From NCBI GenBank assembly GCA_021807085.1, contig JAKAPM010000002.1, positions 9,125 to 73,124 on the forward strand: a DNA stretch of 64,000 nucleotides. Reading direction: 5' to 3'. Position 1 is the stretch's first letter. Every line of letters begins with the position of its first letter. A program made the position numbers and the translations under genes. Positions 1-64,000 of this stretch are shown here, one piece after another. The DNA is from Nanobdellota archaeon (GTDB lineage Archaea; Nanobdellota; Nanobdellia; Parvarchaeales; Parvarchaeaceae). A model generated the notes under the pieces. That model searched no databases and was not told the origin of the DNA. It worked only from the letters and a program-made list of their open reading frames with translations.

Positions 1-2674
1 TCTCCAGGGATTCTCCCTCCTCCAGGACCAGGCTTGGTACGTTGTGCTTTCCATATTCTTCGTTGATGGCGTCGAGTCTGGCCCCGAGCTCTGCCTCCTT
101 TATCTTGAGCGAATTGAATTCCTTCGCCAGTTCGCTCTCCCTGCCCTTGAACTTATCCCTTTCTTTCTCGAGCGAGGATATCTCTTTGGACATCTCCTCC
201 CGCGTCTTCCTGAGTTTGGTTAGGGACTCAGATCTGCTGGCTAACTCCTGCTTCGACTTCTCGAGTCTGGTGGCGACGTCCGTTATGCTCTCGTTTATTT
301 CGCTGATTTCCCTCGCGAACCTAGAGTTCTCTTTTTCCAGGTCCAGACTCCTGCGCGTTATATTATTTAGTTCCGTCTTGAAAACGTTCTCTATCCTGTT
401 CATGGCGGTATTGATGGACACCCTCATCTCGCTGGCTTCCCTGTCGAGCTGTTCTATCTCTTTCCTGTAGTCTGTGAGGTCGGGGCGGATCGAATCCAGC
501 TTCTCGAGCTTATCAGACAGTTCGCCCCTCTCGGCTTCCAGTTTCACTATGGCTTCGGATATCTCCGATTCCGAACCGCCGAATCTTACCCTCTCCCTGC
601 TGGCGGCGCTTATCTTGTTTGCAAGTTCGGCGGATTCCTTCTCCAGCGTCTTTAGCTGCGCCATCATGTAGGCTAGAGAGGATTCCTTTTCGACCAGTTC
701 CGATTCGTAGTTCTCCTTGTTCTTGGTGTGCTCTTCTATGCTCTGGTTCAGTTCGTTTATCTTCTTTGATATTGCGGCTATATTGCTGGCTTCGTAGTGC
801 CCACCGGATATCACCCCGGTTTTCTCCATTATCACGCCGTCGGCTGTCACCATCCTGTACTTACCTATCGAACCTTTCGCCTGTTCGAACCCACTGACGA
901 GAAGGGTGTCGCCGAACACGAACTGCATAGCTTTTTCGAACTTAGGGTCGAAGGACACGAGGTTTATGGTGTAGTCCACTGCGAAATCCAGCTGGGGTTT
1001 CTCCCCGGTACGCACGCCGTATATCTTGTTCAGGGGGATGAAGTTGAGCGAACCGAGTTTTTGGGATTTCAGCCTGTCTATGCAGGCTTTTGCCGTATCG
1101 TCGCCGTCTACGACGACGAATTCCGACCTCCTGCCGATGGACTTGATTATCGAATCTGAGTACCTTAGGTCGTTGACGGTGAAAAGCTCCGCGACTGTTC
1201 CAAACACACCCTCGATTTCCTTGCGCAGTCTATCGGCCATCTCCATTGCCCTGCTCTGGTTGAGTATGCTGCCCCTCGAAGCCAGCACGTTTTCCCTGAG
1301 CCAGTAGAGTTTGTCTGATTCGCCCTTCAAAGCAGACTTGAGCCTGTCGACCTCTGGTTTTATCTCGGAAAACTTGATGGTGAGTTCTTTCTTTTCCGAA
1401 TCGACCCTGTGCTTGGATTCATTGAGCTCGCTAAGTCCAGCCTGCAGCTCAGCCACCTGCGGATACTTGGCCAACGTTAGTTTGTGCTCGTATATTTGCT
1501 TTTCTATCTCATTTGCCCTCTTCTCGTAGGTTTCCTTGTCCTTGAGGTACTTTTCCGACGACAACGCCGATTCGGTAAGCTTCAGCTTCCTGGAGTTGAC
1601 CCCATCGTACTTCTTCCGCAGCGCCTCTATGTCCATGTTCTCTTTGTCTATTGACCCGGTTATTTCCCCTTTGGACGATAAGACCTCCTTGAGTGAGGAT
1701 TCTATTCTGGCCACTTGGTCCTTGTCGGCCTTGAGTATGGTGTTGAGTCTGGTGAGTTCCGATTCGAGTTCCCTGGAGCTGCTCTCCGCCCTGGATATCT
1801 CCTTCTCGCCTTCGGATTCCGCCTGGGTGTTTATGCGGTCTATCTCACTTCTATCGGACGTTATTTTCGAGTCTATTTCCCCGAGTTCCTCGGCAATTTT
1901 CCTGTTGTCCCCGTCGATGCTCCCTATCTTAGAACGCACGCCGCTGAGTTCGCCTTCCACCGCGTTCTTCCTTATCAGTATCTGCTTTGCAAGAAGGGTT
2001 TCCTGCCTCTCTTTTAGCTCCTTGAACTCTATCGCCTTCTTTCGCTCTTTCTCGAGCTGCTCCATCAGCTTCTTCTTCTCGTTAAGTATCGTCTCTATTT
2101 TTGATATGTTACCTTCGACCTTCCTCATCTCGGTCATCGCTTTGGATTTCTTGTCCTCGAAAATGCTTATGCCGGATATGTCGTTTATTATTCGCAGCCG
2201 GTCTTCTGAGCTGTAGCCTATGACCTCGAGTATCTTGCCCTGCGGCACTATGTTGAAGCTGTCCTGCCTCACTTTCACTAGTGACAGGACGTTCACTATC
2301 TCTTCCCTAGTAGACGCCTTTCCGTTGACTCTGTAAACGCTCTTGCCGTTCTTGTCAACCTTCCTGCTGAGGGATATTTCCCTGTCATCGAAGCCGGGAA
2401 ACGACTTGTCTGAGTTGTCCATCAGCACGGTGACCTTGGCGTAATCTGAGGCCCTGCCGTTCTTCCCGCCGTTGAATATCAGGTCAGTCAGAAGCTCGCT
2501 CCTCATCTCCCTCTTCGACGTGCCGCCCAGCACGAACATCATCGCGTCTATTATGTTGCTCTTCCCGGAGCCGTTGGCACCTGCTATCGCATTGAAGCCC
2601 CTGGTAAAATCGAATTTTATGTGACCTGCAAAGGATTTGAAATTCTCCAGTTCTATCTGCTTTACGTAGGTCAT
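1..2674 (-). CDS. smc: SMC chromosome segregation ATPase, N-terminal ~890 aa (partial; C-terminus lies beyond window start)
   Basis: Minus-strand frame is open from ATG at 2674..2672 to the window edge. N-terminus is MTYVKQIELENFKSF...GANGSGKSNI (Walker A), followed by a long E/K/L-rich coiled-coil sequence. Plus-strand Ser-rich ORFs 42..2216 are its antisense shadows. Confidence 0.85.
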   Translation of the reverse strand, partial: MTYVKQIELENFKSFAGHIKFDFTRGFNAIAGANGSGKSNIIDAMMFVLGGTSKREMRSELLTDLIFNGGKNGRASDYAKVTVLMDNSDKSFPGFDDREISLSRKVDKNGKSVYRVNGKASTREEIVNVLSLVKVRQDSFNIVPQGKILEVIGYSSEDRLRIINDISGISIFEDKKSKAMTEMRKVEGNISKIETILNEKKKLMEQLEKERKKAIEFKELKERQETLLAKQILIRKNAVEGELSGVRSKIGSIDGDNRKIAEELGEIDSKITSDRSEIDRINTQAESEGEKEISRAESSSRELESELTRLNTILKADKDQVARIESSLKEVLSSKGEITGSIDKENMDIEALRKKYDGVNSRKLKLTESALSSEKYLKDKETYEKRANEIEKQIYEHKLTLAKYPQVAELQAGLSELNESKHRVDSEKKELTIKFSEIKPEVDRLKSALKGESDKLYWLRENVLASRGSILNQSRAMEMADRLRKEIEGVFGTVAELFTVNDLRYSDSIIKSIGRRSEFVVVDGDDTAKACIDRLKSQKLGSLNFIPLNKIYGVRTGEKPQLDFAVDYTINLVSFDPKFEKAMQFVFGDTLLVSGFEQAKGSIGKYRMVTADGVIMEKTGVISGGHYEASNIAAISKKINELNQSIEEHTKNKENYESELVEKESSLAYMMAQLKTLEKESAELANKISAASRERVRFGGSESEISEAIVKLEAERGELSDKLEKLDSIRPDLTDYRKEIEQLDREASEMRVSINTAMNRIENVFKTELNNITRRSLDLEKENSRFAREISEINESITDVATRLEKSKQELASRSESLTKLRKTREEMSKEISSLEKERDKFKGRESELAKEFNSLKIKEAELGARLDAINEEYGKHNVPSLVLEEGESLE

Positions 2675-2723
2675 AGTGTCTGAATACAATTTTTAATATA
2701 AAATACTAACTAAGTCCGCAGAC

Positions 2724-3872
2724 TTATAAGTCTTTGAACTTTGACGGGTCGAACGTGTACTTACTGACGTCCTTCTCCACAACCTTGCGCCTGCGGCGCA
2801 TTTCTGCAAGCCTTTCGTTTATCTTCCTGGCCGACAGTTCCTTCATCTCTCCGCTCAGCATCCTGCCGCTCTTGTAATCGTCGTATACCTGTCTAATCTT
2901 CGCAGGGTCATCTTCAAACATCGCGTATGCGTTGAATGCGAAATCCACGTCTGGATTCGCGCCGTATTTCCGCTGTTCGGCTACTGTGTCCTTACCCCCA
3001 GAAAAAGCGTACTTCATCATCTTCCTCTTAACCGAATCTTCATCATCGTCCAGGAATATCGCACTTCCTTTGATCGAAGAGGACATCTTGCCGTTCTGTC
3101 CCTGCAGGCTGGGCAGGAACTTGGAGATTATTGCTGATGGTTTGTAATAACCGAGTTTCGGCAGGACGTCCCTGGACACCCTGAAGTAGGGGTCTTGGTC
3201 TATGGCGTAAGGTATCAGGCACCTGATATTCTTCCCGGTGATGGCGGACAGTATGAAGGCGGGTACTATCTGCATCGAGGGGAAAAAGACTTTCCCTATA
3301 TTGTCGCTGTCGACCACGCCGAAAACGGCCTTTATTGTAGATATAGTAGTGTGCTTGGCGACGTCTGTTGCGTAGTAATACAGGGTCTTGGCGTTGTCAT
3401 AGTCCTTTATTATGTGCGTCTTTTTGGGGTCGAAACCGAGGGACAGAACGTCAAGGACGTTTTCGTTCGCCACCGTCTCCACTTCCTTCTTGGACCTGTC
3501 TGACTTTATTAAATATTTCTCATCGTCGGTGAACTGTACCAGCAGGTGCACCCCGAACACATCCTGCAGCCACTTTGTGAAGATGAATGGAAGAAGGTGG
3601 CCTATGTGCATCTTGCCAGACGGCCCCCTCCCAGTGTACAGGTAGAACGGTCTGCCGGCATCGTAATCGTCGAGTATTAGGTTAAGGTCCCTGTGTGCGA
3701 AGAACAGCCCGGTCGCCAGGAAAGGATGCAACTCGCCTCCCGCTACCTTACCGAGCCTTTCCATCAGCTCCTTGCTTATGATGTCAACGCCAAACTTCTC
3801 GATCAGGTGTCTGTAAGCGGCATCGTCTAGTTTTCCAGATACTTCCCAAGGCGTCATCTTTAGGCTATCCAT
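2724..3872 (-). CDS. trpS: tryptophanyl-tRNA synthetase (archaeal/eukaryotic type)
   Basis: 382 aa. N-terminal MTPWEVSG, HIGH-region GKMHIGHL, KMSSS motif: class I aaRS of the Trp/Tyr subclass. A distinct TyrRS paralog is present at 40234..41253. Confidence 0.8.
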   Translation of the reverse strand: MDSLKMTPWEVSGKLDDAAYRHLIEKFGVDIISKELMERLGKVAGGELHPFLATGLFFAHRDLNLILDDYDAGRPFYLYTGRGPSGKMHIGHLLPFIFTKWLQDVFGVHLLVQFTDDEKYLIKSDRSKKEVETVANENVLDVLSLGFDPKKTHIIKDYDNAKTLYYYATDVAKHTTISTIKAVFGVVDSDNIGKVFFPSMQIVPAFILSAITGKNIRCLIPYAIDQDPYFRVSRDVLPKLGYYKPSAIISKFLPSLQGQNGKMSSSIKGSAIFLDDDEDSVKRKMMKYAFSGGKDTVAEQRKYGANPDVDFAFNAYAMFEDDPAKIRQVYDDYKSGRMLSGEMKELSARKINERLAEMRRRRKVVEKDVSKYTFDPSKFKDL

Positions 3873-3927
3873 ATCAGACTATGCTTCCGGTTGTATTTAT
3901 CCTTGTCAGAACACACAGCGGTCAAAA

Positions 3928-4662
3928 TCAGGAAATTATGCCGGCCAGCTCGCTAATGTTGTGTATCACGAAGTCCGGTCTATATTTTCCGATCTCCTTG
4001 GATTTTGAATAGCCGTCGAAGAGCACAGTCATCATACCAGCCTCCTTTGCGTTCTGGATGTCGAGATCCGCTCTGTCGCCAACCATCACCAACTCGCCGG
4101 GTTCCAGGCCGACTGCCTTCGCGGTTTCGAGAAATGCCTTGGGGCCGTCCGCCAGTTTCCCGAATGGTATGGTCTCACCAGCTATCACTATAGCGTCGAA
4201 ATCCGCCGAAAACGGGAGGGAACGTATCCTTTTCGCCTTCATGCCGGCAATCGAGTCTTTCTCGCTCAGCAGGGCGAGCTTTTTTCCCATAGACTTGAAC
4301 AGCTTGACGATGGATTCCGTGTCGGCGGAGAACTTGGGGTTGTTAAGCATGTAGGAGTAGAAGAAATCCTTGTAAGCCCTTAGTTCTCCCGGTGGCAGGT
4401 TTATAGACAGCCTTTCCACTACAACCCCTATCCACTCACCGTGATCGTAAGATTTCTTCGCCACGTTAGAATCCGCTACGTTCTCATCCTGCACGCGCCT
4501 GGATTCTTCGAACAGTCTGTCCTTTCCGACACCGAACTTGTTGGATATATCCGAGAAGATTATGTCGTACACCTCGTTTATGATGCCGTTGGTATCCACT
4601 AGCGTGTTGTCGAAATCGAATATTATGCCTTTGGGGTTTATCTTCCCCGTTTTCGAGAACAT
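3928..4662 (-). CDS. HAD-superfamily hydrolase
   Basis: 244 aa. N-terminal motif I FDFDNTLVDT (DxDxT), and the overall haloacid-dehalogenase-like layout. Confidence 0.7.
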   Translation of the reverse strand: MFSKTGKINPKGIIFDFDNTLVDTNGIINEVYDIIFSDISNKFGVGKDRLFEESRRVQDENVADSNVAKKSYDHGEWIGVVVERLSINLPPGELRAYKDFFYSYMLNNPKFSADTESIVKLFKSMGKKLALLSEKDSIAGMKAKRIRSLPFSADFDAIVIAGETIPFGKLADGPKAFLETAKAVGLEPGELVMVGDRADLDIQNAKEAGMMTVLFDGYSKSKEIGKYRPDFVIHNISELAGIIS

Positions 4663-4713
4663 GGATAGTATTAGATTGGAACTGGCTTTTAAGCTTTGTT
4701 TTACAGGAGATTC

Positions 4714-4896
4714 TCAATGCTTCCTTATGCCGTTGACGTTCTTGCTGAGCCACGCGTATTGCCGCACCTTGGCTGTCTTTCCATAGCCGCAGTGGGAACA
4801 GTATCCTTTTCTCTTGAGGTAGGACTCCTTTCCGCATCTCCTGCACGTTACATGGGGCTGTTTTCTGTTGTGCAGACCCATCGAGGCTGTGCTCAT
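4714..4896 (-). CDS. rpl37e: 50S ribosomal protein L37e
   Basis: 60 aa. Zinc-ribbon C-x2-C...C-x2-C with HNRKQPHVTCRRCGKESY...CSHCGY typical of L37e. Start overlaps the stop of the upstream Sm gene (ATGA). Confidence 0.85.
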   Translation of the reverse strand: MSTASMGLHNRKQPHVTCRRCGKESYLKRKGYCSHCGYGKTAKVRQYAWLSKNVNGIRKH

Positions 4897-5138
4897 ACTG
4901 TAGGAGACACTAGTATTATAGTATCGCCCCTCACAAAGACGTTTCCGAGTTTTCTCATGGTATCGTTATCCTTTTTCTCCTCGGCGTTCTCCAGCGTCAC
5001 GTTTATGTGCACATCAAAGGCGACGAGTTTACCGGTTATCGAATGGCCATTCTTCAACTCTATCAGCACCATCTTTCCTTTTGCTGAATTCAGCAGGTCG
5101 AGGGGTCTCGCGAGGCTGTTTCCACCGTTTTCAGACAT
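4893..5138 (-). CDS. Sm-like archaeal protein (SmAP/LSm)
   Basis: 81 aa. PLDLLNSAKGKMVLIELKNGHSITGKLVAFDVHINVTLENAEE is a canonical Sm1/Sm2 fold signature. The Sm-L37e gene pair is a conserved archaeal arrangement. Confidence 0.85.
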   Translation of the reverse strand: MSENGGNSLARPLDLLNSAKGKMVLIELKNGHSITGKLVAFDVHINVTLENAEEKKDNDTMRKLGNVFVRGDTIILVSPTV

Positions 5139-5140
5139 AA

Positions 5141-6784
5141 CTATTCGCCGTATCCGCCCATTCCGCCCATGCCACCCGGAGGCTGCGACTGGTTGGCCGA
5201 TTTGCCTGCGGCTATTATGTCGTCAATCCTGAGTATCATTGAAGCGACCTCGCTTGCGCTCTTTATAGCCTGTTTCTTCGTCCTCAGCGGTTCTATCACG
5301 CCTTCTTTGTGCATATCGGATACTTTGGGTTTGTATACATCGAGGAGGTTGACTCCGCTCCACGTGTGGCCTTTCTGGTGTTCCGCCCTGAGCTCAACGA
5401 TTATGTCTATTGGATCGAGACCCGCGTTCTCTGCGAGGGTCTTCGGTACGACTTCCAGCGCGTCCGCGAACGCGTTTACTGCCAGCTGCTCCCTGCCTTC
5501 GAGGTTCGTGGCAAAATCCTTCAGGTGCTTTGAGACTTCCAATTCGGTAGACCCGCCGCCGGCGACTATGGCACCGTTGTCCTCTATCACGGACCTCAAG
5601 TCTCCGAGGCTGTCATCTATCGCCCTCTGCACCTCGTCTACGACATGCTCCGTTCCGCCCCTGATGAGTATAGTGACAGCCTTCGGGTTCTTGCATTCCT
5701 CTATGAGCGCAAGGTTCTCCCCCGCAAGCTTTTCCACATGCACCTTTCCAGCGTATCCAAGGTTTCCGTCTTCGACGTCACCGAGAGTGGACACGATTTT
5801 CGCGCCTGTCGCCTTACCTATCTTCTTCATGTCGTTCTCGGACACTCTTCTTAACGCCAGTATCCCTGCCTTTGCAAGGAAGTGCTGCGCCGCGTCGTCT
5901 ATGCCCTTCTGCACTATGACCACGTTCGCCTTCGTCTCCTTTATCTTATCGACCATGTCCTTAAGCATTTTTTCCTCCTCGTTTAGGAACGCCTGGAGCT
6001 GTTCCGGTTTTTCTATCCTTATCTGTGCGTCGATGTTCGTCTTTTCTATCTCGAGCGCAAGGTTCAGGAGGAGTATCTTAGCGTTGTCGACAGAATCCGG
6101 CATGTCGGGGTGGACTTTCTCCTTGTCTATTATCACACCTTTAACCAGTCTCGAATCGGAGAGACCGCCGCCTACTTTCTTCTCGACCTTTATGTTGTCT
6201 ATGTCCACAGTCCCCTCGCCGTCAGAGACCTCGCTGACGTGCTGTATCGCGTCCACTATCAGTGAAATTATGTGCTTGTCAGAACCGGTGCTCTTTCCTA
6301 TTATCGCGGTCTTTACTATCTTCGACAGCTCTTCCTTGTCCTTAATGTTCAGCTTGAGCTTTATCTTGTCGAGAACTTCCTGCGCCCTGTCTGCCGCCAG
6401 TTTGTATCCTCTGGTTATCAACGTAGGGTGTATACTCTGGTCAAGGAGCGTCTCTGCGTTCTTAAGGAGCTCTCCGGCGATTATCACCGCTGTGGTGGTC
6501 CCATCACCCACTTCCTCTTCCTGGGTCTTTGCTACTTCTACTATCATCTTAGCGGCGGGATTCTCGACCTCCATGTTCTTGAGGACCGTTACTCCGTCGT
6601 TGGTTATCGTAATGTCGCCTATATTGTCCACTAGCATCTTGTCCATGCCGCGCGGGCCAAGTGTGGATTTTACCGTGTTTGCAACAGCCTTAGCTGCAGC
6701 TATGTTGTTCCTCTGCGCGTCCTTTCCGCTGGTACGGGTGTAACCCTCGGGAAGGATAAAAATCGGTTGAACCGCTTCTGCCAT
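5141..6784 (-). CDS. ths: thermosome subunit (group II chaperonin)
   Basis: 547 aa. TLGPRGMDKMLV, GDGTTTAVIIAGELL, and a C-terminal GGMGGMGGYGE tail: typical archaeal thermosome. Confidence 0.95.
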   Translation of the reverse strand: MAEAVQPIFILPEGYTRTSGKDAQRNNIAAAKAVANTVKSTLGPRGMDKMLVDNIGDITITNDGVTVLKNMEVENPAAKMIVEVAKTQEEEVGDGTTTAVIIAGELLKNAETLLDQSIHPTLITRGYKLAADRAQEVLDKIKLKLNIKDKEELSKIVKTAIIGKSTGSDKHIISLIVDAIQHVSEVSDGEGTVDIDNIKVEKKVGGGLSDSRLVKGVIIDKEKVHPDMPDSVDNAKILLLNLALEIEKTNIDAQIRIEKPEQLQAFLNEEEKMLKDMVDKIKETKANVVIVQKGIDDAAQHFLAKAGILALRRVSENDMKKIGKATGAKIVSTLGDVEDGNLGYAGKVHVEKLAGENLALIEECKNPKAVTILIRGGTEHVVDEVQRAIDDSLGDLRSVIEDNGAIVAGGGSTELEVSKHLKDFATNLEGREQLAVNAFADALEVVPKTLAENAGLDPIDIIVELRAEHQKGHTWSGVNLLDVYKPKVSDMHKEGVIEPLRTKKQAIKSASEVASMILRIDDIIAAGKSANQSQPPGGMGGMGGYGE

Positions 6785-6949
6785 ATCTGTACCTCCAATA
6801 CGTATATAGTTTCAGCCATTTAAGGCCATAAATTATATTGAATAATAAAGCGCGACGGCATATTTAAATGTTTTCATACTGGGCTGTGAAGGGGTTTGCT
6901 CGGGAAACTGCAAAACAAAGGTTTAAAGGTCGCGGTGCTGCTTACTTGT

Positions 6950-7933
6950 ATGAATGAAGATCTCCCCTACGGCAGCGAGATACGCACAGACTACCGCACC
7001 GGAGAAATGTGTGTCGTGGTCCCTGGGAGGGAAAACAGGCCCAAAGAGGTGGAGGAAGAGGACACAGCGGCTGGTGATCTGTCCAAGTGCCCGTTCGAAC
7101 CTGATACTGTAGACAGAAAAAACCTCGAAGTGATGCACACTGGCGGCGACCATTGGGATATAATGGTAATAAGGAACAAATTCCCGGAATTATCCGGCAA
7201 CACTCCGCTCATGTCGGGAGAAGGGTTCTTCGCTTACACTTCCGGCTACGGATACAATGAAGTTGTGATAGAAACGCCTAAGCACGGGGAAAAACTAGAA
7301 GACTTCGACGAAGGAAAGATAAAGAAATGGCTGGATGTGCTTACTGAGCGCGAAGAAGGTCTGTACGGGAAGCGTTACATAAAGAGCGTAATGGTTTTCA
7401 AGAACTACGGCGCCGCTGCCGGGGCGAGCATAGCGCACGCGCACACCCAGATAATAGCTTGGCCGGAACTGGTAGGCACGCAGAGGGTTGAGCTAGACCG
7501 GATAAAAAGATTCGAAGCTGAGAACAGGCAGTGCCTGTACGAGAACGCCATATCTAAGGAGGGTGTGCGAACCATGATAGAGGGCAACGGCTTCGTGACA
7601 CTGGCGCCTTTCGCTTCCAGGATGGCGGGGGAATCCATGATAGTTCCGAGAAGACATGTCAACTACATACTAGAACTCACCGAGGACGAGAGGTACGAAC
7701 TGGCTTCAACGATAAAGACAGTTATAAGCACCAACAAGAAGATGTTCGGCCAGCAGCCTTACAACATGGTATTCCACGAGCTGAAATCCGAGAAGGACTT
7801 CCACTTCCATATAGAGATATACCCGAGACTTGCTAAGCTCGCCGGGATAGAGCTCGGACAGGACGTGTTCGTTAACACGATAGTACCTGAAGACTACGCG
7901 ATTAGGTTCAGGGAGAACTTCACGCAGAGTTAA
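6950..7933 (+). CDS. GalT-like HIT-family nucleotidyltransferase (galactose-1-phosphate uridylyltransferase family), paralog 1
   Basis: The ORF tracker's start at 6896 is a TTG; the first ATG is at 6950 (MNEDLPYGSEIRTDYRTGE), matching the N-terminus of the paralog at 51539..52558. SKCPFEPD metal site and HAHTQI (H-x-H-x-Q) active-site motif. Confidence 0.65.
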   Translation: MNEDLPYGSEIRTDYRTGEMCVVVPGRENRPKEVEEEDTAAGDLSKCPFEPDTVDRKNLEVMHTGGDHWDIMVIRNKFPELSGNTPLMSGEGFFAYTSGYGYNEVVIETPKHGEKLEDFDEGKIKKWLDVLTEREEGLYGKRYIKSVMVFKNYGAAAGASIAHAHTQIIAWPELVGTQRVELDRIKRFEAENRQCLYENAISKEGVRTMIEGNGFVTLAPFASRMAGESMIVPRRHVNYILELTEDERYELASTIKTVISTNKKMFGQQPYNMVFHELKSEKDFHFHIEIYPRLAKLAGIELGQDVFVNTIVPEDYAIRFRENFTQS

Positions 7934-8850
7934 GCCAGCTTCTTCTCTTCTAGGAATTTGCGCGCATCTATCGCAGCCATGCTTCCCCAACCTGCCGCTA
8001 TCACAGCCTGTTTGTAGACCCTGTCCTGCACGTCCCCTGCTGCGAACACGCCTTCCCTGCTGGTCTTTACCGAATCATGGGTTACTACGTAGCCGTTCTC
8101 GTCTATGTCCAGCTGTCCCTTGAAAAGGTCAGTGTTCGGGTAGTGTCCTATCGCTATGAACAGGCCGTCCGTCTTCAGATGCGTCTTCTCGCCGTTTATC
8201 TTGCTAGTAACCTCAACGCCGGTGACGTGGCCGTCTCCAAGCACTCTTGTGACTTCACTGTCGAAGATTACCCTTATCTTCTTGTTTGCGAACACCCGCT
8301 CCTGCATTATCTTGCTTGCCCTGAATTCCTTCCTCCTGTGCACCAAGGTAACGCTTTTGGTCAGGGTAGACAGATACAGGGCATCCTCCATCGCGCTGTC
8401 CCCGCCGCCTACAACGACGACGTCCTTGTTCCTGAAGAAAGGGCCATCACACACGGCACAGCCGGAGACGCCTTTGCCTATAAGCTCCTTCTCTTTTTCC
8501 AGTCCGAGCCATTTTGCCGATGCACCGGTTGCTATTATTATCGAATATGTCTGATACTCCTTGTCTCCTGCCCAGATCCTATAAGGATATGTACCCAGGT
8601 CGACCTTAGTAACGTTTCCGTCGACTACCCTGCAGCCAAGCGCCTTCACCTGCTCGTACATCGAATCCATCAGGTCTGGGCCCAGGATGGACTTGAAAGC
8701 AGGGAAATTCTCCACTTCGCTGGTGAGCATTAGCTGGCCGCCGGCTTCGAAACCCCTTATGAGAATGGGATCCAGTGCGTCCCTTGTGGCGTATATAGCG
8801 GCAGTGTACCCGGCTGGTCCGGACCCTATTATAACCACTTTTTCCGTCAT
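7930..8850 (-). CDS. trxB: thioredoxin reductase (low-Mr type)
   Basis: 306 aa. FAD motif IIGSGPAGYTAAIYA, redox-active CAVCDG, NAD(P) motif VVVGGGDSAMEDA. Confidence 0.9.
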   Translation of the reverse strand: MTEKVVIIGSGPAGYTAAIYATRDALDPILIRGFEAGGQLMLTSEVENFPAFKSILGPDLMDSMYEQVKALGCRVVDGNVTKVDLGTYPYRIWAGDKEYQTYSIIIATGASAKWLGLEKEKELIGKGVSGCAVCDGPFFRNKDVVVVGGGDSAMEDALYLSTLTKSVTLVHRRKEFRASKIMQERVFANKKIRVIFDSEVTRVLGDGHVTGVEVTSKINGEKTHLKTDGLFIAIGHYPNTDLFKGQLDIDENGYVVTHDSVKTSREGVFAAGDVQDRVYKQAVIAAGWGSMAAIDARKFLEEKKLA

Positions 8851-8956
8851 TACCTGTAACTGTCAATCACCAAATAAATACTTGAGATAACTTTGCGTTG
8901 TCAACCCCTACCGCGAATAGCACTAACTTAAATATAAAAACGACTCAGATATTCTT

Positions 8957-10702
8957 ATGAATACCGGCGAGATAAAAAAGGTCGTTGACAGCTTCGATTC
9001 GCAGAAGACCGGCGCCAAAGAAGTAAACGAGTGGATAAAAGAGCTCAGAGCGAGAGCATCTGGCACGGAAACGCACTACAGGGGAGAGATAGACTTCAGG
9101 TTTGCCAATGAGATGAAACTTCCAGATCCGGGATTCATAGGCAATCCCGACGGCTACTCAGTCACGATGGACATAAGGAAGCGGCACCAGTTCCAAACTG
9201 AATACATGTCAATGAACCAGATGCTGGCTTCTCTTGGGTACTCTAGACTAGCAACCAATGAGAGCATAGACCCGTCGGCTGTCTCAAACCTAATGACTAT
9301 ATTCCTGGACAAGAAGAAGGCCCTCGAAGACAGGGTGATGCAGCTCCTCGGGAACATAAACACCGTGCTCAAATCCGTGATCGCGATAACTTACGAACTC
9401 AAGGAACTAGACAGGAACCTGTCGTTCTACAAGCTCTCAAAAGCTGGTGAGAAGGAGAAAGCAGAGGCGGCAGAGCTGGCGTTAAAGAGAATATTTCTGG
9501 ACAACGTGGACGCAAGGAAAGGCGGAGCCAGCCTATCGTCGCTGTCGAGGTCGTCGACCCAGGCACAGGGCGGAGGACCTGGTTTCATAGATATAGTGGC
9601 GGCGTTCTACCAGGTGAAGAGCCTTAAGGCGATATCGGATCTACAGAGGAACGAACAGTACAAGAACATACTCAAGAACAGGTACATAGAATATGAGGAC
9701 TGGAAGAAAATAAACGGGGAAGACTTGAAGAACAGGAAGAATATGCTCTTACAGTACCTGAAAAGCCAGGTGAGTTCGTTTAACATGTACACCGAATGGG
9801 CAGCCCAGTACATGACGATAATGAACCGCATAAGGATAGAGAGGATAAAGGGGGGAAAAGAACTGGTGAGCTCGAACGCGCCTGCCGACATATTCGAGAC
9901 GGCGATGTTCAAGATAAACATGATCGGGTACAAACAGATGTATCTCAGGGAATACGACATCGAGCACAAGAAGCTTTTCGGGGAGAGAGGCCCTGAGATT
10001 GTGAAAGACGCCGCGCTCAAAACCATAGGCCCAAGGGGTACGCTCATGACCCGGGGACACAAGGAAGACAACAGGTCTTTCATATACAAGCACATCAAAA
10101 AATACGGACCGGTAGTGGTAACGGCAGTGGATACATCGTTCGGCTTCAGGGAAAAACAGGCGTTCCTGCCGGAATTACCGCAGCCTCCTAACGCGCAGTA
10201 CGAAGGGACTTTCTTCCTTACAATCACCCCGCTGTGCTTCACGCTGGACGAGTGGTTCGTATACAAGAAGGCGCTCGAGGCATATTCGAACAAGACGGTG
10301 TTCGCAGGAGTGGACCAGGCGGTATACCATTCGCTCGACATCATAAAAAAGGACCTTGATAAATACATAACGGAGGCAGACGAGGCGGAAAAGGACAAGG
10401 GACCGAAAAAGAAACAGAACGACATGGCACTTAGCGACATATACAGATCCTTCAGGGACGACTTTTTCGGGATATCCAAATCACTATCTCAGCTCGGAGA
10501 ACCTATCAAGAAAGGGGCAGCAGCGCCCTTCAATAAGGAGCTGTACGAGATAGTCATAAACAAAAAGTTCCACAAGACGAACCATAAGGATGCGATAGAG
10601 GCGGGCCTTTTCGTGGCGAACAAGGAAGCCGAAGGCATGTACAACGAATTCAAGAGAAGATCCAAGCTGTTAAACAACCTGTCGCCGTTCACGATATACT
10701 AG
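8957..10702 (+). CDS. hypothetical cytoplasmic protein (581 aa), no recognisable motifs
   Basis: Long ORF with normal composition, no TM segment and no P-loop. Preceded by a TATA-like cttaaatataaaaa at about 8926. Its stop is 4 nt upstream of the mini pilin-like ORF cluster, in the same frame. Confidence 0.6.
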   Translation: MNTGEIKKVVDSFDSQKTGAKEVNEWIKELRARASGTETHYRGEIDFRFANEMKLPDPGFIGNPDGYSVTMDIRKRHQFQTEYMSMNQMLASLGYSRLATNESIDPSAVSNLMTIFLDKKKALEDRVMQLLGNINTVLKSVIAITYELKELDRNLSFYKLSKAGEKEKAEAAELALKRIFLDNVDARKGGASLSSLSRSSTQAQGGGPGFIDIVAAFYQVKSLKAISDLQRNEQYKNILKNRYIEYEDWKKINGEDLKNRKNMLLQYLKSQVSSFNMYTEWAAQYMTIMNRIRIERIKGGKELVSSNAPADIFETAMFKINMIGYKQMYLREYDIEHKKLFGERGPEIVKDAALKTIGPRGTLMTRGHKEDNRSFIYKHIKKYGPVVVTAVDTSFGFREKQAFLPELPQPPNAQYEGTFFLTITPLCFTLDEWFVYKKALEAYSNKTVFAGVDQAVYHSLDIIKKDLDKYITEADEAEKDKGPKKKQNDMALSDIYRSFRDDFFGISKSLSQLGEPIKKGAAAPFNKELYEIVINKKFHKTNHKDAIEAGLFVANKEAEGMYNEFKRRSKLLNNLSPFTIY

Positions 10703-10705
10703 GGT

Positions 10706-10876
10706 ATGGAAAGAGGCCAGATGCCGGTAACTGAGATAATAGCTATAATCCTTGCGATCATAGTCCTGCTGGTTGGGATAGCTATAGCACTCTACTTGTC
10801 GCACGGAGGGAACAGCATCTCGACTGCTATAGTGCAGCTGTTTTCGTTCAGATGGCTGTACGGTGGCGGACTGTGA
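10706..10876 (+). CDS. mini pilin-like protein 1 (56 aa; class III-like N-terminus MERG|QMPVTEIIAIILAIIVLLVG)
   Basis: Short basic N-terminus ending R-G, followed by a hydrophobic helix of about 22 residues. Not in the ORF track because it is under 60 aa. Confidence 0.45.
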   Translation: MERGQMPVTEIIAIILAIIVLLVGIAIALYLSHGGNSISTAIVQLFSFRWLYGGGL

Positions 10877-11043
10877 ACAACAGAGGTGTAATAAGCGCGT
10901 TCTTCACGTATATCATACTCATAATAATAGGGATAGTGCTGATACTGATATTCCTAGAGTTATTCACGCCCTACAAGATATCGTCGGTCTTCGGGAATTT
11001 TATATCCTCGCTGACCAACATAAACCCGGGTAGATATGCTTAA
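10852..11043 (+). CDS. mini pilin-like protein 2 (63 aa; ...NNRG|VISAFFTYIILIIIGIVLILIF)
   Basis: In the ORF track. RG followed by a hydrophobic helix of about 24 residues. Overlaps ORF 1 by 25 nt. Confidence 0.45.
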   Translation: MAVRWRTVNNRGVISAFFTYIILIIIGIVLILIFLELFTPYKISSVFGNFISSLTNINPGRYA

Positions 11044-11182
11044 CAGGGGCGTTTCGGATTTCATGCTCCTTCTGATAGTAACAATCATAGTGCTAATCGT
11101 AATAGTGATATTCTATCTCGTATTATATTCACCTTCGTCGCTAGAGCACATACTGCCCAAGTTTCCGTCCATACCGGTGTAG
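11036..11182 (+). CDS. mini pilin-like protein 3 (48 aa; MLNRG|VSDFMLLLIVTIIVLIVIVIFYLVL)
   Basis: RG plus a hydrophobic helix. Overlaps ORF 2 by 8 nt. Confidence 0.45.
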   Translation: MLNRGVSDFMLLLIVTIIVLIVIVIFYLVLYSPSSLEHILPKFPSIPV

Positions 11183-11185
11183 AAT

Positions 11186-11347
11186 ATGGAAGCTATCTGG
11201 TTCTACATACTCGCTGTCATATTGGGTGTTGTATTGGTGATTACTTATATATTGTTGGTAGGTCCAGCCGTGATATTGAAGGACATAACTGGCGCATTCA
11301 CTGGTTTTGAAAATTCTCTGTTTTCTGCGTTTGGAAAAGCGTACTGA
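11186..11347 (+). CDS. small hydrophobic protein 4 (53 aa; MEAIWFYILAVILGVVLVITYILLVG...)
   Basis: Begins 4 nt after ORF 3. Single TM helix and no RG motif. Confidence 0.4.
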   Translation: MEAIWFYILAVILGVVLVITYILLVGPAVILKDITGAFTGFENSLFSAFGKAY

Positions 11348-11382
11348 GCGGTTTAAAGTTTATATTTCTGTTTCTACATCAG

Positions 11383-11961
11383 ATGGATATGATTACTTAC
11401 AGTGAGTTCGTAAGGATAAGAAGGCAGGAGCAAGAGGATAACAGAACCCTGACGAAACTCAACGACGGTCTCTACGACGAGATGAAGGAATACATCGCCA
11501 TAAACAAGAACTCATTCGATGAGGCCAGGAACATCGACGACCAGAGGAAGATGGATGAGATTGCGATGCAGATAAAGAACGCACTCAACACGCTAGACCA
11601 GATAATAAACATAAGGATAATAAAGATATCTAACATGGCCGTCCTGGGAATAAACAGCGAAGAAGCCAGGGGCAACATGATGTCGAAGGAACTCATACTG
11701 TTCGACAATCTGCTGGACGTTATCAACAAGCACAAATCTGAGCTGCTCGACCATGTCAGGAACGTTGAACCGAAAAAACTTCAGAAGGTGGAGAGCGATC
11801 CTGACTCTGAGAAGACCATAATAAAAGTGATAGCCGATATACCAAAGTTCATATGGAGGAACAACAAGTCCTATGGCCCGTTCGGGTTCCCGAACGTGAT
11901 AGAGATAGATACCGACGTCGCGGACATTCTTATAAAGAGCGGTAAAGCCGTAGGAGTCTAA
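11383..11961 (+). CDS. hypothetical protein (192 aa), start/stop overlap with downstream Hef-like helicase
   Basis: TATA-like gtttaaagtttatat about 20-25 nt upstream. Helical acidic protein. A GINS-like identity is only a weak guess. Confidence 0.5.
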   Translation: MDMITYSEFVRIRRQEQEDNRTLTKLNDGLYDEMKEYIAINKNSFDEARNIDDQRKMDEIAMQIKNALNTLDQIINIRIIKISNMAVLGINSEEARGNMMSKELILFDNLLDVINKHKSELLDHVRNVEPKKLQKVESDPDSEKTIIKVIADIPKFIWRNNKSYGPFGFPNVIEIDTDVADILIKSGKAVGV

Positions 11962-13493
11962 TGTTCATCAAAAAAGACAGAGTGGCGTTCAGGGAATACC
12001 AAAACAACATTTTTGAGAGCGCGAAGGACAAGAACACCCTTGTAGTCCTGCCTACGGGTCTCGGGAAGACGGTGATAAGCGCACTGGTCGTTGATTACAG
12101 GCTAGAGAAGTTCGACGGCACAAAGGCACTGTTTCTCGCTCCGACAAAACCGCTGGTCAACCAGCACAAGAGGACTTTCGACAGCATATCCACTCTCTAT
12201 GGAGAGGTGGTGAGCGGAACGGTGTCTAGGGGGGAGAGAAAAAAGATATATAATGAGGCACAGATAGTCTTTGCCACGCCGCAGACCGTGGAGAACGACG
12301 TAGAGAACGGGATAGTAGACCTCGGCACATTCAGTGTTGTCATAGTCGACGAGGCGCACCATGCTGTGGGGAATTATTCGTACGTAAAGATAGTCTCGGA
12401 ATATATGCGCGTTTCGAAGAACCCGTTGATACTAGGCCTCACTGCCTCGCCGGCGTCGGACAGTGAGAAGATAAGGCAGATATGCGACAACCTCCGCATA
12501 GCCAATGTAGAGATAAGGAGCGACGAGGACGCGGACGTCAGCCCGTACATAAAATCCAAGCTGGTAGAGGAGGTGAGGGTCGAGCTTCCCGAGGATATAA
12601 ATAGGCTTGCGGCCTCGCTCGACGGAATGATAAAGGCTGGCGTGGACGAACTAAGAAGGGCGGGCTTCTACAAGGACATGCCGGTCAGCAGGATAAGCAG
12701 AGTGTCCATACTCATGCTGCAGAAGAGCCTGCAGAAGCAGATGATTTCAGGAAAGAGGAATTTCTACACCATAAGGGGAATAATAATATCGTCCAAGCTC
12801 CTCAAACTGTACCACGCCTACAACCTGCTCTCCACCCAGAGCCTGGAATCGTTCGTAAACTTCGCGATGAAGCTGACGGCCGGCAAATCTAAATCGGACA
12901 AGGAGATAGCTGCGAGCGGAGGGTTCGTATCCCTGCTGGAAGAATCGGAAAAACTGCTGGCATCGGGGCGAGAACACCCCAAATTGGACAAACTGAAGGA
13001 AATACTCGCCGGTGACTTCAAGAAGGGGCAGAAGGCGATAATATTCACGCAGTACAGGGACACGGTCGACACCATCTGCGACGCGATAAGCGGAGTGAAC
13101 GGTGTAAACGCCGTAAAGTTCATAGGACAGGGCAAGGGCGGCTTGTCGCAGAAGGAACAGATAAGGATAGTCAAGGACTTCGAATCCGGAGTGTACAACG
13201 TACTGGTATCAACCAGCGTAAGCGAGGAAGGGATATCGATAAAGGGCGTCGACATAGCAGTCTTCTACGAGACCGTACCCAGCGCGGTTAGGTCTATACA
13301 GAGGCGGGGAAGAGTCGGAAGGTTCAACGCGGGCAGGATATTCATACTGATAACCAAGGATACGAGCGACGAGAGCTATTACTGGGTGTCGAAGAGAAAA
13401 GAATCTAGGATGAAGAAGATAATAAAGAACATAAAGGATAACCCGGAAACGCTCAGGAACGACGGTACGCTCAGGTTCTTCGTGAACCGCTGA
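11961..13493 (+). CDS. hef: Hef/FANCM-like superfamily 2 helicase (helicase domains only, no ERCC4 nuclease domain)
   Basis: 510 aa. YQNNIF...LVVLPTGLGKT (motif I), VVIVDEAHHAVGNYSY (DEAH), C-terminal helicase motifs QRRGRVGR. Ends without a nuclease domain. Confidence 0.75.
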   Translation: MFIKKDRVAFREYQNNIFESAKDKNTLVVLPTGLGKTVISALVVDYRLEKFDGTKALFLAPTKPLVNQHKRTFDSISTLYGEVVSGTVSRGERKKIYNEAQIVFATPQTVENDVENGIVDLGTFSVVIVDEAHHAVGNYSYVKIVSEYMRVSKNPLILGLTASPASDSEKIRQICDNLRIANVEIRSDEDADVSPYIKSKLVEEVRVELPEDINRLAASLDGMIKAGVDELRRAGFYKDMPVSRISRVSILMLQKSLQKQMISGKRNFYTIRGIIISSKLLKLYHAYNLLSTQSLESFVNFAMKLTAGKSKSDKEIAASGGFVSLLEESEKLLASGREHPKLDKLKEILAGDFKKGQKAIIFTQYRDTVDTICDAISGVNGVNAVKFIGQGKGGLSQKEQIRIVKDFESGVYNVLVSTSVSEEGISIKGVDIAVFYETVPSAVRSIQRRGRVGRFNAGRIFILITKDTSDESYYWVSKRKESRMKKIIKNIKDNPETLRNDGTLRFFVNR

Positions 13494-13494
13494 A

Positions 13495-13944
13495 TCAGGA
13501 TTTTATCTGCACTATACTCTCGCAGAATCCTCCGGATTTGTAGGTCTGCCCGCCTATCTCCACGGAGCTGCCTGTCGTGTTACCTATGAAGATGTTGTTA
13601 CCCGGCTGCAGCTGGAAATCCTGCGAGAATATGCTTGAACCTACAAAGTATGCACCGGCGAAAACCGGACCGGTCAGCGGAGGAATCTCGGCGTAAACGC
13701 TGTAATTCAGACCGGGACTGCCTTCCGACACTGTGACCCTGAAATAATCCGTCTTGGTAGGGGTGCTGACGTTGACCGCCGATATGTTGCACTGGGCGGG
13801 ACTACCGGTGAGCGACGGATTAGTTTGGCCTATGGCTAGCAACGAGAAGTGGAACACGGAGCTCGCTACCAGTATGCCTATCACTACGAAGGATATAAGG
13901 AGGACCATTATGATGATATAATCTATCGTAGATGTTCCTGTCAT
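13495..13944 (-). CDS. pilin-like extracellular protein (149 aa), last gene of five-gene operon
   Basis: N-terminus MTG|TSTIDYIIIMVLLISFVVIGILVA (G followed by a hydrophobic helix). Mature part is Ser/Thr/Gly-rich. Confidence 0.6.
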   Translation of the reverse strand: MTGTSTIDYIIIMVLLISFVVIGILVASSVFHFSLLAIGQTNPSLTGSPAQCNISAVNVSTPTKTDYFRVTVSEGSPGLNYSVYAEIPPLTGPVFAGAYFVGSSIFSQDFQLQPGNNIFIGNTTGSSVEIGGQTYKSGGFCESIVQIKS

Positions 13945-13945
13945 A

Positions 13946-15439
13946 TCAGGCCGCCACCGCGCACAAGTACATCTGATTCATGCCGAGGTAAGCAGCGCTG
14001 TCCACGTGCAGGTTCTGCTGGAACCAGCCGACTATCGAGCCTGCACACTGCTCCAGACCGCTTGTCTTGAAAAGAGTGGTACCCACAAGATTCGGGATGT
14101 TGGACAGCACATAATTGTTGCAGAAGGTATTGGTCTTGCATCCTGCACTGCTGGCACCTATGACTATCCCGCTCGCAGCAGCTCCGGCTATGGATCCGAA
14201 GCTCAACGAGGCGCTCGGAAGGCCGCGCGTGAGCAGCGCATAGGTCGTTACTGCCCTGGAACACTCGTACTCTATCCCGGAAGTCGGGTAATTTACGACG
14301 AAACTGGTCTGTACGCATTCGGACGGAAGCGTGACTTTGTCGGGAGGGAACCTCGTCCCGACGAGGCTGTTCAGGTAGACGATGTAGAGCTGTGCCTTCG
14401 ATATGGACTTGTTGCTGTCTATCGGCACCGCGTTGGCACTCCCTGATGTCTTGTTCTTGTAGCTGTAGTTGACGGTGAAGCCGGGCCTGAGGTAGTTGAA
14501 ATAGGATACGTTCACCACGGAAGTCGGCTTAACAGGTTCTGTTATCTGGCAGGTGTTCGGGACCTCGTAGGAATTCAGCACCGAATCGTAGCCGATGGAG
14601 CACACGTAATCCCCGCTCTGGTTCTTTGCGCAGAAGTCTGTGTACGGCGTAGAGCATCCTGTCGTGGCGCCGTCCTGATTGGTGCACGTACCGACGGAAG
14701 TGTTAAAGGAACAGCCCTCCGACGCGGAACACAAGTACTGCGGTAGGTCGTTGTACGCGGTGTTGGGGGCGGTGGAACTGTAAAGGGGCACAACCGTCAG
14801 CGAGTAACCCTGTGTGAAGGAGGTGTAGCCTGGCTGGTCGAAGCAGCTGAAGAAATCGCTGTTGTTGGATATGCATTCACTGGGATTGTTAAAGTTGCAT
14901 GAGAAGCCGTTCGGATTGGATGATGAGAAAGGGTCAGCGCACGCTTGTGCGGCGGTGTGGTTGAGGCAGCTCACTTCTGTCGTGAAGGGTGTGTTCTGTA
15001 GATATGTGGTCAAGTTGCCAAAGGTTATGTTTTGGTTCAGATCCAGGCTTATAATGCTGCATATCCTCGTGGCGCCGGGGGACACCGTAAGTCCCTGCGA
15101 ACCGCCGTACTGGTCCCAGCATTCGGACAGCGCGGTAGCCACTCCGGAGAAGACACTGGGAGTGGACGCCCCGCTGGAGAAAGTCTGGGACGAAGTGGTG
15201 CAGCCGAAATCGGGGGGATTTATGCCATAGGACTGCAAGGTCGAGCTCAGGCAGAAGAAATTCGAGAAACACAAGTCGTTATAGAAGAAATTCGACACCT
15301 GCGAACTCGCGTAGCACGTGGTAGCGTTGGAGAACCCAACGCCCAGGAATAGGAAGGATGCGAATATGACTATTATGAATATCATGAATATCACTGACAG
15401 GATGATGAAAATGAAGTTCTCTCCCGGCGTCTCAGGCAT
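13946..15439 (-). CDS. Cys-rich extracellular protein with pilin-like N-terminal helix (497 aa)
   Basis: MPETPG|ENFIFIILSVIFMIFIIVIFA, then about 470 aa rich in Cys (more than 25), Asn, Ser and Thr with many N-x-S/T sequons. Confidence 0.6.
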   Translation of the reverse strand: MPETPGENFIFIILSVIFMIFIIVIFASFLFLGVGFSNATTCYASSQVSNFFYNDLCFSNFFCLSSTLQSYGINPPDFGCTTSSQTFSSGASTPSVFSGVATALSECWDQYGGSQGLTVSPGATRICSIISLDLNQNITFGNLTTYLQNTPFTTEVSCLNHTAAQACADPFSSSNPNGFSCNFNNPSECISNNSDFFSCFDQPGYTSFTQGYSLTVVPLYSSTAPNTAYNDLPQYLCSASEGCSFNTSVGTCTNQDGATTGCSTPYTDFCAKNQSGDYVCSIGYDSVLNSYEVPNTCQITEPVKPTSVVNVSYFNYLRPGFTVNYSYKNKTSGSANAVPIDSNKSISKAQLYIVYLNSLVGTRFPPDKVTLPSECVQTSFVVNYPTSGIEYECSRAVTTYALLTRGLPSASLSFGSIAGAAASGIVIGASSAGCKTNTFCNNYVLSNIPNLVGTTLFKTSGLEQCAGSIVGWFQQNLHVDSAAYLGMNQMYLCAVAA

Positions 15440-15472
15440 AAACTAATAGAGTCACTGTCCACTATATATCGT

Positions 15473-16366
15473 TTATTTCGAAGTTATGCACACGAACACT
15501 CTGCTCTGTTTGTACACCATGGCGTTCGTGAGATAACCGCACTGCGGGATGTAGTAGGTGCACCCCGTGCTCAGGTTTCTCACCACCTTCGAGGGGTCGC
15601 CGTTGCTTAGGGAGCTGACCGTGCTCCGGGTCTCTGGAACGGTCTGGTTGCCGTAATAGCACTCGGCCGGGTCCAGCACCGGCTGCTGGTAGTTAGACGT
15701 CAGTATGCACTGGTCCTGGAAGGGTATTGTGCAGTCCTGCGGCGGATTGGTGGAGGGATAGCCGAAATACGAAACGAGATAACTGGAATTGGAGATTAAA
15801 TCCGACGGATTTACGTACTGTGCGCTGCCCCCGGTGCCATTGGTTATGAAAACTATCTGCAGCGGGTAGGAATTGTTGTAAGCGTTGTCTAGGGAACGTA
15901 TAAGCTGGCCATAGTCTACGCTGGTGCCGCTGCTGGGTGAGAGGATGCCGTAATAGCATTCGAACACTTGGTTCATGTTGGAGCTGCTTATCACGCTGTT
16001 TCCAGTGCCGCTGGTTGCACCGTGGAACAGGGAGAAGCACGACGACGCGTCCGCGAACAGCCTGCTGCTAACGTCGGACGTGGAGGAGAAGGCTATGTTC
16101 GAGCTCTGGAGGCACGATATCTGGACCTGGGCTGCCTGTTCGGGAGAGACGTAGTACTGCGATAAGCCGAAATAAGACGCTACGTACGTCAGGGGTGATA
16201 CGATAGAGTTTATCAGGTTGTACTGTTCGAACGCCACGAAACAGCTGAACCCGAAATTTATAGTGCTGATATCAGTTATTATCTGGAAGGAGAAAATCGC
16301 CACGATTATTCCGGCGATAACCACCAGGAAAACGGCTATTATCGTCAGTATTATCCCCTCCTCCAT
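15473..16366 (-). CDS. extracellular protein with pilin-like N-terminal helix (297 aa)
   Basis: MEEG|IILTIIAVFLVVIAGIIVAIFSF, then a Cys/Ser/Asn-rich domain. Confidence 0.6.
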   Translation of the reverse strand: MEEGIILTIIAVFLVVIAGIIVAIFSFQIITDISTINFGFSCFVAFEQYNLINSIVSPLTYVASYFGLSQYYVSPEQAAQVQISCLQSSNIAFSSTSDVSSRLFADASSCFSLFHGATSGTGNSVISSSNMNQVFECYYGILSPSSGTSVDYGQLIRSLDNAYNNSYPLQIVFITNGTGGSAQYVNPSDLISNSSYLVSYFGYPSTNPPQDCTIPFQDQCILTSNYQQPVLDPAECYYGNQTVPETRSTVSSLSNGDPSKVVRNLSTGCTYYIPQCGYLTNAMVYKQSRVFVCITSK

Positions 16367-16548
16367 CAGGCGCCTCCGCCGCCAAGAATGTTACCGAAGT
16401 ATGAGAACGGGGATTGCCCGTGCGAACTCACGTAGAACATGAGTGCCAGGACTGTTATGGCGATTACGAACGTTATCACCACTATTATGAGCCACGTTAT
16501 CCTCCACTCGACGCTGCCTTTGTTATTAATCATACCATCACTGGCCAA
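16366..16548 (-). CDS. small pilin-like protein (60 aa; ...NNKG|SVEWRITWLIIVVITFVIAITVLALMF)
   Basis: K-G followed by a hydrophobic helix and a GGGGA tail. Translationally coupled to its neighbours by overlapping stop/start codons. Confidence 0.5.
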   Translation of the reverse strand: MASDGMINNKGSVEWRITWLIIVVITFVIAITVLALMFYVSSHGQSPFSYFGNILGGGGA

Positions 16549-17044
16549 CGCACGGCGGACAGTACGGACTGTCGCCCTTCACGCACGCTGGTGTGCTCAT
16601 GTCGCAGTTCTCTATGACCGTGGCATTGTTGGCCACCACCGTGCTCTGGTCGCAGCTGAACAGGTCCGCTGTGTTGGATGGCGAGACCACCTTGCACGCG
16701 TTTAGGACCGACTGCGGCGGGGCTGATATGCAGTTCTGTACGCTGACGTAGTCCCCCTGGCCGTTCTTGTAATAGAGATAGTAGCATTCGTTGCTCAGGC
16801 ACGTCTGGTAGGCGGATGACTGGTTGTAGCAGGCGTCGGTCCCGTAGCACCTGAAGAGGGGCGTCCCTTCCATCCTGTTAGGATAACCGTATTCAGCGCT
16901 GGTGAACTGGTTCTCCAGTATGTCGTTGTTATTGCACCCCACCGGGAAGACCGACGAGAAATTCTGGTAGAAGGACACGAAGAGCACGATAGACACCGCT
17001 ATGCCGAATCCCACCTCGAACAGCATGAATTGTTCGTCGTCCAT
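16538..17044 (-). CDS. Cys-rich extracellular protein with N-terminal hydrophobic helix (168 aa), first gene of operon
   Basis: MDDEQFMLFEVGFGIAVSIVLFVSF, then a domain with about 14 Cys. Promoter-like ttgatttttattatgaaaaa lies about 20-30 nt upstream on the minus strand (plus coordinates about 17060-17078). Confidence 0.6.
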   Translation of the reverse strand: MDDEQFMLFEVGFGIAVSIVLFVSFYQNFSSVFPVGCNNNDILENQFTSAEYGYPNRMEGTPLFRCYGTDACYNQSSAYQTCLSNECYYLYYKNGQGDYVSVQNCISAPPQSVLNACKVVSPSNTADLFSCDQSTVVANNATVIENCDMSTPACVKGDSPYCPPCVGQ

Positions 17045-17125
17045 GTGATATCTTAGAGTTTTTCATAATAAAAATCAATCACCGGCACGGTGCGTACAGA
17101 ATTATCCGTCACTGGAAAACGCGGC

Positions 17126-17530
17126 TCAGCGCGCAGAATCAGCCATCAGAACTTCGTACCAGCTGCTCTGGCCGTCGTCTACCAGGAAATAAGAGCCGAG
17201 TACCCTCATGTTGCTGTACTTTCTGGATGCCCTGCTCTCTGCTATCCTCTGCTTGCTGATGTTGAGATTGTAGAATATACCCGATTTGCTTGGCCTCCTG
17301 GCATGCGTGGCCCTGGGTCTCCTGAAACTCCCCTTTCCTATCCTGACCCTAACGACAACGTAACCCGGCTTGGCTCTGTACCCAAGCTCCCTCGCCCTGT
17401 AGAGCTTGGACGGACGCTCGATACGTTCGATTAGCGGGCCGTTCCTGGCTTCGGTGAGCAGCTGTTTAACCCTTTCCCTGTTCTTGTAGATGTTCCTCTC
17501 GTTATTGCGTATGTACTTGGATGCTCCCAT
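17126..17530 (-). CDS. rpl15e: 50S ribosomal protein L15e
   Basis: 134 aa. ERPSKLYRARELGYRAKPGYVVVRVRIGKGSFRRPR...RASRKYSNMRVLGSYFLVDDGQSSWYEVLMAD matches the L15e core. Shorter than typical L15e. Confidence 0.8.
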   Translation of the reverse strand: MGASKYIRNNERNIYKNRERVKQLLTEARNGPLIERIERPSKLYRARELGYRAKPGYVVVRVRIGKGSFRRPRATHARRPSKSGIFYNLNISKQRIAESRASRKYSNMRVLGSYFLVDDGQSSWYEVLMADSAR

Positions 17531-17577
17531 AGGAATTAATCTAAAAACTGGAAGTATAAATAACTATCACCAGTTCG

Positions 17578-18009
17578 TCATACCGACACAGAACCCTTGG
17601 CCGCTATCGTGGGCGGTGAGGATATGTTCATCGGGGTGTAATATATGTAGACCAGCCCGGAAAAATGTGATGTGGCGGTATAGGTTATGTTGCATTCGTA
17701 GTAGGCAAGAGTCTGCAAGTACCCGCCCCCGCACCCGGTATAGTTCTGGGAGCCGATTATCAGCGACACTGCGTCGATTTTTACGTTCTCGTTGAGTAGG
17801 TTTTGGACCTTCATGTAGAATATGCTGGACGGGGCGTAGTAACCTATTGCGATCACGTCGAAACCCTGCAGTCCGGAATAGGTTGCGGAAGTCGAGGCCT
17901 GTGAGAAGGTGGGGAAGAACGTAAGTACGAGCGAGACTGCGAGGATTATCGCCACCACCGCCAGCCCGTAGATAATGGCTATCTCCAGCGACATCTGCGC
18001 GCGCATCAT
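17578..18009 (-). CDS. type IV pilin-like protein with class III signal peptide (143 aa)
   Basis: MMRA|QMSLEIAIIYGLAVVAIILAVSLVLTFF: [KR][GA] then Q with a hydrophobic helix. Ser/Thr/Tyr-rich mature domain. The overlapping ORF 17567..18013 in another frame is rejected. Confidence 0.7.
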   Translation of the reverse strand: MMRAQMSLEIAIIYGLAVVAIILAVSLVLTFFPTFSQASTSATYSGLQGFDVIAIGYYAPSSIFYMKVQNLLNENVKIDAVSLIIGSQNYTGCGGGYLQTLAYYECNITYTATSHFSGLVYIYYTPMNISSPPTIAAKGSVSV

Positions 18010-18043
18010 ACAAAGGAGTTGGCTCCCATAGGATATTAATCTA

Positions 18044-18114
18044 AGCCTCCAGAGGGAGTTGAACCCTCGTCTCCTGCTTACGAAGCAGATGCTCTACCGC
18101 TGAGCTATGGAGGC
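18044..18114 (-). tRNA. tRNA-Thr (anticodon CGU)
   Basis: Folded manually: acceptor GCCTCCA/TGGAGGC, D-arm GCTC-AGCGGTA-GAGC, anticodon stem TCTGC/GCAGG with loop TTCGTAA, T-arm GAGGG-TTCAACT-CCCTC. No encoded CCA. Confidence 0.8.
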
Positions 18115-18123
18115 GACTATCTA

Positions 18124-18294
18124 AACCCTACGTTCTTCCGTGTTCTTTTCTTGTATTCGCCATCGCTTATTATATGTTTTCTAGCTTCGAAACTCTTGCC
18201 GCAGAAGAAGCATTTGACCTGTCCGAGCGAAGATGTGCGCCTGAAGTTGCCGCAGTTCGGACACCTGACCATCCTCACCGGCATAGTATCATTC
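18124..18294 (-). CDS. small zinc-ribbon protein (56 aa)
   Basis: MPVRMVRCPNCGNFRRTSSLGQVKCFFCGKSFEARKHIISDGEYKKRTRKNVGFR; C-x2-C...C-x2-C. Not in the ORF track (under 60 aa). Function unknown. Confidence 0.45.
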
Positions 18295-19011
18295 CCCGAC
18301 CAGAGATCCGGCCAGCTCGAAAAATGCCCTGGAAGAGGCTAGTTTCCTGTCCCAAAGAACCACCGGCAGACCCTGTTTCAGGGCGGAGTATAGGGACTTG
18401 TCTTCGGGGACTATCCACGTGTTGCTTATTCCAGTTATTTCGGATGCTTCCCTCTCGCCTACTCTGTCCCTGATTCTCCTGTCGTACCTGTTCATCACCA
18501 GCCCCAGGACGTTCACGCCGCTGCTCCTGAGTTCGTCGTTCAGCTTCCTCGCTTCTATCATCGCGGTTATCTCCGGGACTGAAACTATTATGGCGCTGAT
18601 GCCGCGTATCGCCTTGACGAAGTCGACGTCGTACGACGGCTTTGAGTCTATTATTATGAAATCGTAGTTTCTCTCCACTTTCTGTATCTGGTAGAACAGG
18701 TTTATTATCTTGTACCTCGCGTTGCCGTCGCCCCTCCCCTTGAACACCCTGGACGGGAGGATGTGCAGGTTGTTCACGTCTGTCTTGTATATGGCGTATT
18801 CGACCGGCACGGAGCTGTTGAACACGTCCTCCAGAGAATATTTATACCCGACGAAGCCGAAATATATCGCCACGTGCGGCGTCTCTAGATTCGCGTCTAT
18901 TATCAGAGTCTTCTTTCCCAGCGATGCCAGCGTCGCGGCGATGTTGACCGACGTGGTCGTCTTGCCGACCCCTCCCTTCGGGCTCATGACAGCTATAACT
19001 TTGGCTACCAT
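18289..19011 (-). CDS. ParA/MinD-family P-loop ATPase
   Basis: 240 aa. Deviant Walker A SPKGGVGKTTTSVN, and Walker B IIIDSKP. Confidence 0.8.
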   Translation of the reverse strand: MVAKVIAVMSPKGGVGKTTTSVNIAATLASLGKKTLIIDANLETPHVAIYFGFVGYKYSLEDVFNSSVPVEYAIYKTDVNNLHILPSRVFKGRGDGNARYKIINLFYQIQKVERNYDFIIIDSKPSYDVDFVKAIRGISAIIVSVPEITAMIEARKLNDELRSSGVNVLGLVMNRYDRRIRDRVGEREASEITGISNTWIVPEDKSLYSALKQGLPVVLWDRKLASSRAFFELAGSLVGE

Positions 19012-19085
19012 ACGATACAGTTTATATGCACGCCGCCATATATTTATTTATATCTGGGTGCGTACGGCGTACCCTTACATGTATG

Positions 19086-19604
19086 GACCAAAAAACGTGC
19101 AAGGTTTGCGGAAATGGCGCGGATTTCTACTCGCCGTACCTGAAAAAGTACCTGTGCAGGAAACACTTCGAGAAGATGATAATAAGGAGGCTCAGCAAGA
19201 TAGTCACGTCCGAGGGGATGAAGAGCAAGGGTTACAGGCTGGACGACGACGGCTCTGACGCGCACAGGCTGCTCGCCTTCGTCTTCAAGGAGGACAAAGG
19301 ATCTGGGGTCAGGCTGAGCAATCTGACGATGGAAGACTTCGCCCTGGAGACTATGAAGTATTTCACGGACAAGAGATACCGGCCTCGAGTGAGGATATCG
19401 ACCAAAACGTCGGTCAGTCCGCTCTACACGACATCTGAGGGTGAGATAAGGGATTTCCTAGCCGCAAAGAACATCGTGTCCGCAGGGAGAAAAAGGGACG
19501 CGGAGGACGAATGGCTCCTAAATTTTATAAGGGGATTCGAGGAGAGGCGCCCCGGCGGGATGATATCACTGGTCAGGATCGGGAACGAGCTCGAAATAAT
19601 CTGA
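19086..19604 (+). CDS. zinc-finger protein, TtuA/NcsA N-terminus-like but lacking the PP-loop
   Basis: Likely start MDQKTCKVCGN (the ORF track begins at 19026). CKVCG...LCRKHF zinc-finger arrangement as at the TtuA N-terminus, but no SGGKDS motif. 173 aa. Confidence 0.45.
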   Translation, partial: DQKTCKVCGNGADFYSPYLKKYLCRKHFEKMIIRRLSKIVTSEGMKSKGYRLDDDGSDAHRLLAFVFKEDKGSGVRLSNLTMEDFALETMKYFTDKRYRPRVRISTKTSVSPLYTTSEGEIRDFLAAKNIVSAGRKRDAEDEWLLNFIRGFEERRPGGMISLVRIGNELEII

Positions 19605-19611
19605 CGGTCCG

Positions 19612-19863
19612 TCACTTCCTGATGAGTGTGTAATACTTTTTGCGGGCGGTCTCGCCCCAGCTGAACCTCCCGTTTTCGGTGGATTCCTCCACCGCCAGCC
19701 TGCCCTCTTCCACACCCATACGCAGGTAGTGATATACTAGCCTTGCGCTCAGGTGGTGGTATCTGCCCTTTATGCTCTTGTATATATCATAGCCGGTCAG
19801 CCTCTTCCCCTCCAGCGTCGCAAGTATGTTGTTGTACAATTCAGCGTTTATCTTCTTTGCCAT
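19612..19863 (-). CDS. PadR-like winged-helix transcriptional regulator
   Basis: Probable start MAKKINAELYNNILATLEGKRLTGYDIYKSIKG...YHYLRMGVEEGRL...KKYYTLIRK (84 aa); PadR-type wHTH pattern. The N-terminal extension in the tracker ORF is probably not translated. Confidence 0.55.
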   Translation of the reverse strand: MAKKINAELYNNILATLEGKRLTGYDIYKSIKGRYHHLSARLVYHYLRMGVEEGRLAVEESTENGRFSWGETARKKYYTLIRK

Positions 19864-19864
19864 A

Positions 19865-20392
19865 TCAACCGCACTGCGGGGCGCTGCTATTGATGGACAG
19901 ACATATGTACCGCAGTATCTCGTTATCCGCGGCTGTCGCGTTTGTGAATCCACCTATCTTGTAATATTCCCCATTGAACACTATCAACGGGACCCTTCCC
20001 TGGGACAGCTGGTCGAACAGATTCATTGCGGACAGAGGGGCGTCGACCGAAGACGCGTTTTGGTTGTAAGCGCTGACGTTGAACTTCCACGCGCAGAAAT
20101 ATCCGCTGTAGAACCTGTCTCCAGTCCACAGGCCAAAAAGGGAGGTGGTATTCACGAACGACCCTATCTCGGTGTACGTGGAGGTTGTGTTGGGTCCGTA
20201 GAACAGAACCACGGAAGGCTCGCCGCCGTTGCACAGATACGATACGTTGATGTCTGCCGAGTGGAAAGCGTAGAGCGAATCGAAATAGTCCACCCTATCC
20301 ACCAGAAAAACAGTGACAACGACGATGAACACGGCGAACGCGGCGTAGGCGTACATCAGTTTTCTGCCCCTAACCGACGTAGAACGACGCAT
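19865..20392 (-). CDS. membrane-anchored extracellular protein (175 aa)
   Basis: Basic N-terminus then TM anchor, MRRSTSVRGRKLMYAYAAFAVFIVVVTVFLV. N-glycosylation sequons. Overlaps the upstream gene by 23 nt. Confidence 0.55.
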   Translation of the reverse strand: MRRSTSVRGRKLMYAYAAFAVFIVVVTVFLVDRVDYFDSLYAFHSADINVSYLCNGGEPSVVLFYGPNTTSTYTEIGSFVNTTSLFGLWTGDRFYSGYFCAWKFNVSAYNQNASSVDAPLSAMNLFDQLSQGRVPLIVFNGEYYKIGGFTNATAADNEILRYICLSINSSAPQCG

Positions 20393-21260
20393 TTATAGCC
20401 TCCATCTCAGAACTGTTGCACGTATTGGTGGCGGTGACGGAACATATGTTGGTAACGTCCGCGCCAAGGCCGGAATACAGTGATGCATACACAGGATTTA
20501 GAAAAGCGCTCTCGTTCGTCACTATGTTGAATATATGAGCCGGCGAATCGCATGCTGTGGCGTTCAGGAGATGAAAGGTCCTGAACGTGAAGGGCCCGTA
20601 GAAGGACACATCGTTGGACACCACACTGCCATTGCCGAAGAGCATAGTATTCTGCCCCAGTTCCTTAAGGGATAAAATAGTGCCGATCATATTGGTCTCG
20701 TTGCCGAACTTCGTGGAGTTGACCAGTCTTGCATCGTATACCACAGGCGCAGCGCTGGGGAGACTGCTAAGGTTCGAAGCCAACAGCTCGCTGTAGAGGG
20801 AGTAGACCTCGAACGCGGTCTGGTTGTACATCTCTTCTATGTCGCTGGCGTTCAGCGTGGATATCAGTACAGACAGGTTGTCCCTGGCCCGTGCGCAGAT
20901 GCTTATATTGGCCACCTCGCACATCGACAGCAGGCCAGTGTCCTTGACGATGGAGGCATACTCGCTGCCGCTCGGTGTGCCGAAATATTGGGAGGGCAGC
21001 TGCGGAAACGCGGGAACTATCACGTAGTTGCAGCCGAACACGATGGAATTATTGACCTGGCTGCCGTAGAAGGCGTTCACCGAGGTTATGTTGGGTATGG
21101 AATATTCGCCAACGAATAGACTCTGCGCCAGCCTGTTCGCGTCCTGCTGGACCAGCAGACCGGACTTGTAGCTGTAGTTCACGTACATGAATGCTACTGC
21201 GACGGCAAGAAAGACCGCTACGGCGAACAGTGCAATCGTCAGGCTATTTATCTTTGCCAT
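20370..21260 (-). CDS. secreted/anchored Asn/Ser-rich glycoprotein-like protein (296 aa)
   Basis: MAKINSLTIALFAVAVFLAVAVAFMYV signal/anchor. Many N-x-S/T sequons. Confidence 0.55.
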   Translation of the reverse strand: MAKINSLTIALFAVAVFLAVAVAFMYVNYSYKSGLLVQQDANRLAQSLFVGEYSIPNITSVNAFYGSQVNNSIVFGCNYVIVPAFPQLPSQYFGTPSGSEYASIVKDTGLLSMCEVANISICARARDNLSVLISTLNASDIEEMYNQTAFEVYSLYSELLASNLSSLPSAAPVVYDARLVNSTKFGNETNMIGTILSLKELGQNTMLFGNGSVVSNDVSFYGPFTFRTFHLLNATACDSPAHIFNIVTNESAFLNPVYASLYSGLGADVTNICSVTATNTCNSSEMEAINASFYVG

Positions 21261-22050
21261 CGGAAAGTTTCCCCATAAACTCCTTGGCCAGAATCTCCGG
21301 TACCACGCCTATTTCGTTTATCCCAAGGAGTTCGAACACGTCCACAAGCCTGTTGTGCACTTCCACGTGAAAATGGCCGTCGCCGTACTCGAGCAGCGCG
21401 ATGGTGGTGTCCCCGCCCCCGATGTGCGCAACGACTTTCTTCAGAGTATCGGCCAAATCGAAAAGAGTCACCGGATCCAGATCCACTATCGAGGCGTGGC
21501 GCACCGGAGCTATGTTGACCTGCACATCCGAGACCGGGGCGAATGGAACGTACGCTGATATGGTCTCGGTGCGGTGAATCTCCCTGTTGCCGACCTTCTT
21601 CACGTAATCGCACTGGAAACAGTTCCTCTCTCCAGATTTTGGTATCGGCAGGGCCACCAGGTCGAAGACCCCGTGGCCACCGCTGTGCCTAGCGGCGCAT
21701 ATGTTTCCGCCTATGCCGTAACCTAGCACGTCCCTGACCCTGTTGCCCAGTATACTGAAAAGCTGCTCCACGTCCTCTATCGAGTATTCCTTAAACCTGT
21801 CCCCGTGCCCGGCTTGGTCCACTATTATCTCTTCGTAGCCGTGCGCGGCAGAGGACTTGAAGAACTGCCCCTCCAGCGCGTATTTTGACGGCTGGACCGC
21901 GTTCTTAAGCTCGTAAACCCTGGCGTAGTCTTTCTTGAAAGGGAAGGAGACGATGCTCTCTGATTTATTGGAACAGGCTGGGCATCCCTTCTCGGATTTG
22001 GCCACTATGCTGAATCCAAGCGTCTCCGGATTAAGCCTGAACTCCCCCAT
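21244..22050 (-). CDS. GalT-like HIT-family protein, short paralog (268 aa)
   Basis: CPACSNK metal site, HSGGHG, and HFHVEVH histidine triad-like motif. Immediately downstream of secD. Confidence 0.5.
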   Translation of the reverse strand: MGEFRLNPETLGFSIVAKSEKGCPACSNKSESIVSFPFKKDYARVYELKNAVQPSKYALEGQFFKSSAAHGYEEIIVDQAGHGDRFKEYSIEDVEQLFSILGNRVRDVLGYGIGGNICAARHSGGHGVFDLVALPIPKSGERNCFQCDYVKKVGNREIHRTETISAYVPFAPVSDVQVNIAPVRHASIVDLDPVTLFDLADTLKKVVAHIGGGDTTIALLEYGDGHFHVEVHNRLVDVFELLGINEIGVVPEILAKEFMGKLSDGKDK

Positions 22051-22051
22051 A

Positions 22052-23632
22052 CTAACCCTCCAGCGCGCCGACTATCCTGGCGAAGGCCGGCCTGGTTATC
22101 AGCAGCCCTATCAGGGATGCGAGTATGGTGGTTATCGCGAACCCGGAGAACAGGGACGCGGTAGAGAAAAGAAGCGGGAACATTATCGCAGCGAACGAGA
22201 AGAACGATACAAATATTATGAAGAACGCCCTGCTTATCCTCTTCTTGGTCACCGTGTACTCCGCCTGCGCGGATCCCCTGCGTATTTCGTCGGTTATTAT
22301 TATCTGGTCGTCGACGGATATCCCTATGCTGGCGATTATACCGGCCATGCTCGGTATGTCCAGGGTCCAGTGTATCGCCGCTGCTACGCCTATGACTATG
22401 AATATCTCCGCTATGCTGGTCATGAGTATAAGCGAGGACACCCTGTAATCCATGTACCTCAGGAATATCACTATGCTTACTACCACGAAAGCGACCAGGA
22501 GTAGTATGTATATCTGGCTCAGGAACTGCGAACCGCTTGCGGGGGATATTGAGTTTATTGAGATTATCTTTACCGGCACTGGGAGGCTGCCGCTCTGGAA
22601 GACGGCCTGCAGCGTCTTCATGTCGAACAGAGACTGCTGGGCGTTCGTGCCGCCGCCCTGTATCTGTATCGCGCCGTTGAAGTTGCTGAGTATGCCGACG
22701 GATATAAGGAGGGGCGAACCCTGCTGCTTCCCGTTCAGGTAAAGATATATGGATTCGTTGTAGTAGCCTGGGTTGGCTGTGGATGTCTTAAGGCTGCCGA
22801 CCGCGTTCTGGAAGTTTATAGCCGCCTGGCTTGCAAGCTGTATGCCGAACTGGAACTGGTAGTTGTTTGACGCAGAAGGGGTCTGGTACTGCCCGTACGG
22901 ACAGCCGGAGGAGAGGCACACGTGCAGTATGCTCTCGTTTTTTACGCTGCTGTTGAAGACGGTCTTGTTGCCTATAGTCGCGTAGAAACTTCCCTGGTTC
23001 TGGATGAGGGACAGCGCCTGGCTCTCGCCTATGCTCGGCATGCTTATCTGTATAAACGGCAATCCCGACAGGGTGTTAACCTGCGTTACAGAAACCCCGC
23101 TTATCCCGTATACGTCTAGCCTCTTGGATATTACCTGTTCCAGGTCGCTCACTACCGATGAGTTGTAGCTGGTGCTGTTGGGCGCGACGGATATCTGCGT
23201 TCCTCCGACTATGTCGAGACCGTAGTTGAGGTGTGTCGAGGGTATACCCTCCACCTGTATAGTGCTGGAATTGAAGACCGCGCCGGGTATGACCAGGACG
23301 GTAGCCGTATGCTGTTCGTAAATGTACGGGAACACTTCCTGTTCGTAGCCTATGGATAGGGTGCCGTTTACCACCGCCGTCCGGTTAAGGACCGAGTAGA
23401 ACTGCTGCACTGATGTCACAGGTACAGAATTCAGCGAGGTTATTATCGAGCCAGCGGAGAGACCCACCACCCCCCTCGCGCTGAGATTGCCTATGTACGA
23501 ATTTACGGGCATGTAGAGCACCTGCACCCCGCTTATGCCGGTCAGGTTCGGCTGCACGGCTAGAAAGGCGAATACGACGGCGATTATAAGGACGATGACC
23601 CTCCAGTCCTTGAATATCTTTTTTACGGCCAT
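22052..23632 (-). CDS. secD: protein-export membrane protein SecD
   Basis: 526 aa. N-terminal TM, a large periplasmic-type domain, and a C-terminal block of six TM helices (LILMTSIAEIFIVIGVAAAIHWTLDIPSMAGIIASIGISVDDQII). Confidence 0.8.
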   Translation of the reverse strand: MAVKKIFKDWRVIVLIIAVVFAFLAVQPNLTGISGVQVLYMPVNSYIGNLSARGVVGLSAGSIITSLNSVPVTSVQQFYSVLNRTAVVNGTLSIGYEQEVFPYIYEQHTATVLVIPGAVFNSSTIQVEGIPSTHLNYGLDIVGGTQISVAPNSTSYNSSVVSDLEQVISKRLDVYGISGVSVTQVNTLSGLPFIQISMPSIGESQALSLIQNQGSFYATIGNKTVFNSSVKNESILHVCLSSGCPYGQYQTPSASNNYQFQFGIQLASQAAINFQNAVGSLKTSTANPGYYNESIYLYLNGKQQGSPLLISVGILSNFNGAIQIQGGGTNAQQSLFDMKTLQAVFQSGSLPVPVKIISINSISPASGSQFLSQIYILLLVAFVVVSIVIFLRYMDYRVSSLILMTSIAEIFIVIGVAAAIHWTLDIPSMAGIIASIGISVDDQIIITDEIRRGSAQAEYTVTKKRISRAFFIIFVSFFSFAAIMFPLLFSTASLFSGFAITTILASLIGLLITRPAFARIVGALEG

Positions 23633-23634
23633 GC

Positions 23635-24555
23635 TCAGGAATTCGCCTCCTTATACTTAAGCCCGAAGAGCTGGGTGGATCCGTTCAGTATCCATACCGT
23701 GAAATCGTCGAATATCACGCCCACTATAAGTATTATGGCTATACTGTGTATCGTGGAATTAGAAGTGCCGAAGAACAGGACCAGGAAGGTGGCGAGGGCT
23801 GCAGCGTCCATGGTCAGCGAAGTCTTTATCGTGTGTACCAGCCTGTATTTCATGGTAGCCTCCTTCCTCTTCAGGATGTTGGTGGCGAGTATTATGTTCC
23901 TGTCGGCGGAATAGCCCATTATCATCAGTATACCTGCTATCGACGCGGTGGAGAAGCTGAAACCGATTATGTCGAGGACACCTATTATGTTTATTATGTC
24001 GCTTATTATGCTGACCACGTTGGAGAAGGCCTGCCACGCGTTCCTGAAGTAGAACAACGAGACAAGCGCGACTAGCACGAAGGCCACTCCGAGCAGTATG
24101 AAGGAGCTGTACAGCTGGTTCTGCGCAAGGCTGGCGCTTATGAACGTAACGCTCGAATCGCTGCTGTTTATTGGTATCCCGAGGGCGGACGAAACTGCGT
24201 CCTGCAGGTCGGTTTCGTTGACTGTGCTGAGGGTGGTTATGGAGTACCCGGATATAGTGTTGGAGAACGGTGTACGCACCACCGTCACGGTCACGGGCGC
24301 GCTGATGGAGCTGCTGACAAGGCTGGAGACCTGCTCCGGGTTCACGGATATGTGCGTGTTGACGCTGAGCGATGTACCGCCGGCTAGGGATATATCCTCT
24401 TTGAAGAACTGCCCGTGTGTGTAATAATAATAGCCTATGAAGGCGCTGAAGAAGACTATGAAAGCTATCGGCAGGAATACCATCTTCTTGTAGTTCCTTA
24501 CGTAGTATTCTACGATTCTGTCTATGGCCGCGCTTATGTCCCCCCTTATACCCAT
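23635..24555 (-). CDS. secF: protein-export membrane protein SecF
   Basis: 306 aa. Same fold organisation as SecD's C-terminal half. Adjacent to and co-oriented with secD. Confidence 0.8.
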   Translation of the reverse strand: MGIRGDISAAIDRIVEYYVRNYKKMVFLPIAFIVFFSAFIGYYYYTHGQFFKEDISLAGGTSLSVNTHISVNPEQVSSLVSSSISAPVTVTVVRTPFSNTISGYSITTLSTVNETDLQDAVSSALGIPINSSDSSVTFISASLAQNQLYSSFILLGVAFVLVALVSLFYFRNAWQAFSNVVSIISDIINIIGVLDIIGFSFSTASIAGILMIMGYSADRNIILATNILKRKEATMKYRLVHTIKTSLTMDAAALATFLVLFFGTSNSTIHSIAIILIVGVIFDDFTVWILNGSTQLFGLKYKEANS

Positions 24556-24614
24556 AAATATAGATTATATACAAACCTTGTTCTATAAATAATCTAACTA
24601 TCAGAAATGACCGC

Positions 24615-25361
24615 TTAAATAGGTTTTTTGCCGCCGGATTTCATCGGCACGGACAGGTATATGGAATCCAGGTCCATGCTGCCGAACTCTGAACGGAGCG
24701 AATATAGGGTCCTCTCCATAGGGGATACCCACGCCGATTTCATGGATTCGTTGTAGTTTGTCAGCAGCGTTTTGTCGTCCGCGTTCCTGCAGTAGTCGAA
24801 AAGGTTGCCCGTGACCACGTAGAGATTGTGCACATTCGCGCCGTCTATCGACAATCCTGAGAGCTGGTTTCTCGCGATTTCTATGGAATCGTCGAGGTAA
24901 GGCTGCTGCATGTACCTCCCGTCTATCGCCACGGAAAAACGCACCTCGTCCACGCCGCTCAGGTGGGTGTAGAGGTGGCTGTGTTTCCTGCGCCCGTGGA
25001 ACTTGGAATCGTCGTAGCTGAGTATACCGCCGACTATCTCGCCCTTTTTCATTATGTTCTTGACCCTTCGCCTTATGTTGGATACGTGTATGGTCTCCAC
25101 CTCGACTATCTCGTATATGGACCTGCCGTTCTCCACATACTTCAACACAAGGTCCGCAGCCCACCTGGCTTCTGAGCTCTTGGTGCTGTTTTTACCCGGT
25201 TTCTCCGCATACGGCAGGTAGAATTCGCCCCTTGCGAAGTATATATCGTGCTTGTTCCCTAGGTAGGAAAAGGTGGAAAACTGCATCATTTTGTGGTATA
25301 TCATAGGGGTGCCCTTCACAAGATCCCCTATCAAAATGGAATCCAACCCGTCGGATTTCAT
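24615..25361 (-). CDS. hypothetical protein (248 aa)
   Basis: ORF with ordinary composition and no recognisable motif. Confidence 0.5.
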   Translation of the reverse strand: MKSDGLDSILIGDLVKGTPMIYHKMMQFSTFSYLGNKHDIYFARGEFYLPYAEKPGKNSTKSSEARWAADLVLKYVENGRSIYEIVEVETIHVSNIRRRVKNIMKKGEIVGGILSYDDSKFHGRRKHSHLYTHLSGVDEVRFSVAIDGRYMQQPYLDDSIEIARNQLSGLSIDGANVHNLYVVTGNLFDYCRNADDKTLLTNYNESMKSAWVSPMERTLYSLRSEFGSMDLDSIYLSVPMKSGGKKPI

Positions 25362-25412
25362 AGTTATTTAAGATGCGGTATAGTATAAAATGGTATCGGG
25401 CTTAGAAATGTT

Positions 25413-26075
25413 ATGAGGGCGCAGTTTTCCTTCGAATTCGTCGTAGATGTAGCCCTTGCACTGGTCATCATAGGGTTCATAGTGGCCTTCTTTTCCTCCA
25501 TAACCACTAACAATACAGCCGCAGGGGATATGAACGGGATATGCAGTCTAATAGCCGATTCTGTGAACTCGGTCGTGAATTCCGGCGGCCTGTCCGCAAC
25601 GGTTTACCTTCCGCTGCAGAATATGACCGCAGCGGCTAATTACACGATAAACGTCTCAAACGGGGTCATAATAGTATACGCTTACTTCAACAAGAAGATA
25701 CCCGCGAAGTTCCTGTCCGGGACAAACGTCGTATCCTGCGGAGCCAACACCCGCGCCACGGCCAACGAATCGTTCGAACCTGCCAACCTGGTGCTGTACG
25801 CCAACTACAGCGACGTGGCTATAGGGTACGTGTACGCCAACTACAGCGCCAACTATTACCCATACTTCGTCTACGTCGGCGGATTCTACGGGAAGGCTAC
25901 TCTATACCTCCAGTATTCGAACGGCACCCTGCTGAAGCTTATGGACGCCACTTCCCCCTATATATACAACGCCAACGTAGGCCTTCCGATACTGACTACG
26001 GGCGAGTACACGCTGCTTGTGGAGGCGGACAACAACACAGCTCTGAGTGCCAGTCAGAGTTTCACGCTCGCTTAA
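25413..26075 (+). CDS. type IV pilin-like protein with class III signal peptide (220 aa)
   Basis: MRA|QFSFEFVVDVALALVIIGFIVAFF. Mature domain is Asn/Tyr/Ala-rich. Confidence 0.7.
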   Translation: MRAQFSFEFVVDVALALVIIGFIVAFFSSITTNNTAAGDMNGICSLIADSVNSVVNSGGLSATVYLPLQNMTAAANYTINVSNGVIIVYAYFNKKIPAKFLSGTNVVSCGANTRATANESFEPANLVLYANYSDVAIGYVYANYSANYYPYFVYVGGFYGKATLYLQYSNGTLLKLMDATSPYIYNANVGLPILTTGEYTLLVEADNNTALSASQSFTLA

Positions 26076-26126
26076 GGCATTTTCGGGTAAAAGTATACTT
26101 AAATAGAACAAAAAGGTTAATAGAAT

Positions 26127-26603
26127 ATGGTAAAAAGAGCACAGTCGGCTTTGGAGTACATGATGACGTATGGTTGGGCCATACTAATCATAGTAATCGT
26201 AGCTGCTGTCCTGTACTCGATGGGCATATTCAACCCTTCGAGCAGCGTAACCACGTCGTCGAGCGGCTTCAGCCCGTTCACCGTCAGCGCGGCGCTTTGC
26301 AACAGCTCAGGTACATGGGTATCTTTCGTTGTAGGCGGTTATCCTAACGGTGCACAGAGCGCGACCAGCGTGACCCTGACCCTCACCGCGACAAGCGGCG
26401 CGAGCGGCAGCGGCACTGCAACTGCAATCGGATCGCCGACATACACGTCTGGCACAAGCTTCAAAATGACAGCTGCTGGCGTAACATGCGCGACAGCCGG
26501 AGGAAAGTTCTCCGAGAGTGGTTCGATAGGTTACTCGGTAACCACGACACTAGGTGCGCAGTCTTACACAACGACGGGTACGGTAGCAGGATCAGCTAGT
26601 TAA
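26127..26603 (+). CDS. type IV pilin (class III signal peptide), Ser/Thr/Gly-rich, candidate major pilin (158 aa)
   Basis: MVKRA|QSALEYMMTYGWAILIIVIVAAVLYSMGIF. TATA-like aagtatacttaaatag about 27 nt upstream (leaderless). Followed by an oligo-T terminator at 26610..26640. Confidence 0.8.
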   Translation: MVKRAQSALEYMMTYGWAILIIVIVAAVLYSMGIFNPSSSVTTSSSGFSPFTVSAALCNSSGTWVSFVVGGYPNGAQSATSVTLTLTATSGASGSGTATAIGSPTYTSGTSFKMTAAGVTCATAGGKFSESGSIGYSVTTTLGAQSYTTTGTVAGSAS

Positions 26604-26645
26604 ACGATTTTTGAATTTTTTATTTTTTTAAATTTTTTAAAAACT
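26604..26645 (+). terminator. oligo-T transcription terminator downstream of pilin gene
   Basis: ttttgaatttttttatttttttaaattttttaaaaa, followed by a short inverted repeat ggaaaggg...cccttcc. Confidence 0.6.
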
Positions 26646-27212
26646 GGAAAGGGAAAATCCAGCCCTTCCGTATTTTTCGTCCCCTAACTCCTTTTTCTGC
26701 TTTTTTCCAGGCAGTATCACTGACGGCCGAAGAAGAGCGCCACGCCGGAATAATAAGCTTGGTATCTAGAAGTGAACAGATTTTAAATATTATGGTAAAC
26801 AGAATATGCTGGTTTTGCGGGAGTGAGTTCGGCAGTGGCGCAAGCTACTCTCCTGTTTTTATCGTATTGTTTGGAATAATCATAACATTGGTTGTTCGTT
26901 CATTCCTATCCAATAGAAGGGGAAGAAGCGAAGAGTAAAGATAGCAAAAAAGGGGATTAACCTGCATTCCGTAGCGACACTATAGGTTTAAATATCCAGA
27001 TAAGTCTTAAGTAATAAATGAAAACGACAAGATTAGAGGCAGGCGGTCCGATGATATCCGCTTTGGTTCATAGGCTTAATTGAAGATAGCAAGCTGTTAC
27101 TCAGTTTTCTCGAAATGTTTTCAATCTATACTTTCAGTTCTTCTGTAAAGTACGCATTTTCCTGTCCTGTTCTTTCCGGGTTCCCGGAATACAAAACATT
27201 GGGAGGTAAAAA

Positions 27213-27310
27213 ATGGAAAAGGAAATGAAAGAAGGAAGGAAGTATAGCGGGCCCGAAGGCCTGGAGCGGATGCTGAAGAAGAAGGGAGGAGAGGTTCATA
27301 TCAGGAAATA
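27213..27310 (+). CDS. SD-led 32-codon ORF overlapping the GNAT reading frame (possible frameshifted 5' end of GNAT gene)
   Basis: gggaggt lies 7 nt upstream of the ATG (a strong Shine-Dalgarno, unusual in this window). MEKEMKEGRKYSGPEGLERMLKKKGGEVHIRK. The GNAT frame (+1) is open from 27277. Confidence 0.4.
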
Positions 27311-27930
27311 AAATTGATATAATAATAAGAAACTACGAAAACAGGGATTTTGACGGCGTATACGAACTGTACAGAAAGGCGTTTTCCGAGGAGCCGCTGA
27401 AAGAGTACAAGCGGTGCAAACTCTGCGGCGCTGACTACGGCTCAGAGCAGTTTGCGCCGAAGACATGCGGAAAATGCAAAAGTCCGCTAGAAATGGCGGA
27501 TAGCTGGAGCCGCAGAGATACTGCCAGTCTTATCGAGGATGTCGTTTCCAAGGTCTGGAAAATGGCGCTTGTGGCAGAGATAAACGGCGAGCTCGCGGGA
27601 TTCGTATGGGGATACAAAGCCAGCTGTAAACGCGGATCCCTCGAGAGTCTGGACACGCTGTTCATGGGCGATGTGCCAATAGTAACAGCTCCAGGCTTCA
27701 GGGACATCGGAATAGCGACGACCTTAGAGACCACTCTACTGTCGGAAGCCGCGAAAAACGGGATGGAATATGCATGGGTGTGTCCTTACGAGACATACAA
27801 ACCTGTTGTATCTCTGTATGAAAAGCGGGGATTTCGGATAGACAGAGGTGCCTGGACAGACGACAGGAAGGAAGGAATGTACCCTGTGAGGTTGCGCATG
27901 TTAAAACCGCTTAACATGTACGGCCCGTGA
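27277..27930 (+). CDS. GNAT-family N-acetyltransferase with inserted zinc-ribbon; no in-frame ATG/GTG/TTG before the GNAT N-terminal motif
   Basis: Frame open from 27277. IDIIIRNYENRDFDGVYELYRKAF (GNAT N-terminal beta-strand), CKLCGADYG...CGKCK insert, and a C-terminal GNAT core (first ATG only at 27493). Either frameshifted or a pseudogene. Confidence 0.55.
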   Translation, partial: RRREERFISGNKIDIIIRNYENRDFDGVYELYRKAFSEEPLKEYKRCKLCGADYGSEQFAPKTCGKCKSPLEMADSWSRRDTASLIEDVVSKVWKMALVAEINGELAGFVWGYKASCKRGSLESLDTLFMGDVPIVTAPGFRDIGIATTLETTLLSEAAKNGMEYAWVCPYETYKPVVSLYEKRGFRIDRGAWTDDRKEGMYPVRLRMLKPLNMYGP

Positions 27931-28682
27931 TTATGGAAACAGGTACGGGGGTGGGTAAAGCCACCCCTTCGAGAATAAACGGGCCCTTAGCGCCGACGAA
28001 GAAACCAGGCAGGATACTTCCATTATCCGACAACAAAGAAGTTAGAAAATTCCTTATTGCTGGCGGAAACTCAACCGCATTGGTGTATGGGTGCCCTGCT
28101 GCGTATAGGGGTGGAGCCGCAAAGAAGCTTTTGAAGGAAGTCGAACAGGTGGGTTTCGTTTCCGCGAGAGCGGGACTCCCAAAAATGACGATGATGGGCG
28201 GTGAACTCTGTATCAATGCAACACTAGCATTCGCCTCAACCTTGGACGAAGGAGGGAAACTTGCAGCAAGCGGTCTGAAAGACCTGGTCCGCTACTCAAA
28301 TAAAAACGAAACGGCTACGATCTGGGTCCCATTGGGATTCAAGAAATACGGAAATACCATCTTACTGGAGGGGATAGGATTCATACTCTATGATGTAAAG
28401 GAAAAATCTAAGATAGAAAAGCAGGAGCTTTTATCCTTATCAAAAAAGTATAGACTTCCTGCTTTTGGCGGGATTGTCTATGACGGGAATAGGATAACTC
28501 CCTACGTTTATGTGAAGAAGGTTGACTCTTTCGTTAAAGAAACCGCTTGCGGTTCCGGTAGCATCGCTTTTAGTATTTTCTCCGGGATCGGGAAGGTGAT
28601 CCAACCAACGGGAGAAAAACTCCGCATTAAGAGTAAGAAGAGGTTTTTCGAGGTCTCTGCAAAAGTTAGTGATTATGCATAG
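27927..28682 (+). CDS. DapF/PhzF-fold-like protein (251 aa), uncertain
   Basis: C-terminal TACGSGSIAF resembles the second-half Cys motif of diaminopimelate-epimerase-fold enzymes. Start overlaps the GNAT stop (ATGA). Confidence 0.35.
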   Translation: MIMETGTGVGKATPSRINGPLAPTKKPGRILPLSDNKEVRKFLIAGGNSTALVYGCPAAYRGGAAKKLLKEVEQVGFVSARAGLPKMTMMGGELCINATLAFASTLDEGGKLAASGLKDLVRYSNKNETATIWVPLGFKKYGNTILLEGIGFILYDVKEKSKIEKQELLSLSKKYRLPAFGGIVYDGNRITPYVYVKKVDSFVKETACGSGSIAFSIFSGIGKVIQPTGEKLRIKSKKRFFEVSAKVSDYA

Positions 28683-28984
28683 AGATTATACGTCATCCCA
28701 AATTTTAGAGTTTAATGCCTGTTCTTGGCCAGAAAAGCCATGACAGAATCGTCCTCGTACACTATCCTGGCTTCTGCTGAGTGTGCGGTTATCTTGCAAA
28801 AAATACAATCCATGTAATTGGTTTACAATTCGCGTATTTAAAATTTAAAAAACCGACAAACAATTTCATTAATGCAGATTTAGTTCGTGGAAAATGTCGG
28901 TGTTACTGGGATAAATTACAATATGGCAAGTCGGCAACGGTTTACTGTTTGTCACAGATAACAGCCTGATAGAAGTTAAGCTGC

Positions 28985-29833
28985 TTATCTCCGGAACCCT
29001 TTCGCAGCTCCAAGTGTGTACGCGTTCACCTTGTCCATGTTCAATACTGTATTGTCAGCAGCATCGATAAGGCCGTCTCTCAGTCTACCCTGCGCATCTA
29101 TGGAAAAAGCATCCGTGGACAGAAGTCTCCTTATCTTGGTCACCGCATCGCCGACGTTATCGCCGGATAGTCCGCCAGCAAAGCATATGTTTCCCCCGAA
29201 ACCGCTGCTTTTCAGTTCGTTATATATAATCCCAAGTTCCTCTATCTTCAAAGAGACTCCTCTCCCTCCTGATGGGTCCAGTATTACGTAATCTGAGCCG
29301 CTGTAATCTCTCATAATCCTATCAGCTGTCTGGTACGGTCGCAGGTTCTGCATGGCCTTCCTTGTCGCAGACAGTATTATCATCAGACTGGGATAATTCT
29401 CCTTTAGTTTACGGATGGAATCTTTCGGCGGCCAGGTTACATTGAGCTGTACACCAAGCCCGGGATTGTCCTTGTATATATTGTCTTTTTCGAGGACTGA
29501 CGATAGCTCGTAATAAAGGTTTCCGACGTCTTTCGTATTGTAGTGTATGGTATTGAAGGCTTTTCCACGCGATGTTTCAATCAAGTCTGCGAGGTCTCTT
29601 AACGGCGGATATCTCTTGTCTCCCGGGTTGTACCCAAATTCCAGGGTTTTGTAGGAGACCAAGTAACCAATCATTGGAATATGAGTCGTATTCATATCTA
29701 TGCCCGACCTTTCGAATGCCTTTAGGCAGCCCACGACCTCGTGCTTAGACGTTGCACCGGTTATGCCTATATAGTTTTTACCGGCTGCAGTTCGGTCGTG
29801 ATAGTCCAGCTTTGCTTCTAGTTTTTCTGACAT
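28985..29833 (-). CDS. hypothetical protein (282 aa), possibly TIM-barrel-like
   Basis: C-terminal FAGGLSGDNVGDAV resembles a phosphate-binding loop of TIM-barrel enzymes. GC is somewhat lower than the core genes. Confidence 0.45.
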   Translation of the reverse strand: MSEKLEAKLDYHDRTAAGKNYIGITGATSKHEVVGCLKAFERSGIDMNTTHIPMIGYLVSYKTLEFGYNPGDKRYPPLRDLADLIETSRGKAFNTIHYNTKDVGNLYYELSSVLEKDNIYKDNPGLGVQLNVTWPPKDSIRKLKENYPSLMIILSATRKAMQNLRPYQTADRIMRDYSGSDYVILDPSGGRGVSLKIEELGIIYNELKSSGFGGNICFAGGLSGDNVGDAVTKIRRLLSTDAFSIDAQGRLRDGLIDAADNTVLNMDKVNAYTLGAAKGFRR

Positions 29834-30086
29834 ACCCTAATAAGATTAAATTCTGTATAAATAGATTAACGAAAGAGAGATATTGTATATCATTCATGCG
29901 GCTTTCTTCAGTATTTTCGACACATAATCTATGTCAGTAAAAACTAAAACCTACCGATTTATTTATTGCAAGTTGCCCACATCATCCAGGCTGTAGAATA
30001 TCTTTCCATTGGGCTTTATTCTCTTGAACTCTTCCAGTTCTTTGCCCCGACCGGGTGCCGACATTTCTGTCATATTAGAATGATAT

Positions 30087-31070
30087 TTAATGTTTGTTGT
30101 TATATTTAAATCCATGCAATAGAATTCTTACTACCATAATTTCAGATGTGTCATATATTGTTTCTATTAAGAGTTCTCCCGATTCTTTATTTTTTTCTAC
30201 CCATTCTTTTATGGTTTTTACGTTTGTGGGATTTATGCCATGGATGAAAAAGCCTGGAAATTCATAGGTATAAGAACTAATAATTTTTTGCTTTACCTCA
30301 TCTTCTAAATCATCTATTGACATGTTGCTATTAACAAAAATTGCTAACACAGCATTTTTTATAACTAATTCATATATTGAATCAGCTTTCTTGCGTTCTG
30401 TATAAGAATAGAGTGGATAAATAAATTTTTCAAAATAATCTGCATTACATAAGTTAGCTATATTATTACCACGCATACCAAATCTTTGACTTATTTGTTG
30501 TTTTAGATGCACAATATTTTTTCCCTTTTTACTTTGAGATCTTAAAAATAAAGAGTTTGCTAAGGCATCCAGATCATATTCGGGAATTTTATCTTTGAAA
30601 TACTCTAATAATGCATCATCCGCTCTTTTATTTTGTGAGGAGTTATAACTAGCAAGTTCATCAAATATCTCTAAATCCTCGGCTCTAAAGATTGCTTTAT
30701 CACGTTCGGTTTTACGTTCGATTAATATCTTAGATAACTCTTCTTTTTCTGAATCTGTTAATTTGTCCGCATTTATAATCAGTTGTCTTTTACCTTCTAA
30801 ATAAAGCACTTTTTCACTGTTTTCATTAGATGTTGTTACCCCTACTTGCTCTACAATTTCTTCTTTTTGCTCCGTTTTTTGTGAGGGGGTATTATAGAAG
30901 ATATTCACTGTACCAACATCATGTATGTTTATTGATTTTTTGCCAGAACTAACATTGTTATTGCTCCCACTAATAGTTTTAACATCTACACTATCATTAT
31001 TTGTTTCGTGTTCGCCACCAAGTATCTTTTTTACAAATTCTAATGCAAGAATAAGATAGTGGTGTACCAT
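30087..31070 (-). CDS. hypothetical protein of integrated element (327 aa)
   Basis: AT-rich ORF (Asn/Lys/Ile-rich) with no motif recognised. Confidence 0.5.
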   Translation of the reverse strand: MVHHYLILALEFVKKILGGEHETNNDSVDVKTISGSNNNVSSGKKSINIHDVGTVNIFYNTPSQKTEQKEEIVEQVGVTTSNENSEKVLYLEGKRQLIINADKLTDSEKEELSKILIERKTERDKAIFRAEDLEIFDELASYNSSQNKRADDALLEYFKDKIPEYDLDALANSLFLRSQSKKGKNIVHLKQQISQRFGMRGNNIANLCNADYFEKFIYPLYSYTERKKADSIYELVIKNAVLAIFVNSNMSIDDLEDEVKQKIISSYTYEFPGFFIHGINPTNVKTIKEWVEKNKESGELLIETIYDTSEIMVVRILLHGFKYNNKH

Positions 31071-31076
31071 ACCACA

Positions 31077-31436
31077 TCAATTTCTTTTGAACAGTCTACG
31101 TATAGAATCTACATTGTCTTCTATAAAAATATCAGAGCCATTTTTTATACCACCAAAGTTTTTCTTCAATATATTATTACCTTCAAAGGTAATGACTTTT
31201 TCTTTATTCTTTTTATTAATTATATACCCTTCTTTATCTGTTTCATAGCCAAAGGTGTCCAAAACAAAGTCAATAGCCGAACTATCAAATGTTATGTCTA
31301 GGTTTTCATCAACATTCTTATAAGTGTTAAGTTCTGTTTGCATATTATTATTATTACTATTATGTATAAATATTCGATTAATGACACCTTCTGCCTTATA
31401 AAGCTTACTAACTATCGAGTTAGAGAGGATCTTCAT
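31077..31436 (-). CDS. hypothetical protein of integrated element (119 aa)
   Basis: AT-rich ORF. Stop overlaps the integrase start region. Confidence 0.45.
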   Translation of the reverse strand: MKILSNSIVSKLYKAEGVINRIFIHNSNNNNMQTELNTYKNVDENLDITFDSSAIDFVLDTFGYETDKEGYIINKKNKEKVITFEGNNILKKNFGGIKNGSDIFIEDNVDSIRRLFKRN

Positions 31437-32389
31437 AAAGCCCCCTCTCTAAGCTTCTTATTCAGCTCCAAAACCGCCGGCAGGATGTCACGCCCAGATA
31501 AATGCACGTAAATCTTGGGCATCCCGCTTCCTTGAATCCACCCTAGGTACACGCACATCTGTGATTCTGTCAGATATTGCGCCAAAAACGTAGCCCTCGA
31601 ATGCCTGAAAAGATATGAATAAACCCTCTTGTCGAAATTCAATTTAAGGGCAAGGTTCTTTATTAGAGAGTTGAGCCAATATACGCTCACAGGGAACAGC
31701 TTGTCCGCCGGCTTGATCGGATTTGCTTCTAGGTACTGCTCCAGATAATAATCGCTTCTTGTCGTCAATATCACCGGAATCTGCCTCGAACCCGTCTTAG
31801 TGTTCTCCGGCACATAGACGAAAAGCCCGTTCTCGTTCTTTTGCACGTCCTGCCTATTTAATGACAATAATTCGTGCGGACGGCAGCCCGTATCGTAAAG
31901 AAGACTTAATACGGCTTTATCTAAAGGTTTTTTAGCGGCGTCTATAATCCGTTTTATCTCGTCCAAAGACAGCGTTTCGTGTGGCAGCATACGTTTCTCT
32001 TTTGTTTGGAATCGGTAACGGGACAGTTTTAAGTCCGGATCCAGCCACAGGGCGAACTTTCTGAACCTGCTTAGGTAATGTTTTTTTGTCTCGAAGACGA
32101 AGTCGCTGGAGCGTATATACTCGAAAAACCTGTCCACGTCCTCGGCTGTGACGAGGCTTATGTCCGGTTTTACCGCTTTTTGGAACCGGTTAAGGACGAC
32201 GACATACCACTCCTTAGTCCTTTCATTGAAGCCCTCTCTGTCCAATTCCTTCAAAAACCGGCTGATTATCTCGTTTTCCACGTCAAAGCACTCCGGTTCT
32301 CGTGCCCATCCCCGACAATTCACCATTAAGGCCAGACGCAGCCGGCTCTGAGCCGGCGCTGCAATCGTCGCTGTCTTCGTGTTCCCCAT
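31433..32389 (-). CDS. int: tyrosine recombinase / phage-type integrase (XerC/D-like)
   Basis: 318 aa. The C-terminal catalytic region has GCRPHELLSL, HSRATFLAQ (H-x-x-R) and the YLGW...YVHL tyrosine region. Lies about 450 nt from the tRNA-Glu 3' end. Confidence 0.8.
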   Translation of the reverse strand: MGNTKTATIAAPAQSRLRLALMVNCRGWAREPECFDVENEIISRFLKELDREGFNERTKEWYVVVLNRFQKAVKPDISLVTAEDVDRFFEYIRSSDFVFETKKHYLSRFRKFALWLDPDLKLSRYRFQTKEKRMLPHETLSLDEIKRIIDAAKKPLDKAVLSLLYDTGCRPHELLSLNRQDVQKNENGLFVYVPENTKTGSRQIPVILTTRSDYYLEQYLEANPIKPADKLFPVSVYWLNSLIKNLALKLNFDKRVYSYLFRHSRATFLAQYLTESQMCVYLGWIQGSGMPKIYVHLSGRDILPAVLELNKKLREGAL

Positions 32390-32499
32390 AATTTAAGCTT
32401 TCTCCGGCTGCTCTCGTATCTCTTCCACGGTCACCCTGACGACCTTGCCGGCTAGAGAGTTTGAAAGGATTAAAATTAAACGAGGGATTATAATAATTA

Positions 32500-32655
32500 A
32501 TGGATTGGGAATGCATAGCAGGGATAATTGCGTTTATTGTTCTTGGAAGTGTAATTGGATTAGTAGGAGAGCAGGTCTCAAATGTAGCAGTCCTGATTAT
32601 TGGCGCAGTTATCATAGTTGTACCATCCGGCTTAATTGCTTATTTCTGTCGATAA
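32500..32655 (+). CDS. small membrane protein (51 aa) within element
   Basis: MDWECIAGIIAFIVLGSVIGLVGEQVSNVAVLIIGAVIIVVPSGLIAYFCR; two hydrophobic segments. Speculative. Confidence 0.3.
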   Translation: MDWECIAGIIAFIVLGSVIGLVGEQVSNVAVLIIGAVIIVVPSGLIAYFCR

Positions 32656-32838
32656 TTGAAGGCAGCCAAAACGCCTCAGAATTAATAAGAAAACCGGTAA
32701 TTAACAATGTAAGAGTAATTTCTTGGGATTTTGAAAGTAAAATCAAAGAAAACCAAAAATAGCTAGTCGCAATAAGTATAAAACTAGTAATTCTTAAGAG
32801 AGTTAGTCTCTCTCGCTTCTTTCCCCGTTTTCTCTCGA

Positions 32839-32930
32839 TGCCCCGACCGGGATTTGAACCCGGGTTTCTGCCTGTCCTCCCAAAAGGTCGAAAGGGCAAT
32901 GTCCTTGGCCGCTAGACTATCGGGGCACCA
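32839..32930 (-). tRNA. tRNA-Glu (anticodon UUC) with a ~15-nt intron at canonical position 37/38
   Basis: Acceptor GCCCCGA/TCGGGGC, D-arm GTCT-AGCGGCCAA-GGAC, anticodon stem TTGCC/GGCAG with loop CTTTCG|A interrupted by ACCTTTTGGGAGGAC, T-arm CCGGG-TTCAAAT-CCCGG. The loop CUUUCGA is the characteristic archaeal tRNA-Glu loop. Confidence 0.75.
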
Positions 32931-33011
32931 AACACATATACTTCACTTTATATTTTATATAAGCTACGCAGAATTTAAAAAGGATTTAAGCGGCGCTTAT
33001 TATAGGATAGT

Positions 33012-34202
33012 ATGCCCAACGTAACCTTCTACTTTGAGGTGCACCAGCCGTACAGGCTGAGGAGAGTGTTCTCCTTCGACAAGAACCAGAATTTCATCGA
33101 CACGGACAGGAACAGGGCAGTATTCGGCAAGGTGGCCGACAAATGCTACATACCGATGACGAAGATGCTTGTGGACCTAAACAAGGAATACCCAGAGCTG
33201 AAGACGAGCTTCTCGTTCACGGGCATATTCTTCGAGCAGGCAGAGGAATTCAGGCCGGATGTTATCAACGTTTTCCAGGAGCTGTTCGACACGGGCTCTA
33301 TGGAGATACTGGACGAAACCTACTACCATTCGCTCGCCTACCTGATAGACAGGGACGAATTCGAGGACCAGGTGAAGCTGCACAGAGAGGCGATACACCG
33401 ATACTTCAAGTTCAAACCGACGGTCTTCAGGAACACGGAGGCCATGTATTCCAACGACATAGCCTCCCTGGCCGCTAAGATGGGTTACAAGGCGATAGTC
33501 GCGGAGGGATGGGAGAAGAGCCTCGGATGGAGGTCGCCTAACTACGTTTATACGGATCCCGGCAGGAAAATAAATTTACTCCTGAGAAACTACAAGCTGA
33601 GCGACGACATATCGTTCAGGTTCTCGTCCCATGGATGGAAAGAGTACCCTCTGACGTCGGAAAAGTACGCGGGTTGGCTCGCCGACAACGAAGGGGACAC
33701 AGTCAACCTATTCATGGACTACGAGACCTTCGGCGAGCACCAATGGAAGGATACCGGGATATTTGACTTCTTTAGGGCTCTTCCGGGAGACATGATAAAA
33801 AAGGGTATTGGGTTCAACAAGGTGTCCGACACGGCAGCCGTAAAGCCTGTCGGTATAGTGGATGTACCGGACATAATGTCGTGGGCAGACGTGGACAGGG
33901 ACCTCACGGCATGGCTCGGCAACAGGATGCAGAATGCTGCGTTCGAGAAGCTGAAAGGCATGAGGAAGGACGTGCTGCAGACGGAAGACAAGGACATAAT
34001 AAGCGAGTGGAGGGTTCTGCAGACTTCTGACAACTTCTATTACATGTGCACGAAGTGGTTCGCGGACGGGGATGTGCACAAGTATTTCAACGCGTACGAT
34101 TCTCCGTACGTGGCGTACATAAACTACATGAACATAATATCCGACCTGGACAGAAGGGTCAAATCCGCTTTAGAGCTGCGTCGTAAGCCTGCAGATATAT
34201 AG
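33012..34202 (+). CDS. glycoside hydrolase family 57 protein (alpha-amylase/4-alpha-glucanotransferase/branching-enzyme family)
   Basis: 396 aa. N-terminal FYFEVHQPYR motif typical of GH57, and the overall length. Confidence 0.7.
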   Translation: MPNVTFYFEVHQPYRLRRVFSFDKNQNFIDTDRNRAVFGKVADKCYIPMTKMLVDLNKEYPELKTSFSFTGIFFEQAEEFRPDVINVFQELFDTGSMEILDETYYHSLAYLIDRDEFEDQVKLHREAIHRYFKFKPTVFRNTEAMYSNDIASLAAKMGYKAIVAEGWEKSLGWRSPNYVYTDPGRKINLLLRNYKLSDDISFRFSSHGWKEYPLTSEKYAGWLADNEGDTVNLFMDYETFGEHQWKDTGIFDFFRALPGDMIKKGIGFNKVSDTAAVKPVGIVDVPDIMSWADVDRDLTAWLGNRMQNAAFEKLKGMRKDVLQTEDKDIISEWRVLQTSDNFYYMCTKWFADGDVHKYFNAYDSPYVAYINYMNIISDLDRRVKSALELRRKPADI

Positions 34203-35936
34203 GCAGGAACTTTTCCCATCCGAACTGCTCAGACAGCTCCCTAGCGGACACCCTCATCTTCAGCAGCTCGTCCTGGTTGGTCGTCACTATCTTCAGCATG
34301 TCGCGGGATATCTGGCCGACGACGTCGTCCCTCTTCCTGTTTATCAGGCGTTCCACGAATATCCCTCCGGACTGCTCCTTGATCTCGTTGATGCAGTATT
34401 CACCGAACCCTCCTTGGTCGGTGGTGAAGGCTATGGACATGTAGGACGCCGCCTCGAGGGGGGTGTAGCCGAACGGCTCGTACTTGGACAGGAAGAACCC
34501 AGCAACAGCTATCGAGAGGGCCTCGTGGTAGGTTAGGTTTAGAAGCTCGTCTCCGAGAGTCAGGTACTTGGGGTAGTATATGACCTTCACGTGGCAGTTG
34601 GGGGAGTTGTCCAGGCCGTTCTCCCTCAGCCTGCTGAGTATCTGGTCGTCATTTTCTGAATAGGATAGTATGAACGGGCACAGGGGCGGATTGACCAGCT
34701 TGGAACGCCTAAGCTGCGACGTCATCCTCTTGGTGTCGTTCACTATCTTGCTGTATGCCTTGTCCATGACTGCCGACGCTGTGGTCGGATTGGACGAGAC
34801 CAGCTTGTCGAAGCTCTCTATGTCTTCGTGCAGGGTGGCTTTTATGCCGAGGTAAGTTAGGTAATTCGCCACCACGTCGCTCTTGGTCCCTACGGTACCG
34901 GACGGGACGGCGATGAAGGCTACCACGTAATTGTCGTCGGACAGCGTCTTGTTGAGCCTGCCGAGAGCGTCTATGAAAAGATCGAAACCCTTCCCGTAGA
35001 ACTCGTACCTTCCCCCTGTCAGGAAGACTGTGGCCTTCTTCGCATCGAAGTCGTAGTAGGGAAGGAAATACCCGTTAACGAAGTTTTCGAACTTCGCTTG
35101 GGCGCTGTTCCTAAGTGCATCTAGGTCCACCGGCGCGGGCAGGTCCTTCAGGTCTATCCCGTTTATGGTCACGAAATCGGTCTTTCTTCCGAGCATTACC
35201 TCCGCTTCCTTAGCGACTATCTTGCTCACGGTCGTGAACACCGTCGCGTTCAGGGCCGCAGCCTTCTCCGTGAGGTGCTTTGCGGCAACGCCGTATTGGT
35301 AGGGGAGGGAAGGGCCTACGCTAGTGTTAGAGTTTACGAACGCCAGAGTATCCCCCCCGTTGTAGGATATCGCCCTTCCGAGGACGGTCGCGTGTACCGT
35401 GAAGACAGTGGGGACCCTTACGTTGCTGGATTTAAGGTAGAGAAGTGCGCCGGCGGAAAGCCATTCGTGCACCTGGGCCACCATCGGCATGTGCACTGCC
35501 TTGCTGAGGGAAGCCAGGAACACGCCAGCCGTGTACGACCACGCGAGCGGCTCGGTGTAGTCCTCCGGAGCATTGAGCGAATCTATCTTGAATTTGTCCC
35601 AGAACTCCTTCTTTATCTCGTTACCGTGCCTCTGTTCGAATTCTTTGGAGTCTATCAGGAGAAGATTTACATCGCTTCCGGACGCCCATCTGCCGAAGTA
35701 TATCTTTACGCCGTCGAGCTTGATGTCGGCTATGGCGTCCTTGACGAACTGCGGCGCCGGCGCCTCTACGAATTCTATCGCGCACTGCGTGGGGTTGTAG
35801 AAGCCTACGGCTAGGTAGTTAGGGCCGAACTTCTGCTTGATGTATTCCGATTTCGAGGTTAGGACGGTCCATATTCCCCCGACTTTGTTGCCCGCCTCGA
35901 ACGATACCTCCGCCAAAAAATAGGGACTGGACATAC
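34159..35936 (-). CDS. glycogen(starch) synthase, eukaryote-like GT3-type
   Basis: Probable start MSSPYFLAEVSFEAGNKVGGIWTVL (cf. eukaryotic glycogen synthase EVANKVGGIYTVL); 592 aa. The ORF track extends 30 codons further upstream. The 3' end overlaps the convergent GH57 gene by about 44 nt. Confidence 0.7.
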
Positions 35937-36099
35937 AATAATAGTGGGTCGTTTTCAATATATTAGTTGCTGTCGAAACTTGGGTCCCGCACGGGAGCCG
36001 GAAGGGCGGACTACACACCACATATGGATTTGGCTTTAATTAATGTGCAAAGCCCATGAGAAAAATAACTATTTATAGAGATACTCTTCAGTAGTTGAC

Positions 36100-36708
36100 A
36101 TGGCAAACACACTGGAGAGATTTTTGGACGGCCTTGGGTCCATAAATTCAGAGGAGTGGAACACCGTCTCTAAGGCAGAGGAATACGGCTTTACCCCCAA
36201 CAATCCACTGGTAAGAACCCTTCTTCCGTTCCTGAAAGATGGCAGAGACATAGAGAGCGGCGGTACGATGTATTATTCAGATTCAGATGATCAAGATTCC
36301 TTAACTGACGACGATTTCAATATGCTTGCGTGGCTAAGAGGAAGATATGGCGAAGGCAGGCTGGAAGTAAAATTAAATTTCTACCACTTTCCGACCACAA
36401 AGTATATCCCGTTGGACGCCCTGCCGTCAGATACCGACATAAGAAAGGAGGATACCTCACTCAGAACGGACAAGTTCGTGAAAGAACAGCACAAGACAAT
36501 GTATGAACTGAGCATATACGGCAGTCTGGATTCCATACCCGTCAGCGTGACCGTCGAATACAACGGTTCATACCACGCCAAACCACCCTCGTTCAAAACA
36601 GTTTATGAGAGGGGTGGTATCATAACTCCAGAACGTCTTTCAAGATGGACAAGGGACAGCAAAGCGGCAGAGGAAGCCGTTATGAAAAATACCTTCCTCG
36701 ACGAGTAA
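36100..36708 (+). CDS. hypothetical protein (202 aa)
   Basis: ORF with an acidic stretch SDSDDQDSLTDDD and no motifs. Confidence 0.45.
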   Translation: MANTLERFLDGLGSINSEEWNTVSKAEEYGFTPNNPLVRTLLPFLKDGRDIESGGTMYYSDSDDQDSLTDDDFNMLAWLRGRYGEGRLEVKLNFYHFPTTKYIPLDALPSDTDIRKEDTSLRTDKFVKEQHKTMYELSIYGSLDSIPVSVTVEYNGSYHAKPPSFKTVYERGGIITPERLSRWTRDSKAAEEAVMKNTFLDE

Positions 36709-36824
36709 ATTCGTGCGGCTAGTGTAAAATAAGCGGGTCTATGTATTATCCAATTTCACTTGTCGAACTACTGCCAAAAAGACTTATATATAAAAGCGTA
36801 CATTAATTCACATAAAGTCGGTTT

Positions 36825-37922
36825 TTGAGGTATGATATGCATCAGACAGAAAACGTGAATCCGATAGAGGCGAGCCTAAACAAGCTTTTCTCGACAATAG
36901 ACGCACTGTCGTCGAAGATAGACGAGCTTAACGAGCGCGTAGATTTCATGGGTTCGTTCATAGGTCTAGAGTCTGGCGAGGGGGAAAACGCCGAGAAAGT
37001 GGAACCGCCTGGACAGCTGGCCGGACTCACACTCGACAACCTCAACAAGATACTCCCTCCAAAGGACGCTAACGCCGTTAGGGCGTATTTCCTGAGAGTC
37101 CTGAGCCTTTTCAGGCGCTACGTAAAAGCGATAGTCATGTTCGGAAGTTCAAAGACAAAGAGCGGCGTGACAAACACGTCCGACATAGACGTTGCGTTCA
37201 TAGTGGACGACACCGACATACAGAGGTTCACCCTCGAACAGCTAAAGGACAGGCTATTCACGAAGATGGCGGAGATAGCGAGGGATTTTTCGGAGAAAAT
37301 CCACGCGCAGGCTTACCCTCTCTCCGAGTTCTGGGGTTCGATAATAAAACCAAACCCAGTCATACTTACGCTACTGAGGGACGGCATGGCAGTGTACGAC
37401 ACTGGTTTTTTCATACCGATACAGCTGCTCTACAGGACCGGCAACATAGTACCTACGATAGAGACGATAAACAGCAACATAGAGAATTCGGAGGGGCTGA
37501 TAATGCTGGCGGAGAACGTGCTTACGACCAAGCTGTCGCTGGACCTTTACAACGCAGTCGTCGCGTCCGGACAGGCGCTTCTTATGGAGTACGGTTACCT
37601 GCCGCCTGTGCCAAAGGAGATCCCGAAGGAGCTCATGGCTGTAGCCGTGGAGAAGGAGAGGATACTCGCGAAGGAGGACGTCGACAGGATAGAAGACGTG
37701 ATAAAATGGTTCAAGAAGATAGACCATGGGGAGACGAAGAGCGTAAGCGGCAGGGAGTTCGACGAGAAACTTGCTGAGACGAAGGAAAGCGTCGACAAGA
37801 TAATAAGCGTGATAGACGGGCTAAGGGAGAAGAGCGGCCTGCCGAAACCCGTCATAGAAAAAGATTTATTAAAGAAAACTGGCTCTGATGTAGATAACAA
37901 ATACATGCAGAAGACGGAATGA
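36825..37922 (+). CDS. nucleotidyltransferase-domain protein (Pol-beta superfamily)
   Basis: 365 aa. MFGSSKTKSGVTNTSDIDVAFIVDD = GS...DxD NTase motif. N-terminal helical region. Confidence 0.6.
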   Translation: MRYDMHQTENVNPIEASLNKLFSTIDALSSKIDELNERVDFMGSFIGLESGEGENAEKVEPPGQLAGLTLDNLNKILPPKDANAVRAYFLRVLSLFRRYVKAIVMFGSSKTKSGVTNTSDIDVAFIVDDTDIQRFTLEQLKDRLFTKMAEIARDFSEKIHAQAYPLSEFWGSIIKPNPVILTLLRDGMAVYDTGFFIPIQLLYRTGNIVPTIETINSNIENSEGLIMLAENVLTTKLSLDLYNAVVASGQALLMEYGYLPPVPKEIPKELMAVAVEKERILAKEDVDRIEDVIKWFKKIDHGETKSVSGREFDEKLAETKESVDKIISVIDGLREKSGLPKPVIEKDLLKKTGSDVDNKYMQKTE

Positions 37923-38179
37923 ATATGACAAGCATAAAGATAGTCTCGTACAGAAGGGGCAGAAAGACCCAGAACACCAGGCAGGCCATAGCCAGGATTT
38001 CGGAAGTAAACACGAAGGAAGCGGCCAGCAAATTCGTCGGCAAGAGGGTCGAGCTGCCGTTCCCGAAGAACCCGATAAAAGGAGTCATAACGGGGACCCA
38101 CGGCGGCAAGGGTAGAGTTATCATAAGGTTCAGGAGGGGAATCCCCGGCCAGGCAATCACAAAGGAAGTCAAGTTCTGA
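37919..38179 (+). CDS. rpl35ae: 50S ribosomal protein L35Ae
   Basis: 86 aa. IVSYRRGRKTQNTRQAIARI...EAASKFVGKRVELPFPKNPIKGVITGTHGGKGRVIIRFRRGIPGQA matches the L35Ae consensus. Start overlaps the upstream stop (ATGA). Confidence 0.85.
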   Translation: MNMTSIKIVSYRRGRKTQNTRQAIARISEVNTKEAASKFVGKRVELPFPKNPIKGVITGTHGGKGRVIIRFRRGIPGQAITKEVKF

Positions 38180-38181
38180 AT

Positions 38182-39216
38182 CTAGCTCGAAGCGGTTTCA
38201 AGTATTTTCTCCAGCGGTTCGTCGCTTCTGAATCCCTTGCTGTCCAGTACCGTCCTGTTCCCGAAGACTTCTATGGGTTTCTCTTCTGTCTTCGTATAGG
38301 ACGCCAGTTCAGAGGTGGTGTAGAACGAGACTGTGTCCTTCTCGTCCCTGAGCACGCCAAGGTATCCTTTCAGTTTTTCGCCGGCGGACTCATACATCTT
38401 GTCCACAAGCTTCCTGTCAAATGTGCTCCCCAGCCACAGCGGGCCGAGCGCCATCATAGCGGAACCGCAGTGTGCGCATTTACCGCTGTCTTCCAGGGAC
38501 CTGTACGGACACTCGGGGCACTGGTACACGAATCCGATCTTCCCGGACGTGCCGGCACGCATCAGCCTAAGGTAGACTCTGGCGTAATGTTTCCTGACGT
38601 CGAACAGCACGGGTTCCACCGACCTGAAGAACAGGTTGGCTATCTCCTCCGCCCTCTTTATCATTATCCTCAGGCCCAGTTCCCTGAAATACGGCGTCTT
38701 GTAGGAGACGGCCCCGTACTTCAGCGCGCAGGCCCTTTTGGCCTTGCCGTAGAGCGCCGCCGTGTCTGTCGCGGTTATAGCGAGTATACCCCCTGTGTTC
38801 AGGGAGGGAACAGCTTCCACCATATACCTGACCGGCGAGCCGAAAGGGTCTATGTCGATGTAGTCGTATTTCCTGCCCTGCGAACCGATGTCGACTGCGT
38901 TGAAACTCGTGCAGGAAACTTCGCAGCAAAGGGCCTTTTTGTTCGACTTTATGTTCTTGGCTACCGCCCTGTACGTCTTTATGTCGTTTATCGTGAAATC
39001 TGAGAACGCCTTCGTCTCGACGCAGAGCCGCAGTCCGCGCACGCCGCTGGCGCCGAAGACATCCACGCCGGACAGGTCTTTTCTCCCGAGGGAATCAACG
39101 AACAGTACGTTCAGGTCCCTGTCGAACTCCCTAGACGGGTTGAAGAATACGCCGGCATCCCTTGTCTGCCGGTTCTCCGCGGCGAAGGACACTTTCCCCT
39201 CGCGGAAGATTTCCAT
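38182..39216 (-). CDS. trm1: tRNA (guanine26-N2)-dimethyltransferase Trm1
   Basis: 344 aa. SAM-binding region, IDIDPFGSP motif, and a C-terminal CPECPY...CAHCG zinc finger. Confidence 0.8.
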   Translation of the reverse strand: MEIFREGKVSFAAENRQTRDAGVFFNPSREFDRDLNVLFVDSLGRKDLSGVDVFGASGVRGLRLCVETKAFSDFTINDIKTYRAVAKNIKSNKKALCCEVSCTSFNAVDIGSQGRKYDYIDIDPFGSPVRYMVEAVPSLNTGGILAITATDTAALYGKAKRACALKYGAVSYKTPYFRELGLRIMIKRAEEIANLFFRSVEPVLFDVRKHYARVYLRLMRAGTSGKIGFVYQCPECPYRSLEDSGKCAHCGSAMMALGPLWLGSTFDRKLVDKMYESAGEKLKGYLGVLRDEKDTVSFYTTSELASYTKTEEKPIEVFGNRTVLDSKGFRSDEPLEKILETASS

Positions 39217-39230
39217 AGAGACGCGCGTCC

Positions 39231-40181
39231 CTAATCCTCGATCTTGTATCTCTCCTTGAGATTAAGCGAGTTGTAAAGTTCCTTGTACCTGTTCCTTATC
39301 GTGACTTCGGTTATGCCCGCCGCCCTAGCCGCGTCTCTCTGCGTCTTCTTCTCCTTGTTTATGAGGGTCGCCACGTAGAGTACAGCGGCTGCTATGCCCA
39401 TTGGGCCCTTTCCGCTTGTCAGCCCCTTCTCTTCGGCTTCTTTGAGGAGTTTGACTGCGTCCGACACCGTCTTGTTTGACACGCCGAGCTCTGAAGCGAA
39501 TTTGTAGATGTAATCGTTCGGTGAGGTGGGGAGTATCTTTATCCCGAGTTCCCTGCACAGGAGCCTGTAGGCCTTGCCGACCTCTTTCCTCTCAACGTTG
39601 AATGTCTCGGATATCTCGTCCAGGCTTATGGGTCTGCTGTGTTTCCTGGCTGCCGCGTACAGCGCACCTGCTATCACGCTCTCCATGGACCTGCCGCGCA
39701 CCAGCCTTCTGGTTATGGCTTCCCTATACATTTTCGCGGCCTCCTCTTGTATTATGCTGGAGACGTGCAGACGGTTGCTGGCGTGCCTCAGTTCTGTGAG
39801 CGCGAACTTCAGGTTCCTCTCGAACGCGGTGGATATCCTCGGCTGCCATTTCCTGAGCTTGTAGAACGTCCTCCTGTTGGTGTTGGACAGCTTTATCGAC
39901 TCGCTAGCCTTGCCTATCACCGTGCTCGTGCCCTTGTCGTATTTTGCGTAGCTAAGGGGAGAACCCATCCTTCCCTTGCCTTCTTCCCTCTCGTCCTCGA
40001 ATGAACGCCATTCTCTGCCGTAGTCTATCGTATCGCTCTCTAAGACGTAGCCGCATTTCTGACAGACCAACTCCCCGGTCGCCTTGTCGTATATGACAGA
40101 ATCGCTCCCGCAGGACGGGCATTTGGTGACGTATTTATTGGATATTACTTTCACAATAACCTTTATATACTTAAGATACAA
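39231..40181 (-). CDS. tfb: transcription initiation factor IIB (TFB)
   Basis: 316 aa. N-terminal zinc ribbon CPSCGS...CQKCG, two cyclin-fold repeats, and a C-terminal HTH RDAARAAGITEVTIRNRYKEL. Confidence 0.9.
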   Translation of the reverse strand: MYLKYIKVIVKVISNKYVTKCPSCGSDSVIYDKATGELVCQKCGYVLESDTIDYGREWRSFEDEREEGKGRMGSPLSYAKYDKGTSTVIGKASESIKLSNTNRRTFYKLRKWQPRISTAFERNLKFALTELRHASNRLHVSSIIQEEAAKMYREAITRRLVRGRSMESVIAGALYAAARKHSRPISLDEISETFNVERKEVGKAYRLLCRELGIKILPTSPNDYIYKFASELGVSNKTVSDAVKLLKEAEEKGLTSGKGPMGIAAAVLYVATLINKEKKTQRDAARAAGITEVTIRNRYKELYNSLNLKERYKIED

Positions 40182-40233
40182 GCAGTATTTAAAGCTTTGC
40201 TTTTTGCAAAGTTTTGCAAAATATTAACCATTT

Positions 40234-41253
40234 TCAAGGGAGGAATTCTGGCCCTAGTTCCTCAAGAACGTCCCTGTGCTTCTCGAAGTACTCCCTGGCT
40301 GGCGCGAGCCTGGCGACAAGATATTCCGCCAGGGCTTTCTTCAGGTCCGCCGGGTGAAGTTTCTTGTCCGTAAACGCCTTCTCCATGTCAGCGTACGATT
40401 CAAACACTGCGTCGCCGCCGAACTTCTGCGGCCTGGAGACCTCGAACTTGCCGTCCATCGGGAAGACTAGGAACTTGACCATCTGGAGCACCAGGTTGTC
40501 CTTCACCACACCCTCCGGGCAATACGCGCTGTTTATTTTTTTCCTCAGGTTCTCCTCCGAATCGTACACCTTTATGTGGCTGCTCGGTACCGACGAGCTC
40601 ATCTTGGTCCCTGGCCCCAGCAGCGAAGCGACGAGCGGAGTCATGACCTCGACTCTCTTCCTGTAGCCGAGCTGCGGCAGATAATCCCTGTCGAACACGA
40701 ATATGTGCCTCTGGTCGTTTCCGCCCAGCTGTATGTCCACGTCGAGGTACTGTTCGTCGAGCGCCTGCATGATCGGGTATATGAGTTCGCTGACCTTTGG
40801 GTTCTTCATCCTGGTGACTTCCGAAGCCGCCCTAGTGGCCCTCTCAACGGTGGTTATCGTAGACATCTTCAGCATATCGAGAAGGTAATCCCTGTTCAGC
40901 TGGTAGTCCGACCCCTTGACAAAAACAGGCTTTCTATCCCCCCAATCAAACGCGAGTTCTATACATTTGCGGGTGTACTCGACCCTCTTGTCCAGTTCCT
41001 CCCATTTCGCCTTCAAGTCATCCAGTGCTGCGTGCACGTCTGCAAGGAGTATCTTCACCTCCACGCCGGCGTTCATGAAATCGAACAGTTTCCCTATGGC
41101 TATCAGATGACCCAAGTGAAGCGGCCCGGTGGTGGCCCTCCCTATGTAGACGGAGGGGCTCTTCTTCTCGTTCAGGAGCGTCCTGAGGTCCTCCTCAGTT
41201 ATTATTTCTAGGGTGTTCCTCTTTATCAGCTCGAACCTCTCCTCTACGTTCAT
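40234..41253 (-). CDS. tyrS: tyrosyl-tRNA synthetase (archaeal type)
   Basis: 339 aa. YIGRATTGPLHLGHL (HIGH) and KMSSS. Confidence 0.85.
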   Translation of the reverse strand: MNVEERFELIKRNTLEIITEEDLRTLLNEKKSPSVYIGRATTGPLHLGHLIAIGKLFDFMNAGVEVKILLADVHAALDDLKAKWEELDKRVEYTRKCIELAFDWGDRKPVFVKGSDYQLNRDYLLDMLKMSTITTVERATRAASEVTRMKNPKVSELIYPIMQALDEQYLDVDIQLGGNDQRHIFVFDRDYLPQLGYRKRVEVMTPLVASLLGPGTKMSSSVPSSHIKVYDSEENLRKKINSAYCPEGVVKDNLVLQMVKFLVFPMDGKFEVSRPQKFGGDAVFESYADMEKAFTDKKLHPADLKKALAEYLVARLAPAREYFEKHRDVLEELGPEFLP

Positions 41254-41299
41254 ACGAGAGTGAAACAGAACGAGATTATAAATCTATCAGAAGGAACGT

Positions 41300-41979
41300 T
41301 CAGTTGAAAAAACAGGCGGAGTAGAACACCTGGTAGGTGCGGGGAAACACCCTTATAATGTAAAGCGGCAGGTCGGTGCTAACAGGTACAGAACCTGAGT
41401 ATTGGCCGTTCGAAGAGGTCTCCGTCTGGCTCGCGATGTAGGCCCCAGACTCGGAATAGACGGTTATGTTGAACGTCACATCAGGGAGGAGGTCGCCGTT
41501 CTCGTCGAAAAACTCCAGCGAATAGTCTATGCTACCGGAAGAATAGGAGAAACTCGAATCCATGGAAGATAGGGGAAAATTCAGGCCCATCTCAGTTATC
41601 GTGCCGTTGAACGTGAGATAGGCGTGGTACAGGCCGGGTATGAACGGCATCAGCCCAGACATGTTGACGTTCGCCTGGTCTATGTACGACGACGCTCTGC
41701 TGCCTAATTCGACGATGTCGCCGCAGAAAAAGGAGGACTGCACTGAGAGCAGCGGGAAGGTGACGGCTATCACCGTCTTGGAGTCGGCCCCCTGGGCCGA
41801 CACGTAGTTCGCCGCTTGCACTATCTGGGCGGCTGCGGTGGATATCTGGTTGGAGGAGGACGAACTTGAGTAAGAAGTGTAGAAAAAGAGCGCGTACACC
41901 AGCGCGGCGGCTATCACTGCCATGGCTATCCCGAGGATTATCACGTATTCGGTCGTGTATTGGGCTCTGCGGCGGTCCA
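41300..41979 (-). CDS. pilin-like protein with class III signal peptide (226 aa)
   Basis: Probable start MDRRRA|QYTTEYVIILGIAMAVIAAALVYALFF (ATG at 41979; the tracker ORF starts 56 codons earlier). Ser-rich mature domain. Confidence 0.65.
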
Positions 41980-42033
41980 TAAATGATAGACGACCTTCAC
42001 GTATATATAAAATACGGGGAGAGATAGATATTA

Positions 42034-43172
42034 TGGCCATCAAACCCAAGATAGCCCTGCTGGTCCCTTGGATAAAAAGCAAGGGCGGAGTGGAGAGGGA
42101 CATACTGATATTCCTCAAGGACAAAAGATACGACATCGATGTGTTCACCTTCTTCTACGACAAGAAGAAGACGTTCGAGGAATTCGGTGATTTCGACATA
42201 AAGGTCATCGGGAAGGCGAAGGGTGGGGCTTTTCTGTCGAGGGGCGTCAGCCTGTTCAGGGCCCTGCTGTCGTCGAAGATACCGTCGCTGGACAGCTACG
42301 ACGCCTTCGTGATATCAACGGCGGGCATAGCGGAGTTCGCGGTCTTCAGGAACAGGCACAGGCTCACAGTCGCAGTGACCCACACGCCGCTGAGGGCTGC
42401 GCACAACATGTACGAATACTATTCTAAGTCCAGCGCAAAGAACAGGCTGATACTCCCCTTCGCGGCCCTTTTTTACAAGTTCCTGGAGAAGCGCGCGTGG
42501 AGGAGGATACGCTACGCGATAGTTTTCAGCGACGAAGTCAGGCGCAGGCTCATACAGTACAGGCTGATAGATTGGGACAGGATAATCAAGATAAGCCCGC
42601 CGGTGGACTACAGAAATATAAAGGTCAGCAGGAAGCACAGGAAGATAATATTTTACCCGAGCAGGTTCGTGCCGTACAAGAGGCAGCACCTGGCAGTGTA
42701 CGCCTTCAAGGCATCCAAACTTCCGCAGAACGGGTTCAAGCTCGTCCTCGGCGGCTTCCCCGAAGACAGGAAGTACTTCGAATCCATAAAAGCGATGTCC
42801 GGCGGGGACGTAATAGTCAGGGAGAACTTGTCCGAGAAGGAGCTGTCGAGGCTGTACAGGGACTGCTACGCCACCATGTTTCTCGCGGTGAATGAGGATA
42901 CCGGGCTGGTGCCCCTCGAATCCCTCGCGTACGGTAAGCCGGTGGTGGCTGTCAACGAGGGCGGCCCGAAAGAGTTCGTCAACGACGGCGTGAACGGCAT
43001 GCTGGCGGAGGCGGACACGAAGTCCATAGCCCGTGCACTCGACTCGCTGCTTGACAGGAGGCTTTATGCGAGTATGGTAAAGGGCGCGATAAAGTCTGAG
43101 AGGCACGATGAGAGCAGGATGTCCGGCGAATTCGACAGGGCGATGGACTCTATACTGGGAAAGAAAGGTTGA
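42034..43172 (+). CDS. glycosyltransferase family 4 (GT-B, retaining)
   Basis: Probable start MAIKPKIALLVPW. C-terminal EDTGLVPLESLAYGKPVVAVNEGGPKEFV (GT4 E-x7-E region). Divergent from the pilin gene and shares the AT-rich tatatataaaata promoter region. Confidence 0.7.
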
Positions 43173-43178
43173 AAGCGC

Positions 43179-44900
43179 TCAGATGCGCTTTATTTTTCTT
43201 ATCTCCCCCATTGCAGAGGAGTAATCTTGCGTGAGTTTCGGCGATATTTCATCGAACTTAATTATGTCTGCTATCTCTATGTCTGTATACATGATGTTTC
43301 CGTCGTAGATGTTCCTCTCGTAGACTGCGCCGTCCACGCTGATTGCAACCTTCTGCCCGATGACGGCCCTGTCAAGCTTGCTCTTCTCTTCCTGTATATC
43401 CAGTATCGTGCCCACGCGCTTTCCGTCCTCCCTTATGAGGCGGTATCCCGGCCTTATCTCCCCCGCAAGAACCTCCACACCGAAAACGCACGGACTGGAC
43501 CTCCTGAACATGTTCCCTTTCAGAAACACGATTTTCCCGGGAAGCCGAAGGGAAGACAGCTCGCCCTCCAACTGCATCCTCTTCCTGTCGGATATGAATT
43601 CTCCGTATCTCTCGAAAAGATTGTATATCGAACTGCTGGAAATCAGTTTAACGCCGTCCTGCGAAGCCATGGATTCCGTAGCCTTCTGCACCGGAACGTT
43701 GAAGCAAAGCAGCACGCCGTCGTTCAGCCTGGCGACCCGTATGTCGCTCTTGGAAGGCTCGCCTATCTTGGTCCTGCCTATTGCTATCCCTCTCGATTTC
43801 CCGATTTTCCTTATCGCGTCTATGCTGCCGAGCGAATCCGCGCACACCACCACGCCTTTAGCTTCATCGCTGTTGTATCCCTCTTCCCCGGACTTGATCT
43901 CATTCATCAGCTTTTCTCTCTCCCCGTCGCTCCTGAAAACGGAAATTGAGGTGCCTATCAGCACGTCCGGCTCTTGGAGTATCATTCTGACTGGAGTAGC
44001 CGCCGAAGCCGACTTCACGTTCTCGTACCTGCCGAAATTCTCGCGGCTCTCGACGAGCGGCACCAGCCTCATTATGCCTTTTACCTTGTTCTCGCGCAGG
44101 CCGTCCATCGTCTGGGACACCACTCTGTCGCCGACCGAGACAGTCCCGGAATATACTATCGCGTCGTATATCTTCCCCATCCCTTTGACAGCCTTTTCCT
44201 CTATTACAGCCGCGCTGTCACCGCCCTGCGCTTCGAGCCCTATGTATCTCTGCGCCAGACCTATTATCATAACGAGAAGGTCCATCACACCCACATTGTT
44301 TACAGAGGAGAGGGGTATTATGGCTATCTCCTTGGTGAAATCCTTGACCCTATCGTACCTCTCGGCCTGGAATGAATAGTTGGACAAGTCGGACACCAGC
44401 TTGTAGAGCCTCTCGTCGAGGCTCTCCGCGTATGACTGCCCGGATTTTGACAGCAGATCGGAAAAAGACGCGTCCTTCACAGTGGGGAAGCCCCTTATAG
44501 TGTCTATTTTTGTGAGCGCAACCAAGAAAGGGGTCTTGTACGATTTTAGTATCTCTATGGATTCTATTGTCTGCTTCTGTATGCCTTCCATTATGTCGAC
44601 TGTGAGTATCGCGAGGTCCGCTATCGAAGCCCCTCTCTGGCGCAGCGTAACGAAAGCTTCGTGACCGGGAGAGTCAACGAATATTATGCTGGGTGTCTTG
44701 ACCTGGACGCTGAATTTCTTGAGCAGTCCGCCGGCTATCTCCTCTATCCTGTCAGTCGGCACCTCGGTGACGCCTATGTTCTGTGTCAGCCCGCCGGTCT
44801 CCTTGTAGGCAGAGAAAGTATCCCTCACCGAGTCCATTATGCTCGTCTTGCCGGCGTCTACGTGTCCCAGAAATGCACATATAGGAGATCTCACAGACAT
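43179..44900 (-). CDS. infB: translation initiation factor aIF5B (IF-2)
   Basis: 573 aa. G1 GHVDAGKTS, GGLTQNIG, DSPGHEAF, TKID, followed by beta-barrel and C-terminal domains. Confidence 0.85.
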   Translation of the reverse strand: MSVRSPICAFLGHVDAGKTSIMDSVRDTFSAYKETGGLTQNIGVTEVPTDRIEEIAGGLLKKFSVQVKTPSIIFVDSPGHEAFVTLRQRGASIADLAILTVDIMEGIQKQTIESIEILKSYKTPFLVALTKIDTIRGFPTVKDASFSDLLSKSGQSYAESLDERLYKLVSDLSNYSFQAERYDRVKDFTKEIAIIPLSSVNNVGVMDLLVMIIGLAQRYIGLEAQGGDSAAVIEEKAVKGMGKIYDAIVYSGTVSVGDRVVSQTMDGLRENKVKGIMRLVPLVESRENFGRYENVKSASAATPVRMILQEPDVLIGTSISVFRSDGEREKLMNEIKSGEEGYNSDEAKGVVVCADSLGSIDAIRKIGKSRGIAIGRTKIGEPSKSDIRVARLNDGVLLCFNVPVQKATESMASQDGVKLISSSSIYNLFERYGEFISDRKRMQLEGELSSLRLPGKIVFLKGNMFRRSSPCVFGVEVLAGEIRPGYRLIREDGKRVGTILDIQEEKSKLDRAVIGQKVAISVDGAVYERNIYDGNIMYTDIEIADIIKFDEISPKLTQDYSSAMGEIRKIKRI

Positions 44901-44969
44901 TCACCCCGAATCTATCCTATTGAATATATTATCCACACTAATAAAGCTAACTAATCCAGCGCCGGAACG

Positions 44970-45836
44970 CTACGGGCTGGAAGAGTTGCCAGGCAACGGA
45001 CTGCCGCTGGAATTTGTTGCCGCGTAATTCGGCGTAAGGTAAAACACCAGGTCCAGCGGGCCGTAATATGGCGAGTTTGGGGTCCCGATGACCAGCGTCA
45101 GCAGGACTGTGGAGCTCCCACCAACTGTCATGGGAGGGTTGGGAGTCTCGTTCAGAATAGAGAAACCGGTAGTGTTCACCGAGATATTCGTGAGTGTGAC
45201 CGACGACGGCGCGTTCTGTATGCCTTTCGGGATGGACATGTCGAATGACAGGGTTTCGCGGCTGCCTGGAGTGACGTTGAAAGAACTCGACGAGGGGGAT
45301 ATTGTGAAATAAACGTACTGGTTGTCGGAAAAATCGGTCATCATATTCAGGTAGTTTACGTAGACGTCATTGTTATTTTGGTGGGGCTGCGCCGATCCTC
45401 CCGCTGGTCTGGCCCCGTGCGTACTTGAAACGGAAAAATTGAAGTTGAGATAACCCAGGCGCCATGCCGAGAGAAAAGCCATAGTCGCAAGCACAACCAC
45501 CAGCGCGAGGATTATCTCCCTTCGTGGCGCTCTTACGGACGGCAGGCGGACTTCCGGTTTCCTGATGCGTATGTATATTTTCTGTCTCGGAATCCTGGCG
45601 GACATGGGCTTTATCGACAAAGATCTCCTTACCAGTCTTTCTTCCACCCCTTTTATTTTCCCTAGCTTTACATTCTCCCCTCTTACAGGCAATCTTCTCC
45701 TGATTCTCTTGCTGAAGCCTTCAAACAGTTCGGACTTCCTGCCGACAGGACTGAGGGTCCTTGCGACGTCTCTCTTGAACCTGTAAAGCTCCAGCCAGTC
45801 CTTGAGTTTGGTTATAGGGTTCATTCTCATATTCAA
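44970..45836 (-). CDS. membrane-anchored surface protein (288 aa) with Arg/Lys-rich cytoplasmic N-tail, co-transcribed with giant YVTN protein
   Basis: About 120 aa basic N-terminus, a single TM EIILALVVVLATMAFLSAW, then a Ser/Thr/Asn/Pro-rich ectodomain. Start overlaps the upstream stop (ATGA). Confidence 0.55.
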   Translation of the reverse strand: MNMRMNPITKLKDWLELYRFKRDVARTLSPVGRKSELFEGFSKRIRRRLPVRGENVKLGKIKGVEERLVRRSLSIKPMSARIPRQKIYIRIRKPEVRLPSVRAPRREIILALVVVLATMAFLSAWRLGYLNFNFSVSSTHGARPAGGSAQPHQNNNDVYVNYLNMMTDFSDNQYVYFTISPSSSSFNVTPGSRETLSFDMSIPKGIQNAPSSVTLTNISVNTTGFSILNETPNPPMTVGGSSTVLLTLVIGTPNSPYYGPLDLVFYLTPNYAATNSSGSPLPGNSSSP

Positions 45837-48800
45837 CCAGAAGAGTGCCCCGCCCCTATGACCACTGCCCTCCAGTTATTTGCCTGCGGTATCGTTATTG
45901 GCGTCAGAAACGCGTTGGAGGGGTCGGATATCGCAGCCGACGTGTTGAGGACCGATATTTGATTGGTGTTCCAGTTCGCGATATACGCGAATTTGCCGTC
46001 TGTGGTGAGGGCTATTCCCTGTGGGTTGTTGAGCCCTCCCCCTCCTACAGCGTCTATCTCCGACAGCGATGTAAGGTTCACAACGTCTACCTGGTTAGCG
46101 CACGAGTTCACGACGTACGCTATCGTACTGTTCGCATTTGAAGTCAGCCAGTTAAGGCAGCCGCCTAGTGGCAGTGTTTTGACTATGGAATTGGTCTGCG
46201 TGTCTATAAACAGCAGAGAACTGGACGGCAAGCACTGCGTGTCGACAAGCGCGTATTTTCCGTTCTGTGTCACCTTAACGAATTGGGGACAGCCCGGCGC
46301 GGTTATCGTATCTATCAACGCGTTGCTTGCTGTCGAGATGACGGAGACTGTGGAATTTGTGAGGAGCCCGCCGTTCTTGTTATAGTTCCCGCTGATTATG
46401 CTGGACGCCACGTAGAGGAGGGACTTATCGGGTGTTATAGCTATGGCGTGTGGTAATGTATTGTTGAGGTATATATCGGTCAGGGGCATAAAAGAGGGTG
46501 AACCGTCGTTGGATACGGACAGGTTTTGAACAGCTACCGACGGGAGCGACCAGGAATTTTGCACGGAGTACATAAGGTTCCCGTCCTGCACGAGGCCAAG
46601 GTCGCCACTACAAGGGACATTGCACGACGGCGGAATCGGTATGTGGTTGGAACCCGTCCACATATACGTCATGGAGGAACCGCTGCCGCTTATGTACAAT
46701 TTTGACAGATCAGGAGAAGTCGCCAGGCCCCATATCGCTATTCCCGGACCGTAAACGTATCTAATCAGCCTCAATTGCGGCGTAAAGATTGCAACACCGT
46801 TGTTGCCTATTGTAGTAAGCCAGCTGTTTCCGCATGTAAAGGTCTCGTACACCGTTCCGTTCGGGGAAACGGTTATCGGACCGGGGCAGCCGCCAGATAC
46901 GTACGAATATTGCAATACGCCCGCGGAGACATTCACCGCCTCTATTATAGCACCCGTGCTCAGATAAGCCAGCCTGTTGTCGTTGCTGAACGCCAAGAAA
47001 GCGTTTCCGCCCCAGCCAGTATTGACGGTGTACATTACCTTGTGTGATGTCAAATTTATCATAGACATTGCGGCGCCTTCGTTGTTGCAGTCACCGCTCA
47101 TCTCTGCAGCGTACTCGCCGTTTGGTGATATCGCAATCCTTCCTGAGCAGATGGTGAGGAGATTGCCCACCCTGGTCTCGACCTGCAGGTTCACGGGGTT
47201 GTATACGACGAGCGGGCTCTCTTCATGCCAGTGAAAAAGCGCGAAAAGACGGCTACCTCCGCTTGAAAACATGAGGGAGGACAAGTCGGTGCCCTGGTAA
47301 TACTGCTCGAGGGCTATTGTGTTGTTGGCCGTGTAAATCTTTGTAACGTCCGCATTGTTCTGGCACCACGCCCCTGTGTAAACATAATTACCATCGTGGG
47401 AGACTGTCACAGCCCTGATACACCCGCCGTGAGTCACGCTCCCTATCACAGTCGAATAGGTGTTAGTGACGGCATTTATGACGGAAACTTCATTGCTGCT
47501 GTAGCAGGCTATGTAAGCGTACTGCCCGTTTGGGGTGAACGCGATTCCTTCGGGATTGTTGCAGTTGATACTCCCTATGTCCATCACCAGGGAATTTGTC
47601 GCTGCGTCTATCACCGAGACTGTGTTGGAGCCGTAATTTGATGCGTAAACCTCTGAAGAGTTGGTGGGGGAGACAGCGAGGACATACGGGTTTGACTGCA
47701 CGCTTATAGTTGTCGTAGGGGTTCCCGACGGGTAAGAGAACACCGAAACGGTGTTCCCGTTCCAGTTTGTCACAAATATCTCGTTGTCCGTCACGGCCAC
47801 GTCCTGCGGGGAATTTAGCCCGTTCCCGCTTATCGTCTGCACTACCTGCAGGGTGGTGTTGTCTATCACCGAGACTGTGTTGGAATTCGAATTGACAACA
47901 TATATATAGCCGTCCGGCGCCACAGTAATGCCGAGAGGATTGTGGCCGACAAGTATGTTCTTCACAACTACGTAGGACGAGGAGTTCATGACTGACACGC
48001 TGCCCTGTGTGTTTCCCCAGTCAAATGAATTCGATATGTAGAGGAATTTTCCTGTGTTGCTCATAGCCATGAACTGCGGGTCGTAGCCTATGCCGCTCAC
48101 GTTACCGACGATAGAATTTGTAGAAGTGCTAATCACCGAGATATTGTTGTAATTGTCGTAGCCGGATGGGACGTATACGTCGTTCGTCTTGCTGTCGTAC
48201 GCTATATCGAAAGCGTTAGGGGCGCCTATGCTGGTTATGTTGCCCACGTTCGTCATGGTTGCTGGATTTACCACAGAGACCGCGTTCGAACCGGAGTCGG
48301 CTACGTATATGTCCCCGTTGCTCGCCGTGACCATCTCCTGCGGGCTCCCCAGAGTGCCTATATGTTTGAAATCTGAGAAAGTGCTAGGATTCGACAGGTT
48401 GACCACGTCCACCGCGTTCTGTCCGCAGCCTTCGAGAGAGACAAAGGCGTATTTCGAGTTTGGCGGTACGTCGATATAGAAGTCGCCGCATCCAGCCGTC
48501 CAGTACTTCTTTATCAGGCTGAAATTCTGCGTGCTAAACACCCCCAAGGTCGACCAGCCGTCAGGTTCGTAAGCTATGCTGCCGTTCGCTGAAAAAGCTA
48601 TCTGTGATACGCCCCACGTCGGATTGCCGATTGTAGTTATCAGTTTGTTGTCGGTAGTGTTTATCTCCGCGAGCGTGCCTGTCCAGCTGCTTACGTACGC
48701 GATGTCGTTTGTCGCCTGAAAAGGCCCTCCGCTGATGAACGGCGCTATCTTGGCGCCGATGCTACCGGATGACATGTAATTGGTGCTGAAAACGTTGCTC

Positions 48801-49198
48801 GAGGTGTACAAGACGTCGACTTTCACGGACGAAAAAGAGTTAGTGGACCCAAAGTTTCCAGAGATGTAACACAGTGTAGACCCGCCTTCGTCCAGCTTGC
48901 TGCTATCGCATGTATAGGTAGTGTATGTGTTGCCGCCGGCTGTAGCGTTAAGGCTGTCTATGGTTATTGCACTGCCAGCTATATTTTGAAGTTGCAGGCC
49001 CATCTGGCTGCTGCTCATCGAGGCTGTAGAAACCGTTATGCCGGAGAATCCGCTTATCACCAGGCTGACCGGGGGGCTTATGTTGAATATACCCATCTCG
49101 TACATTATGGCTGCGGCTATAACTATTATGAGGATGGCCCAGCCATATGTCATCATGTATTCTAAGGCCGATTGGGACTTCTGGCCGCAAGGTGCCAT
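45833..49198 (-). CDS. giant surface protein (1121 aa): class III (pilin-type) N-terminus fused to multiple YVTN-type beta-propeller repeats
   Basis: N-terminus MAPCGQKS|QSALEYMMTYGWAILIIVIAAAIMYEMGIF is nearly identical to the pilin at 26127. At least 15 repeats of the form G...P.GIA..PDG...YV.N..SNTVSVID. Confidence 0.8.
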   Translation of the reverse strand: MAPCGQKSQSALEYMMTYGWAILIIVIAAAIMYEMGIFNISPPVSLVISGFSGITVSTASMSSSQMGLQLQNIAGSAITIDSLNATAGGNTYTTYTCDSSKLDEGGSTLCYISGNFGSTNSFSSVKVDVLYTSSNVFSTNYMSSGSIGAKIAPFISGGPFQATNDIAYVSSWTGTLAEINTTDNKLITTIGNPTWGVSQIAFSANGSIAYEPDGWSTLGVFSTQNFSLIKKYWTAGCGDFYIDVPPNSKYAFVSLEGCGQNAVDVVNLSNPSTFSDFKHIGTLGSPQEMVTASNGDIYVADSGSNAVSVVNPATMTNVGNITSIGAPNAFDIAYDSKTNDVYVPSGYDNYNNISVISTSTNSIVGNVSGIGYDPQFMAMSNTGKFLYISNSFDWGNTQGSVSVMNSSSYVVVKNILVGHNPLGITVAPDGYIYVVNSNSNTVSVIDNTTLQVVQTISGNGLNSPQDVAVTDNEIFVTNWNGNTVSVFSYPSGTPTTTISVQSNPYVLAVSPTNSSEVYASNYGSNTVSVIDAATNSLVMDIGSINCNNPEGIAFTPNGQYAYIACYSSNEVSVINAVTNTYSTVIGSVTHGGCIRAVTVSHDGNYVYTGAWCQNNADVTKIYTANNTIALEQYYQGTDLSSLMFSSGGSRLFALFHWHEESPLVVYNPVNLQVETRVGNLLTICSGRIAISPNGEYAAEMSGDCNNEGAAMSMINLTSHKVMYTVNTGWGGNAFLAFSNDNRLAYLSTGAIIEAVNVSAGVLQYSYVSGGCPGPITVSPNGTVYETFTCGNSWLTTIGNNGVAIFTPQLRLIRYVYGPGIAIWGLATSPDLSKLYISGSGSSMTYMWTGSNHIPIPPSCNVPCSGDLGLVQDGNLMYSVQNSWSLPSVAVQNLSVSNDGSPSFMPLTDIYLNNTLPHAIAITPDKSLLYVASSIISGNYNKNGGLLTNSTVSVISTASNALIDTITAPGCPQFVKVTQNGKYALVDTQCLPSSSLLFIDTQTNSIVKTLPLGGCLNWLTSNANSTIAYVVNSCANQVDVVNLTSLSEIDAVGGGGLNNPQGIALTTDGKFAYIANWNTNQISVLNTSAAISDPSNAFLTPITIPQANNWRAVVIGAGHSSG

Positions 49199-49393
49199 GC
49201 ATATTAAAGTAAGGGGGAATTAAAAAGCTTGTCGAGTCTCACTCTGCATGTTTTAAACGAGCTAGTGGAACTACGCCAAAAAGCGATGAAAGGCGGCCCT
49301 CCCAAGTGACTCGGGGCGCGCTCGGTCAAAACGATCCGCTACAGAACCAACAGTAGGGCTTGATTTCAGCATAGCCGTAAGAACCGCGGCTTT

Positions 49394-49939
49394 TTAGAAG
49401 AATTCTTTCTCGAACAACTTGGTCTCTATATCCGCCCCGTCTGAGTCTGATGCGTGGACAAGGTTCCTTGTGGCTCTTCCTTCCCTGTTTGCGTTCAGGA
49501 TGGAGTCGTCGGCGAAGTCTCCCCTTATCGTGCCCTTCTCCGCCTTGGAAGGGTCTGTTTTGCCGATGAGCTCCCTCCCCTTTCGCACCGCGTCATCCCC
49601 TTCCAGTATCATCGCTATTATGTCGGTGGACGTCATGAATTTTCTCGTCCACTGTATCAGTTTTTTGCCTATTTCGTAAGGCTCCTTTGATCCGAATATC
49701 TTCTCTATCTCATCTGAGAAACCAGCTGATGTCATCGACTCGAGTGTCTTGTTGCCCATACCGGTCAGCTGAGTTTCGGTGTCTCTGTAAAGCTTCACGG
49801 CGATGCTTTCGGACAGCCTTCCTTTTTTCAGCCTTACGATGCCAAAACCGGCGTTCTCGAAATAAGACAGGATTGTACCGGCGAGCTTCCTCTCTATAGC
49901 GTCCGGCTTTATCATTATCAGCGTCTTCTCCGCGGCCAT
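49394..49939 (-). CDS. ndk: nucleoside diphosphate kinase (long archaeal form with insertion)
   Basis: 181 aa. TLIMIKPDAIERKL and NLVHASDS (active-site His). Confidence 0.8.
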   Translation of the reverse strand: MAAEKTLIMIKPDAIERKLAGTILSYFENAGFGIVRLKKGRLSESIAVKLYRDTETQLTGMGNKTLESMTSAGFSDEIEKIFGSKEPYEIGKKLIQWTRKFMTSTDIIAMILEGDDAVRKGRELIGKTDPSKAEKGTIRGDFADDSILNANREGRATRNLVHASDSDGADIETKLFEKEFF

Positions 49940-50032
49940 AATTAATTTTATACGGCAGTGCGCAATTTAAACCTTGCTGTCTTTTTGCAGGTCAGAAAAA
50001 GGGTAAATAATATGAGTGCCTAGGAAAAAACG

Positions 50033-50407
50033 ATGTCGAACAGAGGTCTGGAGGGTATACTGTTAGAACCGCGAGAAACGCGCGGGCGAAAGCGCGGGAG
50101 TGAAGGGGCCTGTAAGAAGTTGCTAGAGCGCGTTATCGGTGGGTTCGTGTACAGCGGGAGAAAGATAAAATTCGGTCTGGCCGCTGCGGCGGCCGCGCCG
50201 CTGACATACGCGGCTTTGGAAATAGCCAGATCCACGGCAATAATACCTGCCACAGAATACAGTGTAGTGTACGCCCAGCACGCCCTGATAAGTATGCCGA
50301 TGCTCTACTGCATGTCGATTGCCACTTCCTACCTCGACATATCTATAACGCAGAAGATTGTTGGGAGGGCGTACGAACGCATCAAAAGCGCCAGAGGAGC
50401 CCGCTAG
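50033..50407 (+). CDS. hypothetical small protein (124 aa), doubtful
   Basis: Only ORF in a 550-nt gap; Ala-rich with a possible TM. No supporting motif. Confidence 0.25.
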   Translation: MSNRGLEGILLEPRETRGRKRGSEGACKKLLERVIGGFVYSGRKIKFGLAAAAAAPLTYAALEIARSTAIIPATEYSVVYAQHALISMPMLYCMSIATSYLDISITQKIVGRAYERIKSARGAR

Positions 50408-50495
50408 GACGGCGGGCTGGAGTCTGTTGGTCCATTTGAAAGTTACTATGATAGAATAAGTATTTATATCTATATCGTTCTCATAGATATTATTA

Positions 50496-51536
50496 TTGCT
50501 TGGGATGGAACCGAAGGTGAGTAAGGCAGTAATTCTTGCCGCCGGTGCCGGCAGCAGGGTCCAACCTTTCACCAGCTACATGCCCAAGACAATGCTCCCG
50601 TACGGTTCGTACCCTATTCTTTACCACCAGGTCGACATAGCTTACAATGCCGGGATAAGGGACGTTGTTATAGTCTCAAGGGAAGACGATGAAAAGACGG
50701 TTTTGGGATACAAGAACGACCCGAAGATAAAAGGTATATTCCAGGTGCAGAATGACTACATAAACGGCCACCTCAAGGGCGAATTCGCGAAGAAGGGTGT
50801 GAAAGTGGAGATAGTCTACCAATCGAACAACGCGGAGACCGGAAAACCCAGGGGCCCGGGCGACGCGGTTATAAGCGCGGAGAGGTATATCGGCAAAGAC
50901 AACTACGCGGTAATACTCGGGGACTTGATACTCGAGCCCAAAGAGAAGGGGGAGAAGAGCCTGCTCGAGAATATCCTGTCCAGATTCGACGGTGAGAACG
51001 ACATTGTGTCCAGTAGTGTACTCGACATGGACAGCGCAAGGGAAGGCGGTATGATAAGAGGCGAATACTGCGGGAATGGACTGATTAAGATAATGGAGAT
51101 AAGGCAGAAGCCGAGAAAGGAGGAGGACAAGGAGTTCATAGACGGGTGCAGGACGCCGGACGGGAAATACCGTGCTACGTGGTCTGGCATATACATATTG
51201 AACAAGTACAGCATAGGTTACCTCAAAACGGCCACCCCGCGCAAGGATCGCAACGAGATAGACATAGAAGACGGATTGATGATGCAGTGCCTGGACGAGA
51301 ACAGGAAGACGGAAGCGTACGCATTCGATTACAAAGGGGCGGACGGCACCCGATATATAGAGAGAAATTTCGGCAGCGTGGGTGAATGGCTCTCCCATAA
51401 CGTGGAGGAAAAGACTATCGTTAGATTCGTCGAAAGCCTGAAGAGACAACCGGAAGGGTTCCAGAAAGAAGTAGCCGAAGAACTCGCCAAGCGCTACCCT
51501 GACAGGGACTGGAGCATACTCGGCAAAAATGGGTAA
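50496..51536 (+). CDS. sugar-1-phosphate nucleotidyltransferase (UDP-glucose/dTDP-glucose pyrophosphorylase family)
   Basis: AVILAAGAGSRVQPFTSYMPK = the G-x-G-T/S-R-x-P NTP-transferase signature. TATA-like tatttatatctatat at about 50460. Confidence 0.7.
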   Translation: MLGMEPKVSKAVILAAGAGSRVQPFTSYMPKTMLPYGSYPILYHQVDIAYNAGIRDVVIVSREDDEKTVLGYKNDPKIKGIFQVQNDYINGHLKGEFAKKGVKVEIVYQSNNAETGKPRGPGDAVISAERYIGKDNYAVILGDLILEPKEKGEKSLLENILSRFDGENDIVSSSVLDMDSAREGGMIRGEYCGNGLIKIMEIRQKPRKEEDKEFIDGCRTPDGKYRATWSGIYILNKYSIGYLKTATPRKDRNEIDIEDGLMMQCLDENRKTEAYAFDYKGADGTRYIERNFGSVGEWLSHNVEEKTIVRFVESLKRQPEGFQKEVAEELAKRYPDRDWSILGKNG

Positions 51537-51538
51537 AC

Positions 51539-52558
51539 CTATCTCCCTGCGTCCTTCCCAGAACCCTGCTTACCTGCCACATCCATTTCCTTGGAGAATA
51601 TATCCGCGTAGGTTTCAGGGATAAGCTGGTTGGTGTAGAACCCGGCGAACTCGACGGCTGCAAATGTTATGACTCTGTAGTATATCTCTATGTGGAAGTG
51701 GAAGTCCTTCTCGGATTTCAGCTCGTGGAAGACCAAATTATAAGGAAGGCGCCCGAATAGCTTCTTGTTTACGGATATAACCGATGAGAGGAGCCTCACC
51801 ATATCCCTTACCTCCCCTTCAGACAGGCCTGCGGCGTAGTTAACGTGTCTCTTGGGCATCACAACGGTCTCCGCCGTGAACTTTGACGCGAACGGGGCGA
51901 AAGCCACGCAGGTGCCGTTCTCTATCAGGAGCCTGTCCTTTTCCTCCGGGAGCGCCTCCTCGTAAAGGCACTTACCGGTCTTCTTGAGGTTCTCCTTTAT
52001 CCTCTCCGCCTCCGTGGCTATCGCCGGCGTGACGTCGGGGAAAGCCATTATCTGGCTGTGGGCGTGAAAGAGGCTGGCGCCGCTGCCAGGCCCCTCGTTC
52101 TTGAAGACGTACACGTACTTTATGCCGTCCCTGGAATAGAGAGCCTCCTCCCTCTCTACTATGTTTTCAAGCCAAAGTATCCTTTCTTCCTCGCCTATCT
52201 CCTCGAACGGCAGATCGTGGACGGGAGTTTCCACGAGCACTTCGGAGTAACCGAACGGCGTAGATTTCTTCAGGAAAGCCCCGGAAGAGAAGAGGCCTAG
52301 GTCGGGGAATGTGAATGGAAATTTGTTCTCTATGGCGCGCAGCTTCCAGGAATACCTGTCGCCGCCTATGTATTTTATGGTCCTGTTGAGCGAGTCGTTG
52401 GCGTATTCGAACGGGCACCTAGATATGTCCGATTCCCATTTTCCCACCGCGGTTGAGAAGTCCATGGGTTTCTTGTCGCGTATCGGGGAGAATATCACCC
52501 TGCTGCCGGTCCTGTAATCTGTCCTTATCTCGCCTTCGAATTTCTCGAATTCTATCAT
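51539..52558 (-). CDS. GalT-like HIT-family nucleotidyltransferase, paralog 2
   Basis: 339 aa. EIRTDYRTGSRVIFSP, SRCPFEYAN, HAHSQIMAF. Convergent with the sugar-1-P nucleotidyltransferase gene. Confidence 0.65.
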   Translation of the reverse strand: MIEFEKFEGEIRTDYRTGSRVIFSPIRDKKPMDFSTAVGKWESDISRCPFEYANDSLNRTIKYIGGDRYSWKLRAIENKFPFTFPDLGLFSSGAFLKKSTPFGYSEVLVETPVHDLPFEEIGEEERILWLENIVEREEALYSRDGIKYVYVFKNEGPGSGASLFHAHSQIMAFPDVTPAIATEAERIKENLKKTGKCLYEEALPEEKDRLLIENGTCVAFAPFASKFTAETVVMPKRHVNYAAGLSEGEVRDMVRLLSSVISVNKKLFGRLPYNLVFHELKSEKDFHFHIEIYYRVITFAAVEFAGFYTNQLIPETYADIFSKEMDVAGKQGSGKDAGR

Positions 52559-52613
52559 AACGATACAATAATAAAAACCATTCCTGTATAAATAATGGAA
52601 TGGCCGGATTAAG

Positions 52614-53642
52614 TCACTGGACAGTGGCTTTTCCGGCTATCCTTAGGACTCTTATCGGCAGGTCTTTGTTTAGGAGGAGTATCCTGTCGCTGCCGTCGAA
52701 GCAGAAGTTCTTGTCTGCCGTGAAAGACGCCGTCACGACGTCGCCTTCCCTCTTCACGCCGGAGAGCGTTACGGAAACGCTCTGCCAGTTGCAGATGAGA
52801 GTCAGCAGAGCGCCGTCGACCAGCGGCTGCTTGTACAGGGGCGGCACCTCTATCCTAAGGGTTCCGGAATCCAAGTCCCTGAAGCTGCCCTTCTGTCTTA
52901 TCTCGACACCTCTGGGAAGGTCCCACGGCCATACGCCTTTTATCGAAACTCCGACTCTGTCCCCGGCCTCGGCAGACTGCCTGTCCTCCTGATTTATCTG
53001 TATAGAATTTATCGAGATGTCCTTGGTGAACGGGGACGGTACTATAGTGCCATCGCTGTGCACAAATATCTTTCCCGTCGATAGCGTCCCGACAGCAACC
53101 GACATCCCCTTGGATTCGAAAGCGTGGTCTATGAGTATCCTGAACGGCTTGCCGGTGTTTCCGCCATCGTACGGTATGGCTGCGACCTTCGCACGCACGT
53201 CGGCTATGTTCTGCTCGTTGTTTATGTCTATAGGGACTATCTCGAAGTTTTCCATCGACGTGCCCTTCAGCAGCGCGGTTATCTTTGCCGAGAGCCTCTC
53301 CACTTCCTCGCTTGTCGATATGTCTGTCTTGGTTATGCAGACGATGCCCCTGCTGATTCCAAGAGAGGCCGCCATTATTATCTGTTCTCCTACCTGGAAG
53401 TTTATCCCTATATCCGGCGATACGCAGAGTATTACAGCGTCGGATATGGACAGTACGGAGCCTATCGTGGTGGGCACGTCCATGTCTCCCGGCGTGTCTA
53501 TCAGCGTCACGTTCTTGCTGGAGTACTTGAAGTAGTAGAACGATACATCCTCCTCTGCCCCTTTCCTCTGCTGGAGTTTGTTGACCAGAGTGGTCTTTCC
53601 GGATTTGTACGGTCCTACGACGCTTACTGTCAGAGAGTCCAT
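52614..53642 (-). CDS. EF-Tu/SelB-like translational GTPase paralog (short, 342 aa)
   Basis: G1 VGPYKSGKTTL, G3 DTPGD, G4 TKTD, followed by two beta-barrel domains (GKPFRILIDHAF...). Confidence 0.6.
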   Translation of the reverse strand: MDSLTVSVVGPYKSGKTTLVNKLQQRKGAEEDVSFYYFKYSSKNVTLIDTPGDMDVPTTIGSVLSISDAVILCVSPDIGINFQVGEQIIMAASLGISRGIVCITKTDISTSEEVERLSAKITALLKGTSMENFEIVPIDINNEQNIADVRAKVAAIPYDGGNTGKPFRILIDHAFESKGMSVAVGTLSTGKIFVHSDGTIVPSPFTKDISINSIQINQEDRQSAEAGDRVGVSIKGVWPWDLPRGVEIRQKGSFRDLDSGTLRIEVPPLYKQPLVDGALLTLICNWQSVSVTLSGVKREGDVVTASFTADKNFCFDGSDRILLLNKDLPIRVLRIAGKATVQ

Positions 53643-53683
53643 ATCTTAGAGATAAAAAGCGTCTTATTTAAATAACTTTCCTC

Positions 53684-54616
53684 TCATATTTCGATTTTGT
53701 CCAGGTCGTTGGGGAAAAAAACATCTGCGCCGAGCTCCAGCTTTTCCTTCATGGCGGCAGCTTCCTTCACCAAAGCGTCGTCGTTCTCGTATCTCTGGCT
53801 GGTGTGGACCAGGTAGACCTTCTTCGCGCCCGCCCTCTTGGCTATTTTGAGTGCCTGCTCTACGGTCAGGTGGAAATAAGAGCCGGCTTTTTCTCCCATC
53901 GACGACGAGAAGGTCGCCTCTATCACCAAGGCGTCTGCGTCCCTGGCGAACCTTCCTACGGAATCGGAATATGCCAAGTCTGTCACGTACACCACGGATC
54001 TTCCTTTCTTGACGTATGTGAACTGTCTGTGCGGCAGCTTCCTTCCGTTGTAGACCGCGTCCTTTCCCTCCTTCAGCCTCTTCAGGATAGGATCAGGTTT
54101 TATACCGTACTTCTTGAGGAGGTCCTCGCGGAGGTTTAGGGTGTCCCTCTCCTTTATTTTGTAAGCCAAGCACTTAACGGCGTGCTTCACGTTGAGGGCG
54201 TACACGTCATAGTCGTTGATGGAGGCGATTACGCTCTCCTTTGGCGCGTCCACCGGTTTCGATACCACTTTGACTGCTGAATGGAACTGGTAAGTCTTTG
54301 ACAGGTGCGCCATCCTGGAATTCGTACCTGCGGGCCCGTACACGAACAGAGGCTCCCTCCTGTTAATCATGTTCAGGCTCTGCAGTATGCCCCCCACTCC
54401 GAGAGAATGGTCGCCGTGCCAGTGGGTTATGAAGATATAGTCTATCGCCGGGCTAAGGCCGGCCCTCCTTATCTGCCTCTGCGTGCCCTCCCCGCAATCC
54501 AGCAGGACCTTGGCGCCACCGAGCGATACGTACACCGACGGGTGGTTCCTGGACGCAGTTGGAAAAGCCGAAGCTGTGCCCAAAAACGTGATTTCAACCA
54601 TTGAAAAACCTCTCAA
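53684..54616 (-). CDS. rnz: ribonuclease Z (tRNA 3' endonuclease)
   Basis: 310 aa. Metallo-beta-lactamase motif FITHWHGDH and overall tRNase Z architecture. Confidence 0.8.
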   Translation of the reverse strand: MRGFSMVEITFLGTASAFPTASRNHPSVYVSLGGAKVLLDCGEGTQRQIRRAGLSPAIDYIFITHWHGDHSLGVGGILQSLNMINRREPLFVYGPAGTNSRMAHLSKTYQFHSAVKVVSKPVDAPKESVIASINDYDVYALNVKHAVKCLAYKIKERDTLNLREDLLKKYGIKPDPILKRLKEGKDAVYNGRKLPHRQFTYVKKGRSVVYVTDLAYSDSVGRFARDADALVIEATFSSSMGEKAGSYFHLTVEQALKIAKRAGAKKVYLVHTSQRYENDDALVKEAAAMKEKLELGADVFFPNDLDKIEI

Positions 54617-55340
54617 AGTTATTATATAGTTTGTCCTTTAATAGGTTAAAGCCTGTGTTCCTCAGAAGCGACATATATTCTATTATTCTCGGGAGGTTCA
54701 GCGGTGTGTTCGCCCTCTCATCCGGGGAGAGTACCGGCGAGTCGGTCTCCACAAAGAGGCTGTCTGCGTTTGCGTTCTTTATGACGTTGTCGCGCTTGAA
54801 CTTCAGGAAACCTGTGGAGATGCTGATACCGACGCCCATGTCCGTAGCCCTGGCGAGATGTGACAGGTTCCCCTCGAAATTGTGTATTATCACCTTAACT
54901 CTGAAGGAGGTTATCGCCGATAGTACGTCGTCTATGGCCTTCCTGCTGTGCACTATGCACACCTTCCCCTCCTTCTCCGCCAGCCTTAATATGTCCTCGA
55001 AATATTTCTTCTGTATGAACCTGCTGCTCTCGTCCTTTCCCCGGTAATCCAGCCCTATCTCCGACACGGCGAACGCACGGTCTATGTCTTTGGCGACAAG
55101 TTCGAATTCCCTGTCCACCTCCGACAACGGCTTATCGTACATGGAGTTCGGGTGGAAACCTGCGCAGGGAAGTATGTTCGTGTGCTTTCTGCTCAGTTCG
55201 AATGTCCTCTCGTTGTCGGCGTGGTTCTCGCCGGCGTTAAGCACGATGAAGCCGTCCTCGAGGTCAGAGAACAGGCTGGCCACGTGGCCGAACGCCTTAT
55301 CGCTCATGTGCGCGTGGATGTCTACGAACTTGCTTTCCAT
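54594..55340 (-). CDS. tatD: TatD-family metal-dependent hydrolase/DNase
   Basis: 248 aa. DIHAHM, EIGLDY, VETDSP motifs. Confidence 0.75.
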   Translation of the reverse strand: MESKFVDIHAHMSDKAFGHVASLFSDLEDGFIVLNAGENHADNERTFELSRKHTNILPCAGFHPNSMYDKPLSEVDREFELVAKDIDRAFAVSEIGLDYRGKDESSRFIQKKYFEDILRLAEKEGKVCIVHSRKAIDDVLSAITSFRVKVIIHNFEGNLSHLARATDMGVGISISTGFLKFKRDNVIKNANADSLFVETDSPVLSPDERANTPLNLPRIIEYMSLLRNTGFNLLKDKLYNNFERFFNG

Positions 55341-55347
55341 TTCTTCA

Positions 55348-55419
55348 AGCCTCTGGCGAGTGATGATCTCGCGACCTTCTGCTTACAAGGCAGACGCTCT
55401 ACCGCTGAGCTACAGAGGC
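55348..55419 (-). tRNA. tRNA-Thr (anticodon UGU), unusual T-loop
   Basis: Acceptor GCCTCTG/CAGAGGC, D-arm GCTC-AGCGGTA-GAGC, anticodon stem TCTGC/GCAGA with loop CTTGTAA, T-stem GCGAG/CTCGC with loop ATCATCA (lacks the usual T54 and A58). Confidence 0.6.
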
Positions 55420-55539
55420 ACAGCGCGCATTCCTATAATAGAATTCTCAGATTTAAATTGCTTCTAAACATCCGGTCAACTTCGCAGCCTGACGGTAGCG
55501 CGGCTATACGAGGAAACCTGGAAAAGTAACGAACCTGCG

Positions 55540-56475
55540 TCACTGCTGGGCGGACTGCGATATCTTGTCCTTTATCTTGTCTATCACGTTCTGCACGTTC
55601 TGCTGCCCGCCGAGCGAAGCTAATCCGGCTGCGGAGAGTCCGGCGACACCTCCGAGCATGCTGCCGGCATTCTGCATGAACTGCATCGGAAGAACTATCT
55701 TGGACGAGCTCGACTCACCCATCTGCTTGAGCGCTTGAAGGTACAGGTACATCACTGACCTGTCGTCCAGTGACTTTCCCCCCTCTCCTATGGCTTCCAT
55801 GACTATCTTCTGGGCGTCCGCCTTGAACCTCTGCGCCTGAAGAAGGTTGGCGGCTATTTCCGGCTGCTGCATCGCCTGTATGACTTCCGAAGGAGGAGCC
55901 ACAGTCCTTATCTGGACTGAAGGGACGTCTATCCCCCACTTCCATGTTGTGTGCCTTATAGCGTCTGCGAGTATGTCATTGAGCTTGTCCAGGTTTCCGA
56001 AGACCTGCCTCATCGTCAGCGATGCTATCGCGTTCCTTATAGACGACTGGACGAGCGTAGAGAGCCCCTGGCCGTAGTTGTCTATCTGGAGGGTCGCTTT
56101 TTCTGGGTCGGTTATTTGGTAGTATATAGTCCCCTCTATCATAAGCTTTATATCATCAGCCGTGAACGCCTCCTGAGAATTCACATCCAGCATCTTGACG
56201 CGGACGTCGACTTTCTTGTACTCCTCCTCGAAGAACGGAACGACTATCGCCCACCCTGGTCCGGCTATCCTGTTGAACTTCCCGAGCCTGAATATTATGC
56301 CCCTCTCGAACTGCGTATATTTCTTGACAGTAGTTATGAAAAACACGGATACAGCCACCGCGAAAAGGACTATCAAAAATACGTAATAAAGGCTCGGTAC
56401 GAATTCGCTAAGGAAGAAGAGTATTATTATGGCCGCGACCCCTATTATGAACGCCCAAAATTCGCCCGGATTCAT
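55540..56475 (-). CDS. SPFH/band-7 (stomatin/prohibitin-family) membrane protein
   Basis: 311 aa. N-terminal TM pair, then SPFH core (IIFRLGKF...VDVRVKML...TADDIKLMIEGTIYYQI) and a coiled-coil tail. Confidence 0.75.
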   Translation of the reverse strand: MNPGEFWAFIIGVAAIIILFFLSEFVPSLYYVFLIVLFAVAVSVFFITTVKKYTQFERGIIFRLGKFNRIAGPGWAIVVPFFEEEYKKVDVRVKMLDVNSQEAFTADDIKLMIEGTIYYQITDPEKATLQIDNYGQGLSTLVQSSIRNAIASLTMRQVFGNLDKLNDILADAIRHTTWKWGIDVPSVQIRTVAPPSEVIQAMQQPEIAANLLQAQRFKADAQKIVMEAIGEGGKSLDDRSVMYLYLQALKQMGESSSSKIVLPMQFMQNAGSMLGGVAGLSAAGLASLGGQQNVQNVIDKIKDKISQSAQQ

Positions 56476-56533
56476 ACTATTAATAGGTGTTATCTGTCTT
56501 TAATAGCTTTTTTGATAATGTATCGGATGCCCG

Positions 56534-57229
56534 TCAGACTAACATGAGACTGGTCGTCAGCCTGTGCGTCACTTCCGCGTATTTCATCAACCCTATATCG
56601 TCGATAGAATCGGTACTGCCTATGTACTTGTTGAATTTAGGAAAGCAGATGCCGTGTTCTAGCCTTCTCCTGCCGTATTTTCCAGCAGGGAGAGCGACGT
56701 CCATCAGCAGCCAGCAGTCGTTCTTGTATGGTACTCCGTTGGCGTCCCTCACGACGAGAGAGGGGTGGAGGTGGCCGAAGCAGACTGTCTTCACGCTCTC
56801 CGCGAGATGTCTGGACGGCATGCTGTGGCCGTGCATGAACCCGACGTCGCCGGATACGAATTCGCGCTCCAAAGACACGTTTCGGAGCCTGTGGGTTAGC
56901 TTTATCAGCCCACCGTCGTGATTGCCCTTAGTTATCACTATCTCGCCGAACCTGTCCGACAGCAGGCTCATGAACCTGAAAAGTATCCCCCCTTCGTCCG
57001 GTTTTATCTCGGCGTAATCGTCCCTTAAGTCGCCGAGTATTATCAGTTTTCTGGAACCGAGCGATATTATTTCGTCCAAAAGCTCCTGCGTCTTGTCCCA
57101 CACGTTGAACCCCTCCGAGCCGAACCTGCGCTCGAAGCCGACGTGAACGTCACCGACGACGGCGTAATCGCCGTAGAACGCGGCTGGGACGCCTTTCCTC
57201 GTCCTGAAAGGGAAGTCCTCCATCTCCAT
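56534..57229 (-). CDS. calcineurin-like metallophosphoesterase
   Basis: 231 aa. GDVHVG, GDLRDD, GNHD, GHLH motifs. Confidence 0.75.
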   Translation of the reverse strand: MEMEDFPFRTRKGVPAAFYGDYAVVGDVHVGFERRFGSEGFNVWDKTQELLDEIISLGSRKLIILGDLRDDYAEIKPDEGGILFRFMSLLSDRFGEIVITKGNHDGGLIKLTHRLRNVSLEREFVSGDVGFMHGHSMPSRHLAESVKTVCFGHLHPSLVVRDANGVPYKNDCWLLMDVALPAGKYGRRRLEHGICFPKFNKYIGSTDSIDDIGLMKYAEVTHRLTTSLMLV

Positions 57230-57278
57230 CCTAATATGAATACGTTAGATATTTTAATCAATATTTACTCCATTAGGT

Positions 57279-59159
57279 ATGGCACCGGTCCTGCACGTTC
57301 TGTCCAAGGACGGCACATTCCTTTTCCGCTTCAACAACGGGGAATTCGGGTCCAAATGGTGCGGGGTATGGGACGGGCCGACTAAATATTTCGACTATTT
57401 CGCTTTCTCGCTGGACGGTGAACCGCTCTCGGAAAGAAACGCGGAAGGCTTCGAATACTACAATTCCCAGTTCTCCAAGATAATCTACAGTACCGGTAGG
57501 GGAAAAGTCGAAGAGGAGGTGGTGTGCACCGACAAAAAGGTCATAATAACCTTGAAACCGAAATTCGCCTGCAGCGTCGCTGCAGAGGTTGGCGTGAATC
57601 TGAGAGACAGGAGCGAGAACTACGTGAAAGGGAAGGTATACGGCACGTCCGCCGTTGAAGACTACAAGATAAGCGCGGAGAACGGGGGCAGGACCGGCTT
57701 CGTGCTCTATGACAGGGGAAGGTTTGAGAAGAAGGAATACTACGGCATACATTCCCCGGGAAGGTACGCCATCGAGAAAGGGTTGACCAAATATATGGAC
57801 GACGGCAGCGTGCAGAACAAATACGTGCCTGGAATAATCTCTGCCGACCTGAAGGAGAGGGAAGAGTTCACAATCATACTCTCGTCGGAGGACATGGACA
57901 GGGACCAGCTGTACAAGGCCGTCAAAAACAGGCTCTACCACAGCAAACAGCACGGGGACCTGATAAACGCCACCGTTTCGGCGTACGGGGGCATGAACTT
58001 CATCGACTCCGACTTCTACAAAGACGTAATAGACGGGATATATTCGTACGCGGACATGATGGGCAAGAAGATATACGCGGGTTTTCCGTATTTCAACCAG
58101 TTCTGGCTGAGGGACGCTTTGATGATCGCTCCGTCGTTCCTATCGATAAACAACACGAAGTTTGTCAGGGACTTGTTGATTGGGATAGCGGCAATGGCGA
58201 CAGACAACGGGCTCCCAAACGTTGCTGATGGCGGCAACTATCCTATGGACGTACCGGCACTGTTCATAATCAACCTGATAAGATATTACAAGTGGACAGG
58301 GGATTCCGCGACGCTAGAAGAGCTGCTGCCTGCCGCTAGAAAGTTAGCAGAGGCGGCGTCGAGGAGAATCGAAGACGGGCTGGTCCACGACAGGGGCAGG
58401 GAGACATGGATGGATTCAGCCGACAGGAGATACTCCTTGGAGATACAGGTGCTGTGGGGAAGGGCGTTCTCCGATATTTCAGAGGTCGCAAAAGACGACG
58501 GCGCTTTCTACAGGCTCTCGAACGGGATACGCGGGGGCCTCAAGAGGTATTATAGGACCGGCCATTTCGCAGACCAGCTGGACGTCGATGTCGACAGCAT
58601 AAACCAGATCTTCCTCCTGCTGTTCGGAGACGCGGACGCACAGACTGGGAAGGAGATACTCAATAACATCGACTCGGAAATGATGACAGACTACGGACCG
58701 ACATCGGTCTCCCAAAAGGACCCGGCATTCTCTCCGAAAGGCTACCACAACGGCGCGATCTGGCCGTTCACGACGTCGGTGTTGGCTGCATGCTCATACA
58801 GGTACGGCAGGATAGATTTAGGACAGAAATGCTTCGACATCCTGCAGAGAAGAAATTTCGGTTCGCAGTGCACCGCCAGGATAAACGAGATATTCCAGCC
58901 GGACGGAGAACCGAAAGGCTGCCCTTCGCAGGCCTGGTCAATCGGGCTGCTGCCGTATCTGATAGACGAATGCGTGCTGGGCATACACGTCGACGTGCCT
59001 AAAGGAAGGATACTTGTGGACGAGCCGCCTATGGACGTTGACATCGACAGGAAGATATACGTGAAGAACAGGGAAGTAGAACTCCGCTTCAGGCAGGGGT
59101 CGCTGTGGTCGAACGCGAAGATGGAAAGAGTAGGCGGTTCTTTTATAGTGAGCCTATAG
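57279..59159 (+). CDS. glycogen debranching enzyme (amylo-alpha-1,6-glucosidase, GDE C-terminal (alpha/alpha)6 barrel; GH133-like)
   Basis: 626 aa. FWLRDALM and GYHNGAIWPF signature segments of the GDE_C family. Confidence 0.7.
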   Translation: MAPVLHVLSKDGTFLFRFNNGEFGSKWCGVWDGPTKYFDYFAFSLDGEPLSERNAEGFEYYNSQFSKIIYSTGRGKVEEEVVCTDKKVIITLKPKFACSVAAEVGVNLRDRSENYVKGKVYGTSAVEDYKISAENGGRTGFVLYDRGRFEKKEYYGIHSPGRYAIEKGLTKYMDDGSVQNKYVPGIISADLKEREEFTIILSSEDMDRDQLYKAVKNRLYHSKQHGDLINATVSAYGGMNFIDSDFYKDVIDGIYSYADMMGKKIYAGFPYFNQFWLRDALMIAPSFLSINNTKFVRDLLIGIAAMATDNGLPNVADGGNYPMDVPALFIINLIRYYKWTGDSATLEELLPAARKLAEAASRRIEDGLVHDRGRETWMDSADRRYSLEIQVLWGRAFSDISEVAKDDGAFYRLSNGIRGGLKRYYRTGHFADQLDVDVDSINQIFLLLFGDADAQTGKEILNNIDSEMMTDYGPTSVSQKDPAFSPKGYHNGAIWPFTTSVLAACSYRYGRIDLGQKCFDILQRRNFGSQCTARINEIFQPDGEPKGCPSQAWSIGLLPYLIDECVLGIHVDVPKGRILVDEPPMDVDIDRKIYVKNREVELRFRQGSLWSNAKMERVGGSFIVSL

Positions 59160-59723
59160 CTTTTTCACGATAGACAGCATCCTCGAGAGGTTCCTCTTGA
59201 ATTCCTTCTCGCTGGAATTGTTGAGTATATAATAGTCAGAGACCGCTATGACTTCGGCAACGCCGTAGCCGAGCTCGAGTTTCTCCCTCCATTCGAATTC
59301 TGAGAGGGACGAGAAATCCTCCTTTGCCCTCTTCCTTCTGACTATCCTTCCGAATCTGACCATCTTGTCGGCTATTATTCCGAGCACAACGGCCGTGTAC
59401 CCTTCCTCGACTATCTCGTTAACTTCGAGTATGTTCCTGGAGCCATCCAGGATTATTGTGTCGCTATTTTCGAATTCCTTCGCGATCTCCTTCTTGACCA
59501 GGTTTATGACGTACTTGTCCCCGAACTTTTTCCTGCGGTCCTTGGCGAAGTTCCTGAGCGTGCGGTTAGTTATTTTCAACCCGAGCCTGTTCATTTCATT
59601 CCTGACGGCGTCGCCCATGCCGACGGAGGGGACTCTCTTAGACGCCAGTATTTTCGCTGCCAGGGACTTGCCGCTGCCGGGCATACCAGTAAGTACTATG
59701 ACTCTCTTGTTTTTCATTTTCAT
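59154..59723 (-). CDS. UPF0200-family P-loop nucleotide kinase-like protein
   Basis: 189 aa. RVIVLTGMPGSGKS...VGMGDAVRNEMNRLGL is the typical UPF0200 N-terminus. Overlaps the upstream signal peptidase gene (ATGA). Confidence 0.6.
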   Translation of the reverse strand: MKMKNKRVIVLTGMPGSGKSLAAKILASKRVPSVGMGDAVRNEMNRLGLKITNRTLRNFAKDRRKKFGDKYVINLVKKEIAKEFENSDTIILDGSRNILEVNEIVEEGYTAVVLGIIADKMVRFGRIVRRKRAKEDFSSLSEFEWREKLELGYGVAEVIAVSDYYILNNSSEKEFKRNLSRMLSIVKKL

Positions 59724-60280
59724 ATATAGCTGGTGATGGTGTACAATAAATACTTGGGGTACCCGAGGTACGGTATAACCTGGCCTACCTTGCCCACGAC
59801 GTTCCCGTACGGGATATTGTATTCGAATGGAAGAGAATACGGATTGGCGTCGCCTTTGGTCGTGTAGTAGTATGCCCCGTTAACGACGGTCACGTTCACG
59901 ACTCTGTGTATTATGTCCTCGCCGGTGCCTTCTACCCTGTATATTATCACGTCACCCACATCTATCTGCGACGGCTGGACCTTGTAAGCGAGGGCGATAG
60001 ATCCCAACGGTATGCCGCCGGGAAAAGGCCAGCTGGAGACTGCCGACATGTTGTACCCGTGCAACTCGAGCCAGTCGTAATAGGTCAGCTGAATAGACGG
60101 GTACGAATGCACCATGCTGCTGGACACCACGGCGCTTATGTAGTCGAGCGGCGACAGGGCGTAAACCGATGGCAGCGCTACGTACGTTACCACGACGTAG
60201 ATTACAATTATATAAAAAAGTATTGAATATACGTTGTTTCCCGACAGCAGGTAAGAGACTGCCCGTTTGGCATCCATCAT
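59720..60280 (-). CDS. signal peptidase I (archaeal S26B/Sec11-type)
   Basis: 186 aa. N-terminal TM, AVVSSSMVHSYPS (catalytic Ser box), GDVIIYRV and HRVV boxes. Confidence 0.7.
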   Translation of the reverse strand: MMDAKRAVSYLLSGNNVYSILFYIIVIYVVVTYVALPSVYALSPLDYISAVVSSSMVHSYPSIQLTYYDWLELHGYNMSAVSSWPFPGGIPLGSIALAYKVQPSQIDVGDVIIYRVEGTGEDIIHRVVNVTVVNGAYYYTTKGDANPYSLPFEYNIPYGNVVGKVGQVIPYLGYPKYLLYTITSYI

Positions 60281-60295
60281 TAGATTTACGCCGAG

Positions 60296-60568
60296 CTATT
60301 TAAAAAGTTTTGCAATCGCCTTCTTGGCATCGTCCAGGTCGCTCTTTGTGTTCGAGAGCACCTTCTTGAACAGCTTATCGACGTCCTTCTCGCCTTTTAT
60401 CACGAATATGGAGGATTTTTCCAGAGGGTGCTCCAAAACGAAGCCTGCGAAGGTTACTCCCTCCGCGTTGTCTGCCTCCTCTTTCAGAAGATTCAGGACG
60501 GATTGGGAGCCTCCCCTAACTCTGAATTTTATTGACTTGTCGTCTTTTTCCAGTACCTCTATTTCCAT
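60296..60568 (-). CDS. rpoL: DNA-directed RNA polymerase subunit L (Rpo11)
   Basis: 90 aa. MEIEVLEKDDKSIKFRVRG...LLKEEADNAEGVTFAGFVLEHPL matches the RpoL/Rpb11 pattern. Confidence 0.8.
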   Translation of the reverse strand: MEIEVLEKDDKSIKFRVRGGSQSVLNLLKEEADNAEGVTFAGFVLEHPLEKSSIFVIKGEKDVDKLFKKVLSNTKSDLDDAKKAIAKLFK

Positions 60569-60605
60569 TTAGTTTAGATAACCCGTTTATTTTAATAGCT
60601 TTCCC

Positions 60606-63600
60606 TCACTCGCATTTGGTGTAACCGCACGATTTGCAGACGAAGCACCCGTTCTCGTAGATAAGAGTGGCCTGGCCGCACTTCGGGCACATGACGGGCT
60701 TTCCGTCGGCGAGCTTGTCGTCATTGTTGAGCACGCCGTGGAGAGTGGCGTTGTCCTTCTCTGGGTTCTTGTTTCTTAGTGTAAGTTCTATACCTTTGGC
60801 CACAGCATCGGGGACGGAGAATATCTGTATGCCGTTGAACCACATTGAGTTCCCTCCTTTTATACCCTTCAGAGTCTTTATTATCCTGACGATGTCACCA
60901 CCGCCTTGCAGATATATACTTATCAGCCTGCCTAGCGCCTCAGTGTAGCTCTTCTGCGCCTCACCGGACCTACCCATGTCTATGAATATCTCTTTTATCC
61001 TGCCGTCCCCGTTCTTGTTGACGGTCAGATACATCGTACCTTCGTTGGTCGGGAGCCGTATGGTCGTCCCGCTCAGAAGGAAAGGCCTGCCTTCGTCCAA
61101 CAGATTCTCCCCTTTTTCCTCGCTTTCTTCGTCTTTAGACTTAAGGATGTCCTGTTTCGACCCTTCTCTGTAGACTGTTATGGATTTACAGCCCATCTCC
61201 CATGCATAGAAATATATTTTGTTGACCGTCTCCTCATCAGCCGATGCGGCGAGGTTTACTGTGGATGATATCGAAGAATCTATATGCTTCTGGATGGTTG
61301 CCTGCATCTTAACCCTGAAGATTGGGTCTATCTTGTGAGCTGTCACGAAAATGTCCGGCAGGTCTTTCTTGTCCTTTATACTGAACTTTTCCATGTACTC
61401 CTTGACTACAGGATCGAACACCTCGAAGTATTCATTCGACAAGGATTCTGACCTTCTTGTGTAGCTGAGCGCGAATATCGGCTCTATCCCTCCGCTTACC
61501 CCAGCCATGGAGGATATGGACCCGGTTGGCGCCACGGTGAGTATACACGCGTTCCTCAGTCCCTGTTTGCGTATCTTATCTTTCAGGGAATCATTGAGCC
61601 TCCCGACGAACTCCCTACCGAGGTGCTTGTCAGCTACGAACGCTGGAAATGCACCTTTCTCCTTTGCTATGTTGGAACTCTCGTCGTAAGCCAGCTCCTT
61701 TACCCTCTTCAATAGGTCGTCCGTGAACTTTACCGCCTCTTCTGTGTCATACCTGAGGCCAAGCTTGACAAACATCGTGGCCATTCCCATTATACCCAGA
61801 CCTATCCTTCTTGCATATACCGTCTCCTCTGCCTGCGCCTTGAGAGCGTGCCTGTCGTAGCTGTAGTCGAGCACATTGTCGAGAAACCTCACGCCGTACC
61901 TTACCGTCTTTTCCAAGTCATCCCAGTTCAGGGATGCTCCCTCAGTGAATTCTCCCGAGACGAAGCTGGAGAGGTTTATTGCGCCTAAATCGCACGCACC
62001 ATAATTTTCGAGGGGCTGCTCCGAACAGTTGTGAACCACGAAACCGTTCGCAACAAACGAATGCGATTTCGTCTCACAGTCATAAACCGGTAATTTTCCA
62101 AGCGGTATGATATCTGTAAGAGGAGTCTCCACATGCGTACTATCCACCCATCTGTATTTTGAACTGAACTGAGTGTTTCCTTTGCCATTCATTCTGTCCA
62201 TCTTATGTATGAGTATACCAACGTGTCTATTTTTATCGGACGAGACAAATCCTATTTCTTTCTTAAATCTTACCAGACTTCTCAAGTCTGTTATATCGAG
62301 AACGTGTATATTCTTCCCCGGCTTATGTCTTTTTGACGTGTGGATTGCTGAGAGTATGCCGAATTTCAGCAGTAGCTGCTGGATCTGCGCTATAAATTTA
62401 GTGGAAACGCTGTCTATAGTCACCCTGTCATAAACGCAAGAGCCATCACTTTCGAAAGCCCTTTTCAGGAAGGCGGCTACTACACTCCTTGGAGATGAAA
62501 GTACTTGTGTAGGAATTTCTACGTCATCGTGATACTTGTTGAGTCCGAAATATTCAATGAATTCTGCCAGATTCTGACCATGCACTGACCAATCCCTGAC
62601 TTTTTTATTCTTCCGCGGTTTTCCATCCTTTGGCTCTGTTCCAAAAACGTTTCTTATAAGATTGGATATATCCGAGTCCTCCTCTTTGTTTATTGAAATT
62701 ATATCTATGAATCTTTCCGCATCCAGAAGTCTGGATTTTTCGCGCTTGTGTGATATCGACACACCACCGGTTAGTATCCACCCTAACAAGCTTCCTATAG
62801 TTTCGTCTATGTAATTCGTGAATTTGAAAATGTTCCTTTTATGGCCGTTTATACTAGCTGGCAGTTCCAAGTACTTCGATGGGAAAACCCCCTCCTTCAC
62901 ACTCACCAGCAACTTGTCGCCCTTCTTCAACTGCCCAATCTCCCTCCACTCGAAGCTGTTTATTTTGCTGGAATTGGCACTGAGCTTTAGAAGAGTCTTT
63001 CCTACGGAGTCTTTTGATATTTCGAGAAGTTTTTTCTTGGATAGTGTTCTCACGTACCTGTATAATGCTTGTACCGATATACCGGTTGATTTTTTGAGGT
63101 CTTTTATAGAAATATGATTATCTTCCCTCAAATTATCCATTATTCTCTTTTCGTTGGGATTTATGCTGGGGCCGGTTCTAGACATTACGTTGTGGTTTGA
63201 TGTTGCACTTAGGTACAGACCGAGGGCCGTGCTGAATTTATATACGTCCTTCACTCCGGTTAACCATACCTTTTTAGCGGTGGTTCTTTCTATTGTATCG
63301 GCCAGGGCAAATTTCTGCTTTGTTTCGAGTTTTGCGATAGGCGTCAACCCATACTCTGTCTGCAGGAAGGTATCACCCAAAAGACACGGATTTGTCCCTT
63401 TGATTGCTATCCTGTCGTCGTATTCTGTAGGGGATTCCCTCTTCATCCTGTCCCAGAACATTATACCAGGGTCGCCAGTGTTCAGGGCGGTCTTTATTAT
63501 CTTCCCCCACAGTTCCTTGGCATTCACTTCCTTCTCGAAGGACACCTTTTCGTTCTTGAACCTGAGCATGAACGGCTTGTCGTCCCTGACAGCTTCCATA

Positions 63601-64000
63601 AAGTTATCGTAGACCTTGACGCTGATGTTCGCGAACCTAACGCTCTTCTTGTCGCTTTTTATCGTAACGAAATCTTCTATGTCGGGGTGTGTGACGTCCA
63701 GGGTTATCATGAGCGCGCCTCTCCTACCAGTCTGCCCTATTATCCCAGTCGTCACCGAGTACAGCTCCATGAACGACGTAGAGCCGGTGGAGAACCTTGC
63801 AGCGTTGTTGACGGCTGCGCCCTTCGGTCTCAGCACAGATATGTCTATACCGACACCCCCGCCGTAGGAGTACGTCCTGGCCATTTCTTTGGCAGTATCG
63901 TATATGTTCTCTATCGAATCCCCTTTTATGGGAAGGTAATAACAATTGAGCAGGGTTGCTCGGTGGTTTGCCCCGGCGCCGAAGAGTATCCTACCGCCAG
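60606..64000 (-). CDS. nrdJ: class II (adenosylcobalamin-type) ribonucleotide reductase NrdJ, intein-containing; N-terminus beyond window end
   Basis: Frame open to 64000. ...NCYYLPIKG...GGGVGIDISVLRPKG, catalytic TNP-C-SEQPL site split by the intein, and a C-terminal zinc ribbon CPKCGQATLIYENGCFVCKSCGY typical of archaeal NrdJ. Confidence 0.85.
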   Translation of the reverse strand, partial: GGRILFGAGANHRATLLNCYYLPIKGDSIENIYDTAKEMARTYSYGGGVGIDISVLRPKGAAVNNAARFSTGSTSFMELYSVTTGIIGQTGRRGALMITLDVTHPDIEDFVTIKSDKKSVRFANISVKVYDNFMEAVRDDKPFMLRFKNEKVSFEKEVNAKELWGKIIKTALNTGDPGIMFWDRMKRESPTEYDDRIAIKGTNPCLLGDTFLQTEYGLTPIAKLETKQKFALADTIERTTAKKVWLTGVKDVYKFSTALGLYLSATSNHNVMSRTGPSINPNEKRIMDNLREDNHISIKDLKKSTGISVQALYRYVRTLSKKKLLEISKDSVGKTLLKLSANSSKINSFEWREIGQLKKGDKLLVSVKEGVFPSKYLELPASINGHKRNIFKFTNYIDETIGSLLGWILTGGVSISHKREKSRLLDAERFIDIISINKEEDSDISNLIRNVFGTEPKDGKPRKNKKVRDWSVHGQNLAEFIEYFGLNKYHDDVEIPTQVLSSPRSVVAAFLKRAFESDGSCVYDRVTIDSVSTKFIAQIQQLLLKFGILSAIHTSKRHKPGKNIHVLDITDLRSLVRFKKEIGFVSSDKNRHVGILIHKMDRMNGKGNTQFSSKYRWVDSTHVETPLTDIIPLGKLPVYDCETKSHSFVANGFVVHNCSEQPLENYGACDLGAINLSSFVSGEFTEGASLNWDDLEKTVRYGVRFLDNVLDYSYDRHALKAQAEETVYARRIGLGIMGMATMFVKLGLRYDTEEAVKFTDDLLKRVKELAYDESSNIAKEKGAFPAFVADKHLGREFVGRLNDSLKDKIRKQGLRNACILTVAPTGSISSMAGVSGGIEPIFALSYTRRSESLSNEYFEVFDPVVKEYMEKFSIKDKKDLPDIFVTAHKIDPIFRVKMQATIQKHIDSSISSTVNLAASADEETVNKIYFYAWEMGCKSITVYREGSKQDILKSKDEESEEKGENLLDEGRPFLLSGTTIRLPTNEGTMYLTVNKNGDGRIKEIFIDMGRSGEAQKSYTEALGRLISIYLQGGGDIVRIIKTLKGIKGGNSMWFNGIQIFSVPDAVAKGIELTLRNKNPEKDNATLHGVLNNDDKLADGKPVMCPKCGQATLIYENGCFVCKSCGYTKCE
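62028..63386 (-). mobile_element. intein (453 aa) with LAGLIDADG homing-endonuclease domain inserted in NrdJ at NP|C...HN|CSEQPL
   Basis: Begins CLLGDTFLQ (block A) and ends GFVVHN followed by Cys. Internal LGWILTGGVSIS and AAFLKRAFESDGS (LAGLIDADG-type) blocks. The insert is AT-rich relative to the flanking extein. Confidence 0.8.

Follow-up and report, generated by a model that had tools for sequence, protein, structure and literature searches.

Conserved mini-genes of Parvarchaeota: candidate type IV pilin-like proteins with no globular domain

What do four tiny, tightly packed open reading frames encode when they lie immediately behind the gene for a 581-aa protein? The question is raised by a 64,000-nucleotide stretch of DNA, here called the window. 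Its source is an ultrasmall acid-mine archaeon of the Parvarchaeota. The original prediction saw in three of the four proteins (s1 to s4) an Arg-Gly motif followed by a hydrophobic helix, a context typical of prepilin peptidase cleavage, and in the fourth a bare helix. All four mini-ORFs are present downstream of the 581-aa ORF where they were claimed to be, and Arg-Gly followed by a hydrophobic helix is seen in s1, s2 and s3. The features of this part of the window are given below; in all motifs a slash marks the predicted junction between leader and mature protein.

8928-8939, plus strand: archaeal TATA/BRE-like element TTAAATATAAAA, some 24 nt before the ATG of the 581-aa gene, a candidate promoter element read from the sequence
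8957-10702, plus strand: 581-aa protein, predicted cytoplasmic, coiled-coil plus beta-domain, of a DPANN-wide uncharacterised family
10706-10876, plus strand: s1, 56-aa mini pilin-like protein, MERG/QMPVTEIIAIILAIIVLLVG...SFRWLYGGGL
10873-11043, plus strand: s2, 56-aa mini pilin-like protein with a GTG start, (M)NNRG/VISAFFTYIILIIIG...FTPYK
11036-11182, plus strand: s3, 48-aa mini pilin-like protein, MLNRG/VSDFMLLLIVTIIVLIVIVIFYL..SP
11186-11347, plus strand: s4, 53-aa mini protein without a leader in the window (MEAIWFYILAVILG...)
11352-11367: TATA-like element TTTAAAGTTTATATTT, a candidate read from the sequence, between s4 and the Gins51-like gene
11383-11961, plus strand: Gins51-like gene (Pfam Gins51_C)
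11961-13493, plus strand: Hef-like helicase gene (Pfam ResIII, DEAD, Helicase_C)

The packing of these genes differs in detail from what had been described. The spacer between the stop codon of the 581-aa gene and s1 measures 3 nt (GGT, 10703-10705), not 4 nt, and the two are in the same frame as claimed. Overlaps of 8 to 25 nt had been given for the mini-ORFs; this is correct for s2 and s3, which overlap by 8 nt, whereas the stop of s1 and the start of s2 share a 4-nt GTGA overlap and s3 and s4 are separated by a 3-nt gap. An ATG-started version of s2 would span 10852-11043 (63 aa). Gene callers and homology prefer the GTG at 10873 (56 aa), the position at which its orthologues begin with M-x-x-K-G in the alignment. 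The concern that such loci are easily missed in annotation is only partly justified, since gene callers predict all four mini-ORFs and s1 of ARMAN-5 is annotated as hypothetical protein BJBARM5_0302.

The mini-ORFs are real, conserved genes under purifying selection. About 30 genomes of Parvarchaeota have them, those of ARMAN-4 and ARMAN-5 among them, and the four-ORF arrangement directly downstream of a homologue of the 581-aa gene recurs in about 30 independent Parvarchaeota loci, so the synteny proposed as a check on the original prediction is indeed conserved. Each of the four families has its own invariant C-terminal motif. For example, s1 is conserved in 32 loci with an invariant SFxWL[FY]G; a profile search with s1 returned 44 clusters, all from Parvarchaeota or Rehaiarchaeum. 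The median pairwise dN/dS is 0.023 for s1, 0.078 for s2, 0.077 for s3 and 0.046 for s4. It might be argued that ORFs this short, three of which fall below a 60-aa cutoff and none of which has a domain match, arose by chance in an AT-rich spacer rich in hydrophobic codons. The dN/dS values of 0.02-0.08, with synonymous sites saturated between the window and the L009 locus, speak against this, as do protein motifs that are invariant over genomes 46-68% divergent and coupled start/stop overlaps (4 nt and 8 nt) that are preserved among genomes. In addition, the motif rule described below matches nothing in shuffled sequence. We therefore give the chance reading practically no credence and reject it as refuted by the conservation analysis.

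All four families, s4 in some lineages only, have a short leader that ends in [KR]-[GA] with a hydrophobic helix directly after it. At the junction of s1, Lys or Arg stands at -2 and Gly or Ala at -1 in 32 of 32 sequences; Gly or Ala is equally invariant at -1 in s2 and s3 (32/32 each), with Lys or Arg at -2 in 25/32 and 31/32, respectively. The +1 residue is Gln (24/32) or Glu (8/32) in s1 and Val, Ile, Ser or Ala in s2 to s4. Acidic residues stand away from +5: Glu is at +6 in s1, there is none in s2, and the acidic residue is at +2 or +3 in s3 and at +3 in s4. The hydrophobic stretch of about 20 residues lies at the extreme N-terminus straight after the junction, beginning between +1 and +7 in s1 to s3 and in a fifth mini-protein, mini5, described below. 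The description of s4 as a bare helix is right for the window, and at about 10 of 32 loci the orthologues begin with the leader M..N[KR][KR]G/[VI]TEA.., which s4 lacks in the window and in most Parvarchaeum genomes. The Met of the window s4 aligns at about +2 of the predicted mature end, and Glu at +3 is invariant (30/30). Leader length and sequence vary among lineages, the leader being only MKG or MRG in Rehaiarchaeum. The leader thus appears to be dispensable, because it varies between lineages and is absent from s4 of most Parvarchaeum genomes.

We scanned the six frames of the window with a rule that asks for a leader ending in [KR][GA] and then a hydrophobic core. It gave six matches, all of them pilin-like genes (s1, s3, mini5 and three canonical pilins), and none in 20 shuffles; s2 falls outside the strict rule solely through one Glu in its helix. 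The junctions of the mini-proteins (KG/Q, KG/V, RG/V and KA/Q) match archaeal pilin processing sites that are known experimentally, namely KG/QV, KG/QI, RA/QI, KG/IS and RA/VS (PMC4371748, Table 1). The leader and helix therefore fit an archaeal class III (prepilin) signal, and with Gly or Ala in every orthologue of s1 to s3 the prepilin-peptidase-type context holds up, with cleavage itself a prediction. Pfam and NCBIfam searches of the small ORFs gave only noise and no match to a pilin or class III signal model. This says little, because the canonical pilins of the same window match none either. In an all-vs-all hhalign run with the mini families and the N-termini of the pilins, some probabilities were as high as 92-94%; this was discarded as evidence of paralogy since reversed-sequence controls reached 91%.

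The window holds a second set of genes with related features, on the opposite strand.

13495-13944, minus strand: p149, pilin-like; orthologues read M..NK[VI]KG/[AT]SAVEY, with Gly at -1 and Glu or Asp at +5
13946-15439, minus strand: p497, Cys/Asn-rich protein with an N-terminal helix, MAET[PA]G/E...; junction Gly in 27 of the 28 sequences with a residue there
15473-16366, minus strand: p297, Cys-rich protein with an N-terminal helix, MEEG/ILLTI...; Gly or Ala in 25 of the 25 sequences with a residue there, and Glu, Gln or Ser at -2
16366-16533, minus strand: mini5, fifth mini pilin-like protein (55 aa), MINNKG/SVEWRITWLIIVV...SPFSYFGNILGGGGA
16538-17044, minus strand: p168, first gene of the minus-strand cluster, N-terminal hydrophobic helix without a [KR][GA] junction
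17578-18009, minus strand: pil143, canonical Epd/EppA-type pilin, M[KR][GA]/QxxLE
18289-19011, minus strand: MinD/ParA/FleN-type P-loop ATPase (Pfam AAA_31, ParA, CbiA), adjoining the pilin cluster

Thus mini5 and four larger proteins with N-terminal helices are encoded 2-6 kb from s1 to s4. The junction of mini5 has Gly or Ala at -1 and Lys or Arg at -2 in all 25 sequences; the gene is found by gene callers and is also present in Rehaiarchaeum and Acidifodinimicrobium. Among the matches of the scan is pil143, with Gln at +1 and Glu at +5 in all 21 sequences. Another canonical pilin of the window, by way of example, reads MVKRA/QSALEYMMTYGWAILII. Neither p497 nor p297 has a Pfam match. For p149, an AF2 model of low confidence, shallow because the single-sequence homologue search gave only two proteins, suggests an N-terminal helix and an Ig/FN3-like beta domain. 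System 1 (Epd-like) T4P loci typically include an ATPase of the MinD/FleN type (PMC4858521). In Rehaiarchaeum and in one Parvarchaeum genome (L030), s1 to s4 are collinear with, and directly downstream of, mini5-p297-p497-p149, and the 581-aa gene is absent from this cluster. At two further loci (L026 and L040) the neighbours of s1 to s4 are again pilins, and include ORFs that, on visual inspection of their N-termini, resemble KaiC/FlaH ATPases. By gene order and motif, s1 to s4 look like members of a larger pilin gene cluster and not like partners of their 581-aa neighbour.

The likeness to bacterial Flp/Tad pilins that the original prediction put before any likeness to classical archaeal pilins is one of architecture. 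In Flp/Tad pilins, too, a short leader is cut off after Gly, and the mature subunit, about 45-60 residues long, extends barely beyond the alpha1 helix. However, s1 to s4 have no Pfam match at E<=1 and so none to Flp_Fap (PF04964), the G/xxxxEY motif is absent, none of the four families having Glu-Tyr at +5/+6, the host is an archaeon, and there are no Tad genes. Archaea have pilins of this kind as well, the Epd major pilin being a known example that lacks the globular domain (bioRxiv 10.64898/2026.04.22.720090). Tad is itself thought to derive from the archaeal Epd system, according to that preprint, which cites Denise et al. 2019 (PMC6668835). The Epd major pilin of Methanococcus maripaludis (EpdE, MMP1685, arCOG06620, system 1) resembles the mini-proteins in having a class III signal and no C-terminal globular domain (PMC4371748; PMC4858521; bioRxiv 10.64898/2026.04.22.720090), and its KG/Q processing site resembles those of s1 and pil143, a likeness drawn from site and architecture. 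In system 1 loci, which are present in DPANN, a FleN/MinD ATPase accompanies numerous minor pilins (PMC4858521; bioRxiv 10.64898/2026.04.22.720090). There are differences too. In s2 to s4 the +1 residue is Val, Ile, Ser or Ala and not Gln, and Glu is off +5 in the mini-proteins, so that the Epd-type pattern of Gln at +1 and Glu at +5 is absent from s1 to s4 and present in every sequence of their neighbour pil143. In addition, four or five distinct mini-subunits are found here, each conserved as a single copy, and EppA, ATPase and platform genes are not in the locus.

VirB2/CedA1-type conjugative pilins have two hydrophobic helices and were rejected as a model, since the mini-proteins have one. 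Known minor pilins have globular domains as a rule, whereas five of the nine cluster members here have none. In another respect the minor pilins and priming complexes of type IV filaments (the Epd minor pilins EpdA-D and bacterial initiation complexes of the PilIJK type) do resemble the present set: their genes stand together and encode distinct pilin-like proteins that are not redundant. Each minor pilin is required in low copy, starting or capping the filament (PMC4371748; PMC4858521).

How, then, should the 581-aa neighbour be read? It had been called an orphan forming a functional module with the mini-genes. An orphan it is not: it has 44 close relatives, its family was found at 46 genome loci, including those of MAGs labelled Woesearchaeota and Pacearchaeota, and an exhaustive profile search (E<=1e-3) gave 506 clusters (50% identity), the majority of them belonging to other lineages of DPANN and without mini-genes nearby. 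Within the Parvarchaeum clade the proposed module fares better. The adjacency is held in about 31 of 32 Parvarchaeum-type loci, and L026 and L040 keep the 581-aa gene together with s1 to s4 although gins-hef, the Gins51-like and Hef-like genes that follow s4 in most lineages, have been lost from the neighbourhood. No TATA/BRE-like element comparable to that of the 581-aa gene was read before s1, and in this clade the five genes probably form one transcript; a scan for sigma-70 promoters and terminators was uninformative, the host being an archaeon. Elsewhere the pair comes apart. In Rehaiarchaeum the 581-aa homologue is on a separate contig and s1 to s4 stand behind the larger pilin-like genes, and in L030 the s1-s4 block is inverted away from the 581-aa gene. 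The adjacency is therefore a lineage-specific arrangement. A functional link of the same lineage-specific scope may exist in the Parvarchaeum clade, because the pair survives at least one further rearrangement (L026, L040) and is probably transcribed as one unit.

These facts bear on another reading, that s1 to s4 are uncleaved, N-in, single-pass microproteins serving as small subunits or anchors of a membrane complex and possibly recruiting the 581-aa coiled-coil protein, which would be the functional module of the original prediction. The 3-nt gap with no visible promoter and the adjacency just described agree with it, as does the failure to find T4P machinery nearby. Basic residues before a transmembrane helix are what the positive-inside rule leads one to expect of any N-in single-pass protein. 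That rule, however, leaves unexplained the invariant Gly or Ala at the helix junction in five families, and the loss of the whole leader in s4 is unexplained as well. The detachment from the 581-aa gene in Rehaiarchaeum and L030, where s1 to s4 are joined to the pilin-like cluster, also tells against it, and the roughly 500 clusters of the 581-aa family, mostly without s1 to s4 near, contrast with an s1 family limited to Parvarchaeota and Rehaiarchaeum. In its favor again, an intracellular coiled-coil accessory is known in one haloarchaeal T4P system (PMC4858521), so that a connection with the 581-aa protein is conceivable. Taken together, we regard the microprotein reading as unlikely, and yet as the strongest of the alternatives. 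Far less credible is the idea of secreted or membrane-active peptides (bacteriocin, holin or toxin-like) with a short leader and no relation to filaments. The small size and hydrophobicity of the peptides, their tandem arrangement and their short leaders would suit it, but the context is conserved and of housekeeping type with no variable island, and purifying selection on all four is very strong, whereas toxins evolve fast. Nor were immunity, transporter or lysis genes found nearby, and the leader is of the Lys/Arg-Gly class III type, neither double-glycine nor Sec. On the grounds of context, selection and leader we rejected the bacteriocin- or holin-like reading.

Neither the 64-kb window nor the flanking sequence (about 20 kb) at 46 related loci yielded a gene for a prepilin peptidase, a PilB/FlaI-type ATPase or a TadC/FlaJ platform. 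Regular expressions for GxGD-type multi-TM peptidases and for GxxGxGKT secretion ATPases likewise matched nothing at these loci. The co-occurrence with prepilin peptidase genes, suggested earlier as a check, was thus not seen within this range. Pilin genes are frequently unlinked from their machinery (PMC4371748). Since the window contains canonical pilins, a prepilin peptidase is needed anyway, which suggests that the machinery is encoded elsewhere in the genome. On the T4P genes of ARMAN-4/5, general statements only are offered by Chen et al. 2018 and by the paper on Parvarchaeales.

We favor, as the probable reading, that s1 to s4 and the paralogue-like mini5 are type IV pilin-like proteins without a globular domain, which act together with the nearby larger proteins with N-terminal helices. 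Each mini-protein would be synthesized with a class III signal peptide of 3-6 residues ending in [KR]-[GA] and inserted N-in/C-out into the membrane, where the prepilin peptidase of the archaeon would cut at the cytoplasmic face immediately past the Gly or Ala. The product would be a subunit of 43-52 residues, made up of the alpha1 core helix and a short conserved tail. Leader cleavage, topology, filament assembly and the identity of the machinery are what we infer here from the sequences. Working with p149, p297, p497 and pil143, the mini-subunits could serve as core, minor or priming subunits of a surface type IV filament or pseudopilus of a host-dependent archaeon. We suggest that s1 to s4 would be non-redundant parts of a hetero-oligomeric assembly and not copies of a single major pilin, because their C-terminal motifs differ from one family to the next while being invariant within it, and because purifying selection on all four is strong. 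In the window they would be translated from a tightly coupled transcript started at the promoter of the 581-aa gene.

A bolder version, which we consider rather improbable, takes the nine-gene set of p168, mini5, p297, p497, p149 and s1 to s4 as a Parvarchaeales-specific type IV-like surface filament with a core of five different alpha1-only subunits. In this version s4 would have been freed of signal-peptide processing in most species, and the filament genes of the Parvarchaeum clade would have come under the promoter of the gene for the 581-aa protein, which would aid assembly or regulation. If this were true, the filament could be a host-contact or uptake organelle of obligate symbionts, and the lasting linkage of its genes to Gins51-Hef could be a sign that DNA is what it takes up.

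Parvarchaeota (the relatives of ARMAN-4/5) are uncultured and host-dependent, and have been observed attached to Thermoplasmatales by filamentous connections. The conserved set of five alpha1-only and several Cys-rich pilin-like proteins described here is a concrete candidate for the surface apparatus behind these connections. The locus would also widen the range of archaeal pilins without a globular domain, the theme of Epd and Tad, and the s4 family offers a natural experiment in which one subunit occurs with and without a class III leader.

Separate attention is due to the large family to which the 581-aa protein belongs, which extends across DPANN and has no recognisable fold. Searches of Pfam, NCBIfam and PDB (single-sequence and profile) and for a fold gave no match, and Pfam revealed no domain fusions in distant, longer members of the family. 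By description only, the family can be likened to the clusters in Table 1 of PMC6393860: it is DPANN-wide, largely helical and found in housekeeping contexts, regularly beside a Pol-beta/MNT-like gene.

The four mini-ORFs predicted 3' of the 581-aa ORF, here s1 to s4, lie at the expected positions of the window:

8957-10702, + strand, 581-aa ORF
10706-10876, + strand, s1, 56 aa
10852-11043, + strand, s2, 63 aa counted from its ATG; homology and gene callers correct the start to the GTG at 10873, for a 56-aa product
11036-11182, + strand, s3, 48 aa
11186-11347, + strand, s4, 53 aa

The gap between the 581-aa ORF and s1 is 3 nt rather than the 4 nt of the original prediction, which was right that the two share a frame. 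An overlap of 8-25 nt had been claimed throughout; 8 nt holds for s2 and s3, but s1 and s2 overlap only by GTGA (s2 read from GTG 10873), and s3 and s4 are 3 nt apart. The remark that such loci escape annotation holds only in part: gene callers already predict all four, and in ARMAN-5, s1 is BJBARM5_0302.

The window carries archaeal genes, including those for thermosome, GalT and thioredoxin reductase, and these genes have their nearest relatives in MAGs of Candidatus Parvarchaeota (ARMAN-4/5 group). The four peptides were used to search, in six frames, 46 genome loci that surround 581-aa homologues. About 30 Parvarchaeota loci, those of ARMAN-4 and ARMAN-5 among them, have the complete block, in the same order, directly 3' of their 581-aa homologue. 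Invariant motifs are MP[IV]TE...SFxWL[FY]G in s1, ...FTPYK in s2, ...FYL..SP in s3, and Glu at +3 with ...GP in s4. With only pairs of unsaturated dS counted, the median pairwise dN/dS is 0.023, 0.078, 0.077 and 0.046 for s1 to s4, and the 4-nt and 8-nt start/stop overlaps are seen again in distant genomes. Thus, s1-s4 encode proteins and are subject to strong purifying selection, and this conservation, together with the motifs, low dN/dS and recurring overlaps, rules out spurious ORFs. In the window a TATA-like element, TTAAATATAAAA, lies about 24 nt 5' of the 581-aa ATG and a second precedes Gins51, with none seen before s1, so transcription of the mini-genes here probably starts at the 581-aa promoter.

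The R-G motif followed by a hydrophobic helix was noted in s1-s3, and its junction is Gly or Ala without exception among orthologues. Residue -1, immediately before the helix, is G/A in 32/32 sequences each of s1, s2 and s3 and in 25/25 of mini5, a fifth mini-gene; residue -2 is K/R in 32/32, 25/32, 31/32 and 25/25, respectively. The junctions (KG/Q, KA/Q, KG/V and RG/V, the slash marking predicted class III cleavage) agree with established archaeal pilin processing sites, namely KG/QV, KG/QI and RA/QI for EppA and KG/IS, RA/LS and RA/VS for PibD substrates (PMC4371748, Table 1). The upstream leader varies freely in length and sequence, down to MKG or MRG in Rehaiarchaeum. The most telling case is s4, described originally as a bare TM helix. 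This is true of the window and its relatives, where s4 starts MEA[IV]WFY and its Met lines up with predicted mature position +2, but in about 10 of 32 loci s4 has a leader, M..N[KR][KR]G/[VI]TEA.... The entire leader can be lost while the remainder is tightly constrained, which is how a removable leader behaves rather than a working cytoplasmic anchor.

Every start in the window, in six frames, was screened with a FlaFind-like rule that asks for a leader ending [KR][GA] and, after it, a hydrophobic core free of charged residues. Six ORFs pass: three canonical pilins (17578-18009, 26127-26603 and 41300-41980) together with s1, s3 and mini5. Twenty shuffles gave no matches. Pfam and NCBIfam searches gave no match to the mini-peptides, and they also miss the obvious window pilin MVKRA/QSALEYMMTYGWAILII. 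The acidic residue lies away from +5 (s1 +6, s2 none, s3 +2/+3, s4 +3); +5 Glu is no defining feature in Archaea (PMC4371748). The strict EppA-substrate signature of +1 Gln and +5 Glu is absent from s1-s4, with only s1 close. The suggested likeness to Flp/Tad pilins appears to hold for architecture, as it does for Epd pilins, but not for family membership, because PF04964 and the G/xxxxEY motif of Flp are both lacking. Pilins without a globular domain and multi-pilin clusters are already known in Archaea; what is unusual here is that five different subunits are alpha1-only and that a variant without a leader occurs naturally.

A conserved minus-strand operon (13495-17044) converges with Hef; it encodes five Cys/Asn-rich N-terminal-helix proteins with short leaders ending in Gly, and further genes lie next to it:

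16538-17044, - strand, p168
16366-16533, - strand, mini5, 55 aa, MINNKG/SVEWR...SPFSYFGN
15473-16366, - strand, p297, MEEG/ILLTI
13946-15439, - strand, p497, MAETPG/E...
13495-13944, - strand, p149, orthologues M..NK[VI]KG/[AT]SAVEY
17578-18009, - strand, pil143, canonical EppA-type pilin, KG/QxxLE, with +1 Gln and +5 Glu each in 21/21
18044-18114, - strand, tRNA-Thr(CGT)
18289-19011, - strand, MinD/ParA/FleN-type ATPase, adjoining the pilin cluster

The p149 orthologues show the signature of classical pilins (-1 Gly, and +5 Glu/Asp in 27/28). The order pil143, tRNA, ATPase is kept in most Parvarchaeum loci. Epd-like 'system 1' T4P loci typically combine many pilins with a MinD/ParA/FleN-type ATPase (PMC4858521); they also occur in DPANN, with a major pilin that has no globular domain (bioRxiv 10.64898/2026.04.22.720090). 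The actual functional partner of s1-s4 is probably this p168-mini5-p297-p497-p149 operon.

The standard Parvarchaeum order is the MNT-like gene (-), then the 581-aa gene, s1-s4, Gins51 and Hef (+), then p149, p497, p297, mini5 and p168 (-). At one locus (L030) the s1-s4-Gins-Hef block is inverted, which gives a collinear p168-mini5-p297-p497-p149-s1-s2-s3-s4-Gins-Hef series and leaves Hef and the 581-aa gene convergent. Rehaiarchaeum (L055), reached via a distant s1 match, has the same collinear series with no 581-aa gene nearby; its homologue (P0098) is on another contig, beside an MNT-like gene and L35Ae. In a rough NJ tree of 581-aa proteins Rehaiarchaeum falls outside the rest and L030 near the base, where resolution is poor, so the collinear series is plausibly ancestral; a secondary re-inversion is also conceivable. 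In loci of the Acidifodinimicrobium type the 581-aa gene and Hef converge, no s1-s4 are in view, and mini5-p297-p497-p149 lie about 7 kb away. L026 and L040 keep the MNT-like gene, 581-aa gene and s1-s4 together, with Gins-Hef gone from the position behind s4. Downstream there are more pilins and ORFs that look KaiC/FlaH-like by eye from N-terminal sequences:

L026 12788-16753 and L040 13567-17596, - strand, a roadblock/LC7-like protein, two KaiC/FlaH-like ATPases (by eye) and two class III signal proteins, for example ...SSKG/QGLPINTIILIAIG

Through these rearrangements s1-s4 travel as one block, and the associates it keeps most widely are pilin-like genes. In most lineages Gins51 and the Hef-like helicase lie 3' of s4 (window spacer 11347-11383; a 4-nt overlap of s4 with Gins51 in Rehaiarchaeum, L055 8639-8642), and this lasting linkage to replication/repair genes may reflect genome compaction or a real link.

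To the observed coding status, conserved signal-like motif, dispensable leader and clustering with pilins, our favoured model adds inferred cleavage, topology, assembly and motor identity. We consider s1-s4 and mini5 fairly probable type IV pilin-like subunits. Each would consist of a class III signal, an alpha1 helix and a short specific tail, insert N-in, and be trimmed after Gly/Ala by a prepilin peptidase encoded elsewhere, with s4 of the window lineage needing no trimming. Together with p149, p297, p497 and pil143 they would build a type IV filament or pseudopilus, to which they would most likely contribute core, minor or priming subunits that are not redundant with one another. Neither the window nor the flanks of related loci contain peptidase, secretion ATPase or platform genes. 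The main rival, which we regard as rather unlikely, sees s1-s4 as single-pass microproteins that stay uncleaved and perhaps act as partners for the 581-aa protein. The proposed functional module with that protein has tight adjacency in its favour within the Parvarchaeum clade, where the placement of s1-s4 right behind the 581-aa gene is clade-specific and stable; Rehaiarchaeum and distant lineages are without it, and no mini-ORFs lie beside the 581-aa homologues of the latter. A direct joint role is possible.

The 581-aa protein is not the orphan it was thought to be. A word-based search found 44 relatives, an exhaustive profile search found 506 clusters at E<=1e-3 (337 of these at E<=1e-10), and a genome scan added homologues from MAGs that carry the labels Woesearchaeota, Pacearchaeota and Nanoarchaeota. 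That it has no known domain still stands, as Pfam, NCBIfam and PDB sequence searches of the family gave no matches. AF2 models it (pLDDT 72) with long helical hairpins at 111-191 and 233-291, a beta sheet at 317-429 and helices at the C-terminus. In distant lineages its neighbours are an acidic ~180-aa protein, a ~640-aa protein with a weak AP_endonuc_2 match and a Pol-beta/MNT-like protein. The homologues there (~460-550 aa) sit in a recurring cluster (L005, L045-L054) with acidic/disordered ~160-200-aa, ~620-660-aa (weak AP_endonuc_2) and Pol-beta/MNT-like ~280-aa proteins, and a small upstream protein with N-terminus ...LDL..L.K.GLL.... This cluster is a DPANN-wide gene set, and the 581-aa family may be a candidate for one DPANN-specific dark-matter family of Makarova et al. 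The MNT-like and L35Ae pair is directly upstream of and divergent from the 581-aa gene in nearly all other Parvarchaeales and in Rehaiarchaeum; in the window lineage and L009 it is displaced by about 28 kb.

Other features of the window are:

25413-26075, + strand, class III signal protein, 220 aa, MRA/QFSFEF
26127-26603, + strand, class III signal protein, 158 aa, MVKRA/QSALEYMMTYGWAILII
31433-32389, - strand, tyrosine recombinase (Phage_integrase)
36825-38179, + strand, Pol-beta/MNT-like 365-aa gene and L35Ae
41300-41980, - strand, class III signal protein, 226 aa, MDRRRA/QYTTEY
45833-49198, - strand, 1121-aa protein with the QSALEYMMTYGWAILII helix of the 158-aa pilin and NHL/beta-propeller repeats

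Pfam does not recognize the pilin N-termini of the 220-, 158-, 226- and 1121-aa proteins; the last is likely a pilus-borne adhesin. The recombinase lies in a low-GC island (about 30000-32400, GC 0.35 vs ~0.51) with two further ORFs that match no family, and the island is probably a small integrated element.

Follow-up and report, generated by a model that had tools for sequence, protein, structure and literature searches.

DPANN archaea depend on physical contact with host cells, and their mode of attachment is poorly understood. The bacterial Tad (Flp) pilus is built of the Flp pilin, the pseudopilins TadE and TadF and the membrane-anchored TadG, all encoded after tadA and tadB/tadC. In the bacterial minor-pilin operons gspHIJK and fimU-pilVWXY1E, the gene order is fixed. 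The Epd pili of Methanococcus maripaludis comprise the major pilin MMP1685 and the minor pilins MMP0233, MMP0236 and MMP0237, with the peptidase EppA and a FleN/MinD ATPase (PMC4858521). Archaea are also known to have pilus components rich in Cys and sets of pilins that stand alone, and in the type IV pilus loci of Thermoproteales clade 4E several conserved cysteines are present in nearly all components (PMC4858521). DPANN type IV pilus loci contain unannotated signal-peptide proteins that are predicted to be pilins (PMC6393860), and virB11 and TadC are encoded in Parvarchaeota genome bins of acid-mine sediments (PMC7779479). Pili-like links of ARMAN cells have been seen by electron cryotomography but have not been assigned to any genes (PMC4110969, PMC5864196).

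Here we analysed a stretch of 64,000 nucleotides (the window) from an acid-mine-drainage Parvarchaeota, an ARMAN-4/5-like DPANN archaeon. Judged by the place of their homologs right behind a type IV pilus motor in related archaea, five of its genes, named P1 to P5, most likely encode uncharacterised parts of a pilus-like attachment filament.

Layout and conservation of the five-gene locus

P1-P5 are five adjacent, co-oriented ORFs on the minus strand at 13495-17044, and a sequence-only reading that had listed genes of 168, 60, 297, 497 and 149 aa was borne out in this respect. The features are as follows, with a slash marking the junction behind a leader.

16538..17044, minus strand: P1, 168 aa with 12 Cys and a hydrophobic anchor or signal at the N-terminus, devoid of a Gly or Ala cleavage motif
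16366..16548, minus strand: P2, 60 aa from TTG at 16548 or 55 aa from ATG at 16533, a Flp-like mini-pilin candidate
15473..16366, minus strand: P3, 297 aa with 10 invariant Cys, N-terminus MEEG/IILT, probable paralog of P4
13946..15439, minus strand: P4, 497 aa with 24 invariant Cys, leader MPETPG/E, the largest subunit and candidate tip or adhesin
13495..13944, minus strand: P5, a 149-aa pilin-like protein that starts MTG/TSTIDY
17065..17074, minus strand: TATA-like element TTTTTATTAT, about 20 nt 5' of the P1 ATG
15462..15472, minus strand: second TATA-like element ACGATATATAG, in the 33-nt P3-P4 gap, a possible internal promoter

P1 and P2 are spaced by 4 nt, P2 and P3 overlap by 1 nt (TGATG), and P4 and P5 lie 1 nt apart. 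The shorter form of P2, from the ATG, was the gene caller's pick in locus L001. A terminator-like hairpin with a T-run at 17080-17092, after L15e, precedes the TTTTTATTAT element. The five genes had been placed behind one TATA-like element; this element was indeed found before P1, but since the second one lies between P3 and P4, a single promoter for all five is not certain.

The order P1-P5 is kept in relatives, with synteny in three more Parvarchaeota loci that stem from different assemblies. Such strict one-to-one orthology and fixed gene order over large distances are unusual for fast-evolving pilins. In the Pfam and NCBIfam models, no pilin, TadE, Flp, flagellin or archaellin/FlaG family was matched by P1-P5; P1, P3, P4 and P5 had no family match at E<=0.1, and P2 gave sub-threshold matches to unrelated, non-pilin families only. 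No solved structure was matched by any of the five. This missing database annotation is the sole argument for chance or mis-called ORFs, a reading to which we assign a negligible probability. Full-length homologs of P4 and P3 make up 27 to 31 clusters with invariant Cys patterns, and together with the synteny across assemblies this conservation refutes it.

Surface-protein features and N-terminal leaders

A Kyte-Doolittle scan found one hydrophobic segment only in each of the five proteins, at the N-terminus. The K+R+D+E content was 5.5-12.5% in P1-P5; Hef and thermosome, two cytoplasmic proteins encoded in the window, have 27-28%. Meanwhile, Cys reached 7.1% in P1, 3.4% in P3 and 4.8% in P4, compared with 0.2-0.4% in Hef and thermosome. 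N-x-S/T sequons numbered 3 in P1, 5 in P3, 11 in P4 and 4 in P5, and P2 had none. The proposed Cys-rich and sequon-rich mature parts were thus found, P2 being free of sequons, while the count of more than 25 Cys in the 497-aa protein had to be corrected to 24. All 24 are invariant across 19 homologs of P4, and three of its N-x-T sequons are conserved (N137, N142 and N160). The C-terminal region of P4 (residues ~394-462) is Gly/Ala-rich and moderately hydrophobic. By these features P1-P5 appear to be membrane-anchored surface proteins, Cys-rich in P1, P3 and P4.

P3 and P4 are probably paralogs. Their N-terminal ~200 residues were aligned by hhalign with 84% probability (E=8e-6), they have in common the motifs C[WF]xx[YF]G and a C-terminal strand C[ED]DK[IV]xxC[IV], and one ORF of locus L014 matches the HMMs of both. 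AlphaFold predicted N-terminal helices at residues 5-32 in P4 and 2-28 in P3, but the models were weak (pLDDT 60 and 52) and a clear pilin fold was not seen.

A class III signal was taken to be a short leader with Gly or Ala at -1 and Lys or Arg at -2, directly before the hydrophobic helix. P2 fits this definition, with MINNKG/SVEWRITW in the window and [KR][GA] in the orthologs (MDKRG/LIEWR, MNKKA/SVEWR and MDKKG/SVEWR). So do the P5 orthologs (KVKG/ASAVEY, NKKG/STSVEK and GKRG/SSAIEK); the window copy reads MTG, with no basic residue at -2. The Gly of P5 is conserved, and an acidic residue stands at +5 in four of four sequences. P2 has Glu at +3 and P4 at +1, and P3 has no acidic residue near +5. 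P2 and P5 thus appear to carry class III-type leaders. A FlaFind-style pattern matched P3 and none of the other four.

In neither P3 (MEEG) nor P4 (MPETPG) is position -2 basic. Their leaders and that of the window P5 are acidic or only 3-6 residues long. However, all 17 P3 sequences share G4, and G6 and E7 of P4 are invariant in all 19 while the helix residues vary. Distant P4 homologs have the leaders LNKKG/E, MKKKG/M, MKG/L and NSKG/E, and some distant homologs of P3, P4 and P2 are without the Gly or any leader. P1 (MDDEQF...) had no Gly or Ala cleavage motif common to 8 aligned sequences, and its N-terminus does not look pilin-like. Hence, of the earlier statement that each gene begins with a short N-terminus ending in Gly, P2-P5 agree and P1 does not; the lack of Lys or Arg at -2 applies to P3, P4 and the window P5, but not to P2 or the P5 orthologs. 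A Sec signal of the signal peptidase I type (7-15-residue core with an AxA-type site) was rejected for P2-P5, whose hydrophobic segments span ~25-35 residues, and such a site could fit P1 of L007 (...LLSAG/SRY).

These N-termini bear on a second explanation, in which the type IV system is the same and P1, P3 and P4 are uncleaved bitopic proteins. P2, P5 and the mini-pilins alone would then polymerise, and the ectodomains of P1, P3 and P4 would form an extracellular base, collar or anchor akin to FlaF/FlaG or PilN/PilO/TadG. We regard this as possible but clearly less probable than cleaved subunits. The motif-free P1, the absence of a basic -2 residue in P3 and P4, and the P3 and P4 homologs that miss the Gly or leader all fit it well; the invariant Gly before a variable helix and the textbook KKG leaders of distant homologs argue for processing instead. 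Since P3 and P4 have no basic -2 residue and the Gly is missing in several distant homologs, cleavage and incorporation into a filament are put forward here as inferences only.

Class III genes in the window and motor linkage in related loci

Further genes of the window are relevant to this question:

17578..18009, minus strand: canonical class III pilin, 143 aa, MMRA/QMSLEIAIIY
10706..11347, plus strand: four mini-proteins of ~50 aa, class III-type leaders in the family
25413-26075, 26127-26603 and 45833-49198: further class III-type genes
18289..19011, minus strand: MinD/FleN-family ATPase, conserved just 5' of tRNA-Thr and the pilin

The canonical pilin gene, correctly noted before as lying upstream beyond L15e, is always 5' of L15e and P1-P5 in acid-mine Parvarchaeota, and it gave only a sub-threshold match to TIGR04205 (E=0.07). 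Some archaeal type IV pilus loci come with a FleN/MinD ATPase (PMC4858521), and the membership of the window's ATPase in this system is uncertain. The mini-protein family has the leaders [KR]G/[EQ]MP[IV]TEII and KKG/V[ST]D[FY]; mini-protein 4 reads KKG/VTEAT in L002 and L006 and is leaderless (MEAIWFY) in the window. Mini-protein 1 ends with SFRWLY, as does a 52-aa gene directly 3' of P4 in L091. Set apart by the Gins and Hef genes, the mini-proteins probably belong to the P1-P5 system. Beyond the 17578-18009 locus the window has at least seven class III-type genes, the four mini-protein genes included, none of which the sequence-only reading had tied to P1-P5. As the window contains four canonical class III genes in addition to the mini-protein genes, the organism must process and assemble pilins.

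As reported earlier, no assembly machinery was found in the window: the T2SSE ATPase and platform HMMs had no match among its ORFs, nor was a dedicated prepilin peptidase found there. No ATPase or platform gene was found in ~10 kb past its left end either. Archaea commonly have pilin sets that stand alone (PMC4858521), and motor linkage is also missing from many homologous DPANN loci, so the absence of nearby machinery is not unusual.

Linkage to the motor was observed in distant homolog loci, and this is the decisive observation. In L009, L011 and L091, a T2SSE-type ATPase and a TadC/FlaJ-like platform stand directly 5' of the series P1-P2-P3-P4, and ~50-aa Flp-like mini-pilins come after it. 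In L009 the order begins with the T2SSE ATPase, which matches Pfam at E=3e-17. Next come a polytopic protein of 688 aa, whose T2SSF match of E=6e-4 falls short of the Pfam cutoff, a P1-like protein with 12 Cys, a small ORF, a P3-like and a P4-like protein. L011 and L091 share this order, and L007 and L010 share part of it. P1 is the first gene 3' of the platform gene in the distant loci. In the platform family, some proteins have PF00482 or the JGI name 'Flp pilus assembly protein TadB'. Behind the module, L011 encodes the mini-proteins KG/AVSIAL and MPVRG/AIQLG and canonical pilins (MKAQG/LPLNT), the partial locus L007 encodes MKKG/IVINQ and two MKAQG pilins, and L091 encodes MRKG/VVV before its contig ends. 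Overall, a Cys-rich module is linked to the platform in only a minority of loci, 10 of the 47 with enough downstream sequence, which counts against the pilus interpretation. The suspected type IV pilus-like character of the genes is backed by the neighbourhood in the distant loci, and the earlier pilus reading is in large part upheld. Taken together, P1, P2, P3, P4 and the mini-pilins appear to form a conserved module that is motor-coupled in some Nanoarchaeia and unlinked in acid-mine Parvarchaeota; the missing motor genes near P1-P5 would reflect lineage-specific unlinking.

The place right after the platform gene, with strict orthology and fixed order, resembles that of core machine parts and would also suit uncleaved anchors; bacterial minor-pilin operons, however, keep a fixed order as well. 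A third explanation is an envelope complex independent of type IV machinery, in which signal-anchored, glycosylated, disulfide-rich proteins would serve a wall structure or host contact and adjacency to pilus genes elsewhere would be a mere common envelope-gene neighbourhood. In acid-mine Parvarchaeota the operon does sit among the housekeeping genes L15e, Hef and Gins, near SecDF and other N-anchored proteins, the L090 module adjoins eIF2-alpha and Nop10, and homology to pilin families is absent. Against this, at least three distant loci show the same order right behind the ATPase and platform genes, with class III mini-pilins interspersed, and the class III motifs of P2 and P5 are conserved. 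Such a complex is therefore considered unlikely.

A candidate filament module and its relation to known systems

On balance, we lean, by a modest margin over even, towards the operon being the structural, non-motor module of a Tad/Epd-type type IV filament specific to one DPANN lineage, the class Nanoarchaeia including Parvarchaeales. The type IV linkage and the P2 and P5 leaders speak for the pilus interpretation, while the P1 N-terminus and the P3 and P4 leaders with no basic -2 residue speak against it. P2 (a ~50-aa Flp-like peptide) and P5 (a helix and a beta-rich domain) would be true class III pilins. P3 and P4 would be paralogous pilin-like subunits, each with a helix at the N-terminus and a large extracellular domain that is glycosylated and held by disulfides, possibly 5 in P3 and 12 in P4. 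P1, P3 and P4 may make up a minor-pilin, priming or tip complex, from which the filament starts and which bears its adhesive surface, and a disulfide-rich tip or adhesin role of the three is conjectural. Subunits would be inserted N-in, C-out, a prepilin peptidase would remove the leader, where present, by a cut behind the conserved Gly, and extrusion would be driven by a FlaI/TadA-like ATPase with a TadC/FlaJ-like platform, whose genes would be located elsewhere in the genome of the acid-mine lineage. Tip position and adhesion, like cleavage and incorporation, are thus what we infer.

A more radical proposal, which we hold to be improbable, is that P1, P3 and P4 form a lineage-only, disulfide-locked tip machine, largely independent of prepilin peptidase, with residues ~394-462 of P4 engaging or perturbing the host membrane. 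The independence is suggested by leaders cut to 3-6 acidic residues or absent (mini-protein 4 and distant P2, P3 and P4 homologs). If true, Parvarchaeota would use this apparatus to attach to Thermoplasmatales hosts or to open contacts with them.

The candidate module does not reveal a new class of machine. It gives concrete candidate proteins for the DPANN contact apparatus and yields predictions: the proteins should be cleaved behind the invariant Gly, sit at the tip and depend on disulfides. A pilin-like series with shrinking or vanishing leaders also bears on how strictly type IV assembly requires leader processing.

Compared with the Tad pilus, the module has a similar order of ATPase, platform and N-terminally hydrophobic proteins of rising size, ~50-aa pilins with a G/xxxxE[YF]-type junction (P5 of L004, KG/ASAVEY) and a TadC-like platform. 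However, P1-P5 have no TadE, TadG or Flp sequence match; P1, P3 and P4 are rich in Cys; P3 and P4 are probable paralogs; and the module is unlinked from the motor in the acid-mine lineage. The host is a monoderm archaeon, and secretin, RcpA and TadD are hence absent. With the Epd pili it would share several minor pilins encoded together (essential in Epd), a short major pilin that may be encoded elsewhere, a nearby MinD/FleN ATPase and, in P2 and P5, class III-type signals; it differs in having no detectable homology, leaders often lacking Lys or Arg at -2 or absent altogether, an extreme Cys content and no dedicated peptidase found in the window. The GspH-I-J-K and FimU-PilV-W-X + PilY1 tip complexes likewise have an ordered, conserved operon of 4-5 pilin-like proteins, whose largest member, without the usual conserved Glu, caps the filament, with a proposed priming or adhesion role; they are bacterial, with known folds, and no sequence or fold similarity to P1-P5 was detected. 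FlaF/FlaG of the archaellum offer a parallel in that their N-terminal, pilin-like hydrophobic helix lacks a leader of the canonical cleaved kind and their extracellular domain sits at the base of the filament, but P1-P5 match neither the archaellin nor the FlaG family, and P3 and P4 are Cys-rich and far larger. Although the Thermoproteales clade 4E loci belong to another lineage and other protein families, they resemble the present module as archaeal type IV pili with disulfide-stabilised secreted parts, among them large signal-peptide proteins interpreted as minor pilins or adhesins.

The five-gene locus and its conservation

The five minus-strand ORFs of the sequence-only reading are all present as it described them:

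16538-17044, minus strand: P1, 168 aa
16366-16548, minus strand: P2, 60 aa from TTG or 55 aa from the ATG at 16533
15473-16366, minus strand: P3, 297 aa
13946-15439, minus strand: P4, 497 aa
13495-13944, minus strand: P5, 149 aa
17065-17074, minus strand: TATA-like box TTTTTATTAT, about 20 nt ahead of the P1 ATG

For P2, the gene caller took the ATG at 16533 on L001, a Logan contig identical to the window. The P1/P2 spacer is 4 nt, P2 and P3 overlap in TGATG, P4 and P5 are 1 nt apart, and the 33-nt gap between P3 and P4 contains a TATA-like element of its own (ACGATATATAG, 15462-15472). A hairpin with a T-run at 17080-17092, ahead of the P1 box, would be the end of the L15e transcript. The L15e gene (17126-17530, minus strand) encodes 134 aa covering positions 2-136 of the 191-position Pfam model, and its product measured 134-135 aa in every Parvarchaeota locus seen. 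Meanwhile, a near-identical 22-23-nt stretch, TTAGATTAAT(A)TCCTATGGGAGC, is present twice on the minus strand, once across the L15e start codon (17523-17544) and once between tRNA-Thr and the pilin gene (18022-18044), where it opens a 7-codon ORF only; it may represent a duplicated 5' region.

Each of P1-P5 has a single hydrophobic segment, located at the N-terminus. Their content of charged residues is 5.5-12.5%, compared with 27-28% in two cytoplasmic proteins encoded in the window, Hef and thermosome, and Cys accounts for 7.1% of P1, 3.4% of P3 and 4.8% of P4, compared with 0.2-0.4% in the same two references. P4 carries 11 sequons and 24 Cys, rather than the more than 25 counted earlier. 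When all five proteins and the upstream pilin were scanned against Pfam and NCBIfam, P1, P3, P4 and P5 matched no family and P2 gave sub-threshold matches alone, to unrelated families.

The homologs of P4 and P3 fall into 27 and 31 clusters respectively, all from Candidatus Parvarchaeota/Parvarchaeum and including BJBARM5_0310 of ARMAN-5; when 1.84 billion representative proteins were searched exhaustively with a profile, only 27 P4 relatives were obtained. In the acid-mine lineage every one of the 24 Cys of P4 and the 10 Cys of P3 is invariant, and three N-x-T sequons of P4 (N137, N142 and N160) are conserved. Five of the eight positions that are invariant across eight P1 sequences are Cys. 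Three other Parvarchaeota loci, taken from different assemblies, keep the same gene order: SecF, SecD, four unknowns, MinD/FleN, tRNA-Thr, a class III pilin, L15e and P1-P5 follow one another on one strand, with a Zn-ribbon gene on the opposite strand between the four unknowns and MinD/FleN, and the P1-P5 block converges on Hef, Gins, four ~50-aa genes and a 581-aa unknown on the other strand. The module is real, conserved and uncharacterised. Two N-anchored proteins of 175 and 296 aa, with 7 and 15 sequons respectively, lie between SecD and the MinD-like gene (19865-21260, minus strand); they occur in all Parvarchaeota loci and match no family.

P3 and P4 are probably paralogs, as judged from their alignments. 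With broadened alignments, hhalign matched their first ~200 residues (84% probability, E=8e-6) and paired LSECWDQYG of P4 with ASSCFSLFHG of P3; with the acid-mine sequences alone it matched the membrane helix and nothing more. A C-terminal strand of the C[ED]DK[IV]xxC[IV] type is common to the two families, and one ORF of locus L014 matches both HMMs. AlphaFold2 models built from the family alignments were of limited quality for P4 (pLDDT 60, pTM 0.42) and P3 (pLDDT 52, pTM 0.58); in the P4 model, a mixed alpha/beta region at 80-390 is moderately confident and 394-462 is unreliable.

Linkage to a pilus motor in distant relatives

The lowest-scoring P4 relatives (E=1e-16 to 1e-34) are 460-582 aa long, contain 26-32 Cys, and are charged proteins of a non-acidophile kind. 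Their loci contain a motor, i.e. a T2SSE-type ATPase and a TadC/FlaJ-like platform, in the following arrangements:

L009, motor: 749-aa T2SSE ATPase (Pfam E=3e-17) and 688-aa polytopic protein (T2SSF E=6e-4, below the Pfam cutoff)
L009, after the motor: P1-like protein (144 aa, 12 Cys), small ORF, P3-like, P4-like
L091: ATPase, platform, P1-like, P3-like, P4-like, then a 52-aa MRKG/VVV protein (a slash marks the predicted cleavage junction)
L011, a Nanoarchaeota genome bin: ATPase, platform, P1, 44-aa ORF, P3, P4
L011, after P4: 61-aa protein, two MKAQG/LPLNT-type pilins, 59-aa MPVRG/AIQ protein
L007 and L010: the same motor-module order, partial

These loci tie the P1-P4 module to a pilus motor, and they are the decisive evidence. 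The P3-like (323 aa) and P4-like (460 aa) proteins of L009 start with KKG/VSL and MKKKG/MLE respectively.

Scanning genomes with the platform alignment yielded 223 relatives. Nearly all of the 80 listed are labelled DPANN (Woesearchaeota, Nanoarchaeia), and the 'Methanosarcinales', 'Euryarchaeota' and 'Acidobacteriota' bins among them are probably mislabelled. PF00482 or the JGI name TadB is attached to some of the platform proteins, and the ATPase adjoins the platform in 64 of the 80 listed loci. In the groundwater DPANN contig L093 (5014-9375), the platform-adjacent T2SSE ATPase measures 1453 aa and contains an intein (Intein_splicing, LAGLIDADG_3). Of the 47 loci whose sequence extends far enough, 10 have a Cys-rich N-anchored protein in the 8 kb downstream of the platform and 11 have a mini-pilin there; thus, the linkage of module and motor is not universal. 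The intermediate Parvarchaeales locus L090 already has P2-P3-P4 beside eIF2-alpha and Nop10. Taken with the 10 of 47 loci, this context indicates that unlinking from the motor is recurrent.

In about 10 kb beyond the left end of the window there are only SMC and housekeeping genes, with no motor genes. The strongly skewed region 1-2700 (minus strand), for which no ORFs were listed, is the 3' part of an SMC gene running off the start, as seen from contigs L094 and L095. The matches listed in a protein search with the platform profile came from other DPANN lineages only, the most divergent being from groundwater. Meanwhile, genome bins of acid-mine Parvarchaeota have been reported to encode virB11 and TadC (PMC7779479), and pilins have been reported for all Parvarchaeales (PMC10134863).

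Leaders, mini-proteins and further class III genes

The Gly-ended leaders proposed earlier were found in P2 (MINNKG), P3 (MEEG), P4 (MPETPG) and P5 (MTG), but not in P1 (MDDEQFMLFEV...). The eight P1 sequences compared share no G/A junction, and P1 of L007 could have an ordinary signal-peptidase site. Classical Sec signal peptides were rejected for P2-P5 as their hydrophobic segments are too long. P2 orthologs begin with MDKRG/LIEWR, MNKKA/SVEWR or MDKKG/SVEWR, and a G-to-A change at a class III junction is exactly what prepilin peptidases tolerate. P5 orthologs show junctions of the textbook type (KVKG/ASAVEY, NKKG/STSVEK, GKRG/SSAIEK), with the Gly and the acidic +5 residue kept in all four sequences; the window copy has MTG/TSTIDY only. 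A longer P5 leader from an upstream start was discarded, as no ATG, GTG or TTG occurs in the 12 codons that separate the gene from the preceding stop.

Besides these five genes, the window contains the following:

10706-11347, plus strand: four mini-protein genes (~50 aa each)
17578-18009: canonical class III gene
25413-26075, plus strand: canonical class III pilin, MRAQ/FSFEF..., no Pfam match
26127-26603, plus strand: canonical class III pilin in tandem with the preceding one, MVKRA/QSALEYMMTYGWAIL..., no Pfam match
45833-49198, minus strand: 1121-aa NHL/beta-propeller protein, class III-type N-terminus ...KSQ/SALEYMMTYGWAILIIV

The four canonical genes and the mini-protein set bring the count of additional class III-type genes to seven or more, which means that a peptidase and an assembly system must exist in this organism. 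With its NHL (Pfam E=8e-17) and beta-propeller repeats fused to a class III-type N-terminus, the 1121-aa protein looks like a pilin-anchored adhesin. The mini-protein genes, set apart from P1-P5 by Gins and Hef, share the leader design of P2, and the first of them ends in SFRWLY, similar to the 52-aa gene after P4 in L091 (ALSFRWLFE); they were therefore counted into the P1-P5 system. Their products would mature to ~45-aa peptides comparable with Flp pilins. The fourth (11186-11347, plus strand) starts with MEAIWFY in the window and with MESVWFY in L004, approximately where the mature protein is predicted to begin, and its orthologs in L002 (14201-14377) and L006 (14092-14280) have a full leader, ...NKKG/VTEAT... 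Together with the MTG of P5, this leaderless form suggests that leader loss is under way in this lineage.

The 581-aa protein (8957-10702, plus strand) is soluble and Lys-rich, has no Pfam match and no Walker A by eye, and ends 3 nt ahead of the mini-pilin genes, a position kept in every locus of acid-mine Parvarchaeota. Its only homolog in the vicinity of a pilus locus (E=3e-18, Woesearchaeota locus L062) is ~8 kb away from a pilus ATPase and platform; as unrelated genes lie in between, the protein was dropped as a system component. Elsewhere, a low-GC island at ~29800-32930 (0.35 against ~0.52 elsewhere) is probably an integrated mobile element, having a tyrosine recombinase (31433-32389, Phage_integrase E=4e-11) adjoining a tRNA (32839-32926). 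This tRNA was found by Rfam and missed by ARAGORN, and hence it may contain an intron.

The module as a probable part of a type IV filament

The best-supported reading takes P1-P5 as the structural module of a type IV filament, Tad/Epd-like, that belongs to a DPANN lineage. The pilins of this filament would be P2, P5 and the mini-proteins, and P3 and P4 with P1 would form a disulfide-stabilised, glycosylated minor-pilin or tip complex; a tip or adhesin role specifically is something we infer. The main alternative keeps the same type IV system and takes P1, P3 and P4 as uncleaved anchor or collar proteins. It is favoured by leaders that are acidic, just 3-6 residues long and devoid of a basic residue at -2, by the existence of leaderless homologs, and by a one-to-one, machine-like conservation. 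As to the junctions themselves, that between leader and helix is invariant within the acid-mine lineage while the helix varies, with G6 and E7 of P4 kept in 19 of 19 sequences and G4 of P3 in 17 of 17.

Since no curated pilin family accommodates P1-P5 by sequence, the claim for a filament module is limited accordingly: the module is taken to act together with a type IV pilus, and probably in the same manner as one, and not to be a member of a named family. The pilin-like operon originally proposed was largely right, and a locus lacking its machinery is no longer a puzzle. Archaea commonly have stand-alone pilin sets, and Cys-rich type IV pilus components have been described in Thermoproteales (PMC4858521). 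A general interpretation of unannotated signal-peptide proteins in DPANN pilus loci as pilins has been published before (PMC6393860). The module resembles the Tad system in its gene order and Flp-sized pilins, and, as in the Epd pili of Methanococcus, several candidate minor pilins are encoded together, with a MinD/FleN ATPase nearby.

Follow-up and report, generated by a model that had tools for sequence, protein, structure and literature searches.

The gene 17578..18009 encodes a small protein whose N-terminus resembles that of a class III (type IV pilin-like) precursor, and four further genes with N-termini of this kind are dispersed over the same 64,000-nucleotide stretch of DNA, which was analysed as a whole and is called the window in the following. 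We asked whether the five proteins are in fact prepilins, and which machinery might serve them. The window has an archaeal gene content including a thermosome, TFB, aIF5B, SecD/SecF, ribosomal protein L15e and tRNA synthetases, and the ORFs cut by its ends encode SMC and a class II ribonucleotide reductase. Where a source was named, homologs of the 26127 protein came from Candidatus Parvarchaeota or Parvarchaeum, and a genome scan with the 26127 family returned matches in ARMAN-4, ARMAN-5 and many MAGs labelled 'Nanoarchaeota/Parvarchaeota'. The window was accordingly assigned to Parvarchaeota (ARMAN-type DPANN), ultra-small archaea of acid-mine habitats. The features discussed below are compiled in Table 1.

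Table 1. Features of the window. Genes are designated in the text by their first coordinate; the vertical bar marks the predicted cleavage site.
Feature	Coordinates	Strand	Remarks
Five-gene operon, Cys-rich N-terminally anchored proteins	13495..17044	(-)	N-terminal hydrophobic segments
Operon gene	13495..13944	(-)	
Operon gene	13946..15439	(-)	
Operon gene	15473..16366	(-)	
Operon gene	16366..16533	(-)	
Operon gene	16538..17044	(-)	
Focal gene, class III-type ORF, 143-aa small pilin-like protein	17578..18009	(-)	MMRA|QMSLE; leader MMRA, mature start QMSLE
tRNA-Thr (CGT)	18044..18114	(-)	ARAGORN; directly upstream of the focal gene
MinD/ParA-type ATPase	18289..19011	(-)	Pfam AAA_31/ParA/CbiA
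Class III-type ORF, 220-aa protein with its own globular domain	25413..26075	(+)	MRA|QFSFEF; immediately upstream of 26127
Class III-type ORF, 158-aa pilin	26127..26603	(+)	MVKRA|QSALE; leader MVKRA, invariant head QSALEYMMTYGWAILIIVIV, S/T/G-rich beta domain
Class III-type ORF, 226-aa protein	41300..41980	(-)	MDRRRA|QYTTEY; translation begins MDRRRAQYTTEY
288-aa membrane protein	44970..45836	(-)	start overlaps the stop of the 1121-aa gene
Class III-type ORF, 1121-aa modular pilin	45833..49198	(-)	MAPCGQKS|QSALE; leader MAPCGQKS, QSALEYMMTYGW head as in 26127, then NHL/YVTN beta-propeller repeats
Signal peptidase I gene	59720..60280		TIGR02228, 63 bits, above cutoff

An earlier note on this DNA, made from the sequence alone, had listed the five ORFs with an A|Q cleavage context. 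All five exist, and the residue at position -1 is Ala in four of them, but the fifth site (45833) reads KS|Q; Gly does not occur at this position in the five genes. The start of the 41300 gene had been placed at 41979; this frame contains 17 stop codons and the true coordinate is 41980. In each gene the basic leader comprises 3-8 residues and ends in [KR][A/S], and a hydrophobic segment of at least 20 residues follows directly. With leaders this short, the conserved site precedes the hydrophobic segment, which is the arrangement of class III signals. Gln+1 and Glu+5 are present throughout (QMSLE, QFSFE, QSALE, QYTTE and QSALE). A six-frame scan for [KR][AGS]Q...E and a subsequent stretch of 20 residues, no more than one of them charged or polar, detected five occurrences in the window, all of them in the five candidate genes, and none in 200 simulated windows (first-order Markov, dinucleotide-preserving). 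This supports class III N-termini over a chance pattern. In a Sec-type signal peptide, an n-region and an h-region of 7-15 residues precede a c-region with small residues at -3/-1, and cleavage takes place behind the hydrophobic core; the longer hydrophobic run and the site ahead of it argue against this type.

The site is kept in orthologs of the window genes. Moreover, Gln+1 and Glu+5 are invariant in the 26127, focal and 25413 families, the globular parts of which go down to 26-60% identity. In the structure models of the focal and the 26127 protein, the predicted N-terminal helix is one continuous helix of 24-30 residues preceded by the conserved site. A TATA-like box is located 20-35 nt upstream of the ATG of every candidate gene, and these positions are consistent with separate transcription of the genes and with leaders that are short or absent. 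Curated class III models of Pfam and NCBIfam gave nothing above threshold with the five proteins, neither at full length nor with the isolated N-termini of 39-44 residues. PF04021 (Class_IIIsignal) was absent from the Pfam scans up to E-values of 1 (full length) and 10 (N-termini), and TIGR02537 (arch_flag_Nterm) produced only a weak, sub-threshold match to 41300 (E 0.46). Other matches were weak as well (DUF7287, E 0.03-0.1; TIGR04205, E 0.07).

Relatives of the focal protein are 142-166 aa long and have an FQNLLNEN motif and two cysteines common to all. A word-indexed search found only 2 homologs, while exhaustive search and synteny together yielded about 20; the 10 cluster representatives obtained by exhaustive search all exhibit [KR/N][GA]Q...E at the N-terminus. 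The AF2 model of the focal protein (pLDDT 82.5) consists of a helix (residues 2-31) and a beta domain folded as a beta-sandwich. Its best PDB match in Foldseek was 8fk7, the archaeal type IV pilus subunit of Pyrobaculum calidifontis (E 1.5e-4, probability 1.0, 143 columns), followed by 8q30, the Sulfolobus AAP filament (E 9e-4). Furthermore, homology between the focal and 26127 families extends over the whole length of the proteins (hhalign probability 97.7%, E 2.3e-12, 137 columns). Profile searches with both families against PDB sequences retrieved only spurious matches to ankyrin, ribosomal protein eS1 and haemagglutinin.

The focal ortholog adjoins the L15e gene in at least 20 species. On its other side, beyond the tRNA gene, the MinD/ParA-type ATPase is encoded by the first protein-coding gene upstream, and this synteny is kept in 23 loci. 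The ATPase scored 129 bits against TIGR01969 minD_arch, below the cutoff of 202. FleN/MinD genes have been reported in clade-1 T4P loci (PMC4858521). The window protein might be a pilus-associated FleN/MinD or simply a general MinD; its gene is the sole candidate accessory gene for a pilus in the window. A 22-nt direct repeat flanks the focal gene beside the tRNA-Thr. We rejected an insertion scar as the reading of this repeat because at least 20 species share the order L15e-pilin-tRNA/MinD.

For the 26127 protein, 279 homologs were detected, and its family had 297 matches across GTDB species genomes, including 6-8 separate loci in single genomes of about 1 Mb. In an alignment of 47 sequences, the region from Q6 to F35 (QSALEYMMTYGWAILIIVIVA..LYS.GIF) is almost invariant, and the remainder is about 50% identical. 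The AF2 model (pLDDT 81) displays a helix (residues 8-31) followed by a beta-sandwich. It had no significant PDB match; the best pilin was 8fk7 in third place (E 0.02). The mature domain had been described as Ser/Thr/Gly-rich, and in fact these three residues make up 55% of its globular part, with no charged residue in the 102 residues after Glu+5. The strong promoter and terminator ascribed to this gene correspond to a TATA-like box (CTTAAATAG) about 20-29 nt upstream of the ATG and to four T5-T7 runs right after the stop codon. The promoter is not distinctive, however, because similar TATA-like boxes precede all the remaining candidates; it is the T5-T7 runs and the composition that set 26127 apart. 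Its choice as best major-pilin candidate is reasonable.

Orthologs of 25413 were found in 25 loci, and all of them read M[KR][GAS]QFS.EF. Profile comparison with the focal family aligned the N-terminal 33 columns only (E 1e-4, probability 57%), and no significant profile match to the 26127 family was obtained. The 41300 gene is preceded by a TATA-like sequence (TTTTATATATA) 23-33 nt upstream. Its orthologs read KKG|QYS.EY, and it showed weak similarity to the 26127 family in the N-terminus only. The resemblance of both proteins to the pilin families in profile comparisons thus covers only about 33 N-terminal residues.

The operon 13495..17044 had also been counted among the class III genes. 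Its proteins had no family matches in Pfam or NCBIfam. Some members or their orthologs carry degenerate class III-like sites (MEEG|ILLTI, NNKG|SVEWR and IKG|SSAIE), and to this extent the assignment stands; it does not hold for 16538. No pilin-like character was found for the latter family (MDVEQFLFFE), its site being not canonical and profile similarity to the 26127 family being absent. The 16366 gene encodes a product of about 55 aa, whose orthologs of 52-55 aa (MN.K[GA]|SVEWR) are conserved in 8 species. The operon as a whole is conserved in ARMAN-5 (locus L082) and partly in others. It is a putative minor-pilin or accessory set.

The largest of the five proteins combines a pilin N-terminus with an unrelated module. 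The beta-propeller part of 45833 was recognized by Pfam (NHL, 8e-17; Lactonase, 9e-14) and NCBIfam (beta_rpt_yvtn, 1.6e-32), and its head and first strands match the 26127 family over 65 residues (hhalign, E 6e-24). 45833 is thus a putative adhesin, which the pilin head would either present or anchor. At the DNA level, the heads of 26127 and 45833 agree in only 78% of positions, and many of the differences are synonymous. Recent gene conversion between both heads was therefore rejected, and the identity of the heads results from selection on the protein. The downstream gene 44970, which is probably co-transcribed with the 1121-aa gene, encodes a protein without a Pfam or NCBIfam match.

The same head is widespread in related genomes. 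In 1.2 Mb of relatives' loci, [KR][GAS]|QSALEYMMTYGW is carried by 91 distinct proteins with a bimodal length distribution, 30 of them having about 150-165 aa and 52 about 340-550 aa. The long proteins contain Laminin_G_3 (LamG), NHL/beta-propeller or weak DUF2341 modules; DUF2341 is a PilY-like adhesin domain reported in clade-1 loci (PMC4858521). Long and short forms differ in the cleavage site. Ser is found at -1 in 45 of 57 long forms versus 4 of 34 short forms (Fisher p 2e-10), and leaders are longer in the long proteins. The window fits this rule, with KRA|Q in the short pilin and KS|Q in the 1121-aa protein.

Genes for a T2SSE ATPase, a T2SSF/TadC platform protein or an A24 peptidase were not detected in the 64-kb window by ORF lists, Pfam/NCBIfam scans and inspection of the window-end ORFs, in agreement with the statement that assembly genes are missing from it. 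The exact focal protein is also encoded in MAG GCA_027320385.1 (contig DAHVLK010000016.1) and present in Logan run SRR13170411. Another contig of this MAG, DAHVLK010000008.1, harbors a T2SSE ATPase gene (P0150) followed by two T2SSF genes, which were likewise found in SRR13170411; the two contigs are linked by metagenomic binning and the one shared sequencing run. The ATPase locus adjoins an A-type ATP synthase operon. The surroundings of the ATPase gene are free of class III ORFs up to a distance of 10 kb, and the arrangement is the same in the nearest species. The ATPase homologs P0145, P0146, P0154 and P0155 belong to other species. The search for assembly loci elsewhere thus uncovered ATPase and platform genes on another contig of the bin, but not the peptidase. 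An A24 prepilin peptidase was not found in the window or in 1.5 Mb of fetched loci (regular expression plus transmembrane count); virB11, TadC and an A24 peptidase have been reported in Parvarchaeota MAGs (PMC7779479).

In relatives, class III-type genes and assembly genes do occur side by side. In one genome (HSP2.bin18, locus L069), two QSALEYMMTYGW-head proteins are encoded directly beside a divergent operon of two TadC-like genes and an ATPase gene, orthologous to the one on DAHVLK010000008.1 (Pfam T2SSF 5e-11 and 1.5e-15, T2SSE 1.3e-36). One of the head proteins is C-terminally related to the beta-propeller protein of the window and the other contains LamG (Laminin_G_3, 8e-11). Among the fetched loci, pilin paralogs are repeatedly accompanied by an ORF of 507 aa that has a Walker A motif.

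With the predicted assembly machine on another contig of the bin, the scattered pattern is real but ordinary for the lineage. At least 20 species, ARMAN-4 and ARMAN-5 among them, share the syntenic block operon-rpl15e-focal-MinD-(intervening genes)-SecDF-24615-25413-26127. Class III genes that stand alone, apart from the main locus, are typical of archaeal T4P, especially of clade 1 / system 1 (PMC4858521; bioRxiv 10.64898/2026.04.22.720090). System 1, which combines two platform genes with stand-alone pilins, has been reported from DPANN (bioRxiv 10.64898/2026.04.22.720090). The five genes are scattered in a way that is normal for archaea.

Two further claims of the earlier note, an unusually dense pilin complement and a lineage-specific A|Q site, did not survive the comparison with relatives. 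Their loci contain 5-9 Q/E-type class III ORFs per 64 kb, a figure biased upward because the loci were fetched for containing a pilin. Parvarchaeota genomes carry many copies, and ARMAN-4 has at least 12 such ORFs in the approximately 145 kb sampled; the density of the window is normal for Parvarchaeota. In orthologs of focal, 25413, 41300 and 26127, the site is mostly KG|Q or RG|Q. The -1 residue was surveyed in all N-termini of the type xxQ...E plus hydrophobic stretch, with -2 and -1 left unconstrained, in the 82 loci from relatives among a total of 85 loci (about 1.2 Mb). Among the 122 distinct N-termini, -1 was G in 55, S in 38, A in 28 and M in 1, and 115 had K or R at -2.

Taken together, we consider it likely that the five genes encode class III (type IV prepilin) precursors of the Epd or 'system 1' type, which are served by assembly genes located elsewhere. 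The leader would be removed at the cytoplasmic face by a membrane-bound A24-family prepilin peptidase encoded outside the window. The hydrophobic helices of about 25 residues would then be extracted from the membrane and polymerised by a single T2SSE ATPase and two TadC-like platform proteins. In such a filament the 158-aa 26127 protein is the likely main subunit, and the focal protein may be a second, low-copy pilin kept beside rpl15e. The 1121-aa protein could join this filament as a modular pilin or adhesin, probably in a tip position, or be anchored by its head. 25413 and 41300 would be substrates of the same peptidase, as minor pilins or surface-anchored proteins.

The class III signals might also be real while most of the proteins, once cleaved, are held by their helices in the membrane or S-layer as surface proteins, adhesins or binding proteins, comparable to the bindosome substrates of Sulfolobus, and only one small protein polymerises, possibly the Flp-sized product of about 55 aa encoded by 16366..16533. 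The 55-aa family conserved in 8 species does have the size of the Epd major pilin (PMC4858521). The restriction of pilin similarity in 25413 and 41300 to the N-terminal 33 or so residues suits a mere anchor, and so do the LamG or propeller modules and lengths of 340-550 aa of most QSALEYMMTYGW-head proteins in relatives. However, the 26127 and focal families are mutually homologous with a compact, pilin-like predicted fold, and 30 near-invariant head residues, maintained despite synonymous divergence, are more easily explained by packing contacts within a polymer than by simple anchoring. Known modular pilins, moreover, do enter pili (PMC8179133). We regard this explanation as improbable. Still far less credible are ordinary Sec signals or uncleaved (type II) signal anchors, processed if at all by signal peptidase I and with the Q/E pattern as a pilus-unrelated habit of the lineage: a signal peptidase I gene is present in the window and no Pfam or NCBIfam class III model scored above threshold, but a basic residue and [GAS]|Q lie 3-8 residues from Met1 ahead of a hydrophobic stretch of at least 20 residues, Q+1/E+5 is invariant across otherwise different families, the focal model matches solved archaeal pilins, and paralogs adjoin a T2SSE/T2SSF operon in relatives.

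The prepilin interpretation can be compared with known systems. Like the proteins of the Epd system (system 1, clade 1; Methanococcus maripaludis, Thermococcales), those of the window have a short basic leader, Gln+1 and Glu+5 (PMC3875500). Further common traits are many stand-alone pilin genes distant from the main locus, more than one minor pilin and large, adhesin-like proteins that contain DUF2341 (PMC4858521), together with the order of one ATPase gene and then two platform genes (bioRxiv 10.64898/2026.04.22.720090). The FleN/MinD ATPase associated with clade 1 (PMC4858521) may have its parallel in the MinD-type protein encoded next to the focal gene. In M. maripaludis, the DUF361/Epd pilins with the Q+1/E+5 signature are cut by EppA and several are not encoded in operons; their leaders end in Gly, and Gln+1 is thought to be needed for EppA processing (PMC3875500). 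In contrast to Epd, -1 is Ala or Ser in the window, and G, S or A in relatives, and unlike with DUF361 pilins, PF04021 was absent from scans of the window proteins. The Epd major pilin has about 70 aa and no globular domain, whereas the candidate described here has 158 aa and a beta-sandwich domain. The assembly operon, too, differs in having no pilin gene within 10 kb, and an EppA-like peptidase was not found in the window or in 1.5 Mb of fetched loci.

With the pilins of Pyrobaculum (8fk7) and Sulfolobus acidocaldarius (AAP, 8q30), the focal model shares an N-terminal helix and an Ig-like beta-sandwich. Identity to these pilins is only 14-17% and the global rmsd 16 A, the latter being high because the orientation of helix and domain differs. 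Unlike the window proteins, both pilins lack Gln+1 and Glu+5; Sulfolobus pilins have been described as devoid of E5 (PMC3875500).

The combination of an N-terminal pilin module with a grafted bulky binding module resembles PilB (vWA) and PilC (concanavalin/LamG-like) of Streptococcus sanguinis. Modular pilins of bacteria are believed to occupy the tip of the pilus and to mediate adhesion (PMC8179133). By analogy, the long head proteins appear to be archaeal counterparts of these pilins. They differ from PilB and PilC in being archaeal, with another pilin fold and with dozens of copies per small genome built on one almost invariant 30-residue head, and also in the preference of the modular forms for Ser at -1 and longer leaders.

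The families described here are new to databases, not to biology, and the general view of type IV filaments is unchanged. Proteins so far listed as hypothetical and missed by Pfam and NCBIfam have become candidates for a filament subunit (26127 family) and for adhesins (45833 type). For the annotation of DPANN genomes, [KR][GSA]|Q-x-x-x-E followed by a helix can serve as search motif.

ARMAN/Parvarchaeota cells are tiny, host-dependent archaea, and to our knowledge the subunits of the pilus-like connections of ARMAN have never been identified. Electron microscopy has revealed such connections to Thermoplasmatales hosts (cited in PMC5498576 and PMC10134863), and one genomic study of a Parvarchaeota family named only 'virB11 and TadC' as cell-contact genes (PMC7779479). 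The modular repertoire on one invariant head is the part of our results worth following up. As a tentative and rather speculative reading, the invariant head (QSALEYMMTYGWAILIIVIVA.ILYSMGIFNP) might be a universal adaptor in Parvarchaeota, through which a large and diversifying set of dispersed LamG, beta-propeller and DUF2341 adhesins is fed into a single type IV pilus machine that would act as host-attachment organelle. The sequence preference for Ser at -1 and longer leaders could then translate into processing kinetics and an order of incorporation different from those of the short pilins. If this reading were true, switching or mixing of adhesins would determine the host range of these episymbionts.

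The focal pilin-like gene is bracketed by a 22/23-nt direct repeat, one copy of which follows directly on tRNA-Thr and the other spans the start codon of rpl15e (ATGGGAGC). In L008, the locus of the nearest species, a 16-nt version of the repeat occurs at both places; it is absent in L004, the locus of another relative. The repeat was rejected as an insertion scar, since at least 20 species share the same order of genes here.

Features in the window with coordinates
Feature	Position	Strand	Remarks
ORF of a group of three recognisably alike in sequence	6896-7933	+
581-aa conserved protein	8957-10702	+
Four tiny ORFs (48-56 aa)	10740-11380		MAG annotation; come after 581-aa gene
55-aa protein MINNKG/SVEWRITW...	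16366-16533	-	inside five-gene operon
Direct repeat TTAGATTAAT(A)TCCTATGGGAGC, copy at rpl15e	17531-17552	-
Direct repeat, copy at tRNA-Thr	18020-18042	-
ORF of the group of three	21244-22050	-
Tyrosine recombinase	31433-32389		Pfam Phage_integrase 4e-11
ORF of the group of three	51539-52558	-
Archaeal signal peptidase I	59720-60280	-	TIGR02228, 63 bits, above cutoff
Class II ribonucleotide reductase with intein	60606-64000	-	extends past window end

Elsewhere in the window, the region 30000-32400 has a GC content of 0.35 compared to approx. 0.52 in the remaining sequence and contains the tyrosine recombinase gene, which is adjoined by a 327-aa orphan ORF. This region may represent a small integrated element. 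Within the intein of the ribonucleotide reductase lies a homing-endonuclease domain of the LAGLIDADG type (Pfam LAGLIDADG_3 1e-15), and the match to Intein_splicing was weak. The locus annotation overlapping the first of the three similar ORFs displayed GalP_UDP_transf/DUF4931/DUF4921 matches, and one of the three is located within the conserved pilin-MinD-SecDF block. No family match was obtained for the 581-aa protein. The signal peptidase encoded in the window is a Sec-pathway enzyme and not a prepilin peptidase.

In the mature protein encoded at 26127..26603, the best major-pilin candidate, 102 residues past Glu+5 are devoid of any charge, an extreme composition that fits an acid-exposed extracellular filament. 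An alternative candidate for the major pilin is the 55-aa protein of the operon of Cys-rich anchored proteins, which resembles Flp or Epd in size and is kept in eight species as MN.K[GA]SVEWR. Furthermore, stretches of the focal pilin beta-domain, with residues 77-131 and 43-104 scoring best, match ten stretches in the 3597-aa protein P0129 and four in the 4138-aa protein P0131. Apparently, giant surface proteins reuse the globular pilin fold as a repeat.

The residue preceding the predicted cleavage site (-1) of the pilin head varies with protein size, both among the relatives' loci (L004-L085) and in the window, where the 158-aa pilin at 26127 can be compared with the 1121-aa modular pilin at 45833. 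Among the relatives, serine occupies this position in 4 of the 34 short pilins but in 45 of the 57 long modular forms (Fisher p 2e-10); the latter also carry longer leaders. The relationship between -1 residue and size may mean that structural pilins and adhesin pilins are processed differently.
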